A stretch of 64,000 nucleotides of DNA from positions 44,099-108,098 of the forward strand of contig MNRO01000008.1 of the NCBI GenBank assembly GCA_001915995.1. Reading direction: 5' to 3'. The stretch comes from Clostridium sp. 26_21 (lineage in GTDB: Bacteria > Bacillota > Clostridia > TANB77 > CAG-508). Positions within the stretch are counted from its first letter, which is position 1, and every line of letters begins with the position of its first letter. The translations under genes and the position numbers were made by a program. Positions 1 to 64,000 of the stretch are shown piece by piece. The notes beneath the pieces are model-generated. The model saw nothing but the letters and a program-made list of their open reading frames with translations. It ran no database searches and had not been told where the DNA came from.

Positions 1-1
1 T

Positions 2-157
2 TGCTTAAAGAGAGCAGGAATATCTACAGTAGAAGATTTAACAAATAGATCTGAAAATGATATGATGAAAGTTAGAAATTTAGGAAAGAAATCTTTAGAT
101 GAAGTAATTGCCAAATTACATTCATTAGGACTAAATTTCAGACAAGAAGATGAATAA
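2..157 (+). CDS. rpoA: DNA-directed RNA polymerase alpha subunit, C-terminal fragment (5' end lies outside the window)
   Basis: Frame-2 ORF is open from the window edge to TAA at 155-157. Translation ...[39 protein letters not shown] matches the conserved alpha-CTD. rplQ follows directly, as in the rpoA-rplQ operon. Confidence 0.8.
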
Positions 158-180
158 AATTTAATAAAGAGGTGAAAGAA

Positions 181-690
181 GTGGCTACAAATAGAAAATT
201 AGGTAGAACAACTGATATAAGAAATGCTATGTTAAAAACTTTAACAACAGATTTAATCTTAAAAGGTAAAGTTGAAACAACAGAAGCTAGAGCAAAAGAA
301 GTAAAAGCTATAGCAGATAGCATAATAGCATTAGCAATAAAAGAAAAAGATAACTTTGAAACAGTAGATGCTAAAGTAGTAAAAGCTAAATTAGATTCTA
401 AAGGTAACAAAGTTACAGAATTAGTAAAAAGCAAAAATGGTAATGAATATCTAAAAGTTGTTAAAGAAGAAACAACTGAAAAAAGACAAAAAGATATGCC
501 ATCAAGATTAAATGCTAGAAGAAAAATAATGACAAAATTAAACAAAGTTGAAGGCGAAGATGTAATGGCAAAATTATTCAACGAAATTGCTCCAAAATAC
601 GAAGGTAGAGTTGGTGGATATACAAGAATAGTTAAAGCTGGTCCTCGTAGAGGAGATGCTGCTGAAGTAGCTATATTACAATTAGTTTAA
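181..690 (+). CDS. rplQ: 50S ribosomal protein L17 with an internal insertion of about 50 residues
   Basis: Translation starts [26 protein letters not shown] and ends [25 protein letters not shown], the L17 hallmarks. RBS AAAGAGGTG lies 7 nt before GTG at 181. The ORF-track start (GTG 172) overlaps that RBS. The protein is about 170 aa against a typical ~115-120 aa, because of a Lys/Glu-rich internal segment. Confidence 0.88.
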
Positions 691-707
691 TTATAAAATT
701 GAATATA

Positions 708-812
708 TATTATCAAGAGTGGAGTAGAGAACGGCTCGTTAATCCCACAGCAACCTGCAGTATGTAAGGTGCTAATACCGGCAAAGCAAAAGCTTTGAGT
801 GATGATTTTTTT
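708..812 (+). promoter_or_regulatory. SAM-I (S-box) riboswitch aptamer in the metK leader
   Basis: TTATCAAGAG start, followed by GGTGCTAATACC, AGCAACC and GAGTGATGA. These are the conserved S-box elements also found in the B. subtilis metK leader. It sits directly upstream of metK and is followed by a terminator. The core reads GAGAAC where GAGGGA is usual. Confidence 0.6.
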
Positions 813-817
813 GAAAA

Positions 818-850
818 AGACTCATAGCAAGCGCTAAGAGTTCTTTTTTT
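818..850 (+). terminator. riboswitch expression-platform terminator
   Basis: Hairpin ACTCATAGC-aagc-GCTAAGAGT followed by TCTTTTTTT. Confidence 0.6.
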
Positions 851-944
851 GTTATATTAGAAAGGTTCTATTTTAGACAGAGCAAATATAAAAATTTATT
901 ATAACTCAAAGTAGAATAATAAATATGAAAGGAAACGAAGAAAT

Positions 945-2063
945 ATGAGTAAAAAATGGTATTTTACATCAGAAAGTGTAACAGAAGGACATCCAGATAA
1001 ATTATGTGATTATATATCAGATACAATATTAGATGAAGCATTAAAACAAGATAAATATTCGAGAGTTGCAATAGAAACATTTGCATCTGCAAATCAAATA
1101 ACAATAGCAGGACAATTAACAACAAATGCAACATTAGATATAGAAAAAATAGTAAGAGATAGAATAAAAGAAATAGGATATGACAGAGCAGACTTAGACA
1201 TAGATTATAGAACATGTAAGATAGATATAAACATAACAAAGCAAAGCTCAGATATAGCACAAGGTGTAGACATTGGTGGGGCTGGAGACCAAGGGATAAT
1301 GTTTGGATATGCTTCAGATGAAACAGAAGAATATATGCCATTTGCAATTTCAATGGCACACAAATTGGCAAAAAGACTTACAGAAGTTCGTAAAAACGGA
1401 ATAATACCATATCTTAGACCAGATGGAAAAACACAAGTAACAGTTGAATATGAAGATGGAATTGTAAAAAGAATAGATACAATACTTATATCAAATCAAC
1501 ATGAAGAATCAGCAGATATGGAAACATTAAAGAAAGACATTATGGATAAAGTAATAAAGGCAGTTATTCCAGAAAAATATTTAGACGAAAATACAAAATA
1601 TTTTATAAATCCAACAGGAAGATTTGTTATAGGAGGACCTTTAGGAGATACAGGATTAACAGGAAGAAAAATAATTGTAGACACATATGGTGGATATGCT
1701 CGTCATGGCGGAGGAGCTTTTTCAGGAAAAGATGCAACAAAAGTTGACAGAAGTGCAGCATATATGATGAGACATATTGCTAAAAATATAGTTGCAAATG
1801 GATTTGCCAAAAAATGTGAATTACAAGTAGCTTATGCAATAGGTGTTGAACAACCAATGTCAATATTTGTAGATACATTTGGAACAAATACAATACCAGA
1901 AGAAAGAATTGAAGAAATAATAAAAAATAATTTTGATTTAACACCAAAAGGAATTATTGAATATCTTGGATTAAGAGAACCAATTTATACTAAAACAACA
2001 AATTATGGACATTTTGGAAAGCCAGAATTACCTTGGGAGAAAATTGTAAAGTTAGAAATTTAA
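945..2063 (+). CDS. metK: S-adenosylmethionine synthetase
   Basis: 372-aa ORF with GHPDK, the [10 protein letters not shown]-loop, DTYGG and GAGDQG motifs. RBS GAAAGGAAACG lies upstream. Confidence 0.95.
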
Positions 2064-2065
2064 TA

Positions 2066-2100
2066 AAAAATATCTTGACTTTTTCAAGATATTTTTTATT
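2066..2100 (+). terminator. rho-independent terminator after metK
   Basis: AAAATATCTTGA-ctttt-TCAAGATATTTT followed by a T-run. Confidence 0.7.
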
Positions 2101-2241
2101 TTGGGGTTGAATAATATTTTTTATATTGATATAATAAAAATGTAAAAAGTTTATTAGATACATATGAAAAAAGGGGTGAAAAAAGTGAAAGAAAATATGC
2201 AGAAGATAAATTTTTTTGAAAATAAGGAGGATAAAAGAATA

Positions 2242-3714
2242 ATGAAAAAAACAAATAAGATAATAATGATGCTAATTATAGCATTAATGATAAGTATTTT
2301 ACCTGTTGTATCAAATGCAGATACAACAGCAACAAAAGATAATGCAACAGAATCAACAAAGGATCCAACAACAGAAACAACAACTCCTCTAACATTAGAA
2401 GGAGTTTATATTACATCAAAAGCAGGTGAATATAAAATTGGTGATGTAATAACATTTGAAGTAAGATTTTCAGATAAAATTCAAGAATATACAAAACCAA
2501 GTCTAGAAATAAAAATAGGTGAAAGAAAAAAGACAATATATACTTCAGAACAAATTAAGTATTTAGATAAAGCAATACAATATTCATATACAATAACAAG
2601 AGAAGATATGGGAAAAGTAACTTTTAGTAAATTTTATAATGGAAATGAAGAGATTCTTTTAAAAAATTCAAAAGGTGAGAGTATATATGTTAAAAATACT
2701 GCAAAGAATTTTGCAAACTCTGTAGATATCAATATTGAACCTTCATGGACAAAAATAGAAAAAATAGAAACTAAATTAGATGAAGTAAGTTATTCATTAA
2801 CACTTTCAGAATTACAAGAGAATCCATTTCATGATTATTACATGTTTTTTACATATGATAATGAAGAAGTAAAAATAGAAAAAGGCACAGATGGAAAAAT
2901 TTCTAATGCATATTCTAAGTACTCTAAACAAAAAACGATTAAAGATGTTTTAGAAAAAAAAGGCGATATATATATGTCAATTGTTGAAGAACAGAGAGAT
3001 TATAGTAAAGAGAATGATGAATATATATATAAAATAATTTCAAATAAAACAAAAATTGAAAGACCAGCAGAGAAAACAATAACTCAAAGAATATATGGAA
3101 TTTTTTATGACTTAAAAGATGGAAGTGATAATCTAGTTTTTTGTACAGAAGCACATTCAGAAAAAAGAAAACTAAATATTCATATTGGAAAAATAACAGA
3201 TATATCAATTTTGAAATCAATAAAAAATAAAGAGCATGATGGTATGAGTAAATTATTAAAATATGCTAAAAATAACAGCAATTCAGATAAAGCAATAGTA
3301 TTAGAAGAACAAAATTCAATAGGACTTTTTAAAGCATCTCAAATATCAACTGCACTAAAATATGAGCCAGGTGAATATTATTATATGTATTTTTCATTAG
3401 ATAATGAAAATGGAGAATATGTTGATGTAGAAGACATTGGATTATTTGGATGCTTTAACAGTGATTCAGCTTATTGGCTAGCAACTGAAAGTGATTCAAC
3501 TTTTAAATGGACAATAAGTGATGAAAATCCAGTAACAGATACAACAAAGCCTGCAGAAGATAATAAACAAGAACAAACAAAAGATGATACAGTATCAAAA
3601 GAAGATAAATTACCATTTACAGGAGTTGGAATTGGATTAATATTGTCAATTTCAGTAGTAACAATAGCAGGAATAATTATGTACAAAAAAGTTAAATATT
3701 ATAAAGGTATATAA
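2242..3714 (+). CDS. LPXTG-anchored cell-surface protein of unknown function
   Basis: AGGAGG RBS before ATG 2242. Signal peptide MKKTNKIIMMLIIALMISILPVVSNA. The C-terminus reads LPFTG, then a hydrophobic stretch, then the KKVKYYK positive tail: a classical sortase sorting signal. The ORF-track start at 2164 is probably too far upstream. Confidence 0.8.
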   Translation: MKKTNKIIMMLIIALMISILPVVSNADTTATKDNATESTKDPTTETTTPLTLEGVYITSKAGEYKIGDVITFEVRFSDKIQEYTKPSLEIKIGERKKTIYTSEQIKYLDKAIQYSYTITREDMGKVTFSKFYNGNEEILLKNSKGESIYVKNTAKNFANSVDINIEPSWTKIEKIETKLDEVSYSLTLSELQENPFHDYYMFFTYDNEEVKIEKGTDGKISNAYSKYSKQKTIKDVLEKKGDIYMSIVEEQRDYSKENDEYIYKIISNKTKIERPAEKTITQRIYGIFYDLKDGSDNLVFCTEAHSEKRKLNIHIGKITDISILKSIKNKEHDGMSKLLKYAKNNSNSDKAIVLEEQNSIGLFKASQISTALKYEPGEYYYMYFSLDNENGEYVDVEDIGLFGCFNSDSAYWLATESDSTFKWTISDENPVTDTTKPAEDNKQEQTKDDTVSKEDKLPFTGVGIGLILSISVVTIAGIIMYKKVKYYKGI

Positions 3715-3721
3715 AAATAAA

Positions 3722-3758
3722 AAAATTGAGAAAATCAAAAATTTCTCAATTTTTTTAT
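3722..3758 (+). terminator. rho-independent terminator
   Basis: ATTGAGAAA-loop-TTTCTCAAT followed by TTTTTTTATTT. Confidence 0.7.
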
Positions 3759-3841
3759 TTGTTCTTATATTCAAATATCCTTGAAACAAACATATTTTTG
3801 TGATAAAATCACACTATCAAAATACGAAAAGAGGACGGAAA

Positions 3842-6070
3842 TTGGAAGAAAAAGAAGGAATACTAGCAGAGATAATATATCAAAATGAAGTAAATAGCTA
3901 TACTGTAGGAATATTTGAAACAGAAGAAGAACAATTTACAGTAGTTGGATATTTACCATTTACATGTAAAGGAGATTCATTAAAAATAATCGGAAAATTT
4001 ATAGAACACAAAGATTATGGAGAACAATTTAAAATAGAAACGTTTGAAAAATTAATGCCACAAACATTATCTGCACTAGAAAAATATCTTGCAAATGGAA
4101 ATATAAAAGGAGTTGGACCAGCAACAGCAAGTAAAATAATAAAATTATTTGGAGATGAAACCATACATGTATTAAAATACGAACCATCAAAATTAGTACA
4201 AATAAAAGGAATAACAAAAGATAAAGCAAAAGAAATATCTGAAAGTTTTATTGAAAATTGGGAAGTATGGCAAATTGTTGGCTTTTTAGAAAGATTTGGA
4301 TTAGGAGCAGAAAGTGCCAAAAAAGTATATGATCTACTAGGAATAAATGCAATATCAGAAATAGAAAATGATCCATATATTTTAATAGATATTGCAAGAG
4401 GTGTAGAATTTTCACAAATAGATAAAATGGCAATAGAACTTGGAATAGAACGAGAAAATCAAAAAAGAGTGAAAAGTGGAATAAAATATGCATTAATAAA
4501 AATTACATATAATGGACATTGTTGTACATTGAAAGAAAATTTAATAGAATATGTAAAACAGATATTAGGAGTATCTGAAGAAATAATTGAAGAAGGACTA
4601 ATAAATTTAAAAGCAAATGAAGATATAGTTATTGAAAAAAGAGATGAAGAAAAATGGGTATACTTATATTCATTTTATAAAACAGAAAATGAAATTGCAG
4701 AAAGAATAATAAAATTAAAAAATACTAAAAATGTAAAAAAAGTAGGTAATATCGAAAAAGAATTAAAAAAAGTAGAAGAAAAAACAGATATGATTTTATC
4801 TGAAAAACAAAAAGAAGCAATAAGGACTATTAATGATAATAATGTAACAATTATTACAGGTGGCCCGGGAACAGGAAAAACAACAATAATAAAAAGTATT
4901 ATAGAAATTTATAAAACAAAAAAATATAAGATTGTATTATGTGCTCCTACTGGAAGAGCTGCAAAGAGGATGACAGAAACAACAGGAGAAGAAGCACAAA
5001 CATTACATAGATTATTAGAAATAGGAAAAGTTGATGATGATGCATTTTTTAAGAAAGACAAAGACTTCGAAGGAGCACCAATAGATGCAGATATAATAAT
5101 AGTTGATGAGATGTCAATGGTAGATATGTTTGTAATGAGTTATTTGTTAGATTGTATATATTTAGGAACAAAGTTAATTCTTGTAGGAGATACAGATCAA
5201 CTTCCATCAGTAGGACCTGGAAGTGTTTTAAAAGATATAATATCATCTGAAAAAATTTCAACAGTACATTTAGATAAAATATTTAGACAGGCAGCAAGAA
5301 GTAAAATAATAGTAAATGCACATAGAGTAAACAATGGTCAAAAATTTATACAAAAAGATGATTCAGAACTATCTGAAAATGCAAAAGAAGATTTTTTCTT
5401 TATAAAAGAAAATAATCAAGAAAAAATATTAGAACAAGTTTTATCATTATGTAATGGGAGATTAAAAAAGTTCGGAGACTATGACTTTTTTGAAAATATT
5501 CAAGTATTAACACCAACTAAAAAAGGAATGTTAGGAACAAAAGAATTAAATAAATCATTACAACAAGAATTAAATCCGCCAAGAGAAGGTGAACCAGAAA
5601 AAGCAAATATGGGAGTAATATTCAGAATTGGTGATAGAATAATGCAAACCAAAAATAATTATGATATGTATTGGGAAAGAAGAGAAGGAGACTCTATAGA
5701 AACTGGAAATGGTGTATTTAATGGTGAGATTGGAACAATAACAAATATAAATGAAAAAGAAAAAAATATAAGAATAAAATTCGATGATGATAAAGTTTGT
5801 TGGTATGAATTCAATGATTTAGAACAAATAGATCATAGTTATTGTATAACAATACACAAAGCACAAGGAAGTGAATTTGATGTTGTTATAATGATTGTAC
5901 CACAAGCTGCACCAATGCTTTTAACACGAAATTTATTATATACAGGATTAACAAGAGCTAAAAAATTATTGATTGTAATTGGAAATGATAGAGTTGTAGA
6001 CTTTATGATAAATAATGTAGATAGTAAAAAAAGGAATACCGGATTGGAATATAAATTACGAAATATGTAG
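3842..6070 (+). CDS. recD2: ATP-dependent RecD-like DNA helicase (RecD2)
   Basis: Walker A GGPGTGKTT and a helix-hairpin-helix segment. Motifs DEMSMVD, LVGDTDQLPSVG, the CITIHKAQGSEFD region and TGLTRAKK. The likely start is TTG 3842, 6 nt after GAGGA. The ORF-track start at 3800 has no RBS. Confidence 0.88.
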   Translation: MEEKEGILAEIIYQNEVNSYTVGIFETEEEQFTVVGYLPFTCKGDSLKIIGKFIEHKDYGEQFKIETFEKLMPQTLSALEKYLANGNIKGVGPATASKIIKLFGDETIHVLKYEPSKLVQIKGITKDKAKEISESFIENWEVWQIVGFLERFGLGAESAKKVYDLLGINAISEIENDPYILIDIARGVEFSQIDKMAIELGIERENQKRVKSGIKYALIKITYNGHCCTLKENLIEYVKQILGVSEEIIEEGLINLKANEDIVIEKRDEEKWVYLYSFYKTENEIAERIIKLKNTKNVKKVGNIEKELKKVEEKTDMILSEKQKEAIRTINDNNVTIITGGPGTGKTTIIKSIIEIYKTKKYKIVLCAPTGRAAKRMTETTGEEAQTLHRLLEIGKVDDDAFFKKDKDFEGAPIDADIIIVDEMSMVDMFVMSYLLDCIYLGTKLILVGDTDQLPSVGPGSVLKDIISSEKISTVHLDKIFRQAARSKIIVNAHRVNNGQKFIQKDDSELSENAKEDFFFIKENNQEKILEQVLSLCNGRLKKFGDYDFFENIQVLTPTKKGMLGTKELNKSLQQELNPPREGEPEKANMGVIFRIGDRIMQTKNNYDMYWERREGDSIETGNGVFNGEIGTITNINEKEKNIRIKFDDDKVCWYEFNDLEQIDHSYCITIHKAQGSEFDVVIMIVPQAAPMLLTRNLLYTGLTRAKKLLIVIGNDRVVDFMINNVDSKKRNTGLEYKLRNM

Positions 6071-6089
6071 AAAAATAGAAAATGAAAAG

Positions 6090-6103
6090 CGAAAAAAAGT
6101 TCG
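6090..6103 (+). promoter_or_regulatory. candidate LexA (Cheo) box upstream of recN
   Basis: CGAAAAAAAGTTCG against the consensus CGAAC-N4-GTTCG (12 of 14), placed just upstream of the -35. Confidence 0.45.
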
Positions 6104-6111
6104 TAAAACTA

Positions 6112-6140
6112 TTGACAAAAATCAAAGAAAAACATATAAT
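6112..6140 (+). promoter_or_regulatory. sigma-A promoter of recN
   Basis: TTGACA, a 17-nt spacer, then TATAAT. Both hexamers are perfect. Confidence 0.7.
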
Positions 6141-6146
6141 ACTTTT

Positions 6147-6160
6147 CGAACAGATATTTG
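6147..6160 (+). promoter_or_regulatory. second, weaker candidate LexA box overlapping the recN +1 region
   Basis: CGAACAGATATTTG: a good CGAAC half-site with a degenerate second half. It sits immediately after the -10. Confidence 0.3.
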
Positions 6161-6206
6161 ATATCTAGCTTAAGAAAAGTATTATTATTTTTTTGGAGGG
6201 ATTGCC

Positions 6207-7835
6207 ATGATTACAAATTTACATATAAAAAATATAGGAATAATAGATGATTTAGAAATAAATTTAAACAAAGGAATGAATGTATTAACAGGAGAAACAG
6301 GAGCTGGTAAAACATTAATAATAGATTCATTAGGAGTAATTTGTGGTGGACGATTCTCAAAAGAAATGATAAGAAAAGGTGAAAGCCATTCATATGTAGA
6401 AATATGTATGTATGAGCCACAAGATATAAATTCAGTAGATGGAAACATAATTGTAACAAGAGAGATATATAGTAATGGAAGAAATACTTGTAAAATAAAT
6501 GGAAGACTTGTAACAGTATCAGAATTAAAAGACTTTATGAGTAAATATATAGAAATACATGGTCAAAACCAAAATCAACAATTATTTGATAGTTCAACAC
6601 ATATAAAATATCTTGACAATTTTATAGGAGAAGAATTATTAACATTAAAAAGTGAATATAGCTCAAAATTTATAAGATATAATGAAGTAAAAAGAGAACT
6701 AAGAAATAATTATGGAGATGAAAAAGAAAAACAAAGAAAATTAGATTTATTAAAATATCAATTAAATGAAATACAAGAAGCAAAATTAAAAAAAGATGAA
6801 GAAGAAAAATTAGAAGAAAAAAGAAAAATAATGTTAAACTCAGAAAAAATAGCTAAAAACTTATCAGAAGCAAGTCAAGCAGTTGGAGAAAATACAATAG
6901 ATGTAATAAATAGTGCAGTAAGAGCATTAGAAAAAATAGAAGAAATAGATTCAAAATATAGTTCAACAATAGAAAGTTTAAGAAACATATATTATGAAAT
7001 GCAAGAAATATCAAGAGATATAGAAACATATTGTGAAGATGTTGACTTTGATGAACAACAAAGAGAAGAAGTTGAAACAAGATTAGATATTATATATGAT
7101 TTAAAAAGAAAATATGGAAATAATATTGAAGAAATATTAGAATATGGAAAAGAAGTTGCAGATGAGATAAATAAAATAGAAAATGCAGAAGAAATAAATG
7201 CTAAATTAAGAAAAGAAAAATCTGAATTAGAAACAGAGCTAAATGTAATAGCAATGAAAATAAGTGAAATTAGAAAAAAATATGCAACAGAATTAAATCA
7301 AAGAATTAATAAAGAATTATTAGAATTAGAAATGAAAAATGCAACAATTAATGTAAAAGTTGAATATAAAGCAAATGAATATTTTGAAAATGGTAAAGAT
7401 TCTGTTCAAATTTATATTAGAACAAATATTGGCGAAAATGAAAGTGAATTAGTAAAAATTGCATCAGGAGGAGAAATGTCAAGAATAATGCTAGCTATAA
7501 AAAAAGTAATAGCAGAAGCGGATGAAGTACCTGTTATGATATTTGATGAAATTGATACTGGAATAAGTGGAAAAGCTGCTAATGCAGTAGCAGACAAAAT
7601 GAAAAGCATTTCAAAAAATCATCAAGTTTTGTGCATATCACATTTGGCTGCAATTGCTGCAAGTGCAAATTATAACTATTTCATAAGTAAAAAAGTAGAA
7701 AATGAAAGAACAGCTACAAAAGTAAAATTATTAAATGAAGAAGAAGTTTTATGTGAAATTGCAAGAATCTCTTCAGGTGAAGTAAATGAAGTTACATTAC
7801 AATATGCAAATGAGCTAAGAAAAAAAGTATCTTAA
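6207..7835 (+). CDS. recN: DNA repair protein RecN
   Basis: N-terminal Walker A LTGETGAGKT, a long coiled-coil middle, and a C-terminal SGGE signature with DEIDTGISG (Walker B). GGAGGG RBS before ATG 6207. Confidence 0.92.
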   Translation: MITNLHIKNIGIIDDLEINLNKGMNVLTGETGAGKTLIIDSLGVICGGRFSKEMIRKGESHSYVEICMYEPQDINSVDGNIIVTREIYSNGRNTCKINGRLVTVSELKDFMSKYIEIHGQNQNQQLFDSSTHIKYLDNFIGEELLTLKSEYSSKFIRYNEVKRELRNNYGDEKEKQRKLDLLKYQLNEIQEAKLKKDEEEKLEEKRKIMLNSEKIAKNLSEASQAVGENTIDVINSAVRALEKIEEIDSKYSSTIESLRNIYYEMQEISRDIETYCEDVDFDEQQREEVETRLDIIYDLKRKYGNNIEEILEYGKEVADEINKIENAEEINAKLRKEKSELETELNVIAMKISEIRKKYATELNQRINKELLELEMKNATINVKVEYKANEYFENGKDSVQIYIRTNIGENESELVKIASGGEMSRIMLAIKKVIAEADEVPVMIFDEIDTGISGKAANAVADKMKSISKNHQVLCISHLAAIAASANYNYFISKKVENERTATKVKLLNEEEVLCEIARISSGEVNEVTLQYANELRKKVS

Positions 7836-7865
7836 AAAGTAAAAAATTATAGTAAAATAAAAAAT

Positions 7866-7906
7866 AAAATGATATAATGCTTAATATAAAATTATATCAT
7901 TTTTGG
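7866..7906 (+). terminator. rho-independent terminator after recN
   Basis: AATGATATAAT-loop-ATTATATCATT followed by TTTT. Confidence 0.6.
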
Positions 7907-7973
7907 TATATGAAAATATCTATCAGAAATTTGATATATTAAAATGTATTTTTTTATGGAGGAATAAAACAAA

Positions 7974-8501
7974 ATGCCAGAAAGACCAGAAGTAATAAAA
8001 ATGAGAGAAAATGCGCATGATAGGCAATACGTATTAGAAAATGTATCAAAAGAAGGTGGACTATTAGATTATGCAGGAGAAGAAATGAAAGATGATAGAG
8101 AAATTGCTTTAGCAGCAGTACATAATAATCCAGAGGCATTAGAATATGTTAGTGATAGATTAAAAGCAGATAGAGAAATAGTATATGACTCAGTAAGTGA
8201 AGTTGGGTGGACATATTGCTATGCAAAAGAAAATTTATTAAATGATAAAGAATTATTAATGGCTGGATTGAAAAAAACAGGACAAATTTTGTATTTTGCA
8301 TCACCAGAAATGAGAGATGATAAAGAAGTAGTAATGTTAGCTGCAACAAATAAACCAATTATAATAAAGTTCGCAAGTGGAAGGCTGAGAGAAGATAAAG
8401 AAATAGGATTATCAGCAATGAAATCTAATAAAAATTGTTATGAATTTTTAGGACCAAGCTTAAAACAAGATGAAGATATATTAGCAATAAAAAATGGATA
8501 A
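7974..8501 (+). CDS. DUF4116 repeat protein
   Basis: Four repeats of the DUF4116 unit (DDREIALAAVHNNPEALEYVSDRLKADREIV; DDKEVVMLAATN; EDKEIGLSAMKSN...). GGAGG RBS. Confidence 0.75.
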   Translation: MPERPEVIKMRENAHDRQYVLENVSKEGGLLDYAGEEMKDDREIALAAVHNNPEALEYVSDRLKADREIVYDSVSEVGWTYCYAKENLLNDKELLMAGLKKTGQILYFASPEMRDDKEVVMLAATNKPIIIKFASGRLREDKEIGLSAMKSNKNCYEFLGPSLKQDEDILAIKNG

Positions 8502-8533
8502 AAATATATTTAACCTAAATTAGTGAAATTGCT

Positions 8534-8561
8534 TGATTTTTTTGGTAAAATATAGTACAAT
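8534..8561 (+). promoter_or_regulatory. sigma-A promoter of the rpsO-pnp operon
   Basis: TTGATT, a 16-nt spacer, then TACAAT. Confidence 0.5.
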
Positions 8562-8661
8562 AGTTATGTTGAAAAAATATTCCTTTAACTTAGCCTAATA
8601 AAAGACACCTATTATTAGAGCTCGGTATAAGGAGAAAAAAGAAATAGGAGGTGTTAATAAC

Positions 8662-8925
8662 ATGACAGTAGAAAGAAAACAAGAAATCATTAATCAATAT
8701 AGAAGAGATGAAAAAGATACAGGATCATCTGAAGTTCAAATCGCTCTTTTAACAGAAAGAATTAATGAATTAACAGAGCATTTAAAAGTTCATAAAAAAG
8801 ACAATCATTCAAGAAGAGGAATGCTTAAAATGGTTGGTAAAAGAAGAAATTTATTAAACTACTTAGCAAAGAAAGATGAAGAATCATATAAAGCACTAGT
8901 TGAAAAATTAGGACTAAGAAAATAG
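8662..8925 (+). CDS. rpsO: 30S ribosomal protein S15
   Basis: 87-aa protein [71 protein letters not shown]. Confidence 0.95.
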
Positions 8926-8938
8926 TTTAAGATTTGTA

Positions 8939-8978
8939 AAAGGACGTGTGCGATAAAAGCCTACGTCCTTTTGTTTTA
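8939..8978 (+). terminator. rho-independent terminator / attenuator between rpsO and pnp
   Basis: AGGACGT-loop-ACGTCCT followed by TTTTGTTTT. Confidence 0.75.
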
Positions 8979-9289
8979 TATAATAGGAAAGTTATACTTT
9001 CCTATTATATAAAATGCTACAATCGCTAGCCCTTTGAGATTTCATCGCTTCGTTCAGAAACTCAAATCGGGCGAGAACAAATCAAAGAAAAATTGAAAAA
9101 TTTTCTTATTTGTTCTTAAAGTAAGTCAAATGTATTTGGAAAAGTAGCTTGTATAATGTGCTTTAAACAAATAAAACATATTATAGAGGTTACAATCTAA
9201 TTACAAGTTTGACTTACTTAAATAGGTGTAAAGAATAAAAGAAAGGAGTTTATGGATTATATAAATAAACCATAAAAGAGAAAAAGTAT

Positions 9290-11473
9290 ATGTTTAAAAG
9301 TTATGAAACAGAATTAGCAGGTAGAAAACTTGTAATAGAAACAGGAAAATTAGCAGGATTAGCAAATGGAAATGTTGTAGTAAAATATGGAGATACAGTT
9401 GTAATGGTAAATGTTACAGCATCAAAAGAACCAAAAGAAGGAATAGACTTTTTTCCATTATCAGTAGATTTTGAAGAAAAAATGTATTCAGTTGGAAAAA
9501 TACCAGGATCTTATACAAAAAGAGAAGGAAAACCAAGTGATAAAGCAATATTAGTATCAAGAGCTATAGATAGACCTTTAAGACCATTATTCCCAAAAGA
9601 TTTCAGAAATGATGTAGTAGTTGTTGCAACAGTATTATGTGTTGAACAAGATAATTCACCAGAAGTAGCAGCAATGATTGGTGCATCTGCAGCATTATCA
9701 ATATCTGATATACCATTTGGAGGACCAACAGCAGCAGTAAATGTAGGATTAGTAAATGGAGAAATAGTAATAAATCCAACAGAAGCACAAAGAAAAATAA
9801 GTGACTTAAATTTAACAGTTGCAGGAACAGCTGAAAAAGTAGCAATGATTGAAGCAGGAGCAAATGAAGTTCCAGATGATGTAATGTTAGAAGCAATTAA
9901 AAAAGGACATGAAGAAATTAAAAAAGTATGTCAATTTATTCAAAAAATGAAAGACGAAATAGGAAAGCCAAAATTTGCATACAAATCATTTGCAGTAGAT
10001 CATGATTTATATGAAGAATTAGAAAAAGATTATACAGAAAAAATGAAAACAGCTGTACAAGAAATAGACAAAGACACAAGAGACAATAATGTTGCAGCGT
10101 TAACAGAAGAAATTGAAAAAGCTCTTGCTGAAAAATTAGGAGAAGAAGAATTCGATAAAAGAAAGCAAGAAATTGGTGAAGCAGTTTATAAATTAGAGAA
10201 AAAATGTGTAAGAGATATGATATTCTATGAACATAAAAGAGTTGATGGAAGAGCAATTGATGAAATAAGACCATTATCATGTGAAGTAGGATTATTACCA
10301 CGTACACATGGAAGTGCATTATTTACAAGAGGACAAACTCAAGTAATGTCAATAGTAACACTTGGAATGAAGAGTGAAGAACAAGAATTAGATGGAATAG
10401 ATACAGAAACATCAAAAAGATATATGCATCAATATAACTTCCCTGGATATAGTGTTGGTGAAGCAAAAACATCAAGAGGACCTGGAAGAAGAGAAATTGG
10501 ACATGGTGCATTAGCAGAAAAAGCATTAGTTCCAGTATTACCACCAGTAGAAGAATTCCCATATGCAATAAGAGTTGTATCAGAAGTATTATCTTCAAAT
10601 GGTTCAACATCACAAGCAAGTATATGTGGAAGTACATTAGCATTAATGGATGCAGGTGTTCCAATTAAGAGACCAGTTGCAGGTATCTCAACAGGACTTG
10701 TAACAAATCCAGAAAATCCAGATGATTATGTAATGTTAACAGACATTCAAGGATTAGAAGACTTTTTCGGAGATATGGACTTCAAAGTTGGCGGAACAGA
10801 AAAAGGTATTACAGCAATACAAGTAGATATTAAAGTAGATGGATTATCATATAAGATAATAGAAGAAGCATTTGCAAGAACAAAAAAAGCAAGACAATAT
10901 ATATTAGATGATATAATGAAACCAGTTATTTCAGAACCAAGAGAAGAAATATCAAAATATGCACCACATATAATTACAACACAAATTAAAGTTGAAAAAA
11001 TTAAAGATGTAATTGGAAAAGGTGGAGAAACAATTAATAAAATAATTGATGAAACAGGTGTAAAAATAGATATTGAAGAAGATGGACAAGTATTCATATA
11101 TTCAACAGATGCTGAAATGGGAGAAAAAGCATTAGATATAATAGAAAATATAGCAAGAGTAGTTGAAGTTGGACAAATATATTATGGAACAGTAACAAGA
11201 ACAACATCATTTGGAGCATTTGTAGATATTGGTGGAGGAAAAGAAGGATTAGTTCATATATCAAAAATAGCTAAAGAACATATTAAAAATGTTACAGACT
11301 ATGTAAATGTTGGAGATAAAGTTCCAGTAAAAGTTATTGAAATAGATGACCAAGGTAGAATTAATTTAACAATGAAAGATTTAGTTGAAAATAATTCAGA
11401 AGAAAATAAAGATGAAAATTCTTCAGAGGAAAACACAGAAGCACTTTCAAGTGAAGAGAAAATAGAAGAATAA
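9290..11473 (+). CDS. pnp: polynucleotide phosphorylase (PNPase)
   Basis: 727-aa protein with two RNase PH domains, KH and S1 domains, and an acidic C-terminal tail. The N-terminus MFKSYETELAGRKLVIETGKLA is typical. Confidence 0.95.
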   Translation: MFKSYETELAGRKLVIETGKLAGLANGNVVVKYGDTVVMVNVTASKEPKEGIDFFPLSVDFEEKMYSVGKIPGSYTKREGKPSDKAILVSRAIDRPLRPLFPKDFRNDVVVVATVLCVEQDNSPEVAAMIGASAALSISDIPFGGPTAAVNVGLVNGEIVINPTEAQRKISDLNLTVAGTAEKVAMIEAGANEVPDDVMLEAIKKGHEEIKKVCQFIQKMKDEIGKPKFAYKSFAVDHDLYEELEKDYTEKMKTAVQEIDKDTRDNNVAALTEEIEKALAEKLGEEEFDKRKQEIGEAVYKLEKKCVRDMIFYEHKRVDGRAIDEIRPLSCEVGLLPRTHGSALFTRGQTQVMSIVTLGMKSEEQELDGIDTETSKRYMHQYNFPGYSVGEAKTSRGPGRREIGHGALAEKALVPVLPPVEEFPYAIRVVSEVLSSNGSTSQASICGSTLALMDAGVPIKRPVAGISTGLVTNPENPDDYVMLTDIQGLEDFFGDMDFKVGGTEKGITAIQVDIKVDGLSYKIIEEAFARTKKARQYILDDIMKPVISEPREEISKYAPHIITTQIKVEKIKDVIGKGGETINKIIDETGVKIDIEEDGQVFIYSTDAEMGEKALDIIENIARVVEVGQIYYGTVTRTTSFGAFVDIGGGKEGLVHISKIAKEHIKNVTDYVNVGDKVPVKVIEIDDQGRINLTMKDLVENNSEENKDENSSEENTEALSSEEKIEE

Positions 11474-11482
11474 TATAATAAA

Positions 11483-11533
11483 AAGATTCTTAGTAGTAGA
11501 TTTGTACTATATAAGAATCTTCTTTTCTATTTT
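11483..11533. terminator. bidirectional terminator between convergent pnp and dapA
   Basis: AAGATTCTTA-loop-TAAGAATCTT, with T-runs on both strands. Confidence 0.7.
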
Positions 11534-12396
11534 ATAAGTGCTTTTAATTTATTTCTTAAATTATCAGAACATTTTATAAGAGGTAAACGTGGTTCTCCAA
11601 AATTAAAGCCTAATAAATTTAATGCTTCTTTGACTGGAATAGGATTTGTTTCTTCAAATAAGGCATTAATTATAGGTAAAGCTTTTAATTGATATTTTAA
11701 AGAATTTGCAAGATCTCCATCAAAAAAGGAATTTGTAATATCAAGAGTAAGAGAAGGATTTATATTTGAAAGAACAGATATAACTCCTTGACCACCTAAT
11801 GATAAAATAGGCAAAATTTGATCATCATTTCCAGAATATATTAGTAGATTATCACCACATAAACTAGCTATTCTAGTAATTTGACTTATATTACCACTAG
11901 CCTCTTTAATCCCAACGATATTTTCGATTTTTGATAATTCTAAACAAGTTTCAGGAGAAATATTCATTCCTGTACGACTTGGAACATTATATAAAATAAT
12001 AGGAATAGAAACAGAATTACTAATTGATTTATAATGTTCAATTAAACCATTTTGAGTAGTTTTATTATAATAAGGAGTAACAACAAGTAATCCATTTGCT
12101 CCAAGTTTTTCAGCTATTTTAGACATTTCAATTGCTGATAAAGTATTATTTGAACCAGTACCAACAATTATAGGAACTCTTTTATTAGTAACAGAAATTG
12201 CACATTTTATTAAATCAATTTTCTCATTTTGAGACATTGTTGAAGCTTCTCCAGTAGTACCACATACAACTAAAGCATTTATTCCAGAGTTTATTTGTAA
12301 CTCGATAAATTCTTCAAATACTTTAAAATTGATTTTTTCATCTATAAAAGGAGTTGCAAGAGCAGTTGCTACACCTGTAAATAATTTATTTTTCAT
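11527..12396 (-). CDS. dapA: 4-hydroxy-tetrahydrodipicolinate synthase
   Basis: 289-aa protein TGVATALATPFIDEKINF...VVCGTTGEASTMS. The active-site Lys region is present. Confidence 0.9.
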   Translation of the reverse strand: MKNKLFTGVATALATPFIDEKINFKVFEEFIELQINSGINALVVCGTTGEASTMSQNEKIDLIKCAISVTNKRVPIIVGTGSNNTLSAIEMSKIAEKLGANGLLVVTPYYNKTTQNGLIEHYKSISNSVSIPIILYNVPSRTGMNISPETCLELSKIENIVGIKEASGNISQITRIASLCGDNLLIYSGNDDQILPILSLGGQGVISVLSNINPSLTLDITNSFFDGDLANSLKYQLKALPIINALFEETNPIPVKEALNLLGFNFGEPRLPLIKCSDNLRNKLKALIK

Positions 12397-13399
12397 AAGT
12401 TTCCTCCATCTTTAAAAGTTTTTCAACAATTTGAATAGCATTACTAGCAGCACCTTTTCTTAAATTATCAGCAACAACCCATAAATTAAGAGAATTTTGC
12501 TTGCTAAAATCTCTTCTAATTCTTCCAACTAATACATCATCATGACCATTAGCTATTGAATTTATAGGATATGAATCATTTTTATCATCATTTAAAACAA
12601 GAATCCCAGGTGAAGTTTTTAAAGTTGTAATAACATCAGAAATTTCAAAGCTTTTTTCAAATTCAACATTTATACTTTCTCCATGACAATTTGAAACTGG
12701 AACACGCACGCAAGTAGATGTTATAGGTAAATAAGGATGACCTAAAATTTTTCTTGTTTCATTAATCATTTTCATTTCTTCTTTTGTATAACCATTTACA
12801 AGAAATACATCTATTTTGGGTAAACAATTATCAAAAATAGGGTGAGAAAATTTTAATAATGGTGAATATGTTTTTGCACGACCATTTTCTAAATCTTGTA
12901 ATCCAAGTTTCCCAGCACCAGAAACAGCCTGATATGTAGAATAAACGATTCTTTTTATCTTATATTTATCATCTAATGGCTTTAAAGCAACAACAGCTTG
13001 AATTGTAGAACAATTAGGATTTGCTATAATATTTTTATGATTTATAATATCATTAAAATTTACTTCTGGAACAATTAAAGGGACATCATCATCCATTCTA
13101 AAAGCACTACTATTATCAATTACAACACAACCCTTTGAGGCTGCAATATGGGCAAAATGTCTTGAAGTTTCTGCACCAGCAGAAAAGATTGCAAAATCGA
13201 AATGTTCATCAAAAGAGAAATCTTTTAATTCATGAACAAGATATCTTGTATTCATAAACTTTAATTCTGTACCAGCAGATTTTTTGGAAGAAAAAAGAGT
13301 ATATTCTAAATTTTGAATATTTTTTTCTTCTAATATTTTTAATGCAGTTCTTCCAACTAACCCTGTTGCACCAACAATTGCTAATTTATATTTTTTCAT
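12386..13399 (-). CDS. asd: aspartate-semialdehyde dehydrogenase
   Basis: LAIVGATGLVGR NAD-binding N-terminus, and an active-site Cys in STCVRVPVSNCH. It overlaps the dapA start by 11 nt, so the two are co-transcribed. Confidence 0.9.
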   Translation of the reverse strand: MKKYKLAIVGATGLVGRTALKILEEKNIQNLEYTLFSSKKSAGTELKFMNTRYLVHELKDFSFDEHFDFAIFSAGAETSRHFAHIAASKGCVVIDNSSAFRMDDDVPLIVPEVNFNDIINHKNIIANPNCSTIQAVVALKPLDDKYKIKRIVYSTYQAVSGAGKLGLQDLENGRAKTYSPLLKFSHPIFDNCLPKIDVFLVNGYTKEEMKMINETRKILGHPYLPITSTCVRVPVSNCHGESINVEFEKSFEISDVITTLKTSPGILVLNDDKNDSYPINSIANGHDDVLVGRIRRDFSKQNSLNLWVVADNLRKGAASNAIQIVEKLLKMEETYEK

Positions 13400-13553
13400 A
13401 AAATAAAATCCTTTCTAAGTTATAAGAAAATATATTCAATAACAATAAAAAAATTACTTAAAAACTAATTTGACAAATTATATTTTAGATGTTATATATA
13501 ATATATTAATTTTTGGAATAGTAACATTGTTTAATATGAATGGAGGTTTTTGT

Positions 13554-13721
13554 ATGCAATTGAAAATTCCTGACTATGAAAGAGTATTTAGGAGAGACCC
13601 AGAATATAAGGAATACCCAGGAATGGATCCAAAAGTTGTAGAAGCTTTAAAAAAAGACCATGTACTAACTTTATATGTTCCAGATACAGCCCGTTGGTTT
13701 GTAAGTGAGCAAAAAGAGTAA
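13554..13721 (+). CDS. small conserved hypothetical protein (55 aa)
   Basis: GGAGG RBS 8 nt before ATG 13554. MQLKIPDYERVFRRDPEYKEYPGMDPKVVEALKKDHVLTLYVPDTARWFVSEQKE. The longer ORF-track start has no RBS. Confidence 0.5.
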   Translation: MQLKIPDYERVFRRDPEYKEYPGMDPKVVEALKKDHVLTLYVPDTARWFVSEQKE

Positions 13722-13766
13722 AGAAAAATAAACGATGTTAAATTTGAGGAAATATTTCCTCAAAAA

Positions 13767-13817
13767 AGAGCGTAAATATATGCCCGAATTCGAGTAATAT
13801 TTGCGTTCTTTTTTATA
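13767..13817 (+). terminator. rho-independent terminator
   Basis: AGAGCGTAAATATA-loop-TAATATTTGCGTTCT with G-U pairs, followed by TTTTTT. Confidence 0.6.
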
Positions 13818-13913
13818 TAATTTAACTTAATCAATTGCCTTGACGAACAAGCCAGAAAATGGTAAAATAAAACACGAAGTAAAAAAATAAAACTTTTAGA
13901 AAGAAGGTTAAAT

Positions 13914-14687
13914 ATGAGAATATTAGCAGTAGGTGATATAGTTGGAGAATCAGGAGTTCGAAAACTAAAAGAAGAATTACCAAGAATAAAAAGAGAAGAA
14001 AATATAGATTTTGTAATAACAAACGGAGAAAATTCAGCAGGTGGAATGGGAATAAATGAAAGAAACTTTAATGATATGTTAAGTGCTGGAACAAATGTAG
14101 TAACAATGGGAAATCATACATGGGGAAAGAAAGACATATTTAAATTTATAGATCATCCACAATTATTAAGACCAGCAAATTACCCAAAAGGAGTTGTAGG
14201 AAAAGGTCTTGGAATTTATGAATGCAATGGAAAGAAAATAGCTGTAATGAATTTTATGGGAAGAGTTGATATAAATATATTAACAGAAAATCCATTTATT
14301 ATGGCAAAAGATATGGTAGAAGAAATAAAAGAACAAGTAGATATAATAATAATAGACTTTCATGCAGAAGCAACAGCAGAGAAAATTGCTATGGCAAGAT
14401 ATTTAGATGGAAAAATAACCGCAATATTTGGTACACATACACATGTACAAACAGCAGATGAACAAATCTTACCAAATGGAACAGGTTATATAACAGATAT
14501 AGGAATGACAGGACCAAAGAATTCTGTAATTGGAATGGATGCCCAAGCATCAATAAAAAGATTTGAAACAACACTTCCAGAAAAATATAAATTAGCTGAA
14601 GGAGAATGTATACTAAATGCAGTAATATTTAACATAGATGATACAACATCAAAAGTAACAGATATAAAGAGGATATATATTAGATAA
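13914..14687 (+). CDS. ymdB: YmdB-like metallophosphoesterase (2',3'-cyclic-nucleotide phosphodiesterase family, TIGR00282)
   Basis: MRILAVGDIVG...ITNGENSAGGMGI...GNHTWGKK...DFHAEATAEK...GTHTHVQTAD. Followed by spoVS, as in Bacilli and Clostridia. Confidence 0.85.
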   Translation: MRILAVGDIVGESGVRKLKEELPRIKREENIDFVITNGENSAGGMGINERNFNDMLSAGTNVVTMGNHTWGKKDIFKFIDHPQLLRPANYPKGVVGKGLGIYECNGKKIAVMNFMGRVDINILTENPFIMAKDMVEEIKEQVDIIIIDFHAEATAEKIAMARYLDGKITAIFGTHTHVQTADEQILPNGTGYITDIGMTGPKNSVIGMDAQASIKRFETTLPEKYKLAEGECILNAVIFNIDDTTSKVTDIKRIYIR

Positions 14688-14815
14688 ATCTGTCGAAACT
14701 TGTAATAAAGATTTCTAAAAATTTCCAAAAACTACTAGACATGACCTCCTAAATAATGTAAAATACAAAATGTAAAAGTTGCAACAAAAAAATAATTATA
14801 GGAGGCAAAAGAGAA

Positions 14816-15079
14816 ATGGAAATCTTAAAAATTTCATCAAAATCTAATCCGAATTCAGTAGCAGGAGCTATAGCAGGATTAGTAAAAGAATCAAACAAAG
14901 CAGAAATGCAAGCAATCGGAGCAGGAGCTCTAAATCAAGCAGTAAAGGCAGTAGCGATAGCAAGAGGATTTGTAGCACCATCAGGAGTTGACTTAGTTTG
15001 CATACCAGCTTTTGCTGAAGTAGAGGTTGAAGGGGAAGACAGAACAGGAATAAAACTGATTGTAGAATCAAGAAAATAA
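14816..15079 (+). CDS. spoVS: stage V sporulation protein S
   Basis: MEILKISSKSNPNSVAGAIAGLVK...QAIGAGALNQAVKAVAIARGFVAPSGVDLVCIPAF is a near-identical match to SpoVS. Confidence 0.95.
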   Translation: MEILKISSKSNPNSVAGAIAGLVKESNKAEMQAIGAGALNQAVKAVAIARGFVAPSGVDLVCIPAFAEVEVEGEDRTGIKLIVESRK

Positions 15080-15221
15080 ATATAAATTAAATGGGGGCTA
15101 TATTATTATATATGGTTCCTATTTTTATATGTGGAAAATGAATTAAAATACTTGAAAAAACGCACTTTATAATGTATTATAATTATACATAATAAAATTT
15201 ATAAAAAGGGATGATAAAAAA

Positions 15222-16802
15222 GTGAAAAGCAATTTTGCAAAATATATATTTATAATATTTATAATTGGAATTACTTTATTTGTAGCATATAAGTTAAATG
15301 AAGAAAAGAAAAATACAACAAACGATGAGCAAACAAATATCGTAAAAGAAGATGATATAGGCAAAGAAATAAAATTAGGAATTGCAGAATTTGATACAAT
15401 AAATCCATTATTAAGTAAAAATAAACAGGTTCAAGAAATTACAAAAATAATATATGAACCTATGCTACAATTAACAAGTGAATATAAATTAGAAAAATGT
15501 TTAGCAAAAGATTGGGCAAAAACAGCAGAAAATAAATATTTAGTAAAACTTGATGATACAATAAAATGGTCTGATGGAAATAGTTTATCAGCAGATGATG
15601 TTGTATTTACAATAGATCAATTAAAAAAAGTAGATTCAATATATTCAGAAAATGTAAAGAATATAACAGAAGTTAATAAAATAGATGATAATACAATAAG
15701 AATAATATTAGACCATGAAATACCTTTTTTTGAATATAACTTGATATTTCCTATATTGAGCAGAAAAAATTATGAAGGACAGGATTTTGTTTATGGTTCA
15801 AGTAATAATGCTCCAATTGGAACTGGAAAGTATAAAATTATACTTAATAGTGGAGAAAATATAATATTAGAAAAAAATGAGAATTATAAGAGATCAGATT
15901 TGACACTTGAAAAAATTACAATAATTAAATATTCCAATATTGGAGAAATGTATAATGCTTTTAAATTAGGGAAGATAGATGTAATAACTACCAATAATAC
16001 ATTAATAGAAAATTATATAGGAACAATAGGATACAACAAATCTGAAATAAATGGAAGAAATTTTGATTTTTTAGCAATTAATACTCAAAATTCGATTTTA
16101 GCTAATAAAGAAGTAAGACAAGCAATCTCAAGAGCCATAAATAGAGAAAGTATAATATCACAAGTATATGGTGGAAAATATAGAACTCAAGACTATTTTT
16201 TAGATTATGGAAATTGGTTACAGGGAGAAAAAACTGACATGTCATATAATATTGATATTGCAAATGAAATATTAGTTAATAATGGTTGGGAGTATAAATA
16301 TAATAGATGGCAAAGATATATTAATTATACTACTCAAATAATAAATTTAAAACTTGTTGTTCAAGCATCAAATGATGCAAGAGTAGCAGTCGCAGATATG
16401 ATAAAAGAAAATTTAGAAGAATTAGGAATGAAGATAACAATTATAAAAGCAACAGATAATCAATATCAATCATATTTAGACAATAAAAATTATGATATGA
16501 TATTAACAGGTGTAACACTATCATTAAGTCCAAATTTAGAAACATTTTTTGGAAATGGAAATTTAGCAAATTTTTCAAATGAAGAATTAAATTCAATAAT
16601 GAATGAAGTAAAAAATATAACTAAAGAAGATTTATTAAAAGAAAAATATATAAGAATTAGACAAATATATAATGATGAAGTACCTTATATAGGATTATTT
16701 AGTAATTATTATGAAGTTGCAAGTAACTGGACTTTAAAAGGCAGTATACCAGCTAATTGGTATAATATATTTATTAATATAGATAATTGGTATAAAAATT
16801 AA
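15222..16802 (+). CDS. ABC transporter substrate-binding protein, family 5 (peptide/nickel type), N-terminally membrane-anchored, orphan
   Basis: GTG start with an AAAGGG RBS, an N-terminal TM helix, and SBP_bac_5-like sequence throughout. No permease or ATPase genes are adjacent. Confidence 0.75.
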   Translation: MKSNFAKYIFIIFIIGITLFVAYKLNEEKKNTTNDEQTNIVKEDDIGKEIKLGIAEFDTINPLLSKNKQVQEITKIIYEPMLQLTSEYKLEKCLAKDWAKTAENKYLVKLDDTIKWSDGNSLSADDVVFTIDQLKKVDSIYSENVKNITEVNKIDDNTIRIILDHEIPFFEYNLIFPILSRKNYEGQDFVYGSSNNAPIGTGKYKIILNSGENIILEKNENYKRSDLTLEKITIIKYSNIGEMYNAFKLGKIDVITTNNTLIENYIGTIGYNKSEINGRNFDFLAINTQNSILANKEVRQAISRAINRESIISQVYGGKYRTQDYFLDYGNWLQGEKTDMSYNIDIANEILVNNGWEYKYNRWQRYINYTTQIINLKLVVQASNDARVAVADMIKENLEELGMKITIIKATDNQYQSYLDNKNYDMILTGVTLSLSPNLETFFGNGNLANFSNEELNSIMNEVKNITKEDLLKEKYIRIRQIYNDEVPYIGLFSNYYEVASNWTLKGSIPANWYNIFINIDNWYKN

Positions 16803-16815
16803 TTATAAAAGTTTG

Positions 16816-16977
16816 AAATATAAGTTTTGCATGAAATGACGAATGTGCATGAAGAAATTTTAGAAATTCTTTGCAATTTTATGGAAAAAGTTCACTTTAG
16901 TGGAAGGGTGCCATAAAATAAGTTAGAATTTCTTAAATTTCGTAATAAGCTGAGGAATGTTTCAATACTTATAATAT
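16816..16977 (+). repeat. copy 1 of a ~165-bp structured intergenic repeat
   Basis: About 94% identical to 19984..20148. Terminal inverted repeat AAATATAAGTTTT...TACTTATAAT, with internal nested palindromes (TTTAGAAATTCT/AGAATTTCTTAAA; TTATGG...CCATAA; TTCAC-ttta-GTG). Confidence 0.8.
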
Positions 16978-17014
16978 GCAATTAAAAAATTATGAAAAAA
17001 TTTCATAAAATTGC

Positions 17015-17042
17015 TTGACAAAAAAACAAAAAAAGATATAAT
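17015..17042 (+). promoter_or_regulatory. sigma-A promoter of recA
   Basis: TTGACA, a 16-nt spacer, then TATAAT. Confidence 0.7.
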
Positions 17043-17050
17043 ATAGATAT

Positions 17051-17064
17051 CGAACAAAGGTTTA
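17051..17064 (+). promoter_or_regulatory. LexA (Cheo/SOS) box of recA
   Basis: CGAACAAAGGTTTA against CGAAC-N4-GTTYC, 9 nt downstream of the -10. Confidence 0.55.
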
Positions 17065-17110
17065 GAAAAAGAGACACAGAAAATAGTCTCAAGAAAGGAA
17101 AGATACAAAC

Positions 17111-18175
17111 ATGGGAGAAAATGCAGAAAAAAGAAAAGCACTAGAAGTAGCAATGAGCCAAATAGAAAAACAATTTGGAAAAGGATCAGTAATGAAATTA
17201 GGAGAATATAAAGCAATGGAGGTAGAAGCAATACCAACAGGAGCTTTAAGTTTAGATATAGCATTAGGAATTGGAGGAGTACCAAGAGGAAGAATTATTG
17301 AAGTATTTGGACCAGAATCTTCAGGAAAAACAACATTAGCATTACATATTATAGCAGAAGCACAAAAAATGGGAGGAGAAGCAGCATTTATTGATGCAGA
17401 GCATGCTTTAGACCCAGTATATGCAAGAAAATTAGGAGTAGATATAGATAATTTAATAGTATCACAACCAGATACAGGAGAGCAAGCCCTAGAAATAACA
17501 GAAGCATTAGTAAGAAGTGGTGCATTAGATGTAGTTGTAGTAGACTCTGTTGCAGCATTAGTACCAAAGGCTGAAATAGATGGTGAAATGGGAGATTCAC
17601 ATATGGGGCTTCAAGCAAGATTAATGTCACAAGCATTAAGAAAATTAGCTGGAGCAATAAATAAATCAAAAACAGTACTTATATTTATTAACCAATTAAG
17701 AGAAAAAATAGGAGTAATGTTTGGAAACCCAGAAACAACAACAGGTGGTAGAGCATTAAAATTCTATGCATCAGTAAGAATGGATATAAGAAAAACAGAA
17801 ATGATGAAACAAGATGGACAAGTTATAGGAAACAGAGTAAGAGTAAAAGTTATAAAAAACAAAGTAGCTCCACCATTCAGAGAAGCAGAATTTGATGTAT
17901 TATATGGAAAAGGAATATCAAAAGTTGGAAATATACTAGATATGGCAGTCAATTTAGACATTGTAGAAAAGAGTGGCGCATGGTTTAGTTATAATGGTCA
18001 AAGAATTAGTCAAGGTAGAGAAAATGCAAAAAGATATTTAGAAGAACATCCTGATATAATGGACGAAATAGAGAAAAAAGTTAGAGATAATTTTGCAAAA
18101 GCATTTGAACAAAGTTTAGGAGAAGAACTTCCATCTGATGATGAAGAAGATACAGAACCAATAGATGAAGAGTAA
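17111..18175 (+). CDS. recA: recombinase RecA
   Basis: GPESSGKTT Walker A, and L1/L2 loop motifs. 354 aa with an acidic C-terminal tail. Confidence 0.97.
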
Positions 18176-18198
18176 TTTTTGAATTATAAAAATCCAGA

Positions 18199-18232
18199 AA
18201 AATAGCAAGAATTTTCTTGCTATTTTTATTAT
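18199..18232 (+). terminator. rho-independent terminator after recA
   Basis: AATAGCAAGA-atttt-CTTGCTATT followed by TTTTATT. Confidence 0.75.
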
Positions 18233-18287
18233 TATAGAATAAAATAAGGCTAGAATTTTTACTATAGAGAAAGGAACAAAATTTATA

Positions 18288-19976
18288 ATGATTAAGAAAT
18301 GGGAAATATACCAAACTAATGAAGAGAAAGTTGAAGAATTACAAAAAAAATACAAATTAAATAAATTATTATCAACATTACTTACAAATAGAGGAATAAT
18401 AGAAGAAGCAGAAATAACAAAATTTTTAAATCCAAAAAGAAGTGATTTTTATGATCCATTTGGAATGCCAGATATGGAAAAAGCTGTTGAAAGAATATTA
18501 AAAGCAATAAAAGATAAAGAACAAATAATAATATATGGTGATTATGATGTTGATGGAATTACAAGTGTAACAGTATTAAAAAGTTTTCTTGAAGAAAGAG
18601 GAATACAAGTAAATGTTTATATTCCAAACAGATTAAATGAAGGATATGGATTAAATAAGACTGCAATGGAAGAAATAGCAAAACAAGGAAACAAATTAAT
18701 GATAACAGTAGATTGTGGAATAACAGCAGTAGAAGAAGTGGAATATGCAAAAAAATTTGGTATTGAAACAATTATAACAGATCATCATGAGCCTGCAGAA
18801 GAATTACCAAAGGCAATAGCAGTAGTAGATGCAAAGAGAAAAGATAATAAATATGAATGCAGAAATTTAGCTGGTGTTGGAGTAGTATTTAAATTAATAC
18901 AAGCATTAAGCATAAAATTAGGATTAGATCAAAAAGAATATTTAAAATATTTAGATATAGTTTGTGTTGGAACAATATCTGATATAGTACCATTAACAGA
19001 TGAAAATAGAGTAATTGTAAAACTAGGATTAAAATTAGTAGAACAAACAAAAAATTTAGGATTAAAAGAAATATTGCAAAGTTGTGGTTATTCAAAAATA
19101 AATTCAACAACAATATCATTTGGAGTAGCACCAAGAATTAATGCATGTGGAAGAATGGGACATCAAGAAGATGCGTTAAATTTATTATTATCAAAAGAAG
19201 AAAATGAAGTAAAAGAATTAACACAAAAAATTAATGAATACAATAAAACAAGACAAGAAATAGAGAAAAATATTTATAATGAAGCTATAGAACAAATAGA
19301 AAAAGAAGAAAATGATAATAAAAATACAATAGTAGTATTTGGAAAAGGATGGCATCATGGTGTTATAGGAATAGTTTCATCAAAAATAACAGAACTATAT
19401 TTTAAGCCAAGTATTTTATTATGTGAAGAAGATGGAGAATGTAAAGGTTCTGGAAGAAGTATACCTGGATTTGATTTACACGAAGCATTAATGGAATGTA
19501 ATGACACAATAGATAAATTTGGTGGACATGCTATGGCAGTAGGAATAAATATAAATAAAGAAAAAATTGAGGAATTTAAAGAAAAATTTGAAAAAATAGC
19601 AAAAGAAAAAGAAATTGATAAAATAATTCCAATTTTAAATCTTGATGCAGAAATAAAACTTGATGATGTAAATAAAGAAATGGTAGACAGTCTAAAAGAA
19701 CTTGAACCTTTTGGAGAAGCTAATAAAATGCCAATATTTGCATTTAAAAACTTAAAAATAGATTCAATAAGATCTCTATCAGAGGGAAAACATTTAAGAT
19801 TATCTGTAAAAGATAATAAAAATATAATTAATGCAATAGGTTTTAATATGGGGGCACTAGCAGATATTTATCGAATTGGTGATAGAGTTGATATTGCAGG
19901 AAATTTAGAAATAAATTCATTTAATGGTGTTGATAGTATTCAAATTAATATTAAAGATATTATGAAATCAATATAA
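18288..19976 (+). CDS. recJ: single-stranded-DNA-specific exonuclease RecJ (short form)
   Basis: DHH motifs (GDYDVDGITS, DHHEP) and a DHHA1 domain. 562 aa. Confidence 0.88.
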   Translation: MIKKWEIYQTNEEKVEELQKKYKLNKLLSTLLTNRGIIEEAEITKFLNPKRSDFYDPFGMPDMEKAVERILKAIKDKEQIIIYGDYDVDGITSVTVLKSFLEERGIQVNVYIPNRLNEGYGLNKTAMEEIAKQGNKLMITVDCGITAVEEVEYAKKFGIETIITDHHEPAEELPKAIAVVDAKRKDNKYECRNLAGVGVVFKLIQALSIKLGLDQKEYLKYLDIVCVGTISDIVPLTDENRVIVKLGLKLVEQTKNLGLKEILQSCGYSKINSTTISFGVAPRINACGRMGHQEDALNLLLSKEENEVKELTQKINEYNKTRQEIEKNIYNEAIEQIEKEENDNKNTIVVFGKGWHHGVIGIVSSKITELYFKPSILLCEEDGECKGSGRSIPGFDLHEALMECNDTIDKFGGHAMAVGININKEKIEEFKEKFEKIAKEKEIDKIIPILNLDAEIKLDDVNKEMVDSLKELEPFGEANKMPIFAFKNLKIDSIRSLSEGKHLRLSVKDNKNIINAIGFNMGALADIYRIGDRVDIAGNLEINSFNGVDSIQINIKDIMKSI

Positions 19977-19983
19977 AAACTAA

Positions 19984-20148
19984 AAAATATAAGCTTTGCA
20001 TGAAATGACGAATGCGCATGAAAAAATTTTAGAAATTCTATGTAATTTTATGGAAAGAGTTCACTTTAGTGGAAGGGTGCCATAAAATAAATTAGAATTT
20101 CTTAAATTTTGTAATAAGTTGAGGAATGTAATAAAAAGCTTATATTTT
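19984..20148 (+). repeat. copy 2 of the ~165-bp structured intergenic repeat
   Basis: A perfect 14-bp terminal inverted repeat AAAATATAAGCTTT...AAAGCTTATATTTT. The internal sequence is about 94% identical to copy 1. Confidence 0.8.
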
Positions 20149-20256
20149 TAGTTATTAATTTAGAATTATATATAAAATTTTTATAAAAGGCTTTAAATTT
20201 AAAACAAAAAGATGTAAAATGTGAAAGAAAAAAAATAAATCAATGGGGGGATTTAT

Positions 20257-22470
20257 ATGGCAGAAAATCATACAATAAAAGAGATTATTGAAAGAGTAAA
20301 AAAGAACAAAAGATGGCCAGATGTAAAACTAATACAAAAAGCATATAACTATGCTTTAGAAAAACATGGAACACAACTAAGAAAATCAGGTGAACCATAT
20401 ATAATACACCCAACAAATGTAGCATATACGATTGCTGAACTTGGACTAGATGAACAAACAATATGTGCAGCACTCTTGCATGATGTAGTAGAAGATACAG
20501 AGGTAACATATGAAGATATAGAAAGAGAATTTGGAAAAGAAATTGCAGATATGGTTGATGGTGTTACAAAATTAAAACAAATAGGACATGCATCAATTGA
20601 AGAAAATCAAGTAGAAAATTATAGAAAAATGTTCTTAGCAATGGGAAAAGACATAAGAGTAATAATCATAAAGTTAGCAGATAGATTACACAATATGAGA
20701 ACATTAGAATTTTTAAGAAGAGATAGACAAATAGCAATATCAACAGAAACAATGCAATTATATGCACCATTAGCAAACAGACTTGGTCTATATTCAATGA
20801 AATGGGAATTAGAAGATTTAAGCTTTAAATATTTATATCCAAAAGAATATGAAGAGTTAATAAAAGGAATAGAGCAAAAAAGAGAAGAAAGACTAAGATT
20901 TATTGAGAAAATAATGGATGACATAAGACAACAATTGAAAAAGGAACATATTGAGGCAGAAGTTACAGGAAGAGCAAAACATTTATATAGTATATATAGA
21001 AAAATGCAAAGAGACAATAAAACATTAGATCAAATATATGACCTATTTGCATTAAGAATAATAGTAAATTCTGTAAAAGACTGTTATGCGGCATTAGGTG
21101 TAGTACATGAAATGTATAGTCCAATGCCAGGAAGATTTAAAGATTATATAGCAGTTCCAAAAACAAATATGTATCAATCAATACATACAACATTATTAGG
21201 AGAAAAAGGAACACCATTTGAAGTACAAATACGTACATGGGATATGCATAGAATTGCTGAATATGGTATTGCTGCACATTGGGCATATAAAGAAGCAAAT
21301 TATGGAAGTAGAAAAGGACAAAAAGTAGTAAAAGTACAAGATGATAAATTAGCATGGCTTAGAGAAACACTAGAATGGCAACAAGAAATGCAAGATCCAC
21401 AACAATTCTTAGAAACACTAAAAACAGAATTATTTGAAGACGAAGTATATGTATTCACACCAAAGGGAGCAATAAAAGTATTACCAAGAGGTGCAACACC
21501 AATAGATTTTGCATATAATATTCATGCTGAAATTGGAAATAAAATGGTTGGAGCCAAAATCAACAGTAAAATGGTTCCAATAATAACACCAATAAAAAAT
21601 GGAGATATCGTAGAAATTTTAACATCAGATAATTCTAAAGGTCCAAGTATGGATTGGTTAAAATTTGTAAAAAGTACATCTGCAAAAAGCAAAATAAATT
21701 CTTGGTTTAAAAAAGAAAAAAGAGAAGAAAATATAGAAAAAGGAAAAGACTTAATTGAAAAAGAATTAAAAAGAATTGGAATTTCATATGCAGAACTTTT
21801 CAAAACAGATTATATAAATCCAATGTTAGAAAGATATAAATATAAAAATTTAGATGAAATGTATTTAGCAGTTGGATTTGGAGCAATTACAGCAAACAGA
21901 ATAATTGCAAGAATGTTAATAGAATATAGAAAAGAACATAAAGAAGAGCCAAAAATAGAAGAAAAAATAGAAGAACTTGCAAAAAATAAAATAGATAATA
22001 CAAAAGTATCTGATTCAGGTGTTATTGTAAAAGGAATTGATAATTGTTTAGTAAAATTATCAAAATGTTGTAATCCATTACCAGGAGACGAAATAATAGG
22101 ATATATAACAAAAGGTAGAGGAGTATCTGTTCATAGAAAAGATTGTCCAAATGTTGCAGATTTATTAAAAGAGCAAAACAGAATAATAGATGTAAAATGG
22201 TATAATGATGAGAAAAAGAGTTCATATACTGTTGAAATTGAGATATTTGCAAATGATAGAAATGGATTATTAGGAGATATAGTACAAAAATTAAATGACT
22301 CAAAAGTAAGATTAATAAGTGTAAATGCAAAAGCAACAAAAGAAAGAATTGCTATAACAGAAGTTACACTAGAAGTAGATAGTGTAGAAAGTTTAAATAA
22401 AGTAATAAGAGAATTACGTAAAATAGATAGTGTATATGAAGTAAGTAGAAAAAACAAAATGAAGGAATAA
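20257..22470 (+). CDS. relA: bifunctional (p)ppGpp synthetase/hydrolase RelA/SpoT
   Basis: HD hydrolase domain (HDVVEDT), a synthetase domain, and TGS and ACT domains. 737 aa. GGGGGG RBS. Confidence 0.92.
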   Translation: MAENHTIKEIIERVKKNKRWPDVKLIQKAYNYALEKHGTQLRKSGEPYIIHPTNVAYTIAELGLDEQTICAALLHDVVEDTEVTYEDIEREFGKEIADMVDGVTKLKQIGHASIEENQVENYRKMFLAMGKDIRVIIIKLADRLHNMRTLEFLRRDRQIAISTETMQLYAPLANRLGLYSMKWELEDLSFKYLYPKEYEELIKGIEQKREERLRFIEKIMDDIRQQLKKEHIEAEVTGRAKHLYSIYRKMQRDNKTLDQIYDLFALRIIVNSVKDCYAALGVVHEMYSPMPGRFKDYIAVPKTNMYQSIHTTLLGEKGTPFEVQIRTWDMHRIAEYGIAAHWAYKEANYGSRKGQKVVKVQDDKLAWLRETLEWQQEMQDPQQFLETLKTELFEDEVYVFTPKGAIKVLPRGATPIDFAYNIHAEIGNKMVGAKINSKMVPIITPIKNGDIVEILTSDNSKGPSMDWLKFVKSTSAKSKINSWFKKEKREENIEKGKDLIEKELKRIGISYAELFKTDYINPMLERYKYKNLDEMYLAVGFGAITANRIIARMLIEYRKEHKEEPKIEEKIEELAKNKIDNTKVSDSGVIVKGIDNCLVKLSKCCNPLPGDEIIGYITKGRGVSVHRKDCPNVADLLKEQNRIIDVKWYNDEKKSSYTVEIEIFANDRNGLLGDIVQKLNDSKVRLISVNAKATKERIAITEVTLEVDSVESLNKVIRELRKIDSVYEVSRKNKMKE

Positions 22471-22482
22471 GGGGAGAAAAAA

Positions 22483-23130
22483 ATGATATTAAAAGAACTA
22501 AGGATAGACTCATGGGTTGGAGATGTAACAAATTGTTATATTGTACAAGACGAGAAATCAAAAGAAACAATGGTAATAGATCCTGCGGGAGATGTTGACA
22601 AAATTGTAGAAATGTTAGATATATTAAATGCCAATTTAAAATATATTTATTTAACACATTGTCATGGAGACCATATTGGAGGAGTAAAAGAATTAAAAGA
22701 AAGAAAAGGTGGAAAAATATTAGCACATAGAAATACAGCAGAAAATTTATTAGATCCTAACATAAGTTTAACAACATATATAGGACTTGATGGATTAGTT
22801 ATTAAAGTTGATTCAAGAGTTGATGATGGAGATTTAATACATTTAGGAAATCTTGAATTTAGAGTAATACACACACCAGGGCATACTTCAGGAGGTTCTT
22901 GTTTATATTGTGAAGAAGAAAAATTATTATTTTCAGGAGACACATTATTTAGAGGAACTTGGGGAAGAACAGATGTACCAACAGGAAATTTTGAAGATGT
23001 TATAAATTCAATTACCAAAAAACTAATGATATTACCAGATGAAACAATTGTATATCCAGGGCATGGTAAAAGTACAATGATAAGAGAAGAAAAGCCAATT
23101 TATTTAGAACTAAAACCAAGATTATTATAG
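22483..23130 (+). CDS. MBL-fold metallo-hydrolase
   Basis: THCHGDHIGG motif and downstream His and Asp ligands. About 215 aa. It starts 13 nt after relA. Confidence 0.8.
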   Translation: MILKELRIDSWVGDVTNCYIVQDEKSKETMVIDPAGDVDKIVEMLDILNANLKYIYLTHCHGDHIGGVKELKERKGGKILAHRNTAENLLDPNISLTTYIGLDGLVIKVDSRVDDGDLIHLGNLEFRVIHTPGHTSGGSCLYCEEEKLLFSGDTLFRGTWGRTDVPTGNFEDVINSITKKLMILPDETIVYPGHGKSTMIREEKPIYLELKPRLL

Positions 23131-23194
23131 TTCTAAAATACTTGTAACAAACATATAATATATATAAGAGAAATTCAAAAGAAGGGTATGTTAT

Positions 23195-24364
23195 ATGTTT
23201 AATGTTACAATAATAAATGCAAAAAGTTCAATTAAAAAAGTAGCAATATTAATAATAACTTTAATATTGCTTTTTATTATTACAAAGTTTATGCAAAATT
23301 TAAAATCAAAAGAAATCTTTAGAATAAATATATCTAATAAATTAGTAAAATGTTTAAATAATGAAATACCTGCTATAAATGAAATTGTTTCAAAATCAAA
23401 TACAACAATAAAAGAGGAAAATGAGGAAGATACAAAAGATTTTTCAGAAAGAATATTAGGTGTTGAACTTTCTAAATTAAAAGAAAGTGAAAAAATAGAA
23501 GAAAATTTAGTAGAAACACCAAGTGAAAATATAGAAAATAAGCCTGTTGAAGAAGAAAAAGATGATAATGAATCAAATGTAGATGTAAGTAATATACTAG
23601 AAAATGTAGAAACACAAATAGTAACCCAAAATTCAATATCAGAAAGCTTTAACAATGAAATAAATGGTGTAAAAATAAAAAATGAAACATCATTTGATAT
23701 AACAGATGATATTGTGAATACAGAATTAGACATAAACAAAAATAATATATTAATATTTCACACACACACATGTGAAAGTTATACACCAAGTGAAACATAT
23801 CCATATGAACAAACAGGAAATTTTAGAACAACAGATTTAAATTATACTGTTGCAAGATTAGGAGATGAACTTACAAATTATTTACTTGGATTTGGATTTA
23901 ATGTAAATCATGACAAAACATATCATGATTATCCTGCATATACAGGCTCATATACTAGATCATTAGAAAGTGTAAAAAAAGATTTGCAAGAAAATCCGAG
24001 TGATATAATAATAGATTTACATAGAGATGCAATTGGAAGTAAAAGTAATTATGATCCAAGTGTTAAAATAGGTGATGATGTTGCATCACAATTAATGTTT
24101 GTAATAGGAACAAATGGAGGAGGATTATATCATCCCAATTGGCAAAACAATCTTAGATTTGCAATAAAAGTTCAAGAAATTGCAAATGAAATGTATCCAG
24201 GATTATTTAAACCAATGATAGTAAGAAATTCAAGATATAATCAACATTTAGGAAAAGCAGCAGTAATAATAGAAGTTGGTTCAACAGGAAATACATTAGA
24301 ACAAAGTTTAACAAGTATGAAATATTTAGCAAAAGTATTTGAAAAAATAAAGAGTCCCAATTAA
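23195..24364 (+). CDS. spoIIP: stage II sporulation protein P (SpoIIP family)
   Basis: N-terminal TM helix, then IFHTHTCESY and GNTLEQSLT. The DLHRDAIG and AAVIIEVGS regions are typical of SpoIIP. Confidence 0.8.
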   Translation: MFNVTIINAKSSIKKVAILIITLILLFIITKFMQNLKSKEIFRINISNKLVKCLNNEIPAINEIVSKSNTTIKEENEEDTKDFSERILGVELSKLKESEKIEENLVETPSENIENKPVEEEKDDNESNVDVSNILENVETQIVTQNSISESFNNEINGVKIKNETSFDITDDIVNTELDINKNNILIFHTHTCESYTPSETYPYEQTGNFRTTDLNYTVARLGDELTNYLLGFGFNVNHDKTYHDYPAYTGSYTRSLESVKKDLQENPSDIIIDLHRDAIGSKSNYDPSVKIGDDVASQLMFVIGTNGGGLYHPNWQNNLRFAIKVQEIANEMYPGLFKPMIVRNSRYNQHLGKAAVIIEVGSTGNTLEQSLTSMKYLAKVFEKIKSPN

Positions 24365-24388
24365 AGCAAATTTAGTTGGGACTTTTAT
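24353..24388 (+). terminator. rho-independent terminator after spoIIP
   Basis: AGTCCCAA-loop-TTGGGACT followed by TTTTAT. Confidence 0.65.
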
Positions 24389-24497
24389 AATATGCACATT
24401 CAGAATTAGAGCATATTATTATATTAGAAATAATATCATAAGAACATTTTCCATCTTTTTGATAAACACAATCTAAACAACAATTGATATTTGTCAA
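24372..24497 (-). CDS. possible tiny Cys-rich protein (41 aa), speculative
   Basis: On the minus strand, AGAGGTG sits 6 nt before TTG. Translation MTNINCCLDCVYQKDGKCSYDIISNIIICSNSECAYYKSPN has 7 Cys. It is not in the ORF track because it is below the size cutoff. Confidence 0.3.
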   Translation of the reverse strand: MTNINCCLDCVYQKDGKCSYDIISNIIICSNSECAYYKSPN

Positions 24498-24616
24498 AGA
24501 TATCACCTCTTACTAAAATAGTATAAACAAAAGTGAAAAAAATATTCAAAAAAGTAATAAAATAAATTAAATGTCCATATAAATTAATAAACAAAAATAT
24601 ATAGGAGGTTATTCAT

Positions 24617-26158
24617 ATGGATATAACAAAAGAAACTATAAAAATTAATAAGATAATTTGTGAGAAAAAAGAACAAATAGTGGTTCAAGGAGATATGATA
24701 GTTCCAGACTCAAAACCAGATATATTAAATACAATTAATACAGATGGAAATATCTGTATATATAAAAAAGAAGTTATGGACGGAAAATTAAGATTAGAAG
24801 GAAATATTGTTTCATATATAATGTATTTAGCAGATGGAGATAAAAATAATTTAAGAGGATTAAATACAACACTTGATTTTTCAGAAACAATAGTTGTTCC
24901 AGAATTACAAATAGGAATGATTGTTGATATTGAACCAAATATAAAAAATTTTGAATGTAAAGTAATAAATGGAAGAAAAATAGGAATAAAGGCAAATGTG
25001 GAAATTTCAATAAGAATACGTTTACCTGAAGAAGCGGAAATAACAACAAATGTAAATGATGTTAATATGCAAATTTTAAGTAAAAAAGAAAAAATAAATT
25101 CATTATTATGTGAAGGAAATAATAAAACATATGTAAAAGAAAATGTAGCAATTCCAAACACAGACAATTTAGCAGAGATATTAAATGCAACAATAAGTTT
25201 AATTGATAAAGATATAAAAATAAGTTATAACAAAATACTTGCAAAATCAGAAATAGAATTAAAACTTGTGTATTTAACAGATGATGGAAGAATTTGTAAA
25301 ACAATAGGCAGAGTTCCATTAGTTGGTTTTATAGATATGCCAGATATCAAAGAAGAAAATATATGTGATACAACATATTTAATAAAAAATTTAATAATAA
25401 AACCAAATTCAATAGAAGAACATACAGTTTATTTAGAGGTCGAAGTTGAGATAAATTGTATTTCATATGAAGAAAAAGAAATACAAGTAATACAAGATTT
25501 ATATTGCCCAGGCGAAAAAGTAAATTATGATTTAAAAACATTAAAAACAACATCAGATAGAAAAACATTGAAAAATATATGTCAAATAAGAGAAAAAGTA
25601 AATATGACTGAAATTGGAAATGGAGAAATTATAAATACATCAATACGAACATCTATAAACAAAGAAAATAGATTAAGTGGAAAAATAGTTTTAGAAGGAG
25701 AGATGGAAGTAAATTTAATATATACAGATACATCAACAATAGGAGTAAATAGTAAAACAATAACAATACCATTTACTCAAACAATAGAAGGAGTAGAAAA
25801 CAATTGTAATATAACTACAAGAATAGAAGTTGGAACACAAGAATTTATAAATCAGAGTGGAATAATTGATGCAAATGTAGATTTAAATTTTGAAACATTG
25901 ACATATAGAAATGTTGAGATACCAGCAATTAATAATATAACAGAAGAAATTGAAGATGATTTAGAAGATTATAGTGTTATAATATATGTTGTAAAAGATG
26001 GAGATACATTATGGAAAATTGCTAAAAAACATGGAAGTACAGTTGATGACATAGTTAGAGTAAATGGAATTGAAAATCCTGATAAAATTAATATTGGAGA
26101 AAAAATATATATACCTAAATATGTACTAAAAAGAGCAAAAGATCCAATAGTAATATAA
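24617..26158 (+). CDS. DUF3794 repeat protein with a C-terminal LysM domain (SipL-like sporulation protein)
   Basis: Repeated DUF3794-like beta units across residues 1-440. The C-terminus YVVKDGDTLWKIAKKHGSTVDDIVRVNGIENPDKINIGEKIYIP is a LysM domain. AGGAGG RBS. Confidence 0.7.
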   Translation: MDITKETIKINKIICEKKEQIVVQGDMIVPDSKPDILNTINTDGNICIYKKEVMDGKLRLEGNIVSYIMYLADGDKNNLRGLNTTLDFSETIVVPELQIGMIVDIEPNIKNFECKVINGRKIGIKANVEISIRIRLPEEAEITTNVNDVNMQILSKKEKINSLLCEGNNKTYVKENVAIPNTDNLAEILNATISLIDKDIKISYNKILAKSEIELKLVYLTDDGRICKTIGRVPLVGFIDMPDIKEENICDTTYLIKNLIIKPNSIEEHTVYLEVEVEINCISYEEKEIQVIQDLYCPGEKVNYDLKTLKTTSDRKTLKNICQIREKVNMTEIGNGEIINTSIRTSINKENRLSGKIVLEGEMEVNLIYTDTSTIGVNSKTITIPFTQTIEGVENNCNITTRIEVGTQEFINQSGIIDANVDLNFETLTYRNVEIPAINNITEEIEDDLEDYSVIIYVVKDGDTLWKIAKKHGSTVDDIVRVNGIENPDKINIGEKIYIPKYVLKRAKDPIVI

Positions 26159-26159
26159 T

Positions 26160-26888
26160 ATGGATAAAATTTATTCAAGAAAAAGGTTTATAATAAAGCC
26201 TATTGGCAGATTTCGTGGAAAAAATGCCAATTTTAAAAATATAAAATTAGCAAAAAAGATTATAAAATTCATATCAATAATTTTAATTGGGGTATATGGA
26301 TTTAAAATTGGATTTGATTATTTAGAGCCAGTATATGAAGCAATGTGTAATGAAAAAGTTAAATATACAGCAACAATTATAACAAATCAACAATCAACAA
26401 TAGTAATGAAACAATATAAATATGAAGAATTATATACAATTGAAAAAGATTCAAATGGAAATGTATCTGCTATAAAATCAAATGTAGCAGTAGTAAATAA
26501 TATTATTTCAGACTTAACAGAAAAAATACAACAAGAATTTGAAAAAATACCAACAGAAAAAATTTATATAACATTAGGAAATTTGACAGGAAACTATCTA
26601 TTATCAGGATTTGGACCAAGAATACCTATAAAAATTTCTATGACAGGAAGTGTTGATACAGAAATAAAAAGTGAATTTATTTCACAAGGAATAAACCAAA
26701 CATTGCATAGGGTATATGTTAATTTTAATTGTGACATGGCTGTTGTAACACCAATGAAAAGATATAATCAAAATGTGGTAAATCAATTTATTATTGCAGA
26801 ACATGTTATTGTTGGAAATATTCCAAATGCGTATTATAATTTAGAAGGAATTGAAAAACCATCAAATACAATAAATCTAATGAAATAA
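26160..26888 (+). CDS. yunB: sporulation protein YunB family
   Basis: N-terminal TM helix. The conserved block GPRIPIKISMTGSVDTEIKSEFISQGINQTLHRVYVNF is typical of YunB. About 240 aa. Confidence 0.6.
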   Translation: MDKIYSRKRFIIKPIGRFRGKNANFKNIKLAKKIIKFISIILIGVYGFKIGFDYLEPVYEAMCNEKVKYTATIITNQQSTIVMKQYKYEELYTIEKDSNGNVSAIKSNVAVVNNIISDLTEKIQQEFEKIPTEKIYITLGNLTGNYLLSGFGPRIPIKISMTGSVDTEIKSEFISQGINQTLHRVYVNFNCDMAVVTPMKRYNQNVVNQFIIAEHVIVGNIPNAYYNLEGIEKPSNTINLMK

Positions 26889-26951
26889 ATATTGACTAAA
26901 GCCTAAAATTGTTATATTATCAAAATAATAAAAAGCAAAGGAGGGCTTTTG

Positions 26952-27605
26952 ATGATTATCGAAGTTCCAAAAGGCTATACATTCGTAAAGGATGGAGATA
27001 TTATTGCATTTGAAGAAAAAGCTGTTTTAAAGATGAAAGGACGGCAAGGAAAATTTCAAGATATAATGTATGATATAACTTATAGGTTGAAAGGAAGTAA
27101 TAGATGTTATTATTGTGGAGAAGAGGTAAAACCAAATAAAATAACATTAGATCATGTTTATCCACAAGCATTAGGCGGACCAACTATTCCACAAAACATG
27201 GTACCATCTTGCAGAAATTGCAATGGAAAAAAAGAAGATATGACACCAAATCAATTTAGAGCATACCTTAATTTAAAAGATCCAGGTTTGCAAGCACAAT
27301 TTAGGAGAGAGTATTTCCAAACTAAGACATTTCAAACAAGATGGGTACATATTTTGCCAGAAGGTTGGATTAGTGAAACACCTATATCTGATTTAATTGT
27401 AACAATTGATTTATCAGATACAAGTACAAATAAGTATAAAAAGATCAAAGAATATTATGCTAGATGTAGGCAGTTTCCAAAACCAATTATAGTTGATTGT
27501 CACAACTTTGTACTTGATGGTTTTACAGCAGTTCTTTATGCAAAAAATAATCGGATAAAAGAAATACCAACTATTGTTCTTGAAAATGTTGAAGTAATAT
27601 TTTAA
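26952..27605 (+). CDS. HNH endonuclease fused to a C-terminal ParB/Srx-like domain
   Basis: HNH core CYYCG...ITLDHVYPQALGG...NMVPSCRNCNGKK. The C-terminal PIIVDCHNFVLDGFTAVLYAKNNRIKEIPTIVLE resembles the ParB N-terminal nuclease fold. AAGGAGGG RBS 7 nt before ATG 26952. Confidence 0.65.
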   Translation: MIIEVPKGYTFVKDGDIIAFEEKAVLKMKGRQGKFQDIMYDITYRLKGSNRCYYCGEEVKPNKITLDHVYPQALGGPTIPQNMVPSCRNCNGKKEDMTPNQFRAYLNLKDPGLQAQFRREYFQTKTFQTRWVHILPEGWISETPISDLIVTIDLSDTSTNKYKKIKEYYARCRQFPKPIIVDCHNFVLDGFTAVLYAKNNRIKEIPTIVLENVEVIF

Positions 27606-27680
27606 ATAGCTTAGTGCCATGAGTTATAATAAATATAGCTTGTGGTACTTTTTGTTTGGAAAGAAAAATACAAAAAACAA

Positions 27681-27709
27681 TTGACGAATTAAAATAAATA
27701 TGATATAAA
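27681..27709 (+). promoter_or_regulatory. sigma-A promoter for tRNA-Glu
   Basis: TTGACG, a 17-nt spacer, then TATAAA, about 20 nt upstream of the tRNA 5' end. Confidence 0.55.
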
Positions 27710-27728
27710 TAATAAGTATTGTAAATAT

Positions 27729-27803
27729 GGCCCGTTGGTCAAGCGGCTAAGACGCCACCCTCTCAAGGTGGAATCATGAGTTCGATTCTCGTACGGGTCA
27801 CCA
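27729..27803 (+). tRNA. tRNA-Glu, anticodon read as CUC
   Basis: 75 nt with a cloverleaf, T-loop TTCGATT and a 3' CCA. The backbone is nearly identical to Bacillus tRNA-Glu (GGCCCGTTGGTCAAGCGG...GTACGGGTCACCA). The anticodon loop CTCTCAA gives CUC. Confidence 0.85.
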
Positions 27804-27894
27804 GAATTTTATATTTAAGAGGGAGTAGTTTTAAATTGTTAATCAACAACCGCGATTCAAAAAATCTGGTTAACAAGCTTCAAAAAAAGTAAAC

Positions 27895-27957
27895 GAGACT
27901 TTTAAAGAAAGGATATAATAAATTAATTATATTTTTTCTTTAAAAGTCTTTATTTGT
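27895..27957 (+). terminator. long hairpin terminator after tRNA-Glu
   Basis: GAGACTTTTAAAGAAA-loop-TTTCTTTAAAAGTCT followed by TTATTTG. Confidence 0.5.
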
Positions 27958-28051
27958 TCTAAAATACATAAATAAGAATAAATATTATATGTATAACTTT
28001 AGAACTAAAGTAAAAAGGCTAAAATACAATTAGAAAAGAGAGGTAATTAGT

Positions 28052-30769
28052 ATGGAAAAAAGTTGGTTTAATAAGACAAGCCAAGAAGTAGAACAAGAAT
28101 TAAAAACAGATTATCAAAAAGGTTTAAGTAGTAGTCAAGTCCAAGAAAACATGAAAAAATATGGACTAAATGAATTACAAGAAAAGAAAAAAGATTCATT
28201 ACTAAAAAAATTTTTAGAACAATTTAAAGATTTTTCAATAATTGTATTAATAATAGCAGCAATAGTATCAGGAGTAGTTGGAGTAGCACAAGGAGAAGGA
28301 TTTACAGATACAATAATAATATTAATAGTAGTAATATTAAATGCTGTAATAGGAGTAGCACAAGAAAGTAAAGCAGAAAAATCATTAGAAGCATTAAAAA
28401 AATTAAGCAGTCATGCATCAAAAGTAATAAGAAATGGAAAAGAGCAAGTGATACCAGCAAGAGAATTAGTACCAGGAGATCTTGTTATAATAGAAACAGG
28501 AGATTATATTGCAGCAGACTTAAGAATAATAGAAGCAGTAAATTTAAAATCACAAGAAGCATCACTTACAGGTGAATCAGTTCCAGTAGAAAAAATAACA
28601 GAGAAAATAGATGGAAACGAAATTGGAATTGGAGACAGAAAAAATATGTTATTTTCATCAAGTTTAATAACATATGGTAGAGGAAAAGCAATTGTAGTAA
28701 ATACAGGAATGAATACAGAAGTAGGAAAAATTGCAGGAATGTTAGATAATGCAGAAAAGCAAGAAACACCACTTCAACAAAAATTAAATGATTTGGGAAA
28801 AACTTTAGGAATAGCTTGTTTAGCAATATGTGCAGTAATATTTGTTATTGGATTATTACAAGGAAAAGAAATAATAGATATGTTTATGACAGCTGTATCA
28901 CTTGCAGTTGCAGTAATACCAGAAGGACTTGTTGCAGTATCAACAATTGTATTAGCAATTGGTGTTCAAAAAATGGTAAAAAAACATGCAATAGTAAAAA
29001 AATTACCAGCAGTTGAAACATTAGGAAGCAGTACAGTTATATGTTCTGACAAAACAGGAACATTAACACAAAATAAAATGACAGTAGAAAAAGTATTTTG
29101 TGATGATGAATTGCAAGATGTAAAAAAAGTAAATACAACAGAAGATTTCAAAAAATTAGTATATAATTGTATGTTATGTAATGATTCACGATTGCTAGAA
29201 GATGGACAATTAGCAGGAGATCCAACAGAAACAGCATTAGTTGATATGGCATTTAAACTAGATTATGAACAATCTATATATAGAGAAAATCCAAGAGTTG
29301 AAGAAGTTCCATTTGATTCAGAAAGAAAATTAATGACAACAGTTAATAAGAAAAATGGAAAATATATAGTATATACAAAAGGTGGAGTTGATGAATTATT
29401 AAAATGTTGTAACTCATTCTTATATAAAGGTGAAATAAGAACAAGTATAAACAATTATGCAAAATGGATAAGAGAAAACAATGAAAGAATGGCCAAAGAT
29501 GCTTTAAGAGTTTTAGCATTTGCATATAAGGAATTAGATTATATGCCATCAAAAACAGAAATGAAAACAATAGAAAGTGATTTAACATTTATTGGAATGG
29601 TTGGAATGATAGATCCACCAAGAATTGAAGCAAAAAAAGCAGTAGAAAAGTGTAAAAAAGCAGGAATAAAAACAGTAATGATTACAGGCGATCATAAAGT
29701 TACAGCAGTTGCAATAGCTAAAAAACTAGGAATATTAAAAGATGAAAGTGAAGCTTTAACAGGAACAGAATTAGAAAAAATGACTGATGAAGAATTAACA
29801 AAAAATGTTAGAAAATATTCTGTATATGCAAGAGTATCACCAGAACACAAAGTTAGAATAGTAAAAGCATGGCAAGCAAATGGAGAAGTTGTAGCAATGA
29901 CAGGTGATGGAGTAAATGATAGTCCAGCATTAAAAACAGCAGATATTGGATGTGCAATGGGAAAAGTAGGAACAGAAGTTGCAAAAGAAGCAGCAGATGT
30001 AATATTAACAGATGACAATTTTGCTACAATAGTATCAGCAGTTGAAGAAGGAAGGCGTATATATGACAATATATTAAAAGTAATTCAATTTTTACTTTCA
30101 TGTAATGTTGGAGAAGTTATCGTATTATTGTTAGCAACATTATTTGCACCACAAATAGGACAATGGTTTGGAATATCTGATATAACAATGATTCAAGTTT
30201 TATTACCAATACATATTTTATGGATAAACCTTGTAACAGACACATTTCCAGCATTAGCATTAGCATTTGATCCAGCAAATAAAGATATAATGGATAGAAA
30301 ACCAGTAAAAAGAAATGAAGGAATATTTACAAAAGGAAGAACATTTAGAATTATTTATCAAGGATTAATGATAGGATTACTTACACTTGCAGCATATTTG
30401 ATAGGGTTAGGAACAACACACAAAGCAATAGATGGATTAACACTAGAACAAACAAAAATAGAAGTTGGTCAAACAATGGCATTTATAGTTTTAGCATTTT
30501 CAGAATTAATACATGTATTTAATATAAGAGATAATAAAAATTCAATATTTAAAACAGGAATATTAGGAAATGGAGCTTTAATATTAGCAATATTAGCATC
30601 AGCATTATTAATGGTTGTAATATTATTTATACCACAATTAAGAACAATATTTAGTATTCCAATACTTCCAAGTGATAATATAATTGAAACAATTGTATTA
30701 GTGTTATCACCAATAATTATTGTTGAAATTATGAAATTATTTAAAGTAAATACAACAAGAGATGAATAA
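28052..30769 (+). CDS. calcium-translocating P-type ATPase (PMCA/YloB-like)
   Basis: Motifs CSDKTGTLT, TGES, MITGDH, TGDGVNDSPAL and PEGL. 905 aa with 10 predicted TM helices. Confidence 0.9.
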   Translation: MEKSWFNKTSQEVEQELKTDYQKGLSSSQVQENMKKYGLNELQEKKKDSLLKKFLEQFKDFSIIVLIIAAIVSGVVGVAQGEGFTDTIIILIVVILNAVIGVAQESKAEKSLEALKKLSSHASKVIRNGKEQVIPARELVPGDLVIIETGDYIAADLRIIEAVNLKSQEASLTGESVPVEKITEKIDGNEIGIGDRKNMLFSSSLITYGRGKAIVVNTGMNTEVGKIAGMLDNAEKQETPLQQKLNDLGKTLGIACLAICAVIFVIGLLQGKEIIDMFMTAVSLAVAVIPEGLVAVSTIVLAIGVQKMVKKHAIVKKLPAVETLGSSTVICSDKTGTLTQNKMTVEKVFCDDELQDVKKVNTTEDFKKLVYNCMLCNDSRLLEDGQLAGDPTETALVDMAFKLDYEQSIYRENPRVEEVPFDSERKLMTTVNKKNGKYIVYTKGGVDELLKCCNSFLYKGEIRTSINNYAKWIRENNERMAKDALRVLAFAYKELDYMPSKTEMKTIESDLTFIGMVGMIDPPRIEAKKAVEKCKKAGIKTVMITGDHKVTAVAIAKKLGILKDESEALTGTELEKMTDEELTKNVRKYSVYARVSPEHKVRIVKAWQANGEVVAMTGDGVNDSPALKTADIGCAMGKVGTEVAKEAADVILTDDNFATIVSAVEEGRRIYDNILKVIQFLLSCNVGEVIVLLLATLFAPQIGQWFGISDITMIQVLLPIHILWINLVTDTFPALALAFDPANKDIMDRKPVKRNEGIFTKGRTFRIIYQGLMIGLLTLAAYLIGLGTTHKAIDGLTLEQTKIEVGQTMAFIVLAFSELIHVFNIRDNKNSIFKTGILGNGALILAILASALLMVVILFIPQLRTIFSIPILPSDNIIETIVLVLSPIIIVEIMKLFKVNTTRDE

Positions 30770-30775
30770 AATTAA

Positions 30776-30820
30776 AAAGATAAGAAACTTTTCTTTGAAA
30801 AGTTTCTTATCTTTTTATTA
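30776..30820 (+). terminator. rho-independent terminator
   Basis: AAAGATAAGAAACTTTTC-ttt-GAAAAGTTTCTTATCTTT followed by TTATT. Confidence 0.75.
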
Positions 30821-30999
30821 TTATATATTGTAATTATAATTAATAATAACTTTATTTGAAGGATATATTGGATCATCTATCATTATTCTTGACCAATCAT
30901 TTTGTGAACTTTTATAATTTAAGGTTGAAATTTCATTATCATTTAATAGACCTTTTTCTTTTGATTATAAATTTATTTTAATAGATAATTAAATATATA

Positions 31000-31881
31000 T
31001 CAATAATGATTAAAAATTTTTTTCATATCTTCAGGTAATTCACAATAAATATCTATATTTTTATTTGAAATAGGGTGAACAAAAGAAATGTGATAACTAT
31101 GTAATGCATGTCTGTTAATCAAATCAGATTTAGAACCATACAAAAAATCACCAATAAGTGGATGACCAATTGAGCTAAAATGAACTCTTATTTGATGAGT
31201 ACGACCTGTTTGTAATACACATTTTACAATAGACATATTATCTAATTCTTTAATAACAGAATAGTCTGTAATTGCTATTTGACCATCTTGTGAAACACAT
31301 CTTTCAATAATACTTCCAGCTTTACGAGAAATAGGAAGATTAATGGTCCCAGATTTCTCATTTAAAATTCCAGAAACAATTGCTATATATTCTTTTTTTA
31401 ATATGTGTGAATTCATCTGTTTTATCAAACATTCTTGAATATATTCATTTTTTGCAAAAATTATAATTCCAGAGGTATCTAAATCGAGTCTATTAACAGG
31501 TCTAATTTTCTTTTTTAAACTAATAGAATCAAAATAAAATCTAACACCATTTGATAAGCTATCTGAAAAATGTAAAATAGATGGATGAACTGCAATTCCA
31601 GCAGGCTTGTTCAAAATTAATAGACCATCATCTTCGTATAAAATGTTAAGTTCCATTTTTGTTGGAACAATATTGTCATTTTCTTCTTCATAATTTAAAT
31701 CAACTTTTATGATATCTCCATTGGTAGGTGTTATACGTGTATCTATTGGAATATTGTTTAATAACACAAATCTATTACTAATTACTTTGTGCATTAATCT
31801 TGCTGAAAGATTGAATTCTTGCTTTAAAATTTGATTTATATTTGTATATTTATTATCTATAACTTTATATTCTAAGTACAT
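31000..31881 (-). CDS. RluA-family 23S rRNA pseudouridine synthase (S4 domain + catalytic domain)
   Basis: Catalytic VNRLDLDTSG and RTHQIRVH motifs, with an N-terminal S4-like domain. GGAGGA RBS before ATG 31881 (MYLEYKV...). The ORF-track start at 31926 lacks an RBS. Confidence 0.85.
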   Translation of the reverse strand: MYLEYKVIDNKYTNINQILKQEFNLSARLMHKVISNRFVLLNNIPIDTRITPTNGDIIKVDLNYEEENDNIVPTKMELNILYEDDGLLILNKPAGIAVHPSILHFSDSLSNGVRFYFDSISLKKKIRPVNRLDLDTSGIIIFAKNEYIQECLIKQMNSHILKKEYIAIVSGILNEKSGTINLPISRKAGSIIERCVSQDGQIAITDYSVIKELDNMSIVKCVLQTGRTHQIRVHFSSIGHPLIGDFLYGSKSDLINRHALHSYHISFVHPISNKNIDIYCELPEDMKKIFNHY

Positions 31882-32012
31882 ATTATCCTCCACAATTATT
31901 TTACAAAATCTTTTATAAATAGTCAAATTTATTGCAAAACTCCAAATACAAATTGACTATCTTGATAAAACTTGATATAATAACACATGGAAAAAAAGAA
32001 GGGAAAAAAATA

Positions 32013-32585
32013 ATGAACATAGTAGAAAAAATATTTAAACACATAAAACTAGTATCAAAACACAAATGGGTAGTATTCAAATTAGCATGTAAAGTAGGAA
32101 TACCATGGAGAGGATTCATGCATGATTGGTCAAAATTCTCACCAGAAGAATTTTTTGAAAGCATAAAATATTATAATGGTAAAAAAAGTCCTATAATAGT
32201 ATGCAAGCAAAAAAATGGATATTCAAAAGCATGGCTACACCACAAAGGAAGAAATAAACATCATCCAGAATATTGGGTAGATTGGGCATTACCACAAAAA
32301 GCAATAATAATGCCATATAAATATGCAGCAGAAATGGTATGTGACAAAATGGCAGCAGGAATAGTATATAATGGTAAAGATTGGAAACAAGATACACAAA
32401 TAAAATATTATATGAAAGAAAGAGAAACATCAATAGTACATCCACAAATAGACAAATTTTTATTAGAAATATTTACACAAGTAAGTGAGCAAGGAATAGA
32501 AAAAACACTTACCAAAAAGAATGTTAGAGAAGTATATGACAAATATTGTGTAAGAATGGAGAAATTAGATGAGAATAAGGTTTAA
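32013..32585 (+). CDS. conserved hypothetical protein (His/Trp-rich, about 190 aa)
   Basis: GAAGGG RBS before ATG 32013. MNIVEKIFKHIK...WRGFMHDWSKFSPEEFFESIKYYNG...WLHHKGRNKHHPEYW. No family assigned. Confidence 0.55.
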   Translation: MNIVEKIFKHIKLVSKHKWVVFKLACKVGIPWRGFMHDWSKFSPEEFFESIKYYNGKKSPIIVCKQKNGYSKAWLHHKGRNKHHPEYWVDWALPQKAIIMPYKYAAEMVCDKMAAGIVYNGKDWKQDTQIKYYMKERETSIVHPQIDKFLLEIFTQVSEQGIEKTLTKKNVREVYDKYCVRMEKLDENKV

Positions 32586-33234
32586 ACCATGGGCAAGACC
32601 AGAACTAGAATCAAGTGAATTTTATAGAGATAATCCAGAAGAATTAAAAGGAAAATGGATACAAGAATTTAAAAATAAAGAAAATCCAATACATTTAGAA
32701 TTAGGATGTGGAAAAGGACAATTTATATCACAAATAGCATTCCAAAATCCAGAAATAAATTATATTGCAATAGATTTAGTAGATGCAATGTTAGGACTAG
32801 CCAAAAGAACAGTTGAACAAACATATAATGAAGCAAATAAAGAAATAGATAATGTATTATTAACAAGGTTTGACATAGAAAGAATAGGATTAATACTATC
32901 TAAAGAAGACAATATTAAAAGAATATATATAAATTTCTGTAATCCTTGGCCAAAGGGAAAACACAGAAAAAAGAGATTAACACATACAAGACAATTAGAA
33001 AAATATAAAGAATTTTTAGCAAATGATGCAGAGATTTACTTCAAAACAGATGATGATGATTTATTTAGAGCAAGTTTAGGATATTTTGAAGAAGCAGGTT
33101 TTGAAATAATAAATAAAACATATGATTTACATAGTGAACCAATATGGAAAAACAACATAGAAACAGAACATGAAAAAATGTTTTCAGAACAAGGAATAAA
33201 AATAAAAGCATTAATAGCAAAAATAAAAAATTAA
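32569..33234 (+). CDS. trmB: tRNA (guanine46-N7)-methyltransferase
   Basis: LELGCGKGQF SAM-binding motif, then NFCNPWPKGKHRKKRL. 221 aa. Confidence 0.9.
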   Translation: MRIRFKPWARPELESSEFYRDNPEELKGKWIQEFKNKENPIHLELGCGKGQFISQIAFQNPEINYIAIDLVDAMLGLAKRTVEQTYNEANKEIDNVLLTRFDIERIGLILSKEDNIKRIYINFCNPWPKGKHRKKRLTHTRQLEKYKEFLANDAEIYFKTDDDDLFRASLGYFEEAGFEIINKTYDLHSEPIWKNNIETEHEKMFSEQGIKIKALIAKIKN

Positions 33235-33258
33235 ATGAACAAAGGAGTCTTGATAAAA

Positions 33259-33735
33259 ATGAAGAAAAAAAGAGTATTATTTATATCAAGTACAGGTGGA
33301 CATTTTAATGAATTACAACAATTACAACCATTATTTGAAAAATATGATTATCATATAATAACAGAAAAGGATAAATCAACAGAAAAATTAACAGAAAAAT
33401 ATGGTGATAAAATAATGTATTTACCATATGGAACAAGACAAAAATTATTTAGATATATTTTTATTTACACTTTTCTATGTTTTAAAACAATATATTTATA
33501 CTTTAAATTAAGACCACAATATATAGTAACAACAGGAACACATACAGCAGGACCAATGTGTTATTTAGGAAAAATATTTGGAAGTAAAATAATATATATA
33601 GAAACATTTGCAAATAGAAATAGAAAAACTGCAACAGGAAGACTAGTTTACCCAATAGCAGATTTATTTATTGTACAATGGGAAGAATTATTAAAAATAT
33701 ATCCTAAAGCTGTATATGGAGGTGCAATATATTGA
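33259..33735 (+). CDS. Alg14-like glycosyltransferase accessory subunit (PssD/Cps14F/EpsE family)
   Basis: RVLFISSTGGHFNEL...IVTTGTHTAGP membrane-anchored Alg14-like fold. AAAGGAG RBS before ATG 33259. An alternative start at 33235 is possible. Confidence 0.7.
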   Translation: MKKKRVLFISSTGGHFNELQQLQPLFEKYDYHIITEKDKSTEKLTEKYGDKIMYLPYGTRQKLFRYIFIYTFLCFKTIYLYFKLRPQYIVTTGTHTAGPMCYLGKIFGSKIIYIETFANRNRKTATGRLVYPIADLFIVQWEELLKIYPKAVYGGAIY

Positions 33736-34205
33736 TATTAGTAACATTAGGAACACAGAATAATAGTTTCCATAGATTATTAGAAGAAGTTCAAAAAAAT
33801 ATAGATAATGGAAAAATAAAAGAAGAAGTTGTTGTACAAAGTGGATATACAAAATTTAATTCACCTAATATGAAAATACTAGATGAGGTACCACAAGATG
33901 AGTTTGCAAAATTAGTAGATAAAGCAGATTTAATTATTACACATGGAGGAGTAGGATCAATAATAACAGCTATAACAAAAGGAAAAAAAGTAATAGCAGT
34001 TCCAAGATTAGGAAAATATAATGAACATGTTAATGACCATCAAGTAGAAATAATAGAATCATTTAATGAAAAAGGATATATAATAGGATTACATGATGTA
34101 AGTGAATTGAGCGAAGCATTAGACAAAGTAAAAAATTTTATTCCTCAAAAATATGTAAAAAATACAGGAAAAATATTAAAAATTGTCGAAGATTTTATTG
34201 GATAG
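33732..34205 (+). CDS. Alg13-like glycosyltransferase catalytic subunit (PssE/Cps14G/EpsF family, GT28 C-terminal domain)
   Basis: MILVTLGTQ...LIITHGGVGSIITAI...VPRLGKYNEHVNDHQVE. It overlaps the upstream partner by 4 nt. Confidence 0.7.
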   Translation: MILVTLGTQNNSFHRLLEEVQKNIDNGKIKEEVVVQSGYTKFNSPNMKILDEVPQDEFAKLVDKADLIITHGGVGSIITAITKGKKVIAVPRLGKYNEHVNDHQVEIIESFNEKGYIIGLHDVSELSEALDKVKNFIPQKYVKNTGKILKIVEDFIG

Positions 34206-34374
34206 AAGAGACTATTTTAAAAAAGTTACAAAGAATTTACAAATAAGAGATAAATAGAGAAAAAAGGACAAAATTTCGTAAAAATTTTGTCCTTTAGCTA
34301 TTGCAAAAAAAGTATATTATTGTTATGATATGTAAGAGTAAAAATGTATAAAATACTTCGAAAGGGAAAGAAAA

Positions 34375-35061
34375 ATGATAGAATTTAAGAATGTTTGTAA
34401 AAAATATAGTACAGGAACAGAAGCGGTAAAAAATGCAAGTTTTAAAATTGAAAAGGGTGAATTTGCATTTTTAGTAGGAAGTTCAGGTAGTGGAAAATCA
34501 ACATTAATTAAATTAATATTAAAAGAAGAAGAACCAACAAGTGGAAACATAATAATAAATGGAAAAGATACAACATTTTTAAAAAAAAGCAGAGTACCAT
34601 ATTTAAGAAGAAGTATGGGAATAGTATTCCAAGACTTCAGATTATTACCTGATAAAACAGTATATGAAAATGTAGCTTTTGCAATGTATATAGTAAAAGC
34701 TACGCCAAGACATATTCGTAGACAAGTGCCAATGGTATTATCACTAGTAGGATTAAGTGGAAAAGCTAAAATGTATCCAAATGAATTATCTGGTGGAGAG
34801 CAACAGAGAGTAGCACTAGCAAGAGCATTGGTAAACAATCCATCAATGATAATTGCAGATGAACCTACAGGAAATTTAGATCCTGATACAGCATGGGATA
34901 TAATGAACTTATTAAATGAAATAAATTTAAGAGGAACAACAGTTATTGTTGCAACACATGCAAAAGATATAGTTGATCAAATGAGAAAAAGAGTAATACA
35001 TATACACAAGGGTGTAATCGTAAAAGATGATAAAAAAGGTGGGTATGACTGTGAGATTTAA
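34375..35061 (+). CDS. ftsE: cell-division ATP-binding protein FtsE
   Basis: GSSGSGKST Walker A, LSGGEQQRVALARAL and IIADEPTGNLD. 228 aa. Confidence 0.92.
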   Translation: MIEFKNVCKKYSTGTEAVKNASFKIEKGEFAFLVGSSGSGKSTLIKLILKEEEPTSGNIIINGKDTTFLKKSRVPYLRRSMGIVFQDFRLLPDKTVYENVAFAMYIVKATPRHIRRQVPMVLSLVGLSGKAKMYPNELSGGEQQRVALARALVNNPSMIIADEPTGNLDPDTAWDIMNLLNEINLRGTTVIVATHAKDIVDQMRKRVIHIHKGVIVKDDKKGGYDCEI

Positions 35062-35944
35062 TGTTATAAGTTATTTATTAAAAGAAGGAATTAGGAATGT
35101 ATTTAAAAATAAAAAGTCAACAATATCATGTTTAATGATAATGTGTGCAACAATGCTTATATTTGGATTATTTTTAGTTATAGGAGAAAATATTAATGCA
35201 TTTGTTAAAAGTGTAGCAGATGCACAAGGAATAATGGTGTATCTAAAAACAGGAGCAACAGATGAAGAAATTGAACAAGTTGGAAAAGATATATTACAAA
35301 TAGATGGTGTAAGAGATGCAAAATATATTTCAAATACAGAAGGACTTGAATCAATGAGAGAAACATTGGGAGATAAAATGATTGAAGGGTATACCACAGA
35401 TAATATATTACCAGCAAGTTATGAAGTAACACTTACTGATTTGGAATTGAGCTCAGATGTACAGGAAAGTTTAAAACAGATCCCCAATGTAGATGATATA
35501 CGTTCAAGCAATATTATAATTGAACAAATAATAAGATTAGCAAAAGGAATAAAAATTGTTACATGGGTAATTTTAATATTACTTATAATAATTTCTACTG
35601 CAATAATATCAAATACAATAAAATTAACAGTACATGCAAGAAGAAAAGAAATATCAATAATGAAATATGTAGGAGCAACAAATAGTTTTATCAGATGGCC
35701 ATTTTTAGTAGAAGGTGTTATTATAGGAGTTATAGCAGGAGCAATATCTGTTGGAATTATAGGTTTAGCATATACATATATAGTTGGAAAAGTTTCAGGG
35801 ACATCGTTCTTTGAAATTGCTAATATAAATTTTATAGATTTTTCAAGTATGAGTGAATTATTAATATTAGTATATTTAGGATTAGGAATAGGAGTTGGAG
35901 CAATAGGAAGTACAATATCTATGAAAAAATATTTAGAAGTTTAG
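35045..35944 (+). CDS. ftsX: cell-division permease FtsX
   Basis: 4-TM FtsX fold with a large first extracellular loop. It overlaps the ftsE end. The start could be 35027 or 35045. Confidence 0.85.
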   Translation: MTVRFNVISYLLKEGIRNVFKNKKSTISCLMIMCATMLIFGLFLVIGENINAFVKSVADAQGIMVYLKTGATDEEIEQVGKDILQIDGVRDAKYISNTEGLESMRETLGDKMIEGYTTDNILPASYEVTLTDLELSSDVQESLKQIPNVDDIRSSNIIIEQIIRLAKGIKIVTWVILILLIIISTAIISNTIKLTVHARRKEISIMKYVGATNSFIRWPFLVEGVIIGVIAGAISVGIIGLAYTYIVGKVSGTSFFEIANINFIDFSSMSELLILVYLGLGIGVGAIGSTISMKKYLEV

Positions 35945-35955
35945 GAGGTTAAAAT

Positions 35956-37161
35956 ATGCGCAAATATATAATTATTATCTCAATGATTGTAACTATAACT
36001 TTCTCAAATATTTGCGTATATGCAGAAAATATTACAGAATTACAAGAAAAGTCAAATCAAATAAATGAAAATATTACAGAGACAACCAATAGACTTCAAG
36101 CAGTGCAAGAAGAAGTATCTGAAAATATGAAACAATTACAAGAATTAGATGTACAATTGGCCCAATCAGAAGAAGAATTAAATAAAATAAACATAGAAGT
36201 TAGTAATTTAACAAGTCAAATTGCAGAAAATGAACAAAAATTATCAAAAGTACAATCTCAATATGATAAAATAAAAAATGTTTTAGATGCAAGAGTAATA
36301 GAAATGTATAAGTCAGATAATTTACAGTTTTTAGGAGTGTTATTGGCAGCTAAAAATGTAAAAGAACTAATAAAAACATATGAAAAATTAATTTTACTAA
36401 GCAAATATGATAAAGGACTATTAGATAATGCAGAACAACAAATAGAAGAAATTCAGACAACCAAAAAAATATTAGACGAAAAAAAGAAACAAGTAGTTGA
36501 AAGTAAGCAATTGCAACAAAGGAAAACACAAGTAGTACAAAACTCAAAAACAAGAAGAGAATATTATTTAAGTAAATTAACAAAACAGGAGCAGGAACTT
36601 CAAGCACAAATTGATGAATATAATACACAAGTAACTCAAATAGAAAATGAAATAAAAATATTAGCTTTAGGAAGTATAAGCGAAGATTATATAGGAGGAG
36701 TTTTTGTATGGCCTGTTCCTGGAAGAACATCATTAACATCTCTTTATGGAATGAGAGTACATCCAATAACAGGAGCATATAAGTTACATACAGGAATAGA
36801 TATAAGTGCACCACTAGGAACAAATTTTGTAGCTGCTGCGAATGGAGTTGTTTCTAAAGCAACATATAATACTGCATATGGTAATATGGTAATAATTGAT
36901 CATGGTGGAGGAGTACAAACATTATATGCACATGGAAATTCAATTTTAGTACAAGTTGGAGATGAAGTTAAGGCAGGAACACCAATTTTGGAAGTAGGCT
37001 CAACAGGATATTCAACAGGACCACATGCACATTTTGAAATAAGAATAAATGGTCAAACAGTAAATCCATTAGATTATTATCAGAATAAAAATAATATAAC
37101 ATCAAGTACTAAAGAAAAAAATGAAACAAAAAATACGGTAGAAAGTACAGAAAACAATTAG
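35956..37161 (+). CDS. coiled-coil M23 peptidoglycan endopeptidase (PcsB/EnvC-like), copy A
   Basis: Signal peptide, about 230 aa of heptad coiled coil, then a C-terminal LytM/M23 domain (HTGIDISAP...GNMVIIDHGGG...GSTGYSTGPHAHFEIR). Confidence 0.85.
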   Translation: MRKYIIIISMIVTITFSNICVYAENITELQEKSNQINENITETTNRLQAVQEEVSENMKQLQELDVQLAQSEEELNKINIEVSNLTSQIAENEQKLSKVQSQYDKIKNVLDARVIEMYKSDNLQFLGVLLAAKNVKELIKTYEKLILLSKYDKGLLDNAEQQIEEIQTTKKILDEKKKQVVESKQLQQRKTQVVQNSKTRREYYLSKLTKQEQELQAQIDEYNTQVTQIENEIKILALGSISEDYIGGVFVWPVPGRTSLTSLYGMRVHPITGAYKLHTGIDISAPLGTNFVAAANGVVSKATYNTAYGNMVIIDHGGGVQTLYAHGNSILVQVGDEVKAGTPILEVGSTGYSTGPHAHFEIRINGQTVNPLDYYQNKNNITSSTKEKNETKNTVESTENN

Positions 37162-37193
37162 AATTCTTGAAAATACAAGAAAGGAAAAATGTT

Positions 37194-38366
37194 ATGAAAA
37201 ACAAAATGGTAGAGATTTTTGGAATAATGGTAGCATTTGTTATAATTTTTCAGAATATATCTTATGCTACAAATTCTAAATCTAGTTTAAAAAATCAACA
37301 ATCTGAAATTGATGATAAAATTGACAGTTTAAAAAATGAACAGAAAGAAATACAAGCAAATAAATCTGAAACGATGCAGTCTGTAGAAAATTTAATATAT
37401 CAAATCTCAACAGTTGAAAATGAGATCAATGATTTAAAGAGCCAAGTTAAAGATTTACAAGCACAAATTTATGCAACAGAAAAAGACATAGAACAGAAAG
37501 AAGAAGAATATAATAAACAAAAAGAATTGTTAGATGCTAGAGTAATAGCTTTATATAAAAATGGAGATAATTCATATTTAGAAATATTTTTGTCATCATC
37601 TAATTTGAAAGATTTTTTATCAAAATATTATTATGCAGAAGCACTTATGAATGCAGATAAAGAATTTATGAGTAAGGTAACTGACGAAAAAAATCAAATT
37701 GAAGAGAGAAAAAAAGAACTAGAAAAAAGTAAAAATGATTTAAATGATGCGCTTTCTGCACAACAATCAAAACAAAATTCATTAGAGAGATTAAAATCTG
37801 AAAAAGAATCTTATGCAGCAAAATTAACAGCAGATGAAAAAGAAAAGCAAAAGGAAATAGAAAGATTTGAAGAAGATAAAAGACAAATACAAGCAGAGCT
37901 AGAGCGAATTGCAAAAGAAGAAGAAGAAAAAAATAGACAAAATATAATTTCACAACCAAGTGCAAGTGGATATATTTTTCCAGTTCAAGGATTATCAAAA
38001 TCAAATATAAATAATAAAAATTATCCATCATATGCAGGGCATACAGGTGTTGATGTAAATATTGGAGTTGTTGGAAAAAATGTAGTTGCAGTAAAGTCAG
38101 GTACAGTTGTTATATCAACAGCACGTATAAGTAATGGAAGATATTATAGTTATGGTGAATATATTGTTATAAGTCACGGAGATGGGACGATGACATTATA
38201 TGGACACATGTTAGCTGGTTCAAGAAAGGTACAAAGAGGAGAACATGTTTCACAAGGTCAAGTTATAGGAACAGTTGGATCAACAGGAAATTCAACAGGA
38301 ACACATCTACATTTTGAAGTTAGAGTTGGAGGAAAACCTGTAAATCCATTACCATATTTACCATAG
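37194..38366 (+). CDS. coiled-coil M23 peptidoglycan endopeptidase, copy B (paralog)
   Basis: Same architecture as copy A (HTGVDV...GSTGNSTGTHLHFEVR). AAGGAAA RBS 6 nt before ATG 37194. Confidence 0.85.
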   Translation: MKNKMVEIFGIMVAFVIIFQNISYATNSKSSLKNQQSEIDDKIDSLKNEQKEIQANKSETMQSVENLIYQISTVENEINDLKSQVKDLQAQIYATEKDIEQKEEEYNKQKELLDARVIALYKNGDNSYLEIFLSSSNLKDFLSKYYYAEALMNADKEFMSKVTDEKNQIEERKKELEKSKNDLNDALSAQQSKQNSLERLKSEKESYAAKLTADEKEKQKEIERFEEDKRQIQAELERIAKEEEEKNRQNIISQPSASGYIFPVQGLSKSNINNKNYPSYAGHTGVDVNIGVVGKNVVAVKSGTVVISTARISNGRYYSYGEYIVISHGDGTMTLYGHMLAGSRKVQRGEHVSQGQVIGTVGSTGNSTGTHLHFEVRVGGKPVNPLPYLP

Positions 38367-38405
38367 ATTTACAAATGTAAAATATATTTAAAGGAGTTTT
38401 TTAAA

Positions 38406-39659
38406 ATGGAAGATAACAATAAGTACATAAAGAGACAAAGAATTTACAAAACAATAATGTTAATAGTTTTAACAGCATTTGTTACAAGTATATTAACAAC
38501 AATATATGTAACAGATAGAAATAATACAACAACAGGTGAAAACAATAATTCTATATTAAGTAATTTAACTAGTGATACTAATTTATCTAAATCATTAAAA
38601 AGTATAGAAAGGACTATTAAAAGTAAATATTTAAATGCAACAGATATTGATGAAACAAAAGCAATAGATGGAGCAATAGAAGGATATGTTAATTCATTAG
38701 GAGATGAATATACTGAATATATACCAGCAGATAAAATGAAAGAATATACTGAAACAATAATGGGAAATTTTGTTGGGATAGGTATATACATGATAAAAAA
38801 TACTGAACAAAATTTAGTTCAAGTACTTTCACCAATAAGAGAAAGCCCTGCTGAAAAAGCAGGAATAAAAGCAGGAGATTTAATAAAAAAAGTAAATGGT
38901 GTTGAATATACAGCAGATCAAATGACAGAAATGGCAAATACAATAAAAGGTGAAGAAGGAACTAAAGTATCTCTTGAAATATTAAGAGATGATCAAACTT
39001 TAACATTTGAAGTAGAAAGAGCAAAAGTAAATACAAATCCAGTGTATTCATATAAATTTGACAATGATATGGGATATTTAGGAATATCAAGTTTTGATGA
39101 AGGTGTAGCAGAGGATTTTAAAGCAAAATATTTATCATTAAAAGAACAAGGAATAACAGGATTGATTATAGATTTAAGAGATAATGGTGGAGGTCTTGTA
39201 GACGAAGCTCTTAAAATTGTTGATTACATTGTTCCAAAAAATCAAACAGTACTAATAACAGTTGATAAAGATGGAAAAGAAGAAATTACAAAATCAAAAG
39301 AAGATAAATTAATTGATGAGCCAGTAGTAGTATTAGTAAATGCAAGTTCTGCAAGTGCTTCTGAAATAATGGCAGGAGCTTTAAAAGATTTAAATGCAGC
39401 AAAAATTGTAGGAACAAAAACATATGGAAAAGGTGTAATTCAACAACTTTTAACATTAACTAATGGAGCAGGATTAAAAATAACAATTGAAGAATACTAT
39501 ACACCAAATAAAACTAAAATAAATAAAGTAGGAATAACTCCTGATTATGAAATATTATTAGAAACAAGTGTAACAGGGTTACCAACAGACACAAATGATA
39601 CTCAATTAAATAAAGCAAAAGAAGTGTTAAATAAAGAAATAGAAAGTATGAAACAATAA
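38406..39659 (+). CDS. S41 C-terminal processing peptidase (CtpA/CtpB-like) with a PDZ domain
   Basis: N-terminal TM, a PDZ domain, the DLRDNGGGLVDEA tail-specific protease motif, and catalytic Ser/Lys regions. Confidence 0.88.
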   Translation: MEDNNKYIKRQRIYKTIMLIVLTAFVTSILTTIYVTDRNNTTTGENNNSILSNLTSDTNLSKSLKSIERTIKSKYLNATDIDETKAIDGAIEGYVNSLGDEYTEYIPADKMKEYTETIMGNFVGIGIYMIKNTEQNLVQVLSPIRESPAEKAGIKAGDLIKKVNGVEYTADQMTEMANTIKGEEGTKVSLEILRDDQTLTFEVERAKVNTNPVYSYKFDNDMGYLGISSFDEGVAEDFKAKYLSLKEQGITGLIIDLRDNGGGLVDEALKIVDYIVPKNQTVLITVDKDGKEEITKSKEDKLIDEPVVVLVNASSASASEIMAGALKDLNAAKIVGTKTYGKGVIQQLLTLTNGAGLKITIEEYYTPNKTKINKVGITPDYEILLETSVTGLPTDTNDTQLNKAKEVLNKEIESMKQ

Positions 39660-39661
39660 AA

Positions 39662-39694
39662 GATATAAGCTACATTTTATTGTAGCTTATATTT
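39662..39694 (+). terminator. rho-independent terminator
   Basis: ATAAGCTACA-ttttat-TGTAGCTTAT followed by ATTT. Confidence 0.6.
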
Positions 39695-39714
39695 AATTGA
39701 AAGGATATGTAAAT

Positions 39715-40368
39715 ATGAAAATGAATTTGGCTAATAAATTAACAATATTTAGAATAATACTAGTACCAATTATGATGTTAATCCCTATAATTGATAATAT
39801 ATGTGGAATTTCAGGAGAATTTTTGGGAATATCTACATCATTTTGGATAATGAATGTAATATTTATTATAGCATCAATAACAGATAAACTAGATGGTTAT
39901 ATTGCAAGAAGCAGAAATCAAGTAACAACATTTGGAAAGTTTTTAGACCCATTAGCAGATAAAATTTTAGTATTATCAGCATTGATAATACTGGTAGAAT
40001 ATGGAAAAATACCATCATGGATTCCAATCATAGTATTAGCTAGAGAATTCATAGTATCTGGTTATAGATTACTAGCTGTAGAAAAAGGTGGAAAGGTTAT
40101 CGCAGCATCAATATGGGGAAAATTAAAGACAGTTACACAAATGGTGGGAATAATATGTGCATTTGTAGATAAATTTAAATTTGGAGATTTTATATTTAGA
40201 GTTGCAACTCCAGAGAAAGCACAAATTTATTCTGCAAGCATATATATGACATCTGGACAATTTATAGTAAACATATTATCAACAGTAATATTAACATTAG
40301 CTGTGATAGCAACAATATTTTCAGGAATCAATTATTTAAAAGATGGAAAAGATTTATTTAAAGACTAA
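39715..40368 (+). CDS. pgsA: CDP-diacylglycerol--glycerol-3-phosphate 3-phosphatidyltransferase
   Basis: CDP-alcohol phosphatidyltransferase motif DKLDGYIAR...G...LDPLADK. The N-terminus MNLANKLTIFRI is typical of PgsA. The start could be 39715 or 39721. Confidence 0.85.
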   Translation: MKMNLANKLTIFRIILVPIMMLIPIIDNICGISGEFLGISTSFWIMNVIFIIASITDKLDGYIARSRNQVTTFGKFLDPLADKILVLSALIILVEYGKIPSWIPIIVLAREFIVSGYRLLAVEKGGKVIAASIWGKLKTVTQMVGIICAFVDKFKFGDFIFRVATPEKAQIYSASIYMTSGQFIVNILSTVILTLAVIATIFSGINYLKDGKDLFKD

Positions 40369-40384
40369 AAACTGGAAAAACTAT

Positions 40385-40412
40385 TGACAAAATGCAAAAA
40401 ATAATGTAATAT
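40385..40412 (+). promoter_or_regulatory. sigma-A promoter of greA
   Basis: TTGACA, a 16-nt spacer, then TAATAT. Confidence 0.55.
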
Positions 40413-40491
40413 ACTACATAAACTAAAAACATTATAAAATGTTTTAACAATATAAAAATATATTTATGCATAAGAAAGGATTGCGATTTTT

Positions 40492-40968
40492 ATGGAAGAA
40501 AAAGAAGTAATATTAACACAAGAAGGATATGATAAAATAGAAAAAGAATTAGAGTTTTTAAGAACAGAAAAAAGAACTGAAATAGCTGAAAGAATAAAAG
40601 TTGCATTAGGATTCGGAGACTTATCAGAAAATTCAGAATATGATGAAGCAAAAACAGCACAGGCAGAGAATGAAGGAAAGATAGCAGAACTAGAAAATAA
40701 AATTAGACATGCAAGAATAATTGATGAAAAAGAAATTGATACAAAAACAGTTCAAATAGGAAATACAGTTAAATTATATGATGTAGAATTTGAAGAAGAA
40801 GTTGAATATACAATAGTTGGTTCAACAGAAGTAAATTTAGCAGAAAATAAAATATCAAATGAATCACCAATTGGAAAAGCATTATTAGGAGCCAAAAAAG
40901 GAAGTACAGTAGAAGTTAATGCACCAGCAGGAGTTATTAAATATCAAATATTATCAATAACAAAATAA
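40492..40968 (+). CDS. greA: transcription elongation factor GreA
   Basis: 158-aa protein with an N-terminal coiled coil and a C-terminal FKBP-like domain. [16 protein letters not shown] start. Confidence 0.92.
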
Positions 40969-40972
40969 TTTT

Positions 40973-41010
40973 AAAAATGTCAAATATTTGTTTGACATTT
41001 TTTTTTATTT
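40973..41010 (+). terminator. rho-independent terminator after greA
   Basis: AAAATGTCAAA-tatttg-TTTGACATTT followed by TTTTTTTAT. Confidence 0.8.
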
Positions 41011-41026
41011 ATGATAATATTAAGGC

Positions 41027-41040
41027 GTAAAAAGCAGAAT
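41027..41040 (+). promoter_or_regulatory. weak candidate LexA autoregulatory box
   Basis: AGAATAAATGTTTT: GAAT-N4-GTTT, a degenerate Cheo box, just upstream of the lexA RBS. Confidence 0.25.
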
Positions 41041-41068
41041 AAATGTTTTGAAAGGAAGAAGTGATAAA

Positions 41069-41716
41069 ATGGGAACAAGAGCTGAAACTACAAAAAAGGA
41101 AAAAGCAATATTAAAATTTATAGAAACACAAGTATTAGAAAATGGTTATCCACCATCAGTAAGAGAAATAGGAAAAGCAATAGGATTAAGCTCAACTGCA
41201 ACAGTACATGCATATCTTGAAAAATTAGAAAAAGATGGGTACATAAAAAAAGAAGATAAAAAAGGAAGAACACTAAAAATTATTAAAGGAGCAAATGGAG
41301 AACCATATGTAAAGTCAACAAAAGATTTTTATGTACAAAAAGAATTAGTTGATGTACCAGTTATAGGAAGAATAACAGCAGGTCAACCAATATTAGCAGT
41401 AGAAAATGTAACAGATACATTTCCAATTCCAATTGATTTTGTAGGAAACAGTGAAAGCTTTATGTTGACAGTAAGAGGAGAAAGTATGATAGAGGCTGGA
41501 ATTTTAGATGGTGACTATATATTAGTAAAAAAACAAAGTAATGCAGATAATGGTGAAATAGTAGTTGCACTAATAGGAGATGAAGCAACAGTAAAAACTT
41601 TTTATAAAGAAAAAGATTATATACGTTTACAACCAGAAAACCATACAATGGATCCAATAATAGTTCCAGATTGCAAAATATTAGGAAAGGTAGCTGGAGT
41701 TTTTAGAAAAATGTAA
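41069..41716 (+). CDS. lexA: SOS repressor LexA
   Basis: N-terminal wHTH ([34 protein letters not shown]). C-terminal S24 peptidase with the AGQP cleavage-site region (ITAGQPILA), catalytic Ser (RGESM) and Lys (TVKTF). Start ATG 41069 follows AAAGGAAG. Confidence 0.92.
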
Positions 41717-41744
41717 TAAGAAAAAATTAATATAAAATAGCAGG

Positions 41745-41777
41745 AAAAATCTTGCTATTTTATTGTTGATATAATAT
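41745..41777 (+). terminator. rho-independent terminator after lexA
   Basis: ATAGCAGG-aaaaat-CTTGCTAT followed by TTTATTGTT. Confidence 0.7.
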
Positions 41778-41810
41778 AATTAAGAAAAAAATTAAGGAGA
41801 GAGCAAATAA

Positions 41811-43511
41811 ATGAAGCACAGAAATGATCTAAAAATCAAAATAGATAAAGAGCCAAAAAAAGAAAGCCTCTTAAAAAGAGTTATTATAATAGCAATATTA
41901 CTAATTATAATAATTTTTGTTTTAAATAAAGCTGAGAACTATTTAAGAGAAAAAACAGCAAATGAAATTAACTTAGTTTTAAATAATAAAAATGTAACAG
42001 CAAATTTAAAACATGAGATAATAGAAGAAAATGGAAATATATATATGTCATTAGAAGATGTAAAAAATTATTTTGATAAATACATATATATAGAAGATGA
42101 AATAAATGAAATCATAACTACTTATGATAAACAAATTGCAAGCATAGGATTTGACACAAATAAACTTACATTAAATGGATCAACGAAAAAAATATATGCA
42201 CATGCAATAAAAAAAGAAGATATAATATATATGCCAATTGTTGAAATGAAAGATGTGTATAATTTAGAAACAACAGTTATTGAAAAAAATGTAATATTAG
42301 ATTCATTAACAAGAAAACAAGTTAAAGCATATGCAAAATCAAAAGTATCAGTTAAATGGAAAGCAGATTTCTTCTCAAAAACAGTTGATAAAATTGAAAA
42401 AGGAGATATGATAATAATAATAGAAGAAAAAGATGGATGGACTAAAATTAGAACTGAAAATGGAAATGTAGGATATGTAAAAACAAATAAACTTGCAAAT
42501 TATACAACAGTAAGAGATGATTGGGAAGAAGAAAAACAAATAACAGGAAAAGTAAATATGTTTTGGGATTATTACTCAAAATATGTACAAGCACCAGATA
42601 GAATAGGTCAAGTAATAGAAGGCGTAAATGTAGTATCACCAACTTTTTTCTATATAGATTCTAATGGGAATTTAAAAAATAAAATAGGAGAATCAGGAAA
42701 AAAATATATAGAATGGGCCCATTCAAATGGATATAAAGTTTGGCCAGCTATACAAAATGATGAAGCTGGAATAAAAGTAACATCAACAATATTAAATAGT
42801 TATACTAAAAGACAAGAATTAATTGAAAATATAGTTGAAGCATGTGTAGAATATCAATTAGATGGAATAAATATAGATTTTGAAAATATGTATCAAGCAG
42901 ATAAAGATAAATTTTCAAGATTTATAATAGAACTAGATCCAAGAATGAAAGAATTAGGAGTAGTATTATCTGTTGATGTAACTGCACCAGATGGAGATGC
43001 TAATTGGTCATTATGTTATGACAGAAATGTAATTGGACATGTTGCAGATTATTTAATATTTATGGCATATGATCAGTATGGGGCTTCAAGTACAAAAGCT
43101 GGTACTACAGCAGGATATAATTGGGTAGAAACAAATTTAAAGAAAATTATTGAATATGATGAAGTAAAATCAGAAAAAATTATTTTAGCATTACCATTTT
43201 ACACAAGACAATGGAAAGTAAATTCAAGTGGAGAATTAGTAGGAAAGCCATCTGTAGTAAGTATGTTAAATGTAAAAATTCCAAATGGAGTTGAAAAACA
43301 ATGGAATGAAGATTTGCAACAATATTATATTGAATATGCAGATGGAAAAGATACTGTAAAAATGTGGATTGAAGATGGAACATCAATTACAGCCAAAGTT
43401 TCATTAGTTTCAAAATATGGATTAGGTGGAACATCTGGCTGGAGAAAAGATATGGAAACATCTAATGTATGGACAATAATTAATACAGAATTACAAAAAA
43501 CTTCAAAATAA
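41811..43511 (+). CDS. membrane-anchored SH3b + glycoside hydrolase family 18 protein (SleL/YdhD-like cortex hydrolase candidate)
   Basis: N-terminal TM helix. An SH3-like segment (GDMIIIIEEKDGWTKIRTENGNVGYVKTNKL). A GH18 domain with the DGINIDFE catalytic motif. Confidence 0.75.
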   Translation: MKHRNDLKIKIDKEPKKESLLKRVIIIAILLIIIIFVLNKAENYLREKTANEINLVLNNKNVTANLKHEIIEENGNIYMSLEDVKNYFDKYIYIEDEINEIITTYDKQIASIGFDTNKLTLNGSTKKIYAHAIKKEDIIYMPIVEMKDVYNLETTVIEKNVILDSLTRKQVKAYAKSKVSVKWKADFFSKTVDKIEKGDMIIIIEEKDGWTKIRTENGNVGYVKTNKLANYTTVRDDWEEEKQITGKVNMFWDYYSKYVQAPDRIGQVIEGVNVVSPTFFYIDSNGNLKNKIGESGKKYIEWAHSNGYKVWPAIQNDEAGIKVTSTILNSYTKRQELIENIVEACVEYQLDGINIDFENMYQADKDKFSRFIIELDPRMKELGVVLSVDVTAPDGDANWSLCYDRNVIGHVADYLIFMAYDQYGASSTKAGTTAGYNWVETNLKKIIEYDEVKSEKIILALPFYTRQWKVNSSGELVGKPSVVSMLNVKIPNGVEKQWNEDLQQYYIEYADGKDTVKMWIEDGTSITAKVSLVSKYGLGGTSGWRKDMETSNVWTIINTELQKTSK

Positions 43512-43545
43512 AAGAAACGGAAAATTTCCGTTTCTTTTATTGTTG
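43511..43545 (+). terminator. rho-independent terminator
   Basis: AAAGAAACGGA-aaat-TCCGTTTCTT followed by TTATTGTT. Confidence 0.8.
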
Positions 43546-43653
43546 GTTTTGGTGTAAATTTTCTATGAAAAGCCTTGTCAAAAAGCAATAAAAAAGATAT
43601 AATGAAGATGAACTAGGTGTCAACAATAAAAGAAAAGAGAGGAGCGATTTTTT

Positions 43654-44178
43654 ATGAAAATAAAAATTACAGGAAAAGAACTTAAGATAACAGATGCAAT
43701 AAACGATTATGCAGAAAAGAAAATGGAAAGGATAGAAAAATACTTTGAAAATGCTGAAGCTGAAATAATAGCAAAAGTTGAAAAAAATTATCAAATAGCA
43801 GAAATCAAAGTAATTGCTAATGGAGAAACATTTAGAGCAGTTGCTGAAGAAAAAGACTTATATGCATCTATAGATAAAGATATAGATATAATAGAAGGAC
43901 AAATTAGAAAAGCAAAAACCAAAAGAGAAAAAATGCAAAAAGATTCAAGCTTAAAAGACTTAAATGCACAAACAATAGTACATGAAGTAGAAGATGAAAT
44001 TTTAAAAGTAGAATACTATGAAATAAAACCAATGACACCAGAAGATGCAAAATTAAAATTAGAAGAAAGACCAAGTCAAATGTTCTTAACATTTGTTAAC
44101 CAAGAAAGTGGTAAAGTAAATGTTATCCATAGATTAAAAGATGGTAAAAACTTTGGTTTAATAGAACCAGAAGCATAA
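43654..44178 (+). CDS. hpf: ribosome hibernation-promoting factor, long form
   Basis: 174-aa protein. The N-terminal RaiA/YfiA domain reads KIKITGKELKITDAINDYAEKKMERIEKYF. The C-terminal dimerisation domain is present. The upstream promoter is TTGTCA-N17-TATAAT. Confidence 0.9.
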   Translation: MKIKITGKELKITDAINDYAEKKMERIEKYFENAEAEIIAKVEKNYQIAEIKVIANGETFRAVAEEKDLYASIDKDIDIIEGQIRKAKTKREKMQKDSSLKDLNAQTIVHEVEDEILKVEYYEIKPMTPEDAKLKLEERPSQMFLTFVNQESGKVNVIHRLKDGKNFGLIEPEA

Positions 44179-44183
44179 ATAAT

Positions 44184-44225
44184 AAAGTAGACCTCTATTT
44201 AAGGTCTACTTTATTATTTATTTTA
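44184..44225 (+). terminator. rho-independent terminator after hpf
   Basis: AAGTAGACC-loop-GGTCTACTT followed by TATTATTTATTTT. Confidence 0.75.
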
Positions 44226-44292
44226 GAGCATATATGAATAATAAAAATATCTGTTTTTTGATGTGATATAGAATTCATACTAAAAGTTATAT

Positions 44293-45999
44293 TTAGGGAG
44301 TTACAAATATTGTTTTATTATTTGTAAAAATAACCATTCCTGGTTTTGCATTATTTGGCTTTTTTATAAATTGAACTTTACAATAGTCTACAGGTACATT
44401 TGAAGAAAATTTTGCTTTACTATGTTGAACAGCAATTTTAGCACATTTTACTAAAGTATCATCAGAAACATTAGAGCCAGATGATTTTATAATAACATGG
44501 CCTCCTTGAATATCTTTAGTATGAAGCCATATATCAGATTTATTTGCAAATACAAATGTAAGCCAATCATTTTCTTTGTTATTTTTTCCAACATATACAT
44601 CAAAATTATCAATTTTTAAATGAAGAGGTGAATAGTTTTTTGTTTTCTTCTTTGATATTTTCTCTTTTTTCTTCTTATTGGAAGATTTATTTTTTAAAAT
44701 ACCATTTTCAGATATTTCTTCAAATATATCTTGAATTTCATCTATATTTGATGCTGATTCTAATTCATATATAATGCTTTCAATATAATTTAGTTCACTT
44801 TCTGTTTCTATTTTTTGATTATAAACTATTTGAGAGGCATTTTTTAATTTATTATATTTTTTAAAATACATTTTTGCATTTATATTAGGAGAATATCTAA
44901 TATCTAAAGGAATAGAAATTAAATTATTATTATCATAATAATTTTCTAATTCAATTGAAGTTTTATGAATATTTGATAGTTTATATAAATTAGATGTAAT
45001 TAATTCTCCATATAATCTGTATTTATCTTTTTCATTACAATCTTTTAGCTTATTATTAATACTAATTAATCGATTATTATATTTTTTTTGCTGTTCTAAA
45101 ATTAATTTTAAAATATTATTCTTATAATTAGAAAATGTTTCAAATTTTTCTCTATTAAAATAAAAATTGTCTATAAAATCATTTAATTCAAACTTATGAG
45201 TAATATCAGTATTTAATGTTAATACATAATCTGAAAGTTTTTCATTTTTATAAATTTCTTTAAATTTTAAATTAGAAGAAGATAATATATTTTCTAAATT
45301 TTTTTGAAAAACTTCGATATTTTTATTTGAAATAGTTGTTATTGAGCAATCTTCTAATATATTTTTTATAAAAGAAGTACTAAAACCAGTAAAAGTATTA
45401 GCAAATAATTTTGAAAATTCATTTGCTGGAAGTGGAAGAGTGTTTGAAAATATATCACATAAACTAGTAAGTTGAGTATAATCTAATTTGTTAGATGTTG
45501 GAAATGTATAGAGTCTAGAAGGTAATATATCTCTATAAGAAGAATCTATTGCTACAATATGTCTTAAAGAGTCAATTATAATTTTTTTATTATTTACCAA
45601 AATTATATTGCTATGTTTTCCCATAAGCTCTATAATTAAACTTTTAGTTTCAATTTCATTAAAATCATTTATTATATCAATATCTATTTTTATTAATCTT
45701 TCGAAACCAAAAGTTTCAATATTTGATATTTTACCACTAATTAAATGTTTCCTAAGTAACATACAAAAATTAGGTGCTATAAGTGGATTGTTTTTTTGCT
45801 TTGTTGTTAGATTAATTCTACAATTATGTGCATCTATACAAATATTCAAATTGAAATGTGTAAAATTAGAATAAATTCCTAGAATAATAGTGTTTTTATC
45901 AGGTTGATATATTTTATCTATTTTTCCATTAATTAAATCAAATTTAAATTCTTTTGTTAATACATGTGCAACAATTCCATCAAATGCCATTTCTATCAT
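44293..45999 (-). CDS. rqcH: NFACT-family ribosome quality-control protein RqcH (Rqc2 homolog; FbpA/YloA family)
   Basis: 568-aa protein with an N-terminal NFACT-N domain, a coiled-coil middle and a C-terminal NFACT-R domain. MAFDGIVAHVLTKEF start. Confidence 0.82.
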   Translation of the reverse strand: MIEMAFDGIVAHVLTKEFKFDLINGKIDKIYQPDKNTIILGIYSNFTHFNLNICIDAHNCRINLTTKQKNNPLIAPNFCMLLRKHLISGKISNIETFGFERLIKIDIDIINDFNEIETKSLIIELMGKHSNIILVNNKKIIIDSLRHIVAIDSSYRDILPSRLYTFPTSNKLDYTQLTSLCDIFSNTLPLPANEFSKLFANTFTGFSTSFIKNILEDCSITTISNKNIEVFQKNLENILSSSNLKFKEIYKNEKLSDYVLTLNTDITHKFELNDFIDNFYFNREKFETFSNYKNNILKLILEQQKKYNNRLISINNKLKDCNEKDKYRLYGELITSNLYKLSNIHKTSIELENYYDNNNLISIPLDIRYSPNINAKMYFKKYNKLKNASQIVYNQKIETESELNYIESIIYELESASNIDEIQDIFEEISENGILKNKSSNKKKKEKISKKKTKNYSPLHLKIDNFDVYVGKNNKENDWLTFVFANKSDIWLHTKDIQGGHVIIKSSGSNVSDDTLVKCAKIAVQHSKAKFSSNVPVDYCKVQFIKKPNNAKPGMVIFTNNKTIFVTP

Positions 46000-46084
46000 T
46001 CCTTATAAAATAAATTTAGATTAAAAAATCTATGATATCTATAATATCATAAATATTAGTTATTGTAAATTAAAATAATAATAC

Positions 46085-46645
46085 TTATTTTAAATAATCT
46101 AAAGGATTTTCGTATTTGTCATTAATTCTGAAACCAATATGAAGATGGCAACCTGTTGTAGCACCATTTGTAGGTTTTCCATTAGCGGAATCAAAATAGT
46201 TATTTCCAACAACACCATATACATATTTAGGTCCTACATTTCCAATTATTTGTCCTTTTTTTACATGGTCTCCAACAGAAACTATAAAAATAGGTGAAAC
46301 ATGACAATATGAAATTTTTATATTATTATTAGTTAATGTTATTGTATAACCACCTCCACCAAGAAAACCTGTAAATGTTATAATTCCATCACAAACAGCT
46401 AATAGTCTTGTTCCTTCAGGGGCTGGAATGTCAGTTCCTTTATGAAATGAAGATGCTCCAGCCGTAGGAGAAATTCTTTTGCCAAAAGGAGAGGAAATAA
46501 TTGTATATCCAGGAATTGGCCATATATATTCTGAAGTATTTAATGAAATCGAAGGAGTTTCAGAAATCGAATTAAATAATATTGGAATAAATAAAATAGA
46601 TATTAAAAATAAATAAGATATAAGAAAAAATACTATTTTTTTCAA
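46085..46645 (-). CDS. small membrane-anchored M23 metallopeptidase
   Basis: TM helix, then a LytM domain (FHKGTDIPAPEGT...GGGGYTITL...GATTGCHLHIGFR). Confidence 0.8.
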   Translation of the reverse strand: MKKIVFFLISYLFLISILFIPILFNSISETPSISLNTSEYIWPIPGYTIISSPFGKRISPTAGASSFHKGTDIPAPEGTRLLAVCDGIITFTGFLGGGGYTITLTNNNIKISYCHVSPIFIVSVGDHVKKGQIIGNVGPKYVYGVVGNNYFDSANGKPTNGATTGCHLHIGFRINDKYENPLDYLK

Positions 46646-46729
46646 TAAAAAAGTTCCTTTCTAAAAATATAGAATAAAAATAAAAAGAGAATAGAAAAAT
46701 TACTATTCTCTTCAAGATGATATGTTTAT

Positions 46730-46804
46730 TGGCAGGGGTACTAGGATTCGAACCCAGACAAGCGGTTTTGGAGACCGATGTGCTACCATTGACACTATGC
46801 CCCT
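46730..46804 (-). tRNA. tRNA-Trp (anticodon CCA)
   Basis: The reverse complement reads AGGGGCATAGTGTCAATGGTAGCACATCGGTCTCCAAAACCGCTTGTCTGGGTTCGAATCCTAGTACCCCTGCCA, close to Bacillus tRNA-Trp. Anticodon loop CTCCAAA. A C-A mismatch in the acceptor stem and a U-C mismatch at 27-43 are noted. Confidence 0.7.
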
Positions 46805-46898
46805 AAGTCAATTTACTTAAATATATTAACACATATTAAAAAAAATTACAAGGGATTTTTGAAAAAAAAATAAAAAGGTCATTTTATTGACCTTTTAT

Positions 46899-48296
46899 TT
46901 AAAAACTAGATTTTTTAGATTTATAAGCAAATATAATAGTAGAAAAAGTTGTAATTGCAAAAAGTCCAATTAATATAGGAGTACCTGTTTTTGGTAATTC
47001 TTCAGATGATTTTGTATCATCTTTTTTTGGCTCAACAGGTTTTGTTTCTGATTGCTCAATTTTTGTGAGTTTTATTTTTGGAGAAACATTAGAAGTTTTT
47101 GTTTGTTTATTACTATCAAAATCTTTAAAATCTATATCAACTTTTTGATTTGTATTTAAAATTTCTCCGATTATCTTTTCATTAAATTCATTTTTTAAAG
47201 TTAATGTATATTGTATACTTATTGATTTTCCAGCCTCTAATTTTGGAATAGTCCAAGTTATACTATTTGTTTCTTTATCAATTGATGTTGAAATCTTTGA
47301 AGTATCAGTTCCTTGAACATATGCCATATTAAAATTTTCTATAATTTCTTTAGGAAAATAATCTACAACAGTTATATCAGTTAATGTTTTAGAAATAGGA
47401 ACTAAATTAGAATAAATTTCTTCTTTGATAGTTTTTTCTATTTCATTATCATGTATTTTATAAAATTTGCCAACTGTAGGTTTTTCTTCTGTTCCAAAAA
47501 CACCTTCAATAACTTGACCATATGTATAAGAATTTGTACCATCTGTTCTAACAGTAGCTTTTTCATCATCTATACCAGTTAAAAGTGAAATTACATTAAT
47601 ATTTTTTAATGATAATAATGTTTCTTTTGTTGTAGAAATTACTTTTTCTAAAGCTTCAATTTTAACTAAATCTGAATTTCCAACATTCATATTTGGTACA
47701 CCATCTGTTAAAACAATTATGTATTTATTATTTTTTTCAGCTGTGAAAGTCTTTTGAGCTAATTTTAAACCAGCATCTAAATCAGTATAAGCTCCAGTTC
47801 CTTCAATTGCAGAAATTTTTGTTTTTAAAGTTTTTAAATCATTTGTAAATGTAGTTACTAGTTGAGCATCTTTTTCAGTTCCCATTTCTGATTGTTCTTG
47901 ACTTGCAGAAAATGTTACAACACCAATTTTTAGAGTAGAAGAGTTAATTGATAATAGATTTTCAACAAGTTTATTAGCTGAATTTAAGACTAATTCTTTT
48001 CTTGTTGTTGTATCAGTTACTTTTGTATTCATACTATCAGAACTATCTATAACTAGCATTAATTCTCCTTCTGGCAATTCATTAATTGCATTATTATTAA
48101 TTTGTAATTGTAGTGTTACTTGTTTTTTATCTAATTCTGAACTTATAATTTTTTTTTCAAACTTTGAGTTTTCATTTAGTTCAATATTACATATATTATT
48201 TTCAACAATTTCCATTTTTACTGGTGTTGAGGCAAAAACAGTTGTTGAAATTAATATTAATAGCAAACATGATGCTATTGAAATTTTCTTTTTCAT
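46899..48296 (-). CDS. von Willebrand factor A domain surface protein with an LPXTG anchor
   Basis: Signal peptide. vWA with a MIDAS motif (DSSDSM...T...TDG). C-terminal LPKTG, then a hydrophobic stretch, then KSKKSSF. Confidence 0.8.
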   Translation of the reverse strand: MKKKISIASCLLLILISTTVFASTPVKMEIVENNICNIELNENSKFEKKIISSELDKKQVTLQLQINNNAINELPEGELMLVIDSSDSMNTKVTDTTTRKELVLNSANKLVENLLSINSSTLKIGVVTFSASQEQSEMGTEKDAQLVTTFTNDLKTLKTKISAIEGTGAYTDLDAGLKLAQKTFTAEKNNKYIIVLTDGVPNMNVGNSDLVKIEALEKVISTTKETLLSLKNINVISLLTGIDDEKATVRTDGTNSYTYGQVIEGVFGTEEKPTVGKFYKIHDNEIEKTIKEEIYSNLVPISKTLTDITVVDYFPKEIIENFNMAYVQGTDTSKISTSIDKETNSITWTIPKLEAGKSISIQYTLTLKNEFNEKIIGEILNTNQKVDIDFKDFDSNKQTKTSNVSPKIKLTKIEQSETKPVEPKKDDTKSSEELPKTGTPILIGLFAITTFSTIIFAYKSKKSSF

Positions 48297-48384
48297 AAAA
48301 AATCTTCCTTTCTTCTTAATGTATCAGTAATATTTTAATATATTAAAAAGAAAAATGCAATAGAAATATAAGGTTTTATATAGC

Positions 48385-48412
48385 CAAAAAGGTCCATTTA
48401 GGACCTTTTTTA
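48385..48412. terminator. bidirectional hairpin
   Basis: AAAAAGGTCC-attta-GGACCTTTTTT. Confidence 0.55.
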
Positions 48413-48425
48413 TATGTCTAAAGGA

Positions 48426-48545
48426 TTAGCAACATCCACCTCTGTTACCACCACAGCAGCAACAAATTAAAAGTATAAGAATTATTATCCAGCAGCAGTC
48501 ATCTCCAAAACCAAAGCCACATCCACAACCTCTATTTTCTGGCAT
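48426..48545 (-). CDS. YjcZ-family tiny Cys/Gly-rich sporulation membrane protein (39 aa)
   Basis: Perfect AAGGAGGTG RBS 8 nt before ATG. MPENRGCGCGFGFGDDCCWIIILILLICCCCGGNRGGCC. It is absent from the ORF track because it is below the size cutoff. Confidence 0.6.
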   Translation of the reverse strand: MPENRGCGCGFGFGDDCCWIIILILLICCCCGGNRGGCC

Positions 48546-48692
48546 ACAAAACACCTCCTTTATAATTAAGATAAGATTTGCTAAAGAATTTTAAGTAATT
48601 CTTTAATTTTTTTCTTTTGATAATATATAATATGGAAATCAATAAAAAGTGTTACACAATAAAAAAATGAAAGAGAATTTTATCTCTTTCAT

Positions 48693-51056
48693 TTAAATTT
48701 CTTTATTAAAGTTTCCATTAGTATATTGATTTCCTTCAAGCTTTTTACCAGTTAAAACAGTTTTTATGATATCATTAATTTCAGAAATGCTTTCATCTAA
48801 AATATCAATTCTTGCAAAGTCAATAGGAAGTCCATTATATTCAATTGATGTTATTTTACTATTGTAAATAGTTGTAATTGTTTGGATATTATCTGGTATT
48901 ATTCTAAATAAAAATCCAAGTCTGTCTTTTAAATAATATTTATTTATTGAATTACATTTATGGTCACATTCTGAATAACATTTATTTGATTTTCCTAATA
49001 AACAATAATTTGAATTCATCAATGGAGTTCTTCCATAGACAATTAATTCTGTTTTTTTATTTGTATTGAAGTTTTCTAAATTAGTTTTGTTAAGTTCAGG
49101 TGATAGTGTCATTGTATTTACAGGCAATTCATTGATAGTTAAATTGTTAAATATATTGAATGTATAATTACATATAAATTCATAATCTTTGTAATCTTTT
49201 AAAAGTTCAAAATTTCCTATATTTGATAAAACAAATCCTTTTATTTTATATTTTTCTAAAATAGTTGGTAAATTATTTTTTATTAATTTATTGTAATTTT
49301 TTCTAATTATTGTTGGCATATAAATATATGTATCAAATTTTTTACAAACATCTAAAAGTAGGTGAGAAAAGTTTTTATTTATAAAATATTTGAATGGTAT
49401 ATATATTTTAGATATATTTTTTAATTCTAAATAATCATAATTTAAATTTAATGTATTTAATAATAAACTTATTTTTGTTTCTTTATGTGATGAACTTGGA
49501 TTGTTTTCTATATAATTAGCATTAGATAATCTTCTAAAACTTGAAATAAGTTTTTCTTCATATTGAGCTAATGCTTGTCTTCTAAGTTCATTAATTCCAC
49601 TAATACTTGGAACATAAAGATTTTCTCCTAATTCAATATATATATTTTCAAAATTATAAGGTGTATTATTAGTTTTACAAATTTGAGAAATAAGTCTTTC
49701 TTTTGTCATAGGTGATTTTTGAGCAGGTTCAGGAATTATATTAGAGTCAATTTTAACAGATATATTGTCATCAAATATTTTTAAAGAAATAGGGGAGTTT
49801 AAGATAACTTTCATTTCACAAGACAAGTTTCTTTTTCTAGACTCTTTTTCAATAGTTTCTAATGCAGAAGTTGTTAATTCTTTATCAGAAATTTTGAATA
49901 ATTTGTCACCTATAAAAATATCACCTTTCATTCTACCGATTTTTATTTTATCACCAATATGTGCTTCTGTAATGTTTTTATCATTTTTCATTAATTCAGA
50001 AATAGTATAAAGATTTGTTTCATGTTTTTTATTTTCAACACAAATTTTATCTCCAACATGTAGAATTTCATTAGTTTTAAATGAAATATGTCCATGATTT
50101 TTATTGAAATTTGAAATAGTTCCTAAATATATTCCCATATTATTAGATTTTTGAGGATATATTAATTTTCTATTTTCAGTAGAAGATAGATGTCCATTTG
50201 AAAATCCACCTCTATTAAATACTTGTAATAAGTCTTTTTTATCTTTCTCATCAATTTTAAAATCATTTTTTGACATTGCTAAATCAAGATATTTTCTATA
50301 AATTCTAGTAACAGTTGCAACATATTCAGGAGTTTTCATTCTGCCTTCAATTTTTAGACAAGTCACTCCAGCATTTACTAGTTGTGGTAAATATTCTAAT
50401 CCACATAAATCTCTAGGACTTAATAAATAACCCTTATCAATAGTTGTATCATTTTCTAATAATTCATAAGGTAATCTACAAGGCTGAGCACATTTACCAC
50501 GATTTCCAGAACGACCACCAACCATACTTGAAAATAAACATTGACCTGAATATGAAATACAAAGAGCACCATGTACAAATGCTTCAATTTCAACATTTGA
50601 GTTTTTGCATATATGATCAATTTCTTGAAGAGAAAGCTCTCTAGAAAGTACAACACGAGAAAAGCCCATATTTTGAAGAGTAAGAACACCTTCTAAATTA
50701 TGTACAGACATTTGTGTACTTGCATGAACAGCAAGACCAGGAAAATTTTTTATCATATAACGAGCAAGACCTAAGTCTTGAACAATTATTGCATCAATAC
50801 CATATTCATAAGCTTTTTTTGCTAAAGCTATTGCATTATACATTTCATCATTTTTTATAAGAGTATTTAAAGTTAAATTTGTTTTAACCCCTCTTATTTT
50901 TGCATAATTTATAGCTTTGGCAAGTGTATCATCATCAAAATTTGAAGCAAAAGCCCTTGCACTAAAACTATTTGCTCCAAAATATACAGCATCTGCACCA
51001 TTTTGTACAGCAGCTTTTAAACAATCAAAATCACCAACAGGTGAAAGTAATTCCAT
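48693..51056 (-). CDS. U32 family peptidase (long form with C-terminal extension)
   Basis: U32 signature E-x-F-x-H-G-A-L-C-x-S-Y-S-G-x-C (EAFVHGALCISYSGQC). About 787 aa. GGAGGA RBS favours ATG 51056 (MELLSP...) over the ORF-track start at 51074. Confidence 0.85.
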   Translation of the reverse strand: MELLSPVGDFDCLKAAVQNGADAVYFGANSFSARAFASNFDDDTLAKAINYAKIRGVKTNLTLNTLIKNDEMYNAIALAKKAYEYGIDAIIVQDLGLARYMIKNFPGLAVHASTQMSVHNLEGVLTLQNMGFSRVVLSRELSLQEIDHICKNSNVEIEAFVHGALCISYSGQCLFSSMVGGRSGNRGKCAQPCRLPYELLENDTTIDKGYLLSPRDLCGLEYLPQLVNAGVTCLKIEGRMKTPEYVATVTRIYRKYLDLAMSKNDFKIDEKDKKDLLQVFNRGGFSNGHLSSTENRKLIYPQKSNNMGIYLGTISNFNKNHGHISFKTNEILHVGDKICVENKKHETNLYTISELMKNDKNITEAHIGDKIKIGRMKGDIFIGDKLFKISDKELTTSALETIEKESRKRNLSCEMKVILNSPISLKIFDDNISVKIDSNIIPEPAQKSPMTKERLISQICKTNNTPYNFENIYIELGENLYVPSISGINELRRQALAQYEEKLISSFRRLSNANYIENNPSSSHKETKISLLLNTLNLNYDYLELKNISKIYIPFKYFINKNFSHLLLDVCKKFDTYIYMPTIIRKNYNKLIKNNLPTILEKYKIKGFVLSNIGNFELLKDYKDYEFICNYTFNIFNNLTINELPVNTMTLSPELNKTNLENFNTNKKTELIVYGRTPLMNSNYCLLGKSNKCYSECDHKCNSINKYYLKDRLGFLFRIIPDNIQTITTIYNSKITSIEYNGLPIDFARIDILDESISEINDIIKTVLTGKKLEGNQYTNGNFNKEI

Positions 51057-51130
51057 CATAAATCCTCCAATCATTATAAAAAATATTATATCATAAAAAA
51101 GATAGAAACTACAAGAAAAATTAAGGAATT

Positions 51131-51163
51131 TGTAATATAAATGTAATATAAATGTAATATAAA
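51131..51163 (+). repeat. three tandem copies of the 11-bp unit TGTAATATAAA
   Basis: Exact 3x direct repeat in the divergent intergenic region, 15 nt upstream of the -35 of the GH73 operon promoter. Confidence 0.8.
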
Positions 51164-51179
51164 AGACATAGCGTCAAGG

Positions 51180-51209
51180 TTGACTTTAAGAATGCAAAAA
51201 TGATATACT
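51180..51209 (+). promoter_or_regulatory. sigma-A promoter of the GH73 operon
   Basis: TTGACT, an 18-nt spacer, then TATACT. Confidence 0.45.
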
Positions 51210-51280
51210 ATTATCGAAAGAAAATGAAAAAAATAACAAAAGTAGAGAATATATAAAATACTGTAAGAAGAGGAGAAAAA

Positions 51281-53005
51281 ATGAAAAAAAAGGTAATTTT
51301 TATCTTAATAATGATAATTTTAATATTGCAATATTTTTGCTTTTTTACTAAAACATTTGCAGTAAATCAAACAATTAGTCAAGATATAGAAAATATAGAT
51401 TCAAATACATGTCCACAAATAAAAGAAATGATACAAAATCTAAAAAAAGAACATTCAAATTGGAATTTTAAAATATTATATACAGATTTAGATTGGAATG
51501 AGGTAATTGAAAATGAATATGTAGGACATGGTTCATCACCAAGAAACTTAGTACCAACAAGTAGTTCATATGCAGGAGAATGGATATGTCCTATTTGTGG
51601 TGATACAACATATGATTCTGGAAAATGGCATTGTGCATCACAATCTGCATTAAAATATATGATGGATCCAAGAAACTCATTAAATTCGTCAGATATTTTT
51701 CAATTTTTAGAATTAACATATACAGATTATAAAATTGAGACAATACAAGCAATGTTAAAAAAATATGATTTTTGGAATAATGAATCATACATAAATGCAA
51801 TTATAGAGGCATCAAAAAAATATAATGTAAATGTTTATTATGTAATAGCAAGAATATTACAAGAACAAGGAAATGGAACATCACCATTAGTAAAAGGTGA
51901 AGGATATAATGATCAATATATTGGGGTATATAATGTATTTAATATAGGAGCTAGTGGAAGTGGAAAAGACAATGTTATATTAAATGGACTTGCTAGGGCA
52001 GAACAAGAAGATTGGACATCAATTGAATTATCAATAGATGGAGGTGTTGAATTTATTTCAAAAGGATATATTAATAGAGGACAAAATACAATGTATCTTC
52101 AAAAATTTGATGTTGATAGTTCAGAAACTGGATTATATTGGCATCAATATCAACAAAATATAATGGCACCACAAAATGAAGGAACAAAATTAAGAGTAGC
52201 ATTTGAAGAATGTGGATCAATAGATATGGATTATACATTTATAATTCCAGTATATAAAAATATGCCAGATAATATATGTACAAAACCAAATTTAGATGAA
52301 AATAAAATAACAGAGATAGATAGTAATCTAGTTAAGTGTAATGCGGACCCAAGTTTAAGATTAAGAGATAAACCAAATGGAACATATATTGGAGAAAAAA
52401 TATATTTAAATGAAGTTGTAACAGTATTAGAAAAGGCTACAGAAAAAGTAGGTGGAACATATTGGGACTTAATAAAAAAATCTAATGGAATAGAAGGATA
52501 TGCAGCAAGAGAAACTTATGAATATGAAGAAAATTATAAATTATATTTAGTCTCTATAAAAAATATAGATGATCAGAAAAAAGATGAATCAGATAATGAT
52601 GACACAAAAGAAATAATTGAAAATGATAAAATAAGAATAAATAATAAAACCACACAGATAACATCAATTCCAAATTGTACAGTTAAAGATTTGAAAGAAA
52701 TTTTAGGAGAAGAAATAATTGTAAAAGATATAAATGGAGAAAAAATTCAAGATGATTTAAACATTGCTACAGGTTATAAAGTTGATGAAAAATATACAAT
52801 TTCAGTTTTAGGAGATGTTAATGGTGATGGAAAAATGAATTCAGCAGACTTATTAGTAATTCAAAAAGATTTATTAAAAGTAAAAAAAATTAATAATGAA
52901 TATAAAAAAATATCTGCAGATGTAAATCAAGATGGAATAATAAATTCAGCTGATTTACTGAAAATCCAAAAACAATTGTTAGGTGTTTCAAAAATAGAAA
53001 TATAA
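51281..53005 (+). CDS. secreted GH73-like N-acetylglucosaminidase with a C-terminal type-I dockerin
   Basis: Signal peptide. A glucosaminidase-like core (YYVIARILQEQGNGTSPL...NVFNIGA). The C-terminus has two Ca-binding dockerin segments (DVNGDGKMNSADLLVIQKDLL and DVNQDGIINSADLLKIQKQLL). Confidence 0.7.
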   Translation: MKKKVIFILIMIILILQYFCFFTKTFAVNQTISQDIENIDSNTCPQIKEMIQNLKKEHSNWNFKILYTDLDWNEVIENEYVGHGSSPRNLVPTSSSYAGEWICPICGDTTYDSGKWHCASQSALKYMMDPRNSLNSSDIFQFLELTYTDYKIETIQAMLKKYDFWNNESYINAIIEASKKYNVNVYYVIARILQEQGNGTSPLVKGEGYNDQYIGVYNVFNIGASGSGKDNVILNGLARAEQEDWTSIELSIDGGVEFISKGYINRGQNTMYLQKFDVDSSETGLYWHQYQQNIMAPQNEGTKLRVAFEECGSIDMDYTFIIPVYKNMPDNICTKPNLDENKITEIDSNLVKCNADPSLRLRDKPNGTYIGEKIYLNEVVTVLEKATEKVGGTYWDLIKKSNGIEGYAARETYEYEENYKLYLVSIKNIDDQKKDESDNDDTKEIIENDKIRINNKTTQITSIPNCTVKDLKEILGEEIIVKDINGEKIQDDLNIATGYKVDEKYTISVLGDVNGDGKMNSADLLVIQKDLLKVKKINNEYKKISADVNQDGIINSADLLKIQKQLLGVSKIEI

Positions 53006-53017
53006 AGGAGAAAGACA

Positions 53018-54424
53018 ATGCCAAAAAAGTTAAAAAAATATTTTATAATACTAGTTTTTTGTGCTAGTTTACTAGGGTTTAATAATTTTGTTGAAGCAGC
53101 TAGTGCAAAATTAACAGCTAGCTCAAATGAAGTAAATGTAGGTGAAGAGGTTACAGTAACAGCTAATATTGTTGCTGGTAGTTGGAATTTAACACTTACA
53201 GGTGCTGGAAAGTCAGAAGGAATAGTTGGTCAAACTAGTGAGACTGCAAATGAAACAAAAAGTGTAAATATAACATTTACACCACAAGAAGCAAATGAAT
53301 ATAAATTTCTGTTGAAAGGTGATATTACTGATTTTTCAACAGAAGTTACTGAAATGATCTCAGAAGAAATTGTAGTAAAGGCAATAGAGAAAGAAGATAC
53401 AAACCAAAATACAGATGATAATAAAATAGACAATACAAATCAAAATAATAATTCAAATATAAATAATAATACAAATAATAATACAAAAAAATCATCAGAA
53501 GCTAGATTAAGGGATTTGGGGTTAAATCCAAAACAATATGATTTTAAAGGATTTAAATCAGATATATATGAATATAATATAGAAGTTCCAAATGAAGCAG
53601 AAAAAGTATATATATATGCAACAACAAAAGACAAAAATGCAAAAGTAAAATCAGGAGATGGTAATATTGCATTAAATGAAGGAGAAAATAAAATTGAAAT
53701 TGTAGTTGTTGCAGAAGATGGAAAAACAAAGAAAACATATACATTAAATATTACAAGAAAAGCAGTTGAACAAACAACTGCACCAGAAGAACCAGTAATA
53801 GATGAGCAACCACAAACTGAATCAACAACAATTTCAACAGCAGAAGAAACTTCTTCAACAATAGTTTCAGAAAATACAAAAATAACAACTTCAACAACTA
53901 AAACAGAAAGCATATCAACTAAGGATAAAAGTCAACAAATTGTTGGAAAAGTAAATTGGATTAAACCAGAAACTTGGGGAAAAGAACAATATATTTTAAT
54001 TGCAATTTTGGCATTTTTAGTATTAACAATAATAGTTTCAATAATATTAAAAATAAAAATTAGAAAAGATGAAGAGGAAGAAATTGAATTTCCAGGTGCA
54101 GAAGAATTGGATAGAGCAATGTTTGAACATCAAGAATTATCAGATAATGAAAATTATAAAAATATGAATGATGAAAATCCATATAATACTAATTTTAATG
54201 ATGAATATTATGTATCAGATAATAATCAAGTATATGATGAACAAATAAATAATCAATTAAAAAAAGAGGAAAACAAAGACGAAAATATTTCTAATGATAA
54301 TGTATCAGAAAAAAATGATGATGAAATAGAAAGAAAGAGAATGCTTGAAGAGTATTTTTCAAACCAAAATGGAAAAAATACTGAAGAAAAAAGAGTTAAA
54401 TCTAAAGGTAAACATTTTGCTTAA
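53018..54424 (+). CDS. single-pass membrane protein with an N-terminal beta domain, a cadherin-like beta-sandwich domain, a Thr/Ser linker and an acidic cytoplasmic tail
   Basis: Signal peptide. A ~100-aa beta-rich domain. A cadherin-like domain (LRDLGLNPKQYDFKGFKSDIYEYNIEVP...YTLNITRK). A TM helix ILIAILAFLVLTIIVSIIL. An Asn/Glu/Asp-rich tail. It starts 12 nt after the dockerin gene. Confidence 0.6.
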   Translation: MPKKLKKYFIILVFCASLLGFNNFVEAASAKLTASSNEVNVGEEVTVTANIVAGSWNLTLTGAGKSEGIVGQTSETANETKSVNITFTPQEANEYKFLLKGDITDFSTEVTEMISEEIVVKAIEKEDTNQNTDDNKIDNTNQNNNSNINNNTNNNTKKSSEARLRDLGLNPKQYDFKGFKSDIYEYNIEVPNEAEKVYIYATTKDKNAKVKSGDGNIALNEGENKIEIVVVAEDGKTKKTYTLNITRKAVEQTTAPEEPVIDEQPQTESTTISTAEETSSTIVSENTKITTSTTKTESISTKDKSQQIVGKVNWIKPETWGKEQYILIAILAFLVLTIIVSIILKIKIRKDEEEEIEFPGAEELDRAMFEHQELSDNENYKNMNDENPYNTNFNDEYYVSDNNQVYDEQINNQLKKEENKDENISNDNVSEKNDDEIERKRMLEEYFSNQNGKNTEEKRVKSKGKHFA

Positions 54425-54467
54425 AGAAAAAATTACTATAAAATGGAAGAAAATGGAAGACAAATAA

Positions 54468-56837
54468 ATGAATAATATTATTAAAAAAGATGGGATAACA
54501 TTAATAGCTTTAACGGTAACAATAGTAGTGCTGTTAATAATATCTGGAGTTACAGTATCACAAATCATTGGAAGTGGAGTAATAAAACAAGTAACAACAG
54601 CAAAAGATAATACTAATAAAGCAGAAGAAAAAGAAATATTAAGAACATCAGTTATTACTGCTCTTGGAAAAAGTAGTAGAGCAAAAGTAGAAGAAGCACA
54701 TTTAAAGGTTAATTTTGAAAAGAACATAGGAGAAGAAGGAAAAGATTATACAATAACAAAAGTTCAAGAAGAAGATGGATCAAAACATTTTAATATTGAA
54801 TTTTTGAAATCAAAAAATCAATATACAATCTTAGAAGATGGAACTGTTTTAGATAGAAATGATTATGAAGGAGATATAACAACAGATTCAGAAGAGTTAT
54901 TAGTAATAGAAGTAGGAGAGACTACAACAATAACAGTAGAAACAAATTCAAATGATCCTGTAACTTGGAAATCAACAAATGAATCAGCAGCTGAAGTAAA
55001 GGTTGAAGATATAAGAAATACACATACTGCAACAATAAGAGGGGTAGCAAATTGTGATGAATTAACAATAGTAGCATCATTATCAAATGGTAAAAAAATA
55101 GAAAGAAAAGTAAAAGTACAAACAAGTCCTAAAAGTATAACAATAACTAACAAAAATAAGGTAACAATAAATTTGGGCTCAGGAGTTGATTTTGTACAAT
55201 TACAGACAAAAATTGAACCTGATACTGTTAATGTAAATCAAAATTTAACATGGAAAAGTAGTGATAACAAAATTGCTAAAGTAGATCAAAATGGTAGAGT
55301 AGTAGGATTGGCAAATGGAACAGTAATAATTACTGTAACAACACAAAATGGAAAAGAGGACTCTTGTTCAGTATTAGTACAAACAAGTCCAAAATCAATA
55401 AAGCTAAATCCAGAAACAATAACATTAGATAAAAGTGGAACAAATACTCAAATTTTGTCTGTTAGTTTTGAACCTAGTTATTCAAATATAGAAAATGCAA
55501 TAAGTTGGAGTTGTTCAGATACAAGCAAAGTTGCTATAACAGAAGTAAAAGATGAAAAAGGATCTACAAATGGAAAAATTATGGTAACTGGAAAAGCAAA
55601 TGGAACAGTAAAAATAACAGCTACTACAGCAAATAAAAAATCAACAACTGCTACAGTAATAGTACAGACAACTCCCAAATCTATATCTTTAGTTCCTAAT
55701 AGTTTAAACTTAGATATGAGTGGAACTGCAAGCAAAAAGCTTGAGGTAAGTTTTGTTCCTCAGGATTCTAATACTAAAAATGGTATAACTTGGACAAGTA
55801 GTAATCCAAGTATTGCTACTGTTGACAATTATGGAAATGTAACAGCAAAAGCAAATGGAGATACGGTAATAAAAGGAAGAACGGAAAATGGAAAAGAAGC
55901 AAGTTGTAATGTGCATGTCCAAACTAGTTTAAAAACAATATCTTTAAATAAGACAAAATTATCATTTGACATGAGTAGTGGAAGTAAGTCAGAAAGATTA
56001 AATGTTAGATTAAATCCTTCAACAGCAAATGTAAATACAGGAATAACATGGTCAAGCAGTAATACTAATGTAGCAACTGTTGATGGAAATGGTAATGTTA
56101 CGGCAGTAGGAAATGGAGGAGCAACGATTACAGCAAAAGCACAAAACGGAAGTACAGCAACATGTTCAGTTGGTGTAATAAGATCTATAGTTAGTTTATC
56201 AGTAAGTCCATCAAGTTCAAAAATATTTGTTAATGGAACAGTGCAATTAAGTAAAAGTATAAACCCATCTAATACAACAGAAGGAACTATCTGGACAAGT
56301 AGTAATACTAATGTTGCAACTGTAAATAGTAATGGACTGGTTACTGGTAAGAATGAAGGAACAGCTACAATTACATTAAAGAATTCTAATGGAAATAAAT
56401 ATGCAACATGCCAAATAAAAGTAATTGGATATAGAACATTTAGTATATCTAGAAGTTTTTGGACAACTGGAGAGGTAAATGCTGGTTGGCATGTATGTCA
56501 AGGTGAAGTAAGTTTTGGAGAAGCAAGAAATATAGTATCAATATCTGGATGGGGAAAAGTAGGTGAAACCGGAATGTGGGATGAAGTAAAGTTTGGACTA
56601 AGAATAAGAGCCTACAATGGAAGTAGCTGGGAAACATTATGGGAAGATTATGAATCAATATACCGTTGGTGGGGAGAAAGAGGCGAAATGTATAGAGATA
56701 TTTCTCTTTCATTAAACAAAAAATATACAATGTTATCATGTGATTTCTATAATGATAAGTGGATTAATAAAAATTGGTGGGCCGACGATCCTAGAGATTC
56801 AAGTTTTGGATTGACAGTAACATATTATAATGATTAA
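54468..56837 (+). CDS. giant Big_2-repeat surface protein, paralog 1 (pilin-like N-terminus, unique C-terminal domain)
   Basis: MNNIIKKDGITLIALTVTIVVLLII N-terminus, a conserved N-module, at least 6 Big_2-like repeats, and a Trp-rich ~170-aa C-terminal domain. Confidence 0.7.
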   Translation: MNNIIKKDGITLIALTVTIVVLLIISGVTVSQIIGSGVIKQVTTAKDNTNKAEEKEILRTSVITALGKSSRAKVEEAHLKVNFEKNIGEEGKDYTITKVQEEDGSKHFNIEFLKSKNQYTILEDGTVLDRNDYEGDITTDSEELLVIEVGETTTITVETNSNDPVTWKSTNESAAEVKVEDIRNTHTATIRGVANCDELTIVASLSNGKKIERKVKVQTSPKSITITNKNKVTINLGSGVDFVQLQTKIEPDTVNVNQNLTWKSSDNKIAKVDQNGRVVGLANGTVIITVTTQNGKEDSCSVLVQTSPKSIKLNPETITLDKSGTNTQILSVSFEPSYSNIENAISWSCSDTSKVAITEVKDEKGSTNGKIMVTGKANGTVKITATTANKKSTTATVIVQTTPKSISLVPNSLNLDMSGTASKKLEVSFVPQDSNTKNGITWTSSNPSIATVDNYGNVTAKANGDTVIKGRTENGKEASCNVHVQTSLKTISLNKTKLSFDMSSGSKSERLNVRLNPSTANVNTGITWSSSNTNVATVDGNGNVTAVGNGGATITAKAQNGSTATCSVGVIRSIVSLSVSPSSSKIFVNGTVQLSKSINPSNTTEGTIWTSSNTNVATVNSNGLVTGKNEGTATITLKNSNGNKYATCQIKVIGYRTFSISRSFWTTGEVNAGWHVCQGEVSFGEARNIVSISGWGKVGETGMWDEVKFGLRIRAYNGSSWETLWEDYESIYRWWGERGEMYRDISLSLNKKYTMLSCDFYNDKWINKNWWADDPRDSSFGLTVTYYND

Positions 56838-56844
56838 AATACTA

Positions 56845-56877
56845 AAAAGCGACTTAATGAAATGAGTCGCTTTTTTC
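56845..56877 (+). terminator. rho-independent terminator
   Basis: AAAGCGACT-loop-AGTCGCTTT followed by TTTTCT. Confidence 0.75.
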
Positions 56878-56888
56878 TATTATTATAC

Positions 56889-56922
56889 AAAAAAAGAAAA
56901 CATTTTAAAATGTTTTCTTTTT
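56889..56922. terminator. palindromic bidirectional terminator (serves rpmE on the minus strand)
   Basis: AAAGAAAACATTTTAAAATGTTTTCTTT flanked by A/T runs. Confidence 0.7.
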
Positions 56923-57134
56923 TATGCAAGACCATATTTTTTCTTAAATTTATCTGCTCTACCACCTTTAGTATCAAGTCTTAAGTTACCTGTCCAATAT
57001 GGATGACATTTTGAGCAAACATCTACTTTTAAATCTTTTTTTGTAGAACCAACTTCTATAACATTACCACATGCACATGTGATTGTTGTTTGATTATATG
57101 CTGGATGTATTCCTTCTTTCATTTGCAAATTCAC
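56922..57134 (-). CDS. rpmE: 50S ribosomal protein L31 (Zn-ribbon type)
   Basis: 70-aa protein with IHP near the N-terminus, and CxC...CxxC cysteines (TCACGN...CSKCHP). Confidence 0.9.
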
Positions 57135-57199
57135 CTCTTTCTTACAATAGTAATTTTTGCCTTTTATTATATTACCATATCTTTATACTTTTTTCAAGC

Positions 57200-57370
57200 T
57201 TATTTGTTTAAATTTTTATTTTCTTCTTTATTGTTTTGATTTACATATGTTGCAGAAGCTTCTAACTCAGTATTTAGAGATACTTTTTTTACAAGTTTAC
57301 TTGTAATATTAAAAAGACAAGCAATTATTAAAATAAATAAACCTATTTTTTTCCAATACTTAGCTAACAT
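57200..57370 (-). CDS. possible small membrane protein (56 aa)
   Basis: AAGGAG RBS 8 nt before ATG 57370. MLAKYWKKIGLFILIIACLFNITSKLVKKVSLNTELEASATYVNQNNKEENKNLNK has one TM helix. It sits upstream of rpmE on the same strand and is not in the ORF track. Confidence 0.45.
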   Translation of the reverse strand: MLAKYWKKIGLFILIIACLFNITSKLVKKVSLNTELEASATYVNQNNKEENKNLNK

Positions 57371-57497
57371 AATAAAAACTCCTTAAAAATTTAATACATA
57401 TCAATTATATGTTTTTTTTATTGATTTGTCAATATTTTTTGAATTTTTGGACAAAATAAAGTAAAGAAAATATACATAAAAAAGAAAGGAATAAAAA

Positions 57498-58139
57498 ATG
57501 AAAAGGTTTTTGCTAATTATTGGAGTAATTATAAGTGTAATAGGAATCGAAAGTTTGATAATAAATTCAAATAATGCAAATAATTCAAATTATCAAACTC
57601 AAAGAAATAATACGGATACTAATAATGTGTCAACTAAGACTATAGAGAAAGACAATTATATTTCAAACATTCAACAATCCAAACCAACTGAAATAGAAAT
57701 TGCTAGTTTTTCTACAAAAATTCATAACAAAGAAAATGCAAGACAAAATAATATAAAAATAACATGTAATGCTTTAACAAATACAGAAATAAAATCAGGA
57801 GAAGTATTTTCATTTTGTAATACAGTTGGAAAAGCAACAGAGGAAAAAGGATATCAAGAAGCAGATATATTTGTTGATGGAAAAAAGCAAAAAGGATTTG
57901 GAGGAGGAAATTGTCAAGTAAGTACAACATTATATAATGCAGTAGCTAATGTTGATGGAATTGAAATAATAGAAAGACATGAACATAGTAATGATGTACC
58001 ATATATAGAAAAAGGAAAAGATGCGGCAGTTTCATATGGAAGTTATGATTTAAAATTTAAAAATAATACTCCAAATACAATAAAAATTATTGTCGAATTT
58101 GATGAAGAAAATATAACTGCAAAAATAATAAAAAAATAA
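57498..58139 (+). CDS. VanW family protein
   Basis: N-terminal TM helix. VanW domain with GGGNCQVSTTLYNAV. 213 aa. Confidence 0.8.
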   Translation: MKRFLLIIGVIISVIGIESLIINSNNANNSNYQTQRNNTDTNNVSTKTIEKDNYISNIQQSKPTEIEIASFSTKIHNKENARQNNIKITCNALTNTEIKSGEVFSFCNTVGKATEEKGYQEADIFVDGKKQKGFGGGNCQVSTTLYNAVANVDGIEIIERHEHSNDVPYIEKGKDAAVSYGSYDLKFKNNTPNTIKIIVEFDEENITAKIIKK

Positions 58140-58173
58140 AAGATCAGAATTTTATTAATTTCTGATCTTTTTG
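58139..58173 (+). terminator. rho-independent terminator
   Basis: AAGATCAGAA-loop-TTCTGATCTT followed by TTT. Confidence 0.75.
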
Positions 58174-58183
58174 AGTGTAAAAA

Positions 58184-59410
58184 TTATGATGAGCGAGTTA
58201 AATTAAACCAATTATTAAATATAGATTTTATCATATTTATAAAAGTAATTTTTGGAATAGATTTTTCAGCAATAAGGTTTATTTCACCAATTTTTTCATT
58301 ATTTAGATAGTATGAAATAGTACCAAGTTGTTGATTTTGAATTATTGGAGCAGAGATACTTTCAGGAAGGGTAATTTCATAAGTAATATTAGATTCTTCG
58401 CCTTTTTTTATTAAAAAAGATGGAGAGGTTTCAAAAATTACATTTACTGTTTCAAAAGTTCCTTTTGTTATATTAATAGATTTTAATATTTCGCCTTGCA
58501 TTGCAAAAGACTTATAAGAAAAAGTGTTAAAACCATAATCCAATAGAGCAGAAGCATTGGAAAATCTAATTGCAGATGTAGGAGCTTTCATAACTACAGC
58601 AATTAGTGATAAATCATTACGAGTTGCAGATGCTGATAAATTAAATAATGCTTTAGATGTAGAACCAGTTTTTAAACCAGTACATCCAGAATAATTACGA
58701 ACAAGTTTATTGGTATTTGACAAAGCAGATTTACCATCTCTAAGAGTATCTGTCCAAATTGTTGTATATTTAGTGATTTGAGGATGTTTAGTTAAAAGTT
58801 CTCTGGACATTAATGCAATATCATATGCAGAAGTTAAATGATTATCTTCATCAAGTCCATGGCAATTAACAAAATTTGTATCATTCATTCCAAGTTCTTT
58901 AGCTTTTTCATTCATCATTTTTACAAAATTTTCTGTAGAACCACCAAGATATTCTGCCATAGCGGTAACACAATCATTAGCACTAACAACAGAAATTGCT
59001 TTTAACATATCATTAACACTTAAACTTTCTCTAGGATCAAGCCAAATTTGAGAACCACCCATATTGGCAGCATTTTCACTACAAGGAATTTGAGTATCTA
59101 AAGTTATTTTCCCTGAATCAAGAGCTTCCATAATTAGAAGTAAACTCATGACTTTTGTAACACTGGCAGGATGTAATTTTTCGTGAATATTATGATTATA
59201 TAAAATTTTGCCAGAATTCTGTTCAATCAAAATAGCACTCTCAGCATCTAAATTAAGAAAATTATCATTTTGAATAGAATTAGAAGATTTTGCAGAAGTT
59301 TCAAGTGATTTATCTAGAACAGACCAAGTATAAATTGAGGAATATGCAAAAGTAATAGGAGATAAAATAATAATTAATAAAATAAAAAAACATAAAAATT
59401 TAGATTTCAT
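58184..59410 (-). CDS. D-alanyl-D-alanine carboxypeptidase (S11, DacB/DacF-like)
   Basis: Signal peptide, SVTKVM (SxxK), SAND-like and KTG (GLKTG) motifs, and a C-terminal PBP5-C domain. AAAGGA RBS supports ATG 59410 (MKSKF...). Confidence 0.85.
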   Translation of the reverse strand: MKSKFLCFFILLIIILSPITFAYSSIYTWSVLDKSLETSAKSSNSIQNDNFLNLDAESAILIEQNSGKILYNHNIHEKLHPASVTKVMSLLLIMEALDSGKITLDTQIPCSENAANMGGSQIWLDPRESLSVNDMLKAISVVSANDCVTAMAEYLGGSTENFVKMMNEKAKELGMNDTNFVNCHGLDEDNHLTSAYDIALMSRELLTKHPQITKYTTIWTDTLRDGKSALSNTNKLVRNYSGCTGLKTGSTSKALFNLSASATRNDLSLIAVVMKAPTSAIRFSNASALLDYGFNTFSYKSFAMQGEILKSINITKGTFETVNVIFETSPSFLIKKGEESNITYEITLPESISAPIIQNQQLGTISYYLNNEKIGEINLIAEKSIPKITFINMIKSIFNNWFNLTRSS

Positions 59411-59476
59411 AATAAGTCCTTTCATAGATATTTTATTATAATCAATAAAAAATATACCACAAAATGAATATTTTAG

Positions 59477-59505
59477 TTGAACAAAATGTATTTATTTGGT
59501 ATAAT
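59477..59505 (+). promoter_or_regulatory. sigma-A promoter of paralog 2
   Basis: TTGAAC, a 17-nt spacer, then TATAAT. Confidence 0.55.
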
Positions 59506-59555
59506 TAATATAAGAGAGAACTAAAGATAATCCAATTAAAAAGGAGAAAGATACT

Positions 59556-61823
59556 ATGGCTAAAAATATAAAAAATAAAGGTATAACTTTAATTGCATTA
59601 GCGATAACTGTTGTTGTATTGTTGATATTGGTAGGAGTAACAATATCTCAAGTTACTGAAAATGGAATGTTTAATATTTCAAACATAGCGAAAGATAATG
59701 CTAATAAAAGTGAAGAAAAAGAAATATTAAATACATCTGCTATTTCTGCAATTTCGAAAAGTAGCAAAGCAAAAGTAGAAGAAACACATTTGAAAACATA
59801 TTTAGATAAAAATGTTGGTGAAGAAGGAAAAGATTATACAATAAAAAGAGCAGATGATAATTCTAAAAATTTTGAAATAAAATTTATAAAAACAGAACAT
59901 GAATATGTTATTTTGGAGGATGGTACTGTTCTAGAGAAAGATGAGTATCAAGGTACAATAACAACAGATTCTAATGAAGTGATAATAATAGAAGTAGGGA
60001 CTTCAAAAGAGATTACAGTAGATACTTCTGGAACAAAAGAACCAGTAACATGGAGTTCAAGTAATGATGCTGTAGCAAAAGTTAGAGTTGAAGATGTAAC
60101 AAATACAAAAACAGCAAAAATAGATGGAATATCAAATGGTGAAAATATAATAATAACTGCAAAATTGTCTAATGGACAATCAATAGAAAGAAAAGTTACA
60201 GTTCAAACAAGTCCATCAGCAGTAAAAATAAATGATGTTGAAGTAGATATAGGTGATGGACAGAAAACTAAGAAAATAGAAGCAAAAATAGAACCAGAAA
60301 CAGCAAATGTAAATAGAGAATTAACATGGACAAGTAGTGATCCAAATATAGTTACAGTAGACGATTCTGGAAATGTAACAGGAAAAGCAATGGGATCAGC
60401 TATTATAACAGTAGTAACAAAAAATGGAAAAAAAGATACATGTACAGTATCTGTACATGCAACACCAAAGTCAATAAAAATAAATCCAGCAACAGTTATA
60501 TTAGATAGAAGTGAAACAAATACACAAAAATTAACAGTTAGTTATGAGCCATCATATTCAGATAGACAAACTTCAATAACATGGAGGAGTTATGATACAA
60601 ATATAGTTACTGTAGATGCTTCAGGAAATATAACTGGAAAAGCAAATGGAGAAACTAAAATAGAAGCTAAAACAGCAAATGGAAAAATAGCAACATGTAT
60701 AGTAACAGTACATACAACACCAAAATCAATATCTTTAGATCCAAATAATTTAATATTAGATATGAGTGGAACTACAACTAGAAAGTTAACAGTAAAATTT
60801 GATCCAACAGATGTTGATCAACAAAATACAATAACATGGTCAAGTAATAGAGAAAGTGTAGCAACAGTAGATAACTTTGGAAATGTTACAGCAAAATCAA
60901 ATGGAGATGCAATAATAACAGCTAAAACAGCAAATGGAAAAATAGCAACATGTAATGTACATGTACAAACAAGTTTAAAATCAATTGCATTAAATAGAAC
61001 AAGTCTTGGATTAGATTTAAGTGGAACAAAAACAGGAAAATTAACAGTAAGCTATAATCCAACAGGAGCAAATGTAAATACAGGAATAACATGGTCAAGT
61101 AGTAACAACAATGTAGCAACAGTAGATAATTCTGGAAATGTTACAGCAAAAGCAAATGGTGGAGCAATAATAACAGCCAAAGCACAAAATGGAAGTACAG
61201 CAACATGTTCTGTTGGAGTTCAAACAACAATAACAAGTATATCAATAAATGAGCAAAATAAATCAATTAATTTAAATCAAACATTACAATTAACAGCAAA
61301 TGTAAATCCAAGTTCAACATCAGAAAAATTGCAATGGATAAGTAGTAATACAAATGTAGCAACAGTAGATTCAAATGGTTTAGTAAGACCAAAAACTGGA
61401 GGAACAGTAACAATAACTGTAAAAGGTTCAACAAGTGGTAAATCAGCAACATGCCAAGTGACAGTAATTAATTATATGATAGTAAATTTGGACCAACATT
61501 ATCATGATGGAGCAGGAACAATGAGTCCTTGGTCTGGAACAATAGCCGCAGGAGCAACTAGAGCAGAAGTAAGTATGTGGGGAAAATTAATAAATGGTTG
61601 GAGAGATAAAGACTTTGTATGGACATATTCTGGAAATGGTAGTGCAAGTTGGAAAAAGAGATTAGATGGAAGTTTTGGAAATAACCCATCATATTCATCA
61701 ACACAATATATTACTTTAAATGGTGGAACATCATGGAATATTACATTAGTAATAAAAAAGGTTGGTATTTTTAATGGTTCACCAGATTGCTATAGTGCTG
61801 GTTCAATTAAGTTTTATTATTAA
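59556..61823 (+). CDS. giant Big_2-repeat surface protein, paralog 2
   Basis: MAKNIKNKGITLIALAITVVVLLIL N-terminus, the conserved N-module, at least 6 Big_2 repeats, and a different ~150-aa C-terminal domain. Confidence 0.7.
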   Translation: MAKNIKNKGITLIALAITVVVLLILVGVTISQVTENGMFNISNIAKDNANKSEEKEILNTSAISAISKSSKAKVEETHLKTYLDKNVGEEGKDYTIKRADDNSKNFEIKFIKTEHEYVILEDGTVLEKDEYQGTITTDSNEVIIIEVGTSKEITVDTSGTKEPVTWSSSNDAVAKVRVEDVTNTKTAKIDGISNGENIIITAKLSNGQSIERKVTVQTSPSAVKINDVEVDIGDGQKTKKIEAKIEPETANVNRELTWTSSDPNIVTVDDSGNVTGKAMGSAIITVVTKNGKKDTCTVSVHATPKSIKINPATVILDRSETNTQKLTVSYEPSYSDRQTSITWRSYDTNIVTVDASGNITGKANGETKIEAKTANGKIATCIVTVHTTPKSISLDPNNLILDMSGTTTRKLTVKFDPTDVDQQNTITWSSNRESVATVDNFGNVTAKSNGDAIITAKTANGKIATCNVHVQTSLKSIALNRTSLGLDLSGTKTGKLTVSYNPTGANVNTGITWSSSNNNVATVDNSGNVTAKANGGAIITAKAQNGSTATCSVGVQTTITSISINEQNKSINLNQTLQLTANVNPSSTSEKLQWISSNTNVATVDSNGLVRPKTGGTVTITVKGSTSGKSATCQVTVINYMIVNLDQHYHDGAGTMSPWSGTIAAGATRAEVSMWGKLINGWRDKDFVWTYSGNGSASWKKRLDGSFGNNPSYSSTQYITLNGGTSWNITLVIKKVGIFNGSPDCYSAGSIKFYY

Positions 61824-61850
61824 AAAATGAAAATAAAAGGAGATGATAGT

Positions 61851-64000
61851 ATGAAAAAAATGAAAGAAAATAAGGGAATAACATTAATAGCACTAGCAGT
61901 AACAGTTGTTGTATTGTTAATATTGGTAGGAGTAACAATATCTCAAGTTACTGGAAATGGTATATTTAATAAATCTTCTGCTGCTAAAGATAATACGAAT
62001 AAAGTTGAAGAAAAATCGATACTTAATACTTCAGTAGTTGCAGCTATAGGAAAAAGTAATAGAGCAAAGGTTGAAGAAGTATATCTAAGAAATAATATTG
62101 AAAAAAATATAGGACAAGAAGGAGAAAAGTATACATTAAATACTGTTCAAGATGGAAATGATTCGAAACACTATGAAGTTAAATTTCTACCAACTCAAAA
62201 TGAATATGTAATATTAGAGAATGGAACAGTTTTAAGTAAAGATGAATATAATGGACAAATATCAACAGATTCCAATGATTTATTAATAATAGAAGTTGGA
62301 GAGTCAAAAGAAATAAGTGTAGAAACAGATTCAAATGATCCTGTAACCTGGAGATCTTCAAATGAAAATGTTGCATATGTTAGAAATGAAGATGTAACAA
62401 ATACAAAGGTAGCAACAATATATGGAAAATCAAATGGTGAAAATATAGAAATAACGGCAACATTAACAAATGGAAAAAAAGTTACAAGAAAAGTAAAAGT
62501 TCAAACAAATCCTAAAAGTGTAACAATAACAAATAAGGATAATTTATTGATAGACTTAGGTTTAGAAAATAAAACATTGCAATTACAAGCAAAAATTGAA
62601 CCATCAACAGCAAATGTAAATACAAATTTAACTTGGACAAGTAATGATCCAGGAAAGGCCACAGTAGATAGAAATGGAAAAGTAACAGGAAAGGCAAATG
62701 GAAATGTTACAATAACTGTTGTAACAGGAAATGGCAAGAAAGATACTTGTCAAGTTTTAGTAAGAACAAGTCCAATATCAATAGCTTTAGAACCTAATAA
62801 TGTAACATTAGACTTAAATGGAACTAAAACTAAAAAACTAACAGTAAAATATAATCCAGACACAGCTGATACTAATAGAAGTGTAACATGGTCAAGTAAT
62901 AATTCGAATATTGTATCAGTTGATAGAGATGGAAATATAACAGCTAAAGCACTTGGGACTGCAACAATTACAGCAAAAACACCAAATCAAAAGACAGCTA
63001 CATGTACTGTAAATGTAAAAATAAGTCCAACATCAATATCAATCAATCCTAATGGATTGGCATTAGATTTGAGTGGAACATCTACTGGAAACTTAGGGGT
63101 AAAATATAATCCAGAAACTTCAAATTTAAAGACAGGTATAACATGGACAAGTAGTAAGACTGAAATTGCAACTATAGATGGTTCAGGTAAAGTAATAGGA
63201 AAATCAAATGGAACAACAACAATAACAGCAAAAACAGAAAATGGAAAAACAGCTACATGTAATGTAACAGTATATACAAGTCCAACATCAATATATGTAA
63301 ATCCAAATAACTTAACATTAGATATGAGTGGAACGAAAACTAGAAAATTAACTGTAAGTTATAATCCAACAAGCTCAGATTCTAAAAAACAAATAACTTG
63401 GTCAAGTAGTAATAATAATATTGCAACAGTTGATGCATCTGGAAATGTAACAGGAAGGTCAAATGGTAATGTTACAATAACAGCAAAAACAGAAAATGGA
63501 AAAATAGCTACATGTAATGTAAAAGTACAAACAAGTTTGAATTCAATATCATTAAATAAAACAAGTACAGTATTAGATATAAATACGAAGAAAACAGAAA
63601 GACTAACTGTAAATTATAATCCATCAACAGCAAATGTAAATACAGGAATTTCATGGAGTAGTAGTAATCCATCTGCTGTAACAGTGGATGGAAGTGGAAA
63701 TATAACAGCAGTTGCAACAACTGGATCTGCTATAATAACAGCTAGAGCTCAAAATGGTAGTACAGCAACATGTACAGTAACATTAAAAACATTAGTAACA
63801 ACTATTTCTTTAAGTTCAAGTGTTACAGTAGAAACAGGAGCAACTACAACAATATCTGCTAGAGCGGCTGAAGATAATCCTACTGAAAATTTAACATGGA
63901 TAAGTACAAATCCTAATATAGTTTCTGTAAGTCCAGATGGTACTTGGTCAAAATCATTTTGGGACATCTTCTTGGGATTTAAAAATAAGAAAAATGCTTG
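61851..64000 (+). CDS. giant Big_2-repeat surface protein, paralog 3 (3' end lies beyond the window)
   Basis: AAAGGAG RBS. MKKMKENKGITLIALAVTVVVLLIL N-terminus. The frame stays open through position 64000, with at least 7 Big_2 repeats. Confidence 0.7.
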   Translation, partial: MKKMKENKGITLIALAVTVVVLLILVGVTISQVTGNGIFNKSSAAKDNTNKVEEKSILNTSVVAAIGKSNRAKVEEVYLRNNIEKNIGQEGEKYTLNTVQDGNDSKHYEVKFLPTQNEYVILENGTVLSKDEYNGQISTDSNDLLIIEVGESKEISVETDSNDPVTWRSSNENVAYVRNEDVTNTKVATIYGKSNGENIEITATLTNGKKVTRKVKVQTNPKSVTITNKDNLLIDLGLENKTLQLQAKIEPSTANVNTNLTWTSNDPGKATVDRNGKVTGKANGNVTITVVTGNGKKDTCQVLVRTSPISIALEPNNVTLDLNGTKTKKLTVKYNPDTADTNRSVTWSSNNSNIVSVDRDGNITAKALGTATITAKTPNQKTATCTVNVKISPTSISINPNGLALDLSGTSTGNLGVKYNPETSNLKTGITWTSSKTEIATIDGSGKVIGKSNGTTTITAKTENGKTATCNVTVYTSPTSIYVNPNNLTLDMSGTKTRKLTVSYNPTSSDSKKQITWSSSNNNIATVDASGNVTGRSNGNVTITAKTENGKIATCNVKVQTSLNSISLNKTSTVLDINTKKTERLTVNYNPSTANVNTGISWSSSNPSAVTVDGSGNITAVATTGSAIITARAQNGSTATCTVTLKTLVTTISLSSSVTVETGATTTISARAAEDNPTENLTWISTNPNIVSVSPDGTWSKSFWDIFLGFKNKKNA

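Follow-up and report, generated by a model that had tools for sequence, protein, structure and literature searches.

Two nearly identical repeats bracket recA and recJ in the 64,000-nucleotide stretch of Clostridium sp. 26_21 DNA analysed here (the window), and the question is what these repeats are. The preliminary description had noted a direct pair of about 94% identity. The pair is real: copy 1 (16816-16960) and copy 2 (19985-20129) are 93.8% identical over 145 nt (blastn E about 1e-60). The copies point the same way at a distance of 3169 bp, with exactly two genes between them. Copy 1 begins 14 nt past the stop codon of the SBP_bac_5 gene (16800-16802) and copy 2 starts 8 nt past that of recJ (19974-19976), as was first described. 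There is no third copy within the 64 kb window. In nhmmer, copy 1 scored 143.6 bits and copy 2 scored 148.4 bits.

A direct pair with exactly two genes between its members could have been left behind by a local duplication or rearrangement of the recA-recJ block, which the preliminary description had considered, or it could mark attC-like cassette boundaries. We compared loci encoding an identical RecA protein and found site 1 filled in five and empty in five, and site 2 filled in two and empty in eight. In a larger set, site 1 was filled 22 times and empty five times, and site 2 was filled 17 times and empty 12 times. Strains with the left copy only, the right copy only, both or neither all exist among those with identical RecA, and recA and recJ are flanked and ordered alike in all strains, whether the elements are present or absent. 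The 300-nt flanks are 100% identical between the filled locus L039 and the empty loci L031 and L036. In addition, the window copies are closer to their own orthologues (96-97% identity) than to each other (about 93.5%). Since each site is filled or empty regardless of the other, and since the unit turns up at dozens of unrelated loci in many genomes, it is by coincidence that the two copies bracket recA-recJ. Local duplication and a recA-recJ cassette are thereby refuted and have practically no chance of being right. An integron attC site was rejected as well: the signature ends (RYYYAAC...GTTRRRY) and an integrase are absent, the ends read CTAAAAAATATAAG... and ...CTTATATTTTTAG, and the copies are isolated, occur in both orientations and measure 170-465 nt, compared with 57-141 nt for attC.

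The filled and empty alleles define what was inserted. At site 2 the inserted segment is 199 nt long (19979-20177, + strand) and represents an intact short form. It is preceded by the left direct repeat ATATAAAA (19971-19978), which overlaps the recJ stop codon, and it ends with the right direct repeat ATATAAAA (20170-20177). Between them lie the terminal inverted repeats that had been described before; sequence reading and folding give them lengths of 18 and 17 nt, CTAAAAAATATAAGCTTT (19980-19997, + strand) and AAAGCTTATATTTTTAG (20135-20151, + strand). They enclose an inner module (19998-20134, + strand) with the apex TTTTATGGAAAGAGTTCACTTTAGTGGAAGGGTGCCATAAAA at its centre (20046-20087, + strand). 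An asymmetric right tail, TTATTAATTTAGAATTAT, follows the right inverted repeat and leads into the direct repeat (together 20152-20177, + strand). The tail is missing from the empty alleles, which read AATATAAAA joined to TTTTGATAAAAGG, and its side does not change between the + and - forms.

Copy 1 is also a short-form element, with the scar of a 16-nt internal deletion. Its inserted segment of 179 nt (16811-16989, + strand), which counts the right direct repeat, was defined from filled and empty alleles with an identical RecA protein. The left direct repeat ATTATAAAA (16802-16810) begins at the final base of the SBP stop codon. It is followed by the left inverted repeat GAAATATAAGTTTT (16815-16828, + strand), which pairs with AAAACTTATATTTC in the intact orthologues L035 and L020. 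The inner module (16829-16959, + strand), delimited by collinear and reverse-complement alignments of the window with L020, carries an apex (16877-16918, + strand) that reads TTTTATGG / AAAAAG / TTCAC-TTTA-GTGGA / AGGGTG / CCATAAAA and is nearly invariant in the family. On the right only a remnant of the inverted repeat is left, TTTCAATAC (16960-16968, + strand); alignment with L031, L035 and L020 places the missing AATAAAAAACTTATAT directly before it. The asymmetric tail TTATAATATGCA and the right direct repeat then occupy 16969-16989 (+ strand), the direct repeat ATTAAAAAA itself lying at 16981-16989. The tail occurs in all filled alleles and in no empty ones, and it remains on the right whichever way the inner module points. 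The empty alleles (L032-L034, L038 and L040) read GATTATAAAA joined to TTATGAAAAA, while in the filled ones ATTA(G/A)AAAA is repeated at the right junction.

This deletion bears on the compensatory change that had been proposed for the closing stem. The T-A pair is real in intact copy 1 orthologues, where AAGTTTT / AAAACTT stands against AAGCTTT / AAAGCTT in copy 2. The pairing given for copy 1 in the window is wrong. In comparison with L031, L035-L037 and L039, copy 1 lacks the 16 nt AATAAAAAACTTATAT and with them the greater part of its right inverted repeat. Because this part of the arm was lost, the earlier pair draws on flanking sequence: ACTTATAAT, which had been matched with the left arm, lies outside the true right arm. 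Judging from the orthologues, the inferred compensatory change is right for the ancestor of copy 1 and not for the window sequence. The repeat itself, its positions, its palindromes and its reading frame were all borne out.

The direct repeats are 9 bp at site 1 (8/9 match) and 8 bp at site 2 (8/8), filled/empty pairs being known at these two loci only and the repeats lying in AT-rich DNA. One long-form copy had AATTTAAA on both sides; the other long forms had no flanking repeat, and no consistent target duplication was seen at long-form copies. At both window sites the filled state is older than the divergence of the lineages sampled, so the direct observation is one of loss or allele shuffling and not of a fresh insertion.

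The repeats belong to a much larger family. Exact matches to a 20-nt core numbered 31, spread over 30 stretches of 17 species-representative assemblies. Every one of these is labelled as uncultured Clostridia or Clostridium, and the genome CAUWFE01 has at least 10 copies. A degenerate pattern of the core matched at least 120 stretches in metagenome contigs and, among the matches listed, human gut was the source in every record naming one. With nhmmer we collected at least 174 copies across 164 stretches from many genomes, which fall into 94 clusters at 96% identity. Both collection scans required the presence of the core, so its invariance is partly built in. Copies per genome number only about 2-10, and metagenome contigs are often broken or mis-joined within the element. 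As far as sampled, the family is confined to a clade of uncultured human-gut Clostridia with roughly 24-29% GC. The host can be described as a very common uncultured gut bacterium.

None of the 94 cluster representatives overlaps a credible gene, and their median location is 32 nt past a stop codon. Co-directional genes surround 60 of them, of which 22 share the strand of these genes and 38 lie on the other; 13 lie between divergent genes and nine between convergent ones. The genes adjoining the sampled copies are housekeeping genes; neither a transposase nor a recombinase adjoins any of these copies, and the window contains no recombinase. About 1.25 Mb around the copies contained no transposase within 2.5 kb of any copy and no gene between paired ends. 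RAYT (Y1 HUH transposase) genes, whose systems are described mainly in Proteobacteria, were absent from the 8-20 kb stretches around the matches. Searches of a phage collection, a plasmid collection and Rfam revealed no sequence similarity. Being dispersed, multi-copy, insertion-polymorphic, non-coding and flanked by short direct repeats, the unit agrees with the REP/MITE-like intergenic element that was among the readings first offered.

Every copy folds as one long hairpin, and no copy contains a gene. The nested palindromes noted earlier are seen in the folds of both window copies, with z-scores of -2.9 to -8.1 against dinucleotide shuffles. There are three size classes (about 170-200, about 260-290 and about 465 nt). 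The longest forms end in TGTTACAATTCACAG inverted repeats, which occur as inward-facing pairs about 450-470 nt apart in eight loci, and fold at -198 kcal/mol. A 42-nt apex is nearly invariant and common to all size classes, and two internal-loop motifs, CGAATGTG... in the left arm and ...CCGAG in the right arm, are almost constant. The outermost inverted-repeat sequence of the short forms varies from copy to copy, yet stays complementary. Covariation, first suspected from a single base pair, is very strong across the whole family. Among 33 copies, 93.7% of cells were paired, compared with 39-52% for slid partners, and 232 cells were changed on both sides, compared with 59-75; the observed values were reached in 0 of 500 shuffles. 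The result was similar for 84 diverse inner modules, with 93.5% paired (37-53% for the comparison) and 206 double-change cells (21-51).

The conserved centre contains the ATG...TAA frame of 36 nt that had been pointed out, at 16881-16916 and 20050-20085; neither window copy interrupts it, and the Lys/Arg difference between them is conservative. It might encode an 11-residue peptide, MEK/RVHFSGRVP. The frame is however not conserved in the family. In 19 copies with a 5-nt loop (TTTTA) it shifts to ATG GAA AGA GTT CAC TTT TAG, and in 13 copies with a 21-nt apical extension (14 with the second L011 copy), which read ...CAC GTC TAA or ...CAC GTC GAA..., a stop follows after six codons. Copies with the TTAATGG/CCATTAA variant have no stop codon. 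Moreover, the centre is conserved at the nucleotide level, synonymous positions included, there is no upstream ribosome-binding site, and ATGG/CCAT forms a helix. The broken frames refute the peptide, to which we give virtually no credence.

A small structured RNA had also been among the readings first offered. In this view the inner module would function as a structured RNA, working as an sRNA or in cis as a 3'-UTR or terminator element. The palindromic carrier would then only spread or stabilise the module, and the host would keep the copies for the RNA function, for example a putative protein binding via the purine-rich 6x6 internal loop AAAGAG/AGGGUG. Five helices covary across the 84 diverse copies. 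The apical loops are interchangeable and include GAGA (in 31), GATA (in 11) and GAAA (in 4), with loops of the GNRA type among them, and the 21-nt apical extension has covarying stems of its own, GUC/GAC with GCC/GGC and AC-GAA-GU with GC-GAA-GC. The window subfamily has a helix with tandem G.A/A.G pairs where other copies have Watson-Crick pairs, and the otherwise invariant U.G pair of the apical stem is C-G in two copies. In the inner helices, G.U-type pairs exceeded A.C-type pairs by 40 to 15 (roughly 3:1) in alignment A3 and by 16 to 2 when arm was counted against arm, whereas the outer arms showed no G.U bias (34 against 54). The wobbles of the inner module thus point to one of the two strands. 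The GNRA-type apical loops, the covarying apical hairpin of variable length and the G.U excess are no harder to reconcile with a functional RNA than with a transposition intermediate. However, stable mini-hairpins of the GNA and GCGAAGC types form in single-stranded DNA too, so the loop evidence cannot separate RNA from ssDNA.

Since the copies usually sit just past a stop codon, read-through transcription would cover them. Relative to the genes on either side they point both ways (22 same, 38 opposite), and the direction can differ between orthologues; therefore read-through would give the sense RNA at only some loci. A conserved internal promoter is absent; the sole promoter-like match, TTCACT-17-TAAAAT, scores 9/12 and is no commoner than in shuffles. 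A terminator scan found no intrinsic terminator at either window copy. The stem of copy 2 ends with UAUAUUUUU, the family consensus only with CUUAUAUUUCAA, and in the long forms an A-run and a T-run flank the inner hairpin. None of the 4227 Rfam families matched the window at gathering thresholds, and at E up to 10 only generic long-hairpin matches (miRNA precursor, pntA) appeared, far below thresholds. Finally, the copies are dispensable, as empty alleles are common, and orthologous copies diverge by 2-6%, no slower than the adjoining non-element spacers (0-2.5%). Taken together, we regard a functional RNA as unlikely.

The inner module is not fixed in its direction. At 4 of 15 orthologous groups, the inner ~130 nt are present in both orientations, with breakpoints within the inverted repeats and the asymmetric tail keeping its side. 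The module of copy 1 is inverted in the orthologue of genome CAKOVS01 (L020), and that of copy 2 is inverted in place in L020, L032, L039 and L132. This could mean that a site-specific recombinase flips the 130-nt module and so switches neighbouring genes on or off, as in an inverton. All three sampled copies of CAKOVS01 are flipped relative to their relatives, and one inverted-repeat consensus is common to the dispersed copies, as in master-invertase systems. Nevertheless, at the assembly level orientation goes with haplotype and does not vary among near-identical strains. At site 1, 21 assemblies from separate samples have '+', and '-' is confined to L020, which is a different genome at the species level; the '-' orientation at site 2 accompanies a 13-nt flank difference, and 3 of 3 further assemblies with the exact RecJ protein of the window have the window orientation at both sites. 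Orientation thus tracks lineage, which argues against fast switching. The absence of a recombinase gene from the window and from the neighbourhood of every sampled copy also argues against an inverton. In addition, the module has no convincing internal promoter, its promoter signal not being above chance, a perfect promoter belonging to recA itself (TTGACA-N16-TATAAT) lies downstream of copy 1, and inversion was never seen in the medium and long forms. A regulated switch is thus very improbable.

We conclude that the window repeats probably belong, as short forms, to a family of non-autonomous, hairpin-forming mobile repeats (MITE/REPIN-like) that has not been described before. Such an element would depend for its movement on an enzyme that acts in trans from a gene elsewhere in the genome. 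The enzyme may recognise the folded single strand (ssDNA, possibly RNA) via the invariant apex and loops instead of the ends, which would explain a conserved centre with differing yet complementary ends. Loss would occur by precise deletion between the flanking direct repeats, favoured by the palindrome. The in-place inversions would go back to infrequent recombination or template switching between inverted repeats of 14-25 bp and not to a regulated switch, and any effect on neighbouring genes (3'-UTR hairpin, termination) would be a by-product.

Parts of this picture have counterparts in known systems. Small hairpin-loop inversions in the non-coding DNA of chloroplasts, and inversion through template switching that inverted repeats stimulate, were reportedly described by Kelchner and Wendel in 1996 and by Bi and Liu in 1996. 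As here, perfect inverted repeats of 14-25 bp enclose a short segment whose orientation differs between related lineages, and no recombinase is nearby, but those cases are single loci and not a dispersed family. The ssoA-type single-strand origins of Firmicutes rolling-circle plasmids are long imperfect hairpins of 150-300 nt. They function only as a folded DNA strand and have a conserved apical motif and stems conserved in pairing, which makes them a possible analogue. However, they are plasmid parts in single copy that carry CS-6 and RSB motifs, whereas the gut family is chromosomal and dispersed, has other motifs and gave no match in the plasmid collection.

Bacterial MITEs include Correia/nemis in Neisseria, RUP in Streptococcus pneumoniae and ERIC/IRU in enterobacteria (PMC3184786). 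They measure from under 200 to about 400 bp, carry no gene, occur in several intergenic copies, form long stem-loops, and have terminal inverted repeats, short direct repeats and presence/absence differences between strains (PMC3184786). The gut family resembles them: it is small, intergenic, without a transposase gene, folded into a long hairpin, bounded by terminal inverted repeats, dispersed and insertion-polymorphic, with short direct repeats at the two window sites. An autonomous partner or parent IS with matching ends, which a MITE should have, was absent from the roughly 1.25 Mb sampled around the copies. The low copy number per genome also sets the gut family apart from MITEs in general. 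Classical MITEs keep their ends, the transposase sites shared with the parent IS, while the middle drifts. The invariant centre and variable ends found here are the reverse, and this counts against the mobile-repeat reading. Another counterpart is bcr1 of the Bacillus cereus group (Group A bcr repeats), as covered in PMC3184786, which cites Okstad 2004, Klevan 2007 and Kristoffersen 2011. According to that review, bcr1 has a Firmicutes host and a length of about 155 bp, differs in distribution between close strains, has short flanking direct repeats and compensatory changes that maintain secondary structure, and is transcribed, and its transposase is not known. Unlike bcr1, the gut family has a single long hairpin with direct repeats of 8-9 bp; it also occurs in three nested size classes and shows inversions in place.

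REPINs are likewise non-autonomous, extragenic two-arm hairpins with compensatory changes, and their excised unit is asymmetric with a one-sided tail, as in the indels at both window sites (PMC3116915). By analogy, the REPIN/RAYT model, in which a single-copy enzyme acts in trans on a folded single strand, may plausibly hold for the gut family. REPINs conserve their two terminal REP sequences and vary in the spacer (PMC3116915); the gut family has the hairpin with compensatory changes, but not the conserved tagged ends around a variable spacer. REPs are short, rich in GC and tagged by GTAG or CGTC, whereas the gut elements are AT-rich and 170-465 nt long, the medium and long forms ending in GTTAC...GTAAC. 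The kind of element is already known, and what is unusual here is the almost invariant centre with variable ends.

A blastn search recovered the repeat at 16816-16960 (copy 1) and 19985-20129 (copy 2) of the window (GC 26.6%), with 93.8% identity over 145 nt and an E value of about 1e-60. Nothing similar was found elsewhere within the 64 kb. The copies follow the stop codons of the SBP_bac_5 gene (16800-16802) and recJ (19974-19976) at the 14 and 8 nt of the preliminary description, and the nested palindromes reported there are found in both. A single long hairpin was predicted for both strands of both copies (z = -2.9 to -8.1 against dinucleotide shuffles). The compensatory T-A pair proposed for the closing stem is real in intact orthologues (AAGTTTT/AAAACTT), but the pairing drawn for copy 1 was wrong. 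In other strains the same insertion contains 16 nt (AATAAAAAACTTATAT) that are missing from copy 1, and because of this deletion copy 1 is without most of its right inverted repeat. The string ACTTATAAT, which had been paired with the left arm, is the tail beyond the true right arm, and the covariation argument for copy 1 rested on a deletion-scarred end.

The two copies belong to a large family. A profile search over all collected sequence gave 174 copies, so the repeat is not a two-copy local duplication; 150 of them are complete and form 94 clusters at 96% identity. In the species-representative genome collection, 30 stretches contain the exact 20-mer CTTTAGTGGAAGGGTGCCAT from the centre of the element, 31 times in total and always in assemblies named "uncultured Clostridia bacterium" or "Clostridium sp." with a GC content of 24-29%. 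We counted at least 10 copies in the genome CAUWFE01 and 2-4 in other genomes. A degenerate gapped core matched at least 120 stretches among metagenome contigs, and among the matches listed, every record naming its source was a human-gut metagenome. The RecA protein of the window is listed in 5768 blocks of the assembly collection, from sources described as "Clostridium sp." or "Clostridiales bacterium". This marks the host as very common in the human gut, one of its most widespread uncultured Clostridia of low GC content. The core had no match in viral contigs and BLAST against plasmid and phage collections found no match to the element, so a phage or plasmid origin was rejected. In the full-text literature the core and terminal strings matched only unrelated mammalian primers, and we found no paper on MITE or hairpin repeats of gut Clostridia.

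Comparison of strains showed that each site can be filled or empty. Among 10 loci with identical RecA, the insertion was present after SBP_bac_5 (site 1) only, after recJ (site 2) only, at both or at neither. In a larger set site 1 was filled in 22 and empty in 5 cases, and site 2 filled in 17 and empty in 12. The bracketing of recA-recJ is thus incidental, since the sites occur in all combinations. A local duplication or cassette would have to produce sites that are filled independently and 174 dispersed copies, and the element has no signatures of an integron attC site; we give this explanation virtually no probability. The REP/MITE-like reading was borne out, as the family is dispersed, insertion-polymorphic and gene-less.

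Alignment of filled with empty alleles placed the inserts at 16811-16989 (site 1) and 19979-20177 (site 2). The empty sites read GATTATAAAA joined to TTATGAAAAA (site 1) and AATATAAAA joined to TTTTGATAAAAGG (site 2), and filled sites carry 196 and 200-211 extra nt, respectively. Each inserted segment ends with the second copy of a direct repeat, ATTA(G/A)AAAA at site 1 and ATATAAAA at site 2, and is asymmetric, with a tail of 12-18 nt to the right of the hairpin. The 300-nt flanks of a filled locus (L039) and two empty ones (L031, L036) are 100% identical. The filled state appears to be old, because each insertion is common to lineages diverged by 6-13% at four-fold sites and the copies resemble their orthologues (96-98% identity) more than those at the other site (93-95%). 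Where empty alleles are nested among filled ones, the best reading is precise loss or allele shuffling. Orthologous copies diverge by 2-6%, no slower than the adjoining non-element spacers (0-2.5%).

None of the 94 cluster representatives overlaps a credible gene. Their neighbouring genes are co-directional in 60 cases (element on the same strand in 22 and on the opposite one in 38), divergent in 13 and convergent in 9; the last count led us to withdraw a supposed avoidance of convergent intergenic regions. The median position is 32 nt past a stop codon and 117 nt ahead of the next start. The neighbours are housekeeping genes (for example those for histidine kinases, HisRS, penicillin-binding proteins, MgtE and SpoIIP), with no transposase or recombinase among them or in the window. 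A hidden transposase as an enriched neighbour family was rejected after clustering of 648 neighbouring ORFs, which yielded housekeeping families only. A GreA look-up of further insertion sites near the window (9 loci) found no additional copies.

At site 1, a perfect sigma-70-type promoter of recA (TTGACA-N16-TATAAT, 17015-17042) separates copy 1 from the start of the gene. Filled and empty alleles alike have this promoter, so copy 1 was inserted upstream of it and did not replace it. At site 2, the loci L032, L039 and L132 have ...AAATC TTTATGATATCTAAATATAACA in place of ...AAATC AATATAAAA on the left (window 19968-19978), so that recJ ends in TCT TTA TGA (last two codons and stop) and not in TCA ATA TAA. 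The insertion region has rewritten the recJ 3' end in this lineage. In three metagenome contigs (L147, L136, L130) the element connects the recJ-side flank of site 2 with either of the two flanks of a third insertion site (the L002/L016/L025 locus), as a result of assembly chimerism at the repeat or of real recombination between copies. Metagenome contigs often terminate or are mis-joined within the element.

Several other features of this genome were recorded. Two related strains (L166 and L169) carry, at about 17935-18062, an unrelated, GC-richer 128-nt insertion that starts with the palindrome TATATACTAGGAAAGTTCTCTGAACTTCCTAGTATATA; it lies directly after a terminator-like hairpin in the spacer between a VWA gene and a U32 peptidase gene, is absent at about 48410 of the window, and looks like a second small mobile element in the species. 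Nearby, 48426-48545 (minus strand) holds a 39-codon Cys/Gly-rich ORF (MPENRGCGCGFGFGDDCCWIIILILLICCCCGGNRGGCC), called as a gene in the related contig L168, which we take to resemble the small sporulation membrane peptides of the YjcZ type. The terminator hairpin that follows recA (AAAAATAGCAAGAATTTTCTTGCTATTTTT, 18198-18227) is 72% identical over 60 nt to the one that follows lexA (AAAATAGCAGGAAAAATCTTGCTATTTT, 41734-41761; repeat family D19), and the two SOS genes have a terminator sequence in common. A SAM riboswitch (707-808; Rfam RF00162, 75.6 bits) stands directly upstream of the S-adenosylmethionine synthetase gene (945-2063). The largest repeat families in the window are due to three paralogous genes (54468-56837, 59556-61823 and 61827-63998) for large proteins with tandem Big_2 (bacterial Ig-like) domains and a 255-nt DNA period, adjoined by genes for a dockerin-domain protein (51281-53005) and a cadherin-like protein (53018-54424). 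Downstream of ftsE/ftsX stand two adjacent M23 peptidase paralogues (35956-37161 and 37167-38366; PcsB-like coiled coil and M23 domain), and a third M23 gene is found at 46085-46645. A stand-alone gene for a 218-residue HNH endonuclease (26949-27605) lies just upstream of a tRNA gene (27729-27800).

All copies have in common a 42-nt centre, the apex, TTTTATGG-AAAGAG-TTCAC-loop-GTGGA-AGGGTG-CCATAAAA, which folds into an apical stem (5 bp, including an invariant U.G pair), a purine-rich 6x6 internal loop and a stem of 8-9 bp. Below the apex are the helices TAGAAATTCT/AGAATTTCT and GAAATTTT/AAATTTC and a large internal loop in which CGAATGTGCATG (left) and AAGCCGAG (right) are conserved. There is also a 5-bp helix; the window subfamily has AUGAC/GGAAU there, with tandem G.A/A.G pairs, and others have Watson-Crick pairs. 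In their outer part, the closing inverted repeats (...ATATAAGCTTT/AAAGCTTATAT...) are copy-specific, yet complementary. The apical loop is free to vary: we counted TTTA 78, GAGA 31, TTTTA 19, GATA 11 and GAAA 4 times, besides several loops of 7-8 nt and a 21-nt extension with covarying stems of its own. Palindrome extents were measured with strict scoring, since loose scoring overshoots in AT-rich DNA. The short form, to which the window copies belong, has about 170-200 nt; the medium form (about 255-290 nt) ends in GTTAC..GTTAATGG and CCATTAAC..GTAAC; and the long form (about 465 nt, folding at -198 kcal/mol) has the 15-nt terminal inverted repeat TGTTACAATTCACAG, found as inward-facing pairs about 450-470 nt apart at 8 loci. 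In the collected sequences the outer arms of long forms are always accompanied by the apex, on which basis a nested MITE was rejected, and the left/right arrangement of the arms around the apex is constant.

The stems are preserved in further copies. The RNAalifold structure of 33 copies has 52 pairs, 34 of them with compensatory double changes; 93.7% of cells were paired, against 39-52% when partners were slid by 1-3 columns, and double-change cells numbered 232 against 59-75, values reached by 0 of 500 shuffles. Across 84 diverse inner modules (the segment of about 130 nt between the inverted repeats) 93.5% of cells were paired against 37-53%, with 206 double-change cells against 21-51. The coding potential fared differently. 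The 36-nt ATG...TAA frame is intact in both window copies as described, but broken in several copy groups of the family. A stop follows after six codons in the 19 copies with the 5-nt loop and in those with the 21-nt extension, and the TTAATGG/CCATTAA variants have no stop. The ATGG/CCAT helix thus yields the frame as a by-product, a coding ORF in the centre is ruled out, and an 11-residue peptide has next to no chance of being the product.

The main rival explanation is that the centre is a working RNA. In its favour, the inner helices read on the core-sense strand (that of the window copies) have more G.U-type than A.C-type wobbles, 40 against 15 in alignment A3 and 16 against 2 counted arm against arm, and the outer arms are without this bias (34 against 54); none of these counts is phylogenetically independent. 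Against it, Rfam searches with a window copy and a long-form copy, at gathering thresholds and with E up to 10, matched no family and returned sub-threshold generic hairpins only. We consider a working RNA rather unlikely. A hammerhead-like CUGANGA in the right arm of copy 1 was discarded because most copies read CCGAGGA or CUAAGGA there; K-turn, loop-E and tetraloop-receptor readings of the apex, checked by eye, did not fit the consensus; and a promoter inside the apex (TTCACT-17-TAAAAT) was discarded because matches of its quality (9/12) are no commoner than in shuffles.

The inner module can also be inverted in place. In CAKOVS01 (locus L020, about 94% identical to the window) it is reversed in both copies, and the flanks, inverted repeats and right-hand tails stay collinear with the window. 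Site 2 is also reversed in L032, L039 and L132. Both orientations occur in 4 of 15 orthologous groups, all short forms with perfect inverted repeats. Such inversions could suggest a regulated, phase-variable switch. However, site 1 has the window orientation in 21 assemblies from different samples, three further strains with the exact RecJ of the window share its orientation at both sites, and the reversed form of site 2 accompanies a 13-nt flank difference. Orientation follows haplotype, which argues for rare evolutionary events and against fast switching, and no recombinase was found near the copies or in the window. A switch is poorly supported and very improbable.

The element is a gene-less dispersed hairpin repeat, insertion-polymorphic and flanked by direct repeats, with an invariant, structurally constrained centre. 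It is probably a non-autonomous mobile repeat, though each proposed step taken singly is less certain. Its movement would depend on an enzyme that is encoded elsewhere and recognises the single strand in its folded state, by way of apex and loops. The arms may stay complementary through selection for folding or by copying arm from arm during transfer or repair, and such copying would also account for the copy-specific perfect outer stems and the stepwise size classes. Losses may arise by slippage between the direct repeats across the palindrome, and flips by recombination or template switching between the inverted repeats. More tentatively, the centre might be an uncatalogued strand-specific folded module, made up of the apex including the 6x6 purine loop, of the internal loop CGAAUGUG/CCGAG, and of the helix with tandem G.A or Watson-Crick pairs. 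As a new structured RNA, it could ride on a palindromic carrier and be copied by it. As the recognition hairpin of a single-strand transposition system (ssDNA or RNA), it could be read in the middle of the substrate and not at its ends, and copying of one arm onto its partner would lengthen the carrier hairpin from about 170 to about 465 nt.

For practical work, the family breaks and mis-joins metagenome assemblies of its host, and its sites can serve directly as strain markers, since any of them may be filled, empty or flipped. It can also alter gene ends, having supplied the last two codons and the stop of recJ in one lineage. A mobilising enzyme, if found, would reveal a new way to move small DNA; the centre, if a working RNA, would represent a novel class of ncRNA that its own carrier spreads; and if neither is true, the family is simply a further set of selfish hairpin repeats.

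In the way it works, the element resembles a MITE and also bcr1 of the Bacillus cereus group (PMC3184786). With REPINs it shares the hairpin, the compensatory changes and the asymmetric excised unit (PMC3116915). Neither a parent IS nor a RAYT gene was found in the sequence around the sampled copies. In contrast to both MITEs and REPINs, conservation is the wrong way round, with an invariant centre and ends that vary and are still complementary, a pattern suggesting that a folded single strand is recognised and that one arm is copied onto the other. The family is best filed within the known class of non-autonomous hairpin repeats.

Follow-up and report, generated by a model that had tools for sequence, protein, structure and literature searches.

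A dockerin-bearing GH73 glucosaminidase and the co-varying membrane stalk protein encoded next to it: a candidate private tether in gut Clostridia

Two adjacent genes in the window (the whole 64-kb stretch of DNA analysed here) encode a secreted GH73 glucosaminidase with a C-terminal dockerin (P1) and a membrane stalk protein (P2), and across related genomes the dockerin helices switch class together with the type of the P2 N-terminal domain (N-domain), independently of the catalytic and cadherin-like domains. On balance, we favor reading the pair as a two-gene autolysin-and-anchor operon in which the dockerin of P1 would be held by the P2 N-domain. Since the tip domain of P2 has co-evolved with the dockerin, the two proteins most likely form a private tether keeping the enzyme on the cell. 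It is proposed that P1 is secreted via Sec and that its type I dockerin would bind, calcium-dependently, the N-terminal ~95-aa beta-sandwich of P2. P2 would be a dedicated stalk, held in the membrane by its C-terminal TM helix and reaching through the wall by means of two flexible linkers and the cadherin-like domain. With the dockerin bound at the P2 tip, the enzyme would thus stay on the producing cell rather than diffuse off, and the dockerin helices (plug) and N-domain (socket) would evolve as a matched, exchangeable cassette. The features are listed in Table 1.

Table 1. Features of the P1-P2 locus (positions in the window)
Feature	Position	Strand	Basis
Three direct TGTAAT half-sites, 11-bp spacing (TGTAAT-N5-TGTAAT-N5-TGTAAT), candidate operon operator	51131..51163	+	WalR/YycF consensus match
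Sigma-70-like promoter: -35 TTGACT, 18-nt spacer, TG-extended -10 TATACT	51180..51209	+	Consensus match only, 10/12 + TG
P1 gene, secreted GH73 N-acetylglucosaminidase (by similarity) with C-terminal dockerin, 574 aa	51281..53005	+	ORF, Pfam, NCBIfam, PDB matches
P1 signal peptide (MKKKVIFILIMIILILQYFCFFTKTFA)	51281..51361	+	Read off the sequence directly
P1 GH73 catalytic core, aa 113-325, catalytic Glu E195	51617..52255	+	phmmer vs PDB, NCBIfam SagB-like
P1 middle region, aa 346-500, weak SH3b-like match	52316..52780	+	Pfam SH3_3, below cut-off
P1 type I dockerin, aa 508-574; Ca loops 52814-52849 and 52919-52954	52802..53002	+	Pfam, PDB matches, sequence
P2 gene, C-terminally anchored single-pass membrane stalk protein, 468 aa	53018..54424	+	ORF, Pfam, AF2 model
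P2 N-terminal ~95-aa beta-sandwich ('type A' N-domain), proposed dockerin receptor	53099..53392	+	AF2, co-variation, hhalign
P2 Asn/Gln-rich flexible linker	53393..53488	+	pLDDT <50 over aa 127-153; sequence
P2 cadherin-like beta-sandwich (PF12733)	53489..53767	+	Pfam, AF2 model
P2 Ser/Thr/Glu-rich linker, ~62 aa	53768..53953	+	pLDDT <50 over aa 253-312; sequence
P2 conserved juxtamembrane motif (NWIKPETWGKE) and TM helix	53954..54067	+	Conserved columns, helix aa 322-350
P2 acidic cytoplasmic tail, conserved FPGAEELDRAMFEHQELS motif, C-terminal KGKHF	54068..54424	+	Conserved columns, sequence

The original prediction described P1 as a secreted glucosaminidase-like enzyme ending in a canonical two-segment type I dockerin, and both halves of this description held. 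Solved GH73 glucosaminidases match the catalytic core (phmmer against PDB: S. aureus Atl 6fxo, 9e-17; AtlE 4pi7, 1e-14; N-acetylglucosaminidase 5wqw, 8e-14; SagB 6fxp/6u0o, ~1e-9), and the catalytic Glu is aligned, ILQEQGNGTS of P1 with LLETGNGTS of the solved enzymes. The top NCBIfam match is SagB-like (NF052642, 2e-18); Pfam PF01832 reaches 23.7 bits, under the gathering cut-off of 30.2. By these similarities P1 is a GH73 N-acetylglucosaminidase, and peptidoglycan-hydrolysing activity is predicted for it. The middle region may hold wall-binding or spacer modules; Pfam SH3_3 covers aa 373-411 at E 0.025, under cut-off, and PF08239 is precomputed in some homologues. The homologue search with P1 returned 1481 matches at E <= 0.001, all of similar length among the matches listed. 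A type I dockerin consists of two ~22-residue segments, each a Ca loop (D1, N/D3, D5, D/N9, D12) followed by a helix. Pfam Dockerin_1 (PF00404) scores 47.1 bits on P1 against a cut-off of 22.9 (aa 510-567, model positions 1-57 of 57), and solved Clostridium thermocellum dockerins match in the PDB (2ccl_B, 8e-9; 1ohz_B, 5e-8). A failed Ca-binding prediction had been named as one refuting outcome; both loops, DVNGDGKMNSAD and DVNQDGIINSAD, are canonical and each is followed by LL.IQK.LL, with the motif SADLL.IQK.LL common to both helices. Among 120 dockerin homologues, 108 keep both Ca loops, and in these 108 the two segments of one protein share the helix (mean identity 0.89), while the helix class differs between lineages. 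The same helix in both segments, with a class varying between lineages, is what dual-mode dockerins that bind cohesins would show. The P1 module is, on this comparison, a genuine type I dockerin, for which calcium-dependent cohesin binding is predicted.

P2 was expected to be a single-pass membrane protein with a cadherin-like domain, a Thr/Ser linker, a TM helix and an acidic tail, and Pfam, the AF2 model and the sequence agree with this layout. The signal peptide ends at VEA, with AS following. The cadherin-like domain (59.4 bits on PF12733 against 24.2, aa 165-248, pLDDT >90) opens with the family-invariant motif KSSEARL..LG. Nearly invariant among homologues are W314, P317, W320 and G321 beside the membrane and, in the tail, P359-L374, G464 and H466. 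The Ser/Thr/Glu-rich linker is presumed to be the wall-spanning stalk. Public annotation of P2 homologues reads only "cadherin-like beta sandwich domain-containing protein." Both ORFs lie exactly at the coordinates originally given; the gap between them is the twelve nucleotides noted there (53005 to 53018) and contains an AAGGAG ribosome-binding site.

Upstream of P1, the triple box lies 17 nt before the -35 element and has the direct-repeat arrangement of the WalR (YycF/VicR) regulon, whose consensus is TGTWAH-N5-TGTWAH (PMC9210968). The window holds seven matches to this consensus against 1.95 +/- 1.59 expected, and the WalR-type 21-mer is kept upstream of P1 in 12 other loci. The box suggests an autolysin operon, and the P1-P2 genes may be under WalR control. 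On the other side, the gene 3' of P2 starts 43 nt after 54424, as had been reported; it was called a giant adhesin, which is inexact, the protein being 789 aa long with a prepilin-like N-terminus and five Big_2 domains. The proposed chromosomal coupling to an adhesin family was rejected as not conserved: at three loci (L005, L007, L009) no Big_2 gene follows the pair, and in a near-identical strain (L001) that gene is split. Elsewhere in the 64-kb window no further dockerin, cohesin-like module or cellulosome component was seen, in line with the earlier statement that nothing else there looks cellulosomal. Looked up for context, the gene at 9290..11473 has nothing on record, and around 28052 the genes are ordinary housekeeping ones.

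The pair is conserved across dozens of uncultured gut Clostridia, with identities as low as ~30-40%, and is present in most of 79 genome loci; in distant loci it is adjoined by a divergent U32 peptidase gene. The genomes of these organisms are small, one complete MAG chromosome being 1.55 Mb. Among 88 P2-like ORFs from 89 related loci, 58 carry the N-domain directly downstream of a dockerin gene. Another 20 are without the N-domain and have no dockerin gene nearby, and eight of these occupy the same place next to the U32 gene. The exceptions to this correlation are few, and each is accounted for.

Within the dockerin, scaffold residues are retained while the helices are replaced between types, and each helix motif is specific to an N-domain type: [ST][AG]DLL.IQK.LL and relatives for type A, ARDSLRILKYAV for type B, STDYM.IKN.IM for type C and SMDMYLMIQIIL for type E. 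Among 58 pairs spanning at least six classes, no discordant combination was found. Compared with a type B locus (L013), the window is 92% identical in both the catalytic and the cadherin-like domain, 49% in the dockerin and 24% in the N-domain; compared with a distant type A locus (L015), the figures are 64% (catalytic), 52% (cadherin-like), 76% (dockerin) and 51% (N-domain). Over 49 distinct gene pairs, dockerin divergence correlates with that of the N-domain at r = 0.76 and with that of the catalytic domain at r = 0.34. The partial Mantel r for dockerin and N-domain is 0.75, reached in none of 2000 permutations, and the partial r for dockerin and cadherin-like domain is 0.14. The cadherin-like domain was also considered as the dockerin partner and was ruled out, being 92% identical across lineages with wholly different dockerin helices and occurring in the 20 loci without a dockerin gene.

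Is the N-domain a cohesin? In distant P2 homologues, the domain at the same position is, by sequence comparison, a bona fide one. Their cohesin-type N-domains (L069, L076, L077, L082, L086, L087) give a consensus scoring 41.2 bits on PF00963 against a cut-off of 24.1 (model positions 2-138 of 139), and the best PDB match of their profile is the C. perfringens NagJ cohesin (2jh2/2ozn, 4e-8, full length), followed by more than 15 cellulosomal cohesins. C. perfringens glycosidases were also the analogy drawn originally. Some of these homologues stand behind unrelated dockerin proteins.

For the P2 of the window, the comparison with cohesin families by profile and structure came out differently. 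A cohesin is a nine-stranded jelly-roll sandwich of ~140 aa, and the AF2 model of the N-domain (pLDDT 94, pTM 0.81) has eight strands over 95 residues, with aa 29-123 at pLDDT >90 in P2. Pfam Cohesin (PF00963) has no match anywhere on P2, the N-domain profile finds no cohesin among PDB sequences, and a single NagJ cohesin sequence aligns to the N-domain at 0.5% probability. The consensus of 25 homologues is assigned by Pfam to BatD/DUF11-like (27.4 bits) and PKD (23.9 bits), not Cohesin. Foldseek with the model returns Ig-like sandwiches only (CARDB 3idu, TM 0.58-0.64), with no cohesin among the best 50 matches and no match of any kind at E <= 1e-3. The N-domain of the window is therefore not demonstrably a cohesin and is placed among small Ig-like (CARDB/PKD-type) sandwiches. 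Common descent with cohesins would be spoken for by one result alone, the hhalign comparison of the type A profile with the homologues' cohesin-type N-domains (96.5%, score 56.4 over 97 columns, with a gap of ~30 residues); column shuffles score 10.1 +/- 2.0 (controls 10-15), and the cadherin-like and Big_2 controls give 0.2-0.3%. The type A profile also reaches 93.9% with filamin-type repeats, a set chosen for its resemblance to that profile. A relation of the N-domain to cadherin-like repeats was rejected, since the iterated HMM search had drifted onto these repeats by round 2-3 and the clean hhalign control is 0.3%. The N-domain profile matches 662 clusters at E <= 0.001, nearly all N-terminal in P2-length proteins among the matches listed; a search with the N-domain alignment gave 19 matches, mostly short proteins on short contigs, none Pfam-labelled. 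Of the originally proposed cohesin-like partner, then, the cohesin identity found no match by Pfam, PDB profile search or predicted fold, but the N-domain is still the likeliest dockerin partner, as its presence tracks the upstream dockerin gene (58/20).

One challenge to a tether comes from the layout of the DNA. Dockerin and N-domain lie about 100 nt apart, and a single recombination or deletion that replaced or removed both would give co-variation without interaction. The N-domain could then be merely an Ig-like spacer or adhesive module, with the 3' end of P1 and the 5' end of P2 exchanged or deleted as one tract, and the dockerin docking on a wall component or on a cohesin outside the window. 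The Ig-like (CARDB/PKD/filamin-type) test results suit this explanation, and so does L036, where an N-domain-less P2-like protein carries a P1-like signal peptide joined to the P2 linker, as a single deletion would leave; moreover, 64 kb of the genome were examined, so that a canonical cohesin could sit elsewhere. However, parallel change of the two helices within a retained dockerin scaffold is more readily explained by selection on a binding face than by wholesale replacement of a tract. Such replacement also has to accommodate the lack of discordance in 58 pairs of at least six classes, the true cohesins found where distant homologues have their N-domain, and a window with no other cohesin-like or dockerin module. 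We regard this explanation as unlikely. Less probable still is a dockerin-like segment that serves as an EF-hand-like tail, stabilised by calcium and without a protein partner, the two genes sharing only regulation or envelope location. Many genomes reportedly hold dockerins without recognisable cohesins, and P1 has a weak Pfam EF-hand_1 match, but the dockerin is full length, above the Pfam cut-off and with both Ca loops, it resembles solved cohesin-binding dockerins, and a structural tail gives no reason for helix residues to vary in concert between repeats and to track the neighbour's N-domain.

Two further possibilities keep the tether. The enzyme might be a surface-displayed weapon against neighboring bacteria (a "lyticome") instead of a housekeeping autolysin, as the long stalk would put it at or beyond the wall surface and dockerin-bearing lysozymes have been read as possible competition factors, both in a rumen metagenome (PMC6487960) and, as cited in PMC6403190, in the R. 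champanellensis cellulosome. This seems improbable to us, given that the closest solved relatives of P1 (Atl, AtlE, SagB) are endogenous autolysins, that a WalR-type operator lies upstream, that housekeeping genes surround the pair at a chromosomal position conserved across these small genomes, and that the homologous enzyme at L045 has its own N-terminal membrane anchor, as SagB does. The other possibility concerns the socket, which in this lineage might be no cohesin but a small Ig-like (CARDB/PKD/filamin-type) sandwich recruited as dockerin receptor. Several beta-sandwich folds, namely true cohesin, Big_2-like, CARDB-like and a type without family match, would then be interchangeable at the stalk tip, each matched to its own dockerin helix class. 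We hold this to be tentative and somewhat doubtful. If it is true, it defines new, non-cohesin dockerin ligands and a natural set of orthogonal plug-and-socket pairs, and such sockets could account for the many dockerins left "orphan" where a genome has no recognisable cohesin.

By analogy, the P1-P2 tether would be a variant of the non-cellulosomal cohesin-dockerin systems, new in form. In C. perfringens NagH/NagJ (2jh2, 2ozn, 2o4e, 2w1n), as proposed here, a single cohesin recognises the dockerin of a secreted glycoside hydrolase outside a cellulosome. In contrast to that system, the proposed receptor is carried by a dedicated stalk protein in the membrane, the product of the following gene, and not by another enzyme, it is a 95-aa Ig-like domain failing cohesin tests, and the enzyme is a predicted peptidoglycan hydrolase. 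The anchoring scaffoldins of cellulosomes and amylosomes likewise hold a dockerin-tagged enzyme by a cell-fixed monovalent receptor, transmembrane-anchored single-cohesin proteins are described in Ruminococcus (PMC13463774), and the R. champanellensis lysozymes mentioned above set a precedent for a dockerin on a wall-lytic enzyme. Unlike scaffoldin networks, the window has one dockerin and one receptor, one-to-one in an operon, in small-genome organisms and with no cellulosome component seen there. The literature searched holds no description of a receptor composed of N-domain, cadherin-like domain, TM helix and conserved cytoplasmic tail. SagB of S. aureus, a membrane-tethered GH73 glucosaminidase with the partner SpdC (bioRxiv 10.1101/2021.03.06.434200), resembles the proposed pair in being retained at the envelope alongside a partner protein of the membrane. 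However, SagB has a TM helix of its own as anchor and pairs within the membrane with a polytopic CPBP-type protein, whereas P1 and P2 would meet outside the cell, as plug and socket at the far end of a long stalk; P1 scores 66.5 bits on the SagB family against a cut-off of 425 and is therefore not a SagB orthologue.

Cell-wall hydrolases are controlled in space by wall-binding repeats, by a membrane anchor of their own (SagB) or by activating membrane partners (FtsEX), and an autolysin held by its dockerin plug in the socket of a private membrane stalk would add one more means of control. As for orphan dockerins, the partner here is probably the product of the adjacent gene, diverged or replaced beyond recognition by sequence models, and the matched specificity classes, at least six in number, could serve as orthogonal protein-assembly parts.

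The two open reading frames of the original prediction, P1 (a GH73 enzyme with a C-terminal dockerin) and P2 (a membrane stalk protein), were found as described, separated by 12 nt that contain an AAGGAG ribosome-binding site, and the next gene, a Big_2 gene, begins 43 nt past the end of P2. A signal peptide is present on both proteins. The catalytic region of P1 is similar to that of solved GH73 enzymes, all N-acetylglucosaminidases (S. aureus Atl, 6fxo, 9e-17; AtlE, 4pi7, 1e-14; N-acetylglucosaminidase 5wqw, 8e-14; also SagB, 6fxp/6u0o), with the catalytic glutamate E195 aligned; the Pfam PF01832 score (23.7 bits) is slightly under the cut-off of 30.2, and a SagB-like match in NCBIfam is partial. 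P1 also has a Cys/His cluster, possibly a small metal site or disulphide knot, to which none of the matched solved enzymes aligns. P1 ends in a complete type I dockerin, which scores 47.1 bits (cut-off 22.9), is matched by solved C. thermocellum dockerins and has two canonical calcium loops. The modules claimed for P2 were also recovered. The N-terminal beta domain (the N-domain) is modelled with confidence and is joined by an Asn-rich linker to the cadherin-like domain (59 bits), after which a Ser/Thr linker leads into a TM helix and an acidic tail. No further dockerin or cohesin-like module was found in the 64-kb window. The original observation is confirmed, and its interpretation, that the P2 ectodomain is a small cohesin-like partner of the P1 dockerin, is supported in part. 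One 90%-identity cluster of the protein collection mixes P1-like (581 aa) and P2-like (495 aa) members; some assemblies may contain fused or read-through P1–P2 ORFs.

Coordinates of features in the window and in related loci (L numbers)
Feature	Position	Strand	Description
VWA-domain protein	46899-48296	-	pilin-tip-like Ig domain; terminal LPKTG, hydrophobic tail and basic residues
Candidate WalR box	51131-51163		TGTAAT-ATAAA-TGTAAT-ATAAA-TGTAAT; three direct half-sites 11 bp apart
P1	51281-53005	+	574 aa
Cys/His cluster of P1	51587-51631		aa 103-117, EWICPICGDTTYDSGKWHC; just N-terminal to the GH73 core of the secreted enzyme
P1–P2 junction	53003-53020		one reading frame, only TAA and four codons between
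P2	53018-54424	+	468 aa
N-domain of P2			aa 29-123; modelled with 8 strands
Near-invariant P2 motifs	53954-54424		aa 313-468
Big_2 gene after P2	54468-56837		first of three paralogous surface proteins
Second paralogue	59556-61823
Third paralogue	61849 to window end
First terminator-like site	56844		past the Big_2 gene
L036	9842-11083		P2 homologue without N-domain, with P1-type signal peptide
L045	9977-12703		reversed order: P2-like gene (with N-domain), then 364-aa GH73 homologue
L076	156-15854		proteins of 668-2249 aa with C-terminal dockerins (L076, L077, L086 and L087)
L077	31-16391
L086	635-11225
L087	6111-10678

Identical or near-identical P1/P2 genes occur on human-gut metagenome contigs, and the relatives are MAGs of uncultured low-GC Clostridia (some labelled Bacilli) from human, rabbit, goat and mouse gut; the GC content of the window is about 26%. 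The order of divergent U32 peptidase, dockerin-GH73 and cadherin-like membrane protein is kept in three distant loci (L005, L007 and L009), the P2 homologues of which differ in the N-terminal domain, one being only about 32% identical to P2. The proposed coupling to an adhesin family did not hold: neither the Big_2 gene nor its two paralogues are kept beside the pair in these loci, and in a 99%-identical strain (L001) the Big_2 gene is broken into ORFs of 205 and 554 aa. What is conserved is the pair of genes, and its link to the “adhesin” is only local. The three paralogues share a hydrophobic, prepilin-like segment at the N-terminus (K.GITLIAL..T[IV]VVLL) that lacks the usual Glu at +5; each also carries several Big_2 domains and its own C-terminal domain. 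The VWA-domain protein of the window looks, from its sequence, like a sortase-anchored surface protein. The GH73 homologue of L045 is without the middle region and the dockerin and has its own N-terminal TM anchor, as in S. aureus SagB.

The half-sites upstream of P1 match exactly the WalR/YycF consensus TGTWAH-N5-TGTWAH (PMC9210968), which occurs 7 times in the window against about 2 expected. The candidate box lies 17 nt upstream of a promoter-like site (TTGACT/TG-TATACT), and 12 other loci (L001, L002, L007, L008, L012-L014, L016, L020, L028, L030 and L032) retain a 21-mer of it about 140 nt upstream of P1. Such an element would fit an autolysin controlled by the cell-wall homeostasis regulator. 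P1, P2 and the Big_2 gene follow one another with no terminator-like site in between.

What stays constant across the P2 family is a core made up of KSSEARL..LG, one or more cadherin-like domains, W..P.TWG next to the membrane, the TM helix, PGAEELD[KR]A..EHQEL in the cytoplasm and a C-terminal KGKHF; the N-terminal domain varies from lineage to lineage. The near-invariant motifs are also present in members without an N-domain; therefore, the anchor has its own conserved role, and the cytoplasmic motif suggests that it is positioned or regulated from the cell interior. When ORFs were called in 89 loci and scored with family HMMs, 58 P2-like proteins had both a folded N-domain and, directly upstream at 3–60 nt, a dockerin gene. 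In another 20 the signal peptide leads straight into a low-complexity linker, and none of these had a dockerin gene nearby. Eight of the N-domain-less genes adjoin a U32 gene, as P2 homologues do, and are therefore at the genomic position of P2. Tandems (their second genes), scores near the threshold and L045 account for the few exceptions. In five distant loci (L076, L077, L084, L086 and L087) the upstream dockerin protein is not GH73 but unrelated (851–2249 aa). The very next gene in three of these loci encodes a P2-like protein whose N-domain is cohesin-type or unclassified; L084 has a Big_2-like N-domain, and in L076 another gene lies between the two. The large dockerin proteins of L076, L077, L086 and L087 come from MAGs labelled Bacilli or Firmicutes and adjoin cohesin/cadherin-like/TM proteins; in one of those scanned, cadherin-like repeats were matched 21 times, and another has Big_2 together with a weak match to papain-like enzymes. 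This points to a wider surface-assembly system using the same anchor family.

The class of the dockerin recognition helix corresponds one-to-one to the N-domain type of the downstream protein. Type A, found in the window, goes with [ST][AG]DLL.IQK.LL and relatives, type B with ARDSLRILKYAV or ALDAAIILRYTV, type C with STDYM.IKN.IM or AGDYV.IKNYIM, type C2 with PSDYM.VKNHIM or SFDYIRIMNYIM, and type E with SMDMYLMIQIIL; L009 is of type C and L031 of type E. Between the window and the close locus L013, which is of type B, identity is 92% in the catalytic region, 92% in the cadherin-like domain and 80% in the juxtamembrane/TM part, but only 49% in the dockerin and 24% in the N-domain; the distant L015, also of type A, has 64% catalytic and 52% cadherin-like identity, with 76% in the dockerin and 51% in the N-domain. 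In a sliding comparison the divergence stops sharply where the cadherin-like domain begins. Pairwise identities over 49 distinct gene pairs correlated at r = 0.76 for dockerin and N-domain, 0.34 for dockerin and catalytic region and 0.82 for catalytic region and cadherin-like domain. Given the catalytic region, the partial Mantel correlation of dockerin on N-domain was 0.75 (reached by 0 of 2000 permutations), compared with 0.14 on the cadherin-like domain. The co-variation speaks for the N-domain as the dockerin partner and against the conserved cadherin-like domain. Both calcium loops are intact in 108 of 120 P1 homologues, and the two dockerin helices are 89% identical within a protein while their class differs across lineages. 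Such helix symmetry is typical of dual-binding-mode, cohesin-binding dockerins.

The co-variation can also arise from physical linkage, since P1 ends with the dockerin and mature P2 starts with the N-domain, about 100 nt further on: one recombination tract would exchange both, and one deletion would remove P1 together with the N-domain. L036 is exactly what such a deletion would leave. Its signal peptide (MKKKLLTIFLIIISYMLINFICVNEIFAVNEN) is close to that of the L009 P1 (MKKNIKNLLVSFILIVSYIIINLICGNEVFAVSQ), and enzyme, dockerin and N-domain seem to have been removed together by a single event. Linkage therefore contributes to the pattern. However, the dockerin scaffold residues (YTISVLGDV.GDG, NNEY.K.AD.N.DGII) are kept while both helices are swapped in parallel, no discordant pair occurs across at least six classes, and cohesins appear at the same position in distant homologues, all of which a functional match between dockerin and N-domain explains better.

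An alignment of seven N-domains from L069, L076, L077, L082, L086 and L087 matched, over its whole length, the C. perfringens NagJ cohesin (2jh2, 2ozn, 2o4e, 2w1n; 4e-8) and then cellulosomal cohesins (5g5d, 5nrm, 3l8q, 1tyj, 2y3n, 1zv9 and others), and its consensus scored 41.2 bits on Pfam Cohesin (cut-off 24.1; positions 2–138 of 139). By these profile matches, the domain at the P2 tip of distant homologues is a true cohesin, and the analogy originally drawn to C. perfringens glycosidases is borne out, NagJ being its nearest solved relative. The proposal of a dockerin enzyme with a membrane-anchored cohesin is upheld for the family in these homologues, but not for the window's own domain, which Pfam, PDB-profile and structure comparisons did not place among cohesins. 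Pfam gave no match on the P2 N-domain; the type A consensus fits BatD/DUF11-like (27.4 bits), PKD (23.9) and then CARDB domains, and a search of PDB sequences with its profile brought up no cohesin. The AF2 model of the domain alone (pLDDT 94, pTM 0.81, 8 strands in 98 residues) had only Ig-like neighbours (CARDB 3idu, TM 0.58–0.64; SYG-2 Ig; SoxZ; PKD), with no cohesin in the best 50 and no match at E <= 1e-3. Type A is common, with 662 clusters at E <= 0.001 among 1.84 billion representatives; almost all matches listed lie at aa ~27–125 of 400–600-aa proteins. In hhalign, the type A profile aligned end to end with the cohesin-type N-domains (probability 96.5%, score 56.4, 97 columns), leaving a gap of about 30 residues at the cohesins' “..YDS..LE.VS” strands. 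Controls were low: the reversed alignment scored 12.2, shuffling the columns 100 times gave 10.1 +/- 2.0 and never more than 15.5, and the probability was 0.3% for the cadherin-like and 0.2% for the Big_2 alignment. Filamin repeats, chosen for matching type A, reached 93.9%. The other N-domain types link to type A at 96–98% and, type E excepted, to cohesins at 87–92%; type C resembles Big_2 too. Shared descent of the window N-domain and the cohesins is a serious possibility that falls just short of an even call. That it is a genuinely non-cohesin dockerin receptor seems rather unlikely.

It is proposed that P1 would be secreted and kept on the producing cell through calcium-dependent docking to the tip of P2, itself held by its C-terminal helix. 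With flexible linkers of 32 and 62 aa and the cadherin-like domain, the extracellular part of P2 would, by the reach we infer, span the Gram-positive wall. A dockerin–N-domain tether is probable, and by analogy the pair would work like a monovalent cohesin–dockerin anchor. Non-cellulosomal cohesin–dockerin pairs are documented in C. perfringens. Dockerin-bearing lysozymes, and with them the “lyticome” idea, are described for the R. champanellensis cellulosome (cited in PMC6403190) and for the rumen metagenome (PMC6487960), and transmembrane single-cohesin anchors for Ruminococcus (PMC13463774). A full-text literature search found no account of a dedicated GH73-dockerin/membrane-stalk operon, nor one in which this N-domain is the partner of a dockerin; in public records the family of P2 goes by no name other than “cadherin-like beta sandwich domain-containing protein”. 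The P1–P2 system looks widespread, yet it is not annotated as a cohesin–dockerin pair, and it bears on the orphan-dockerin problem.
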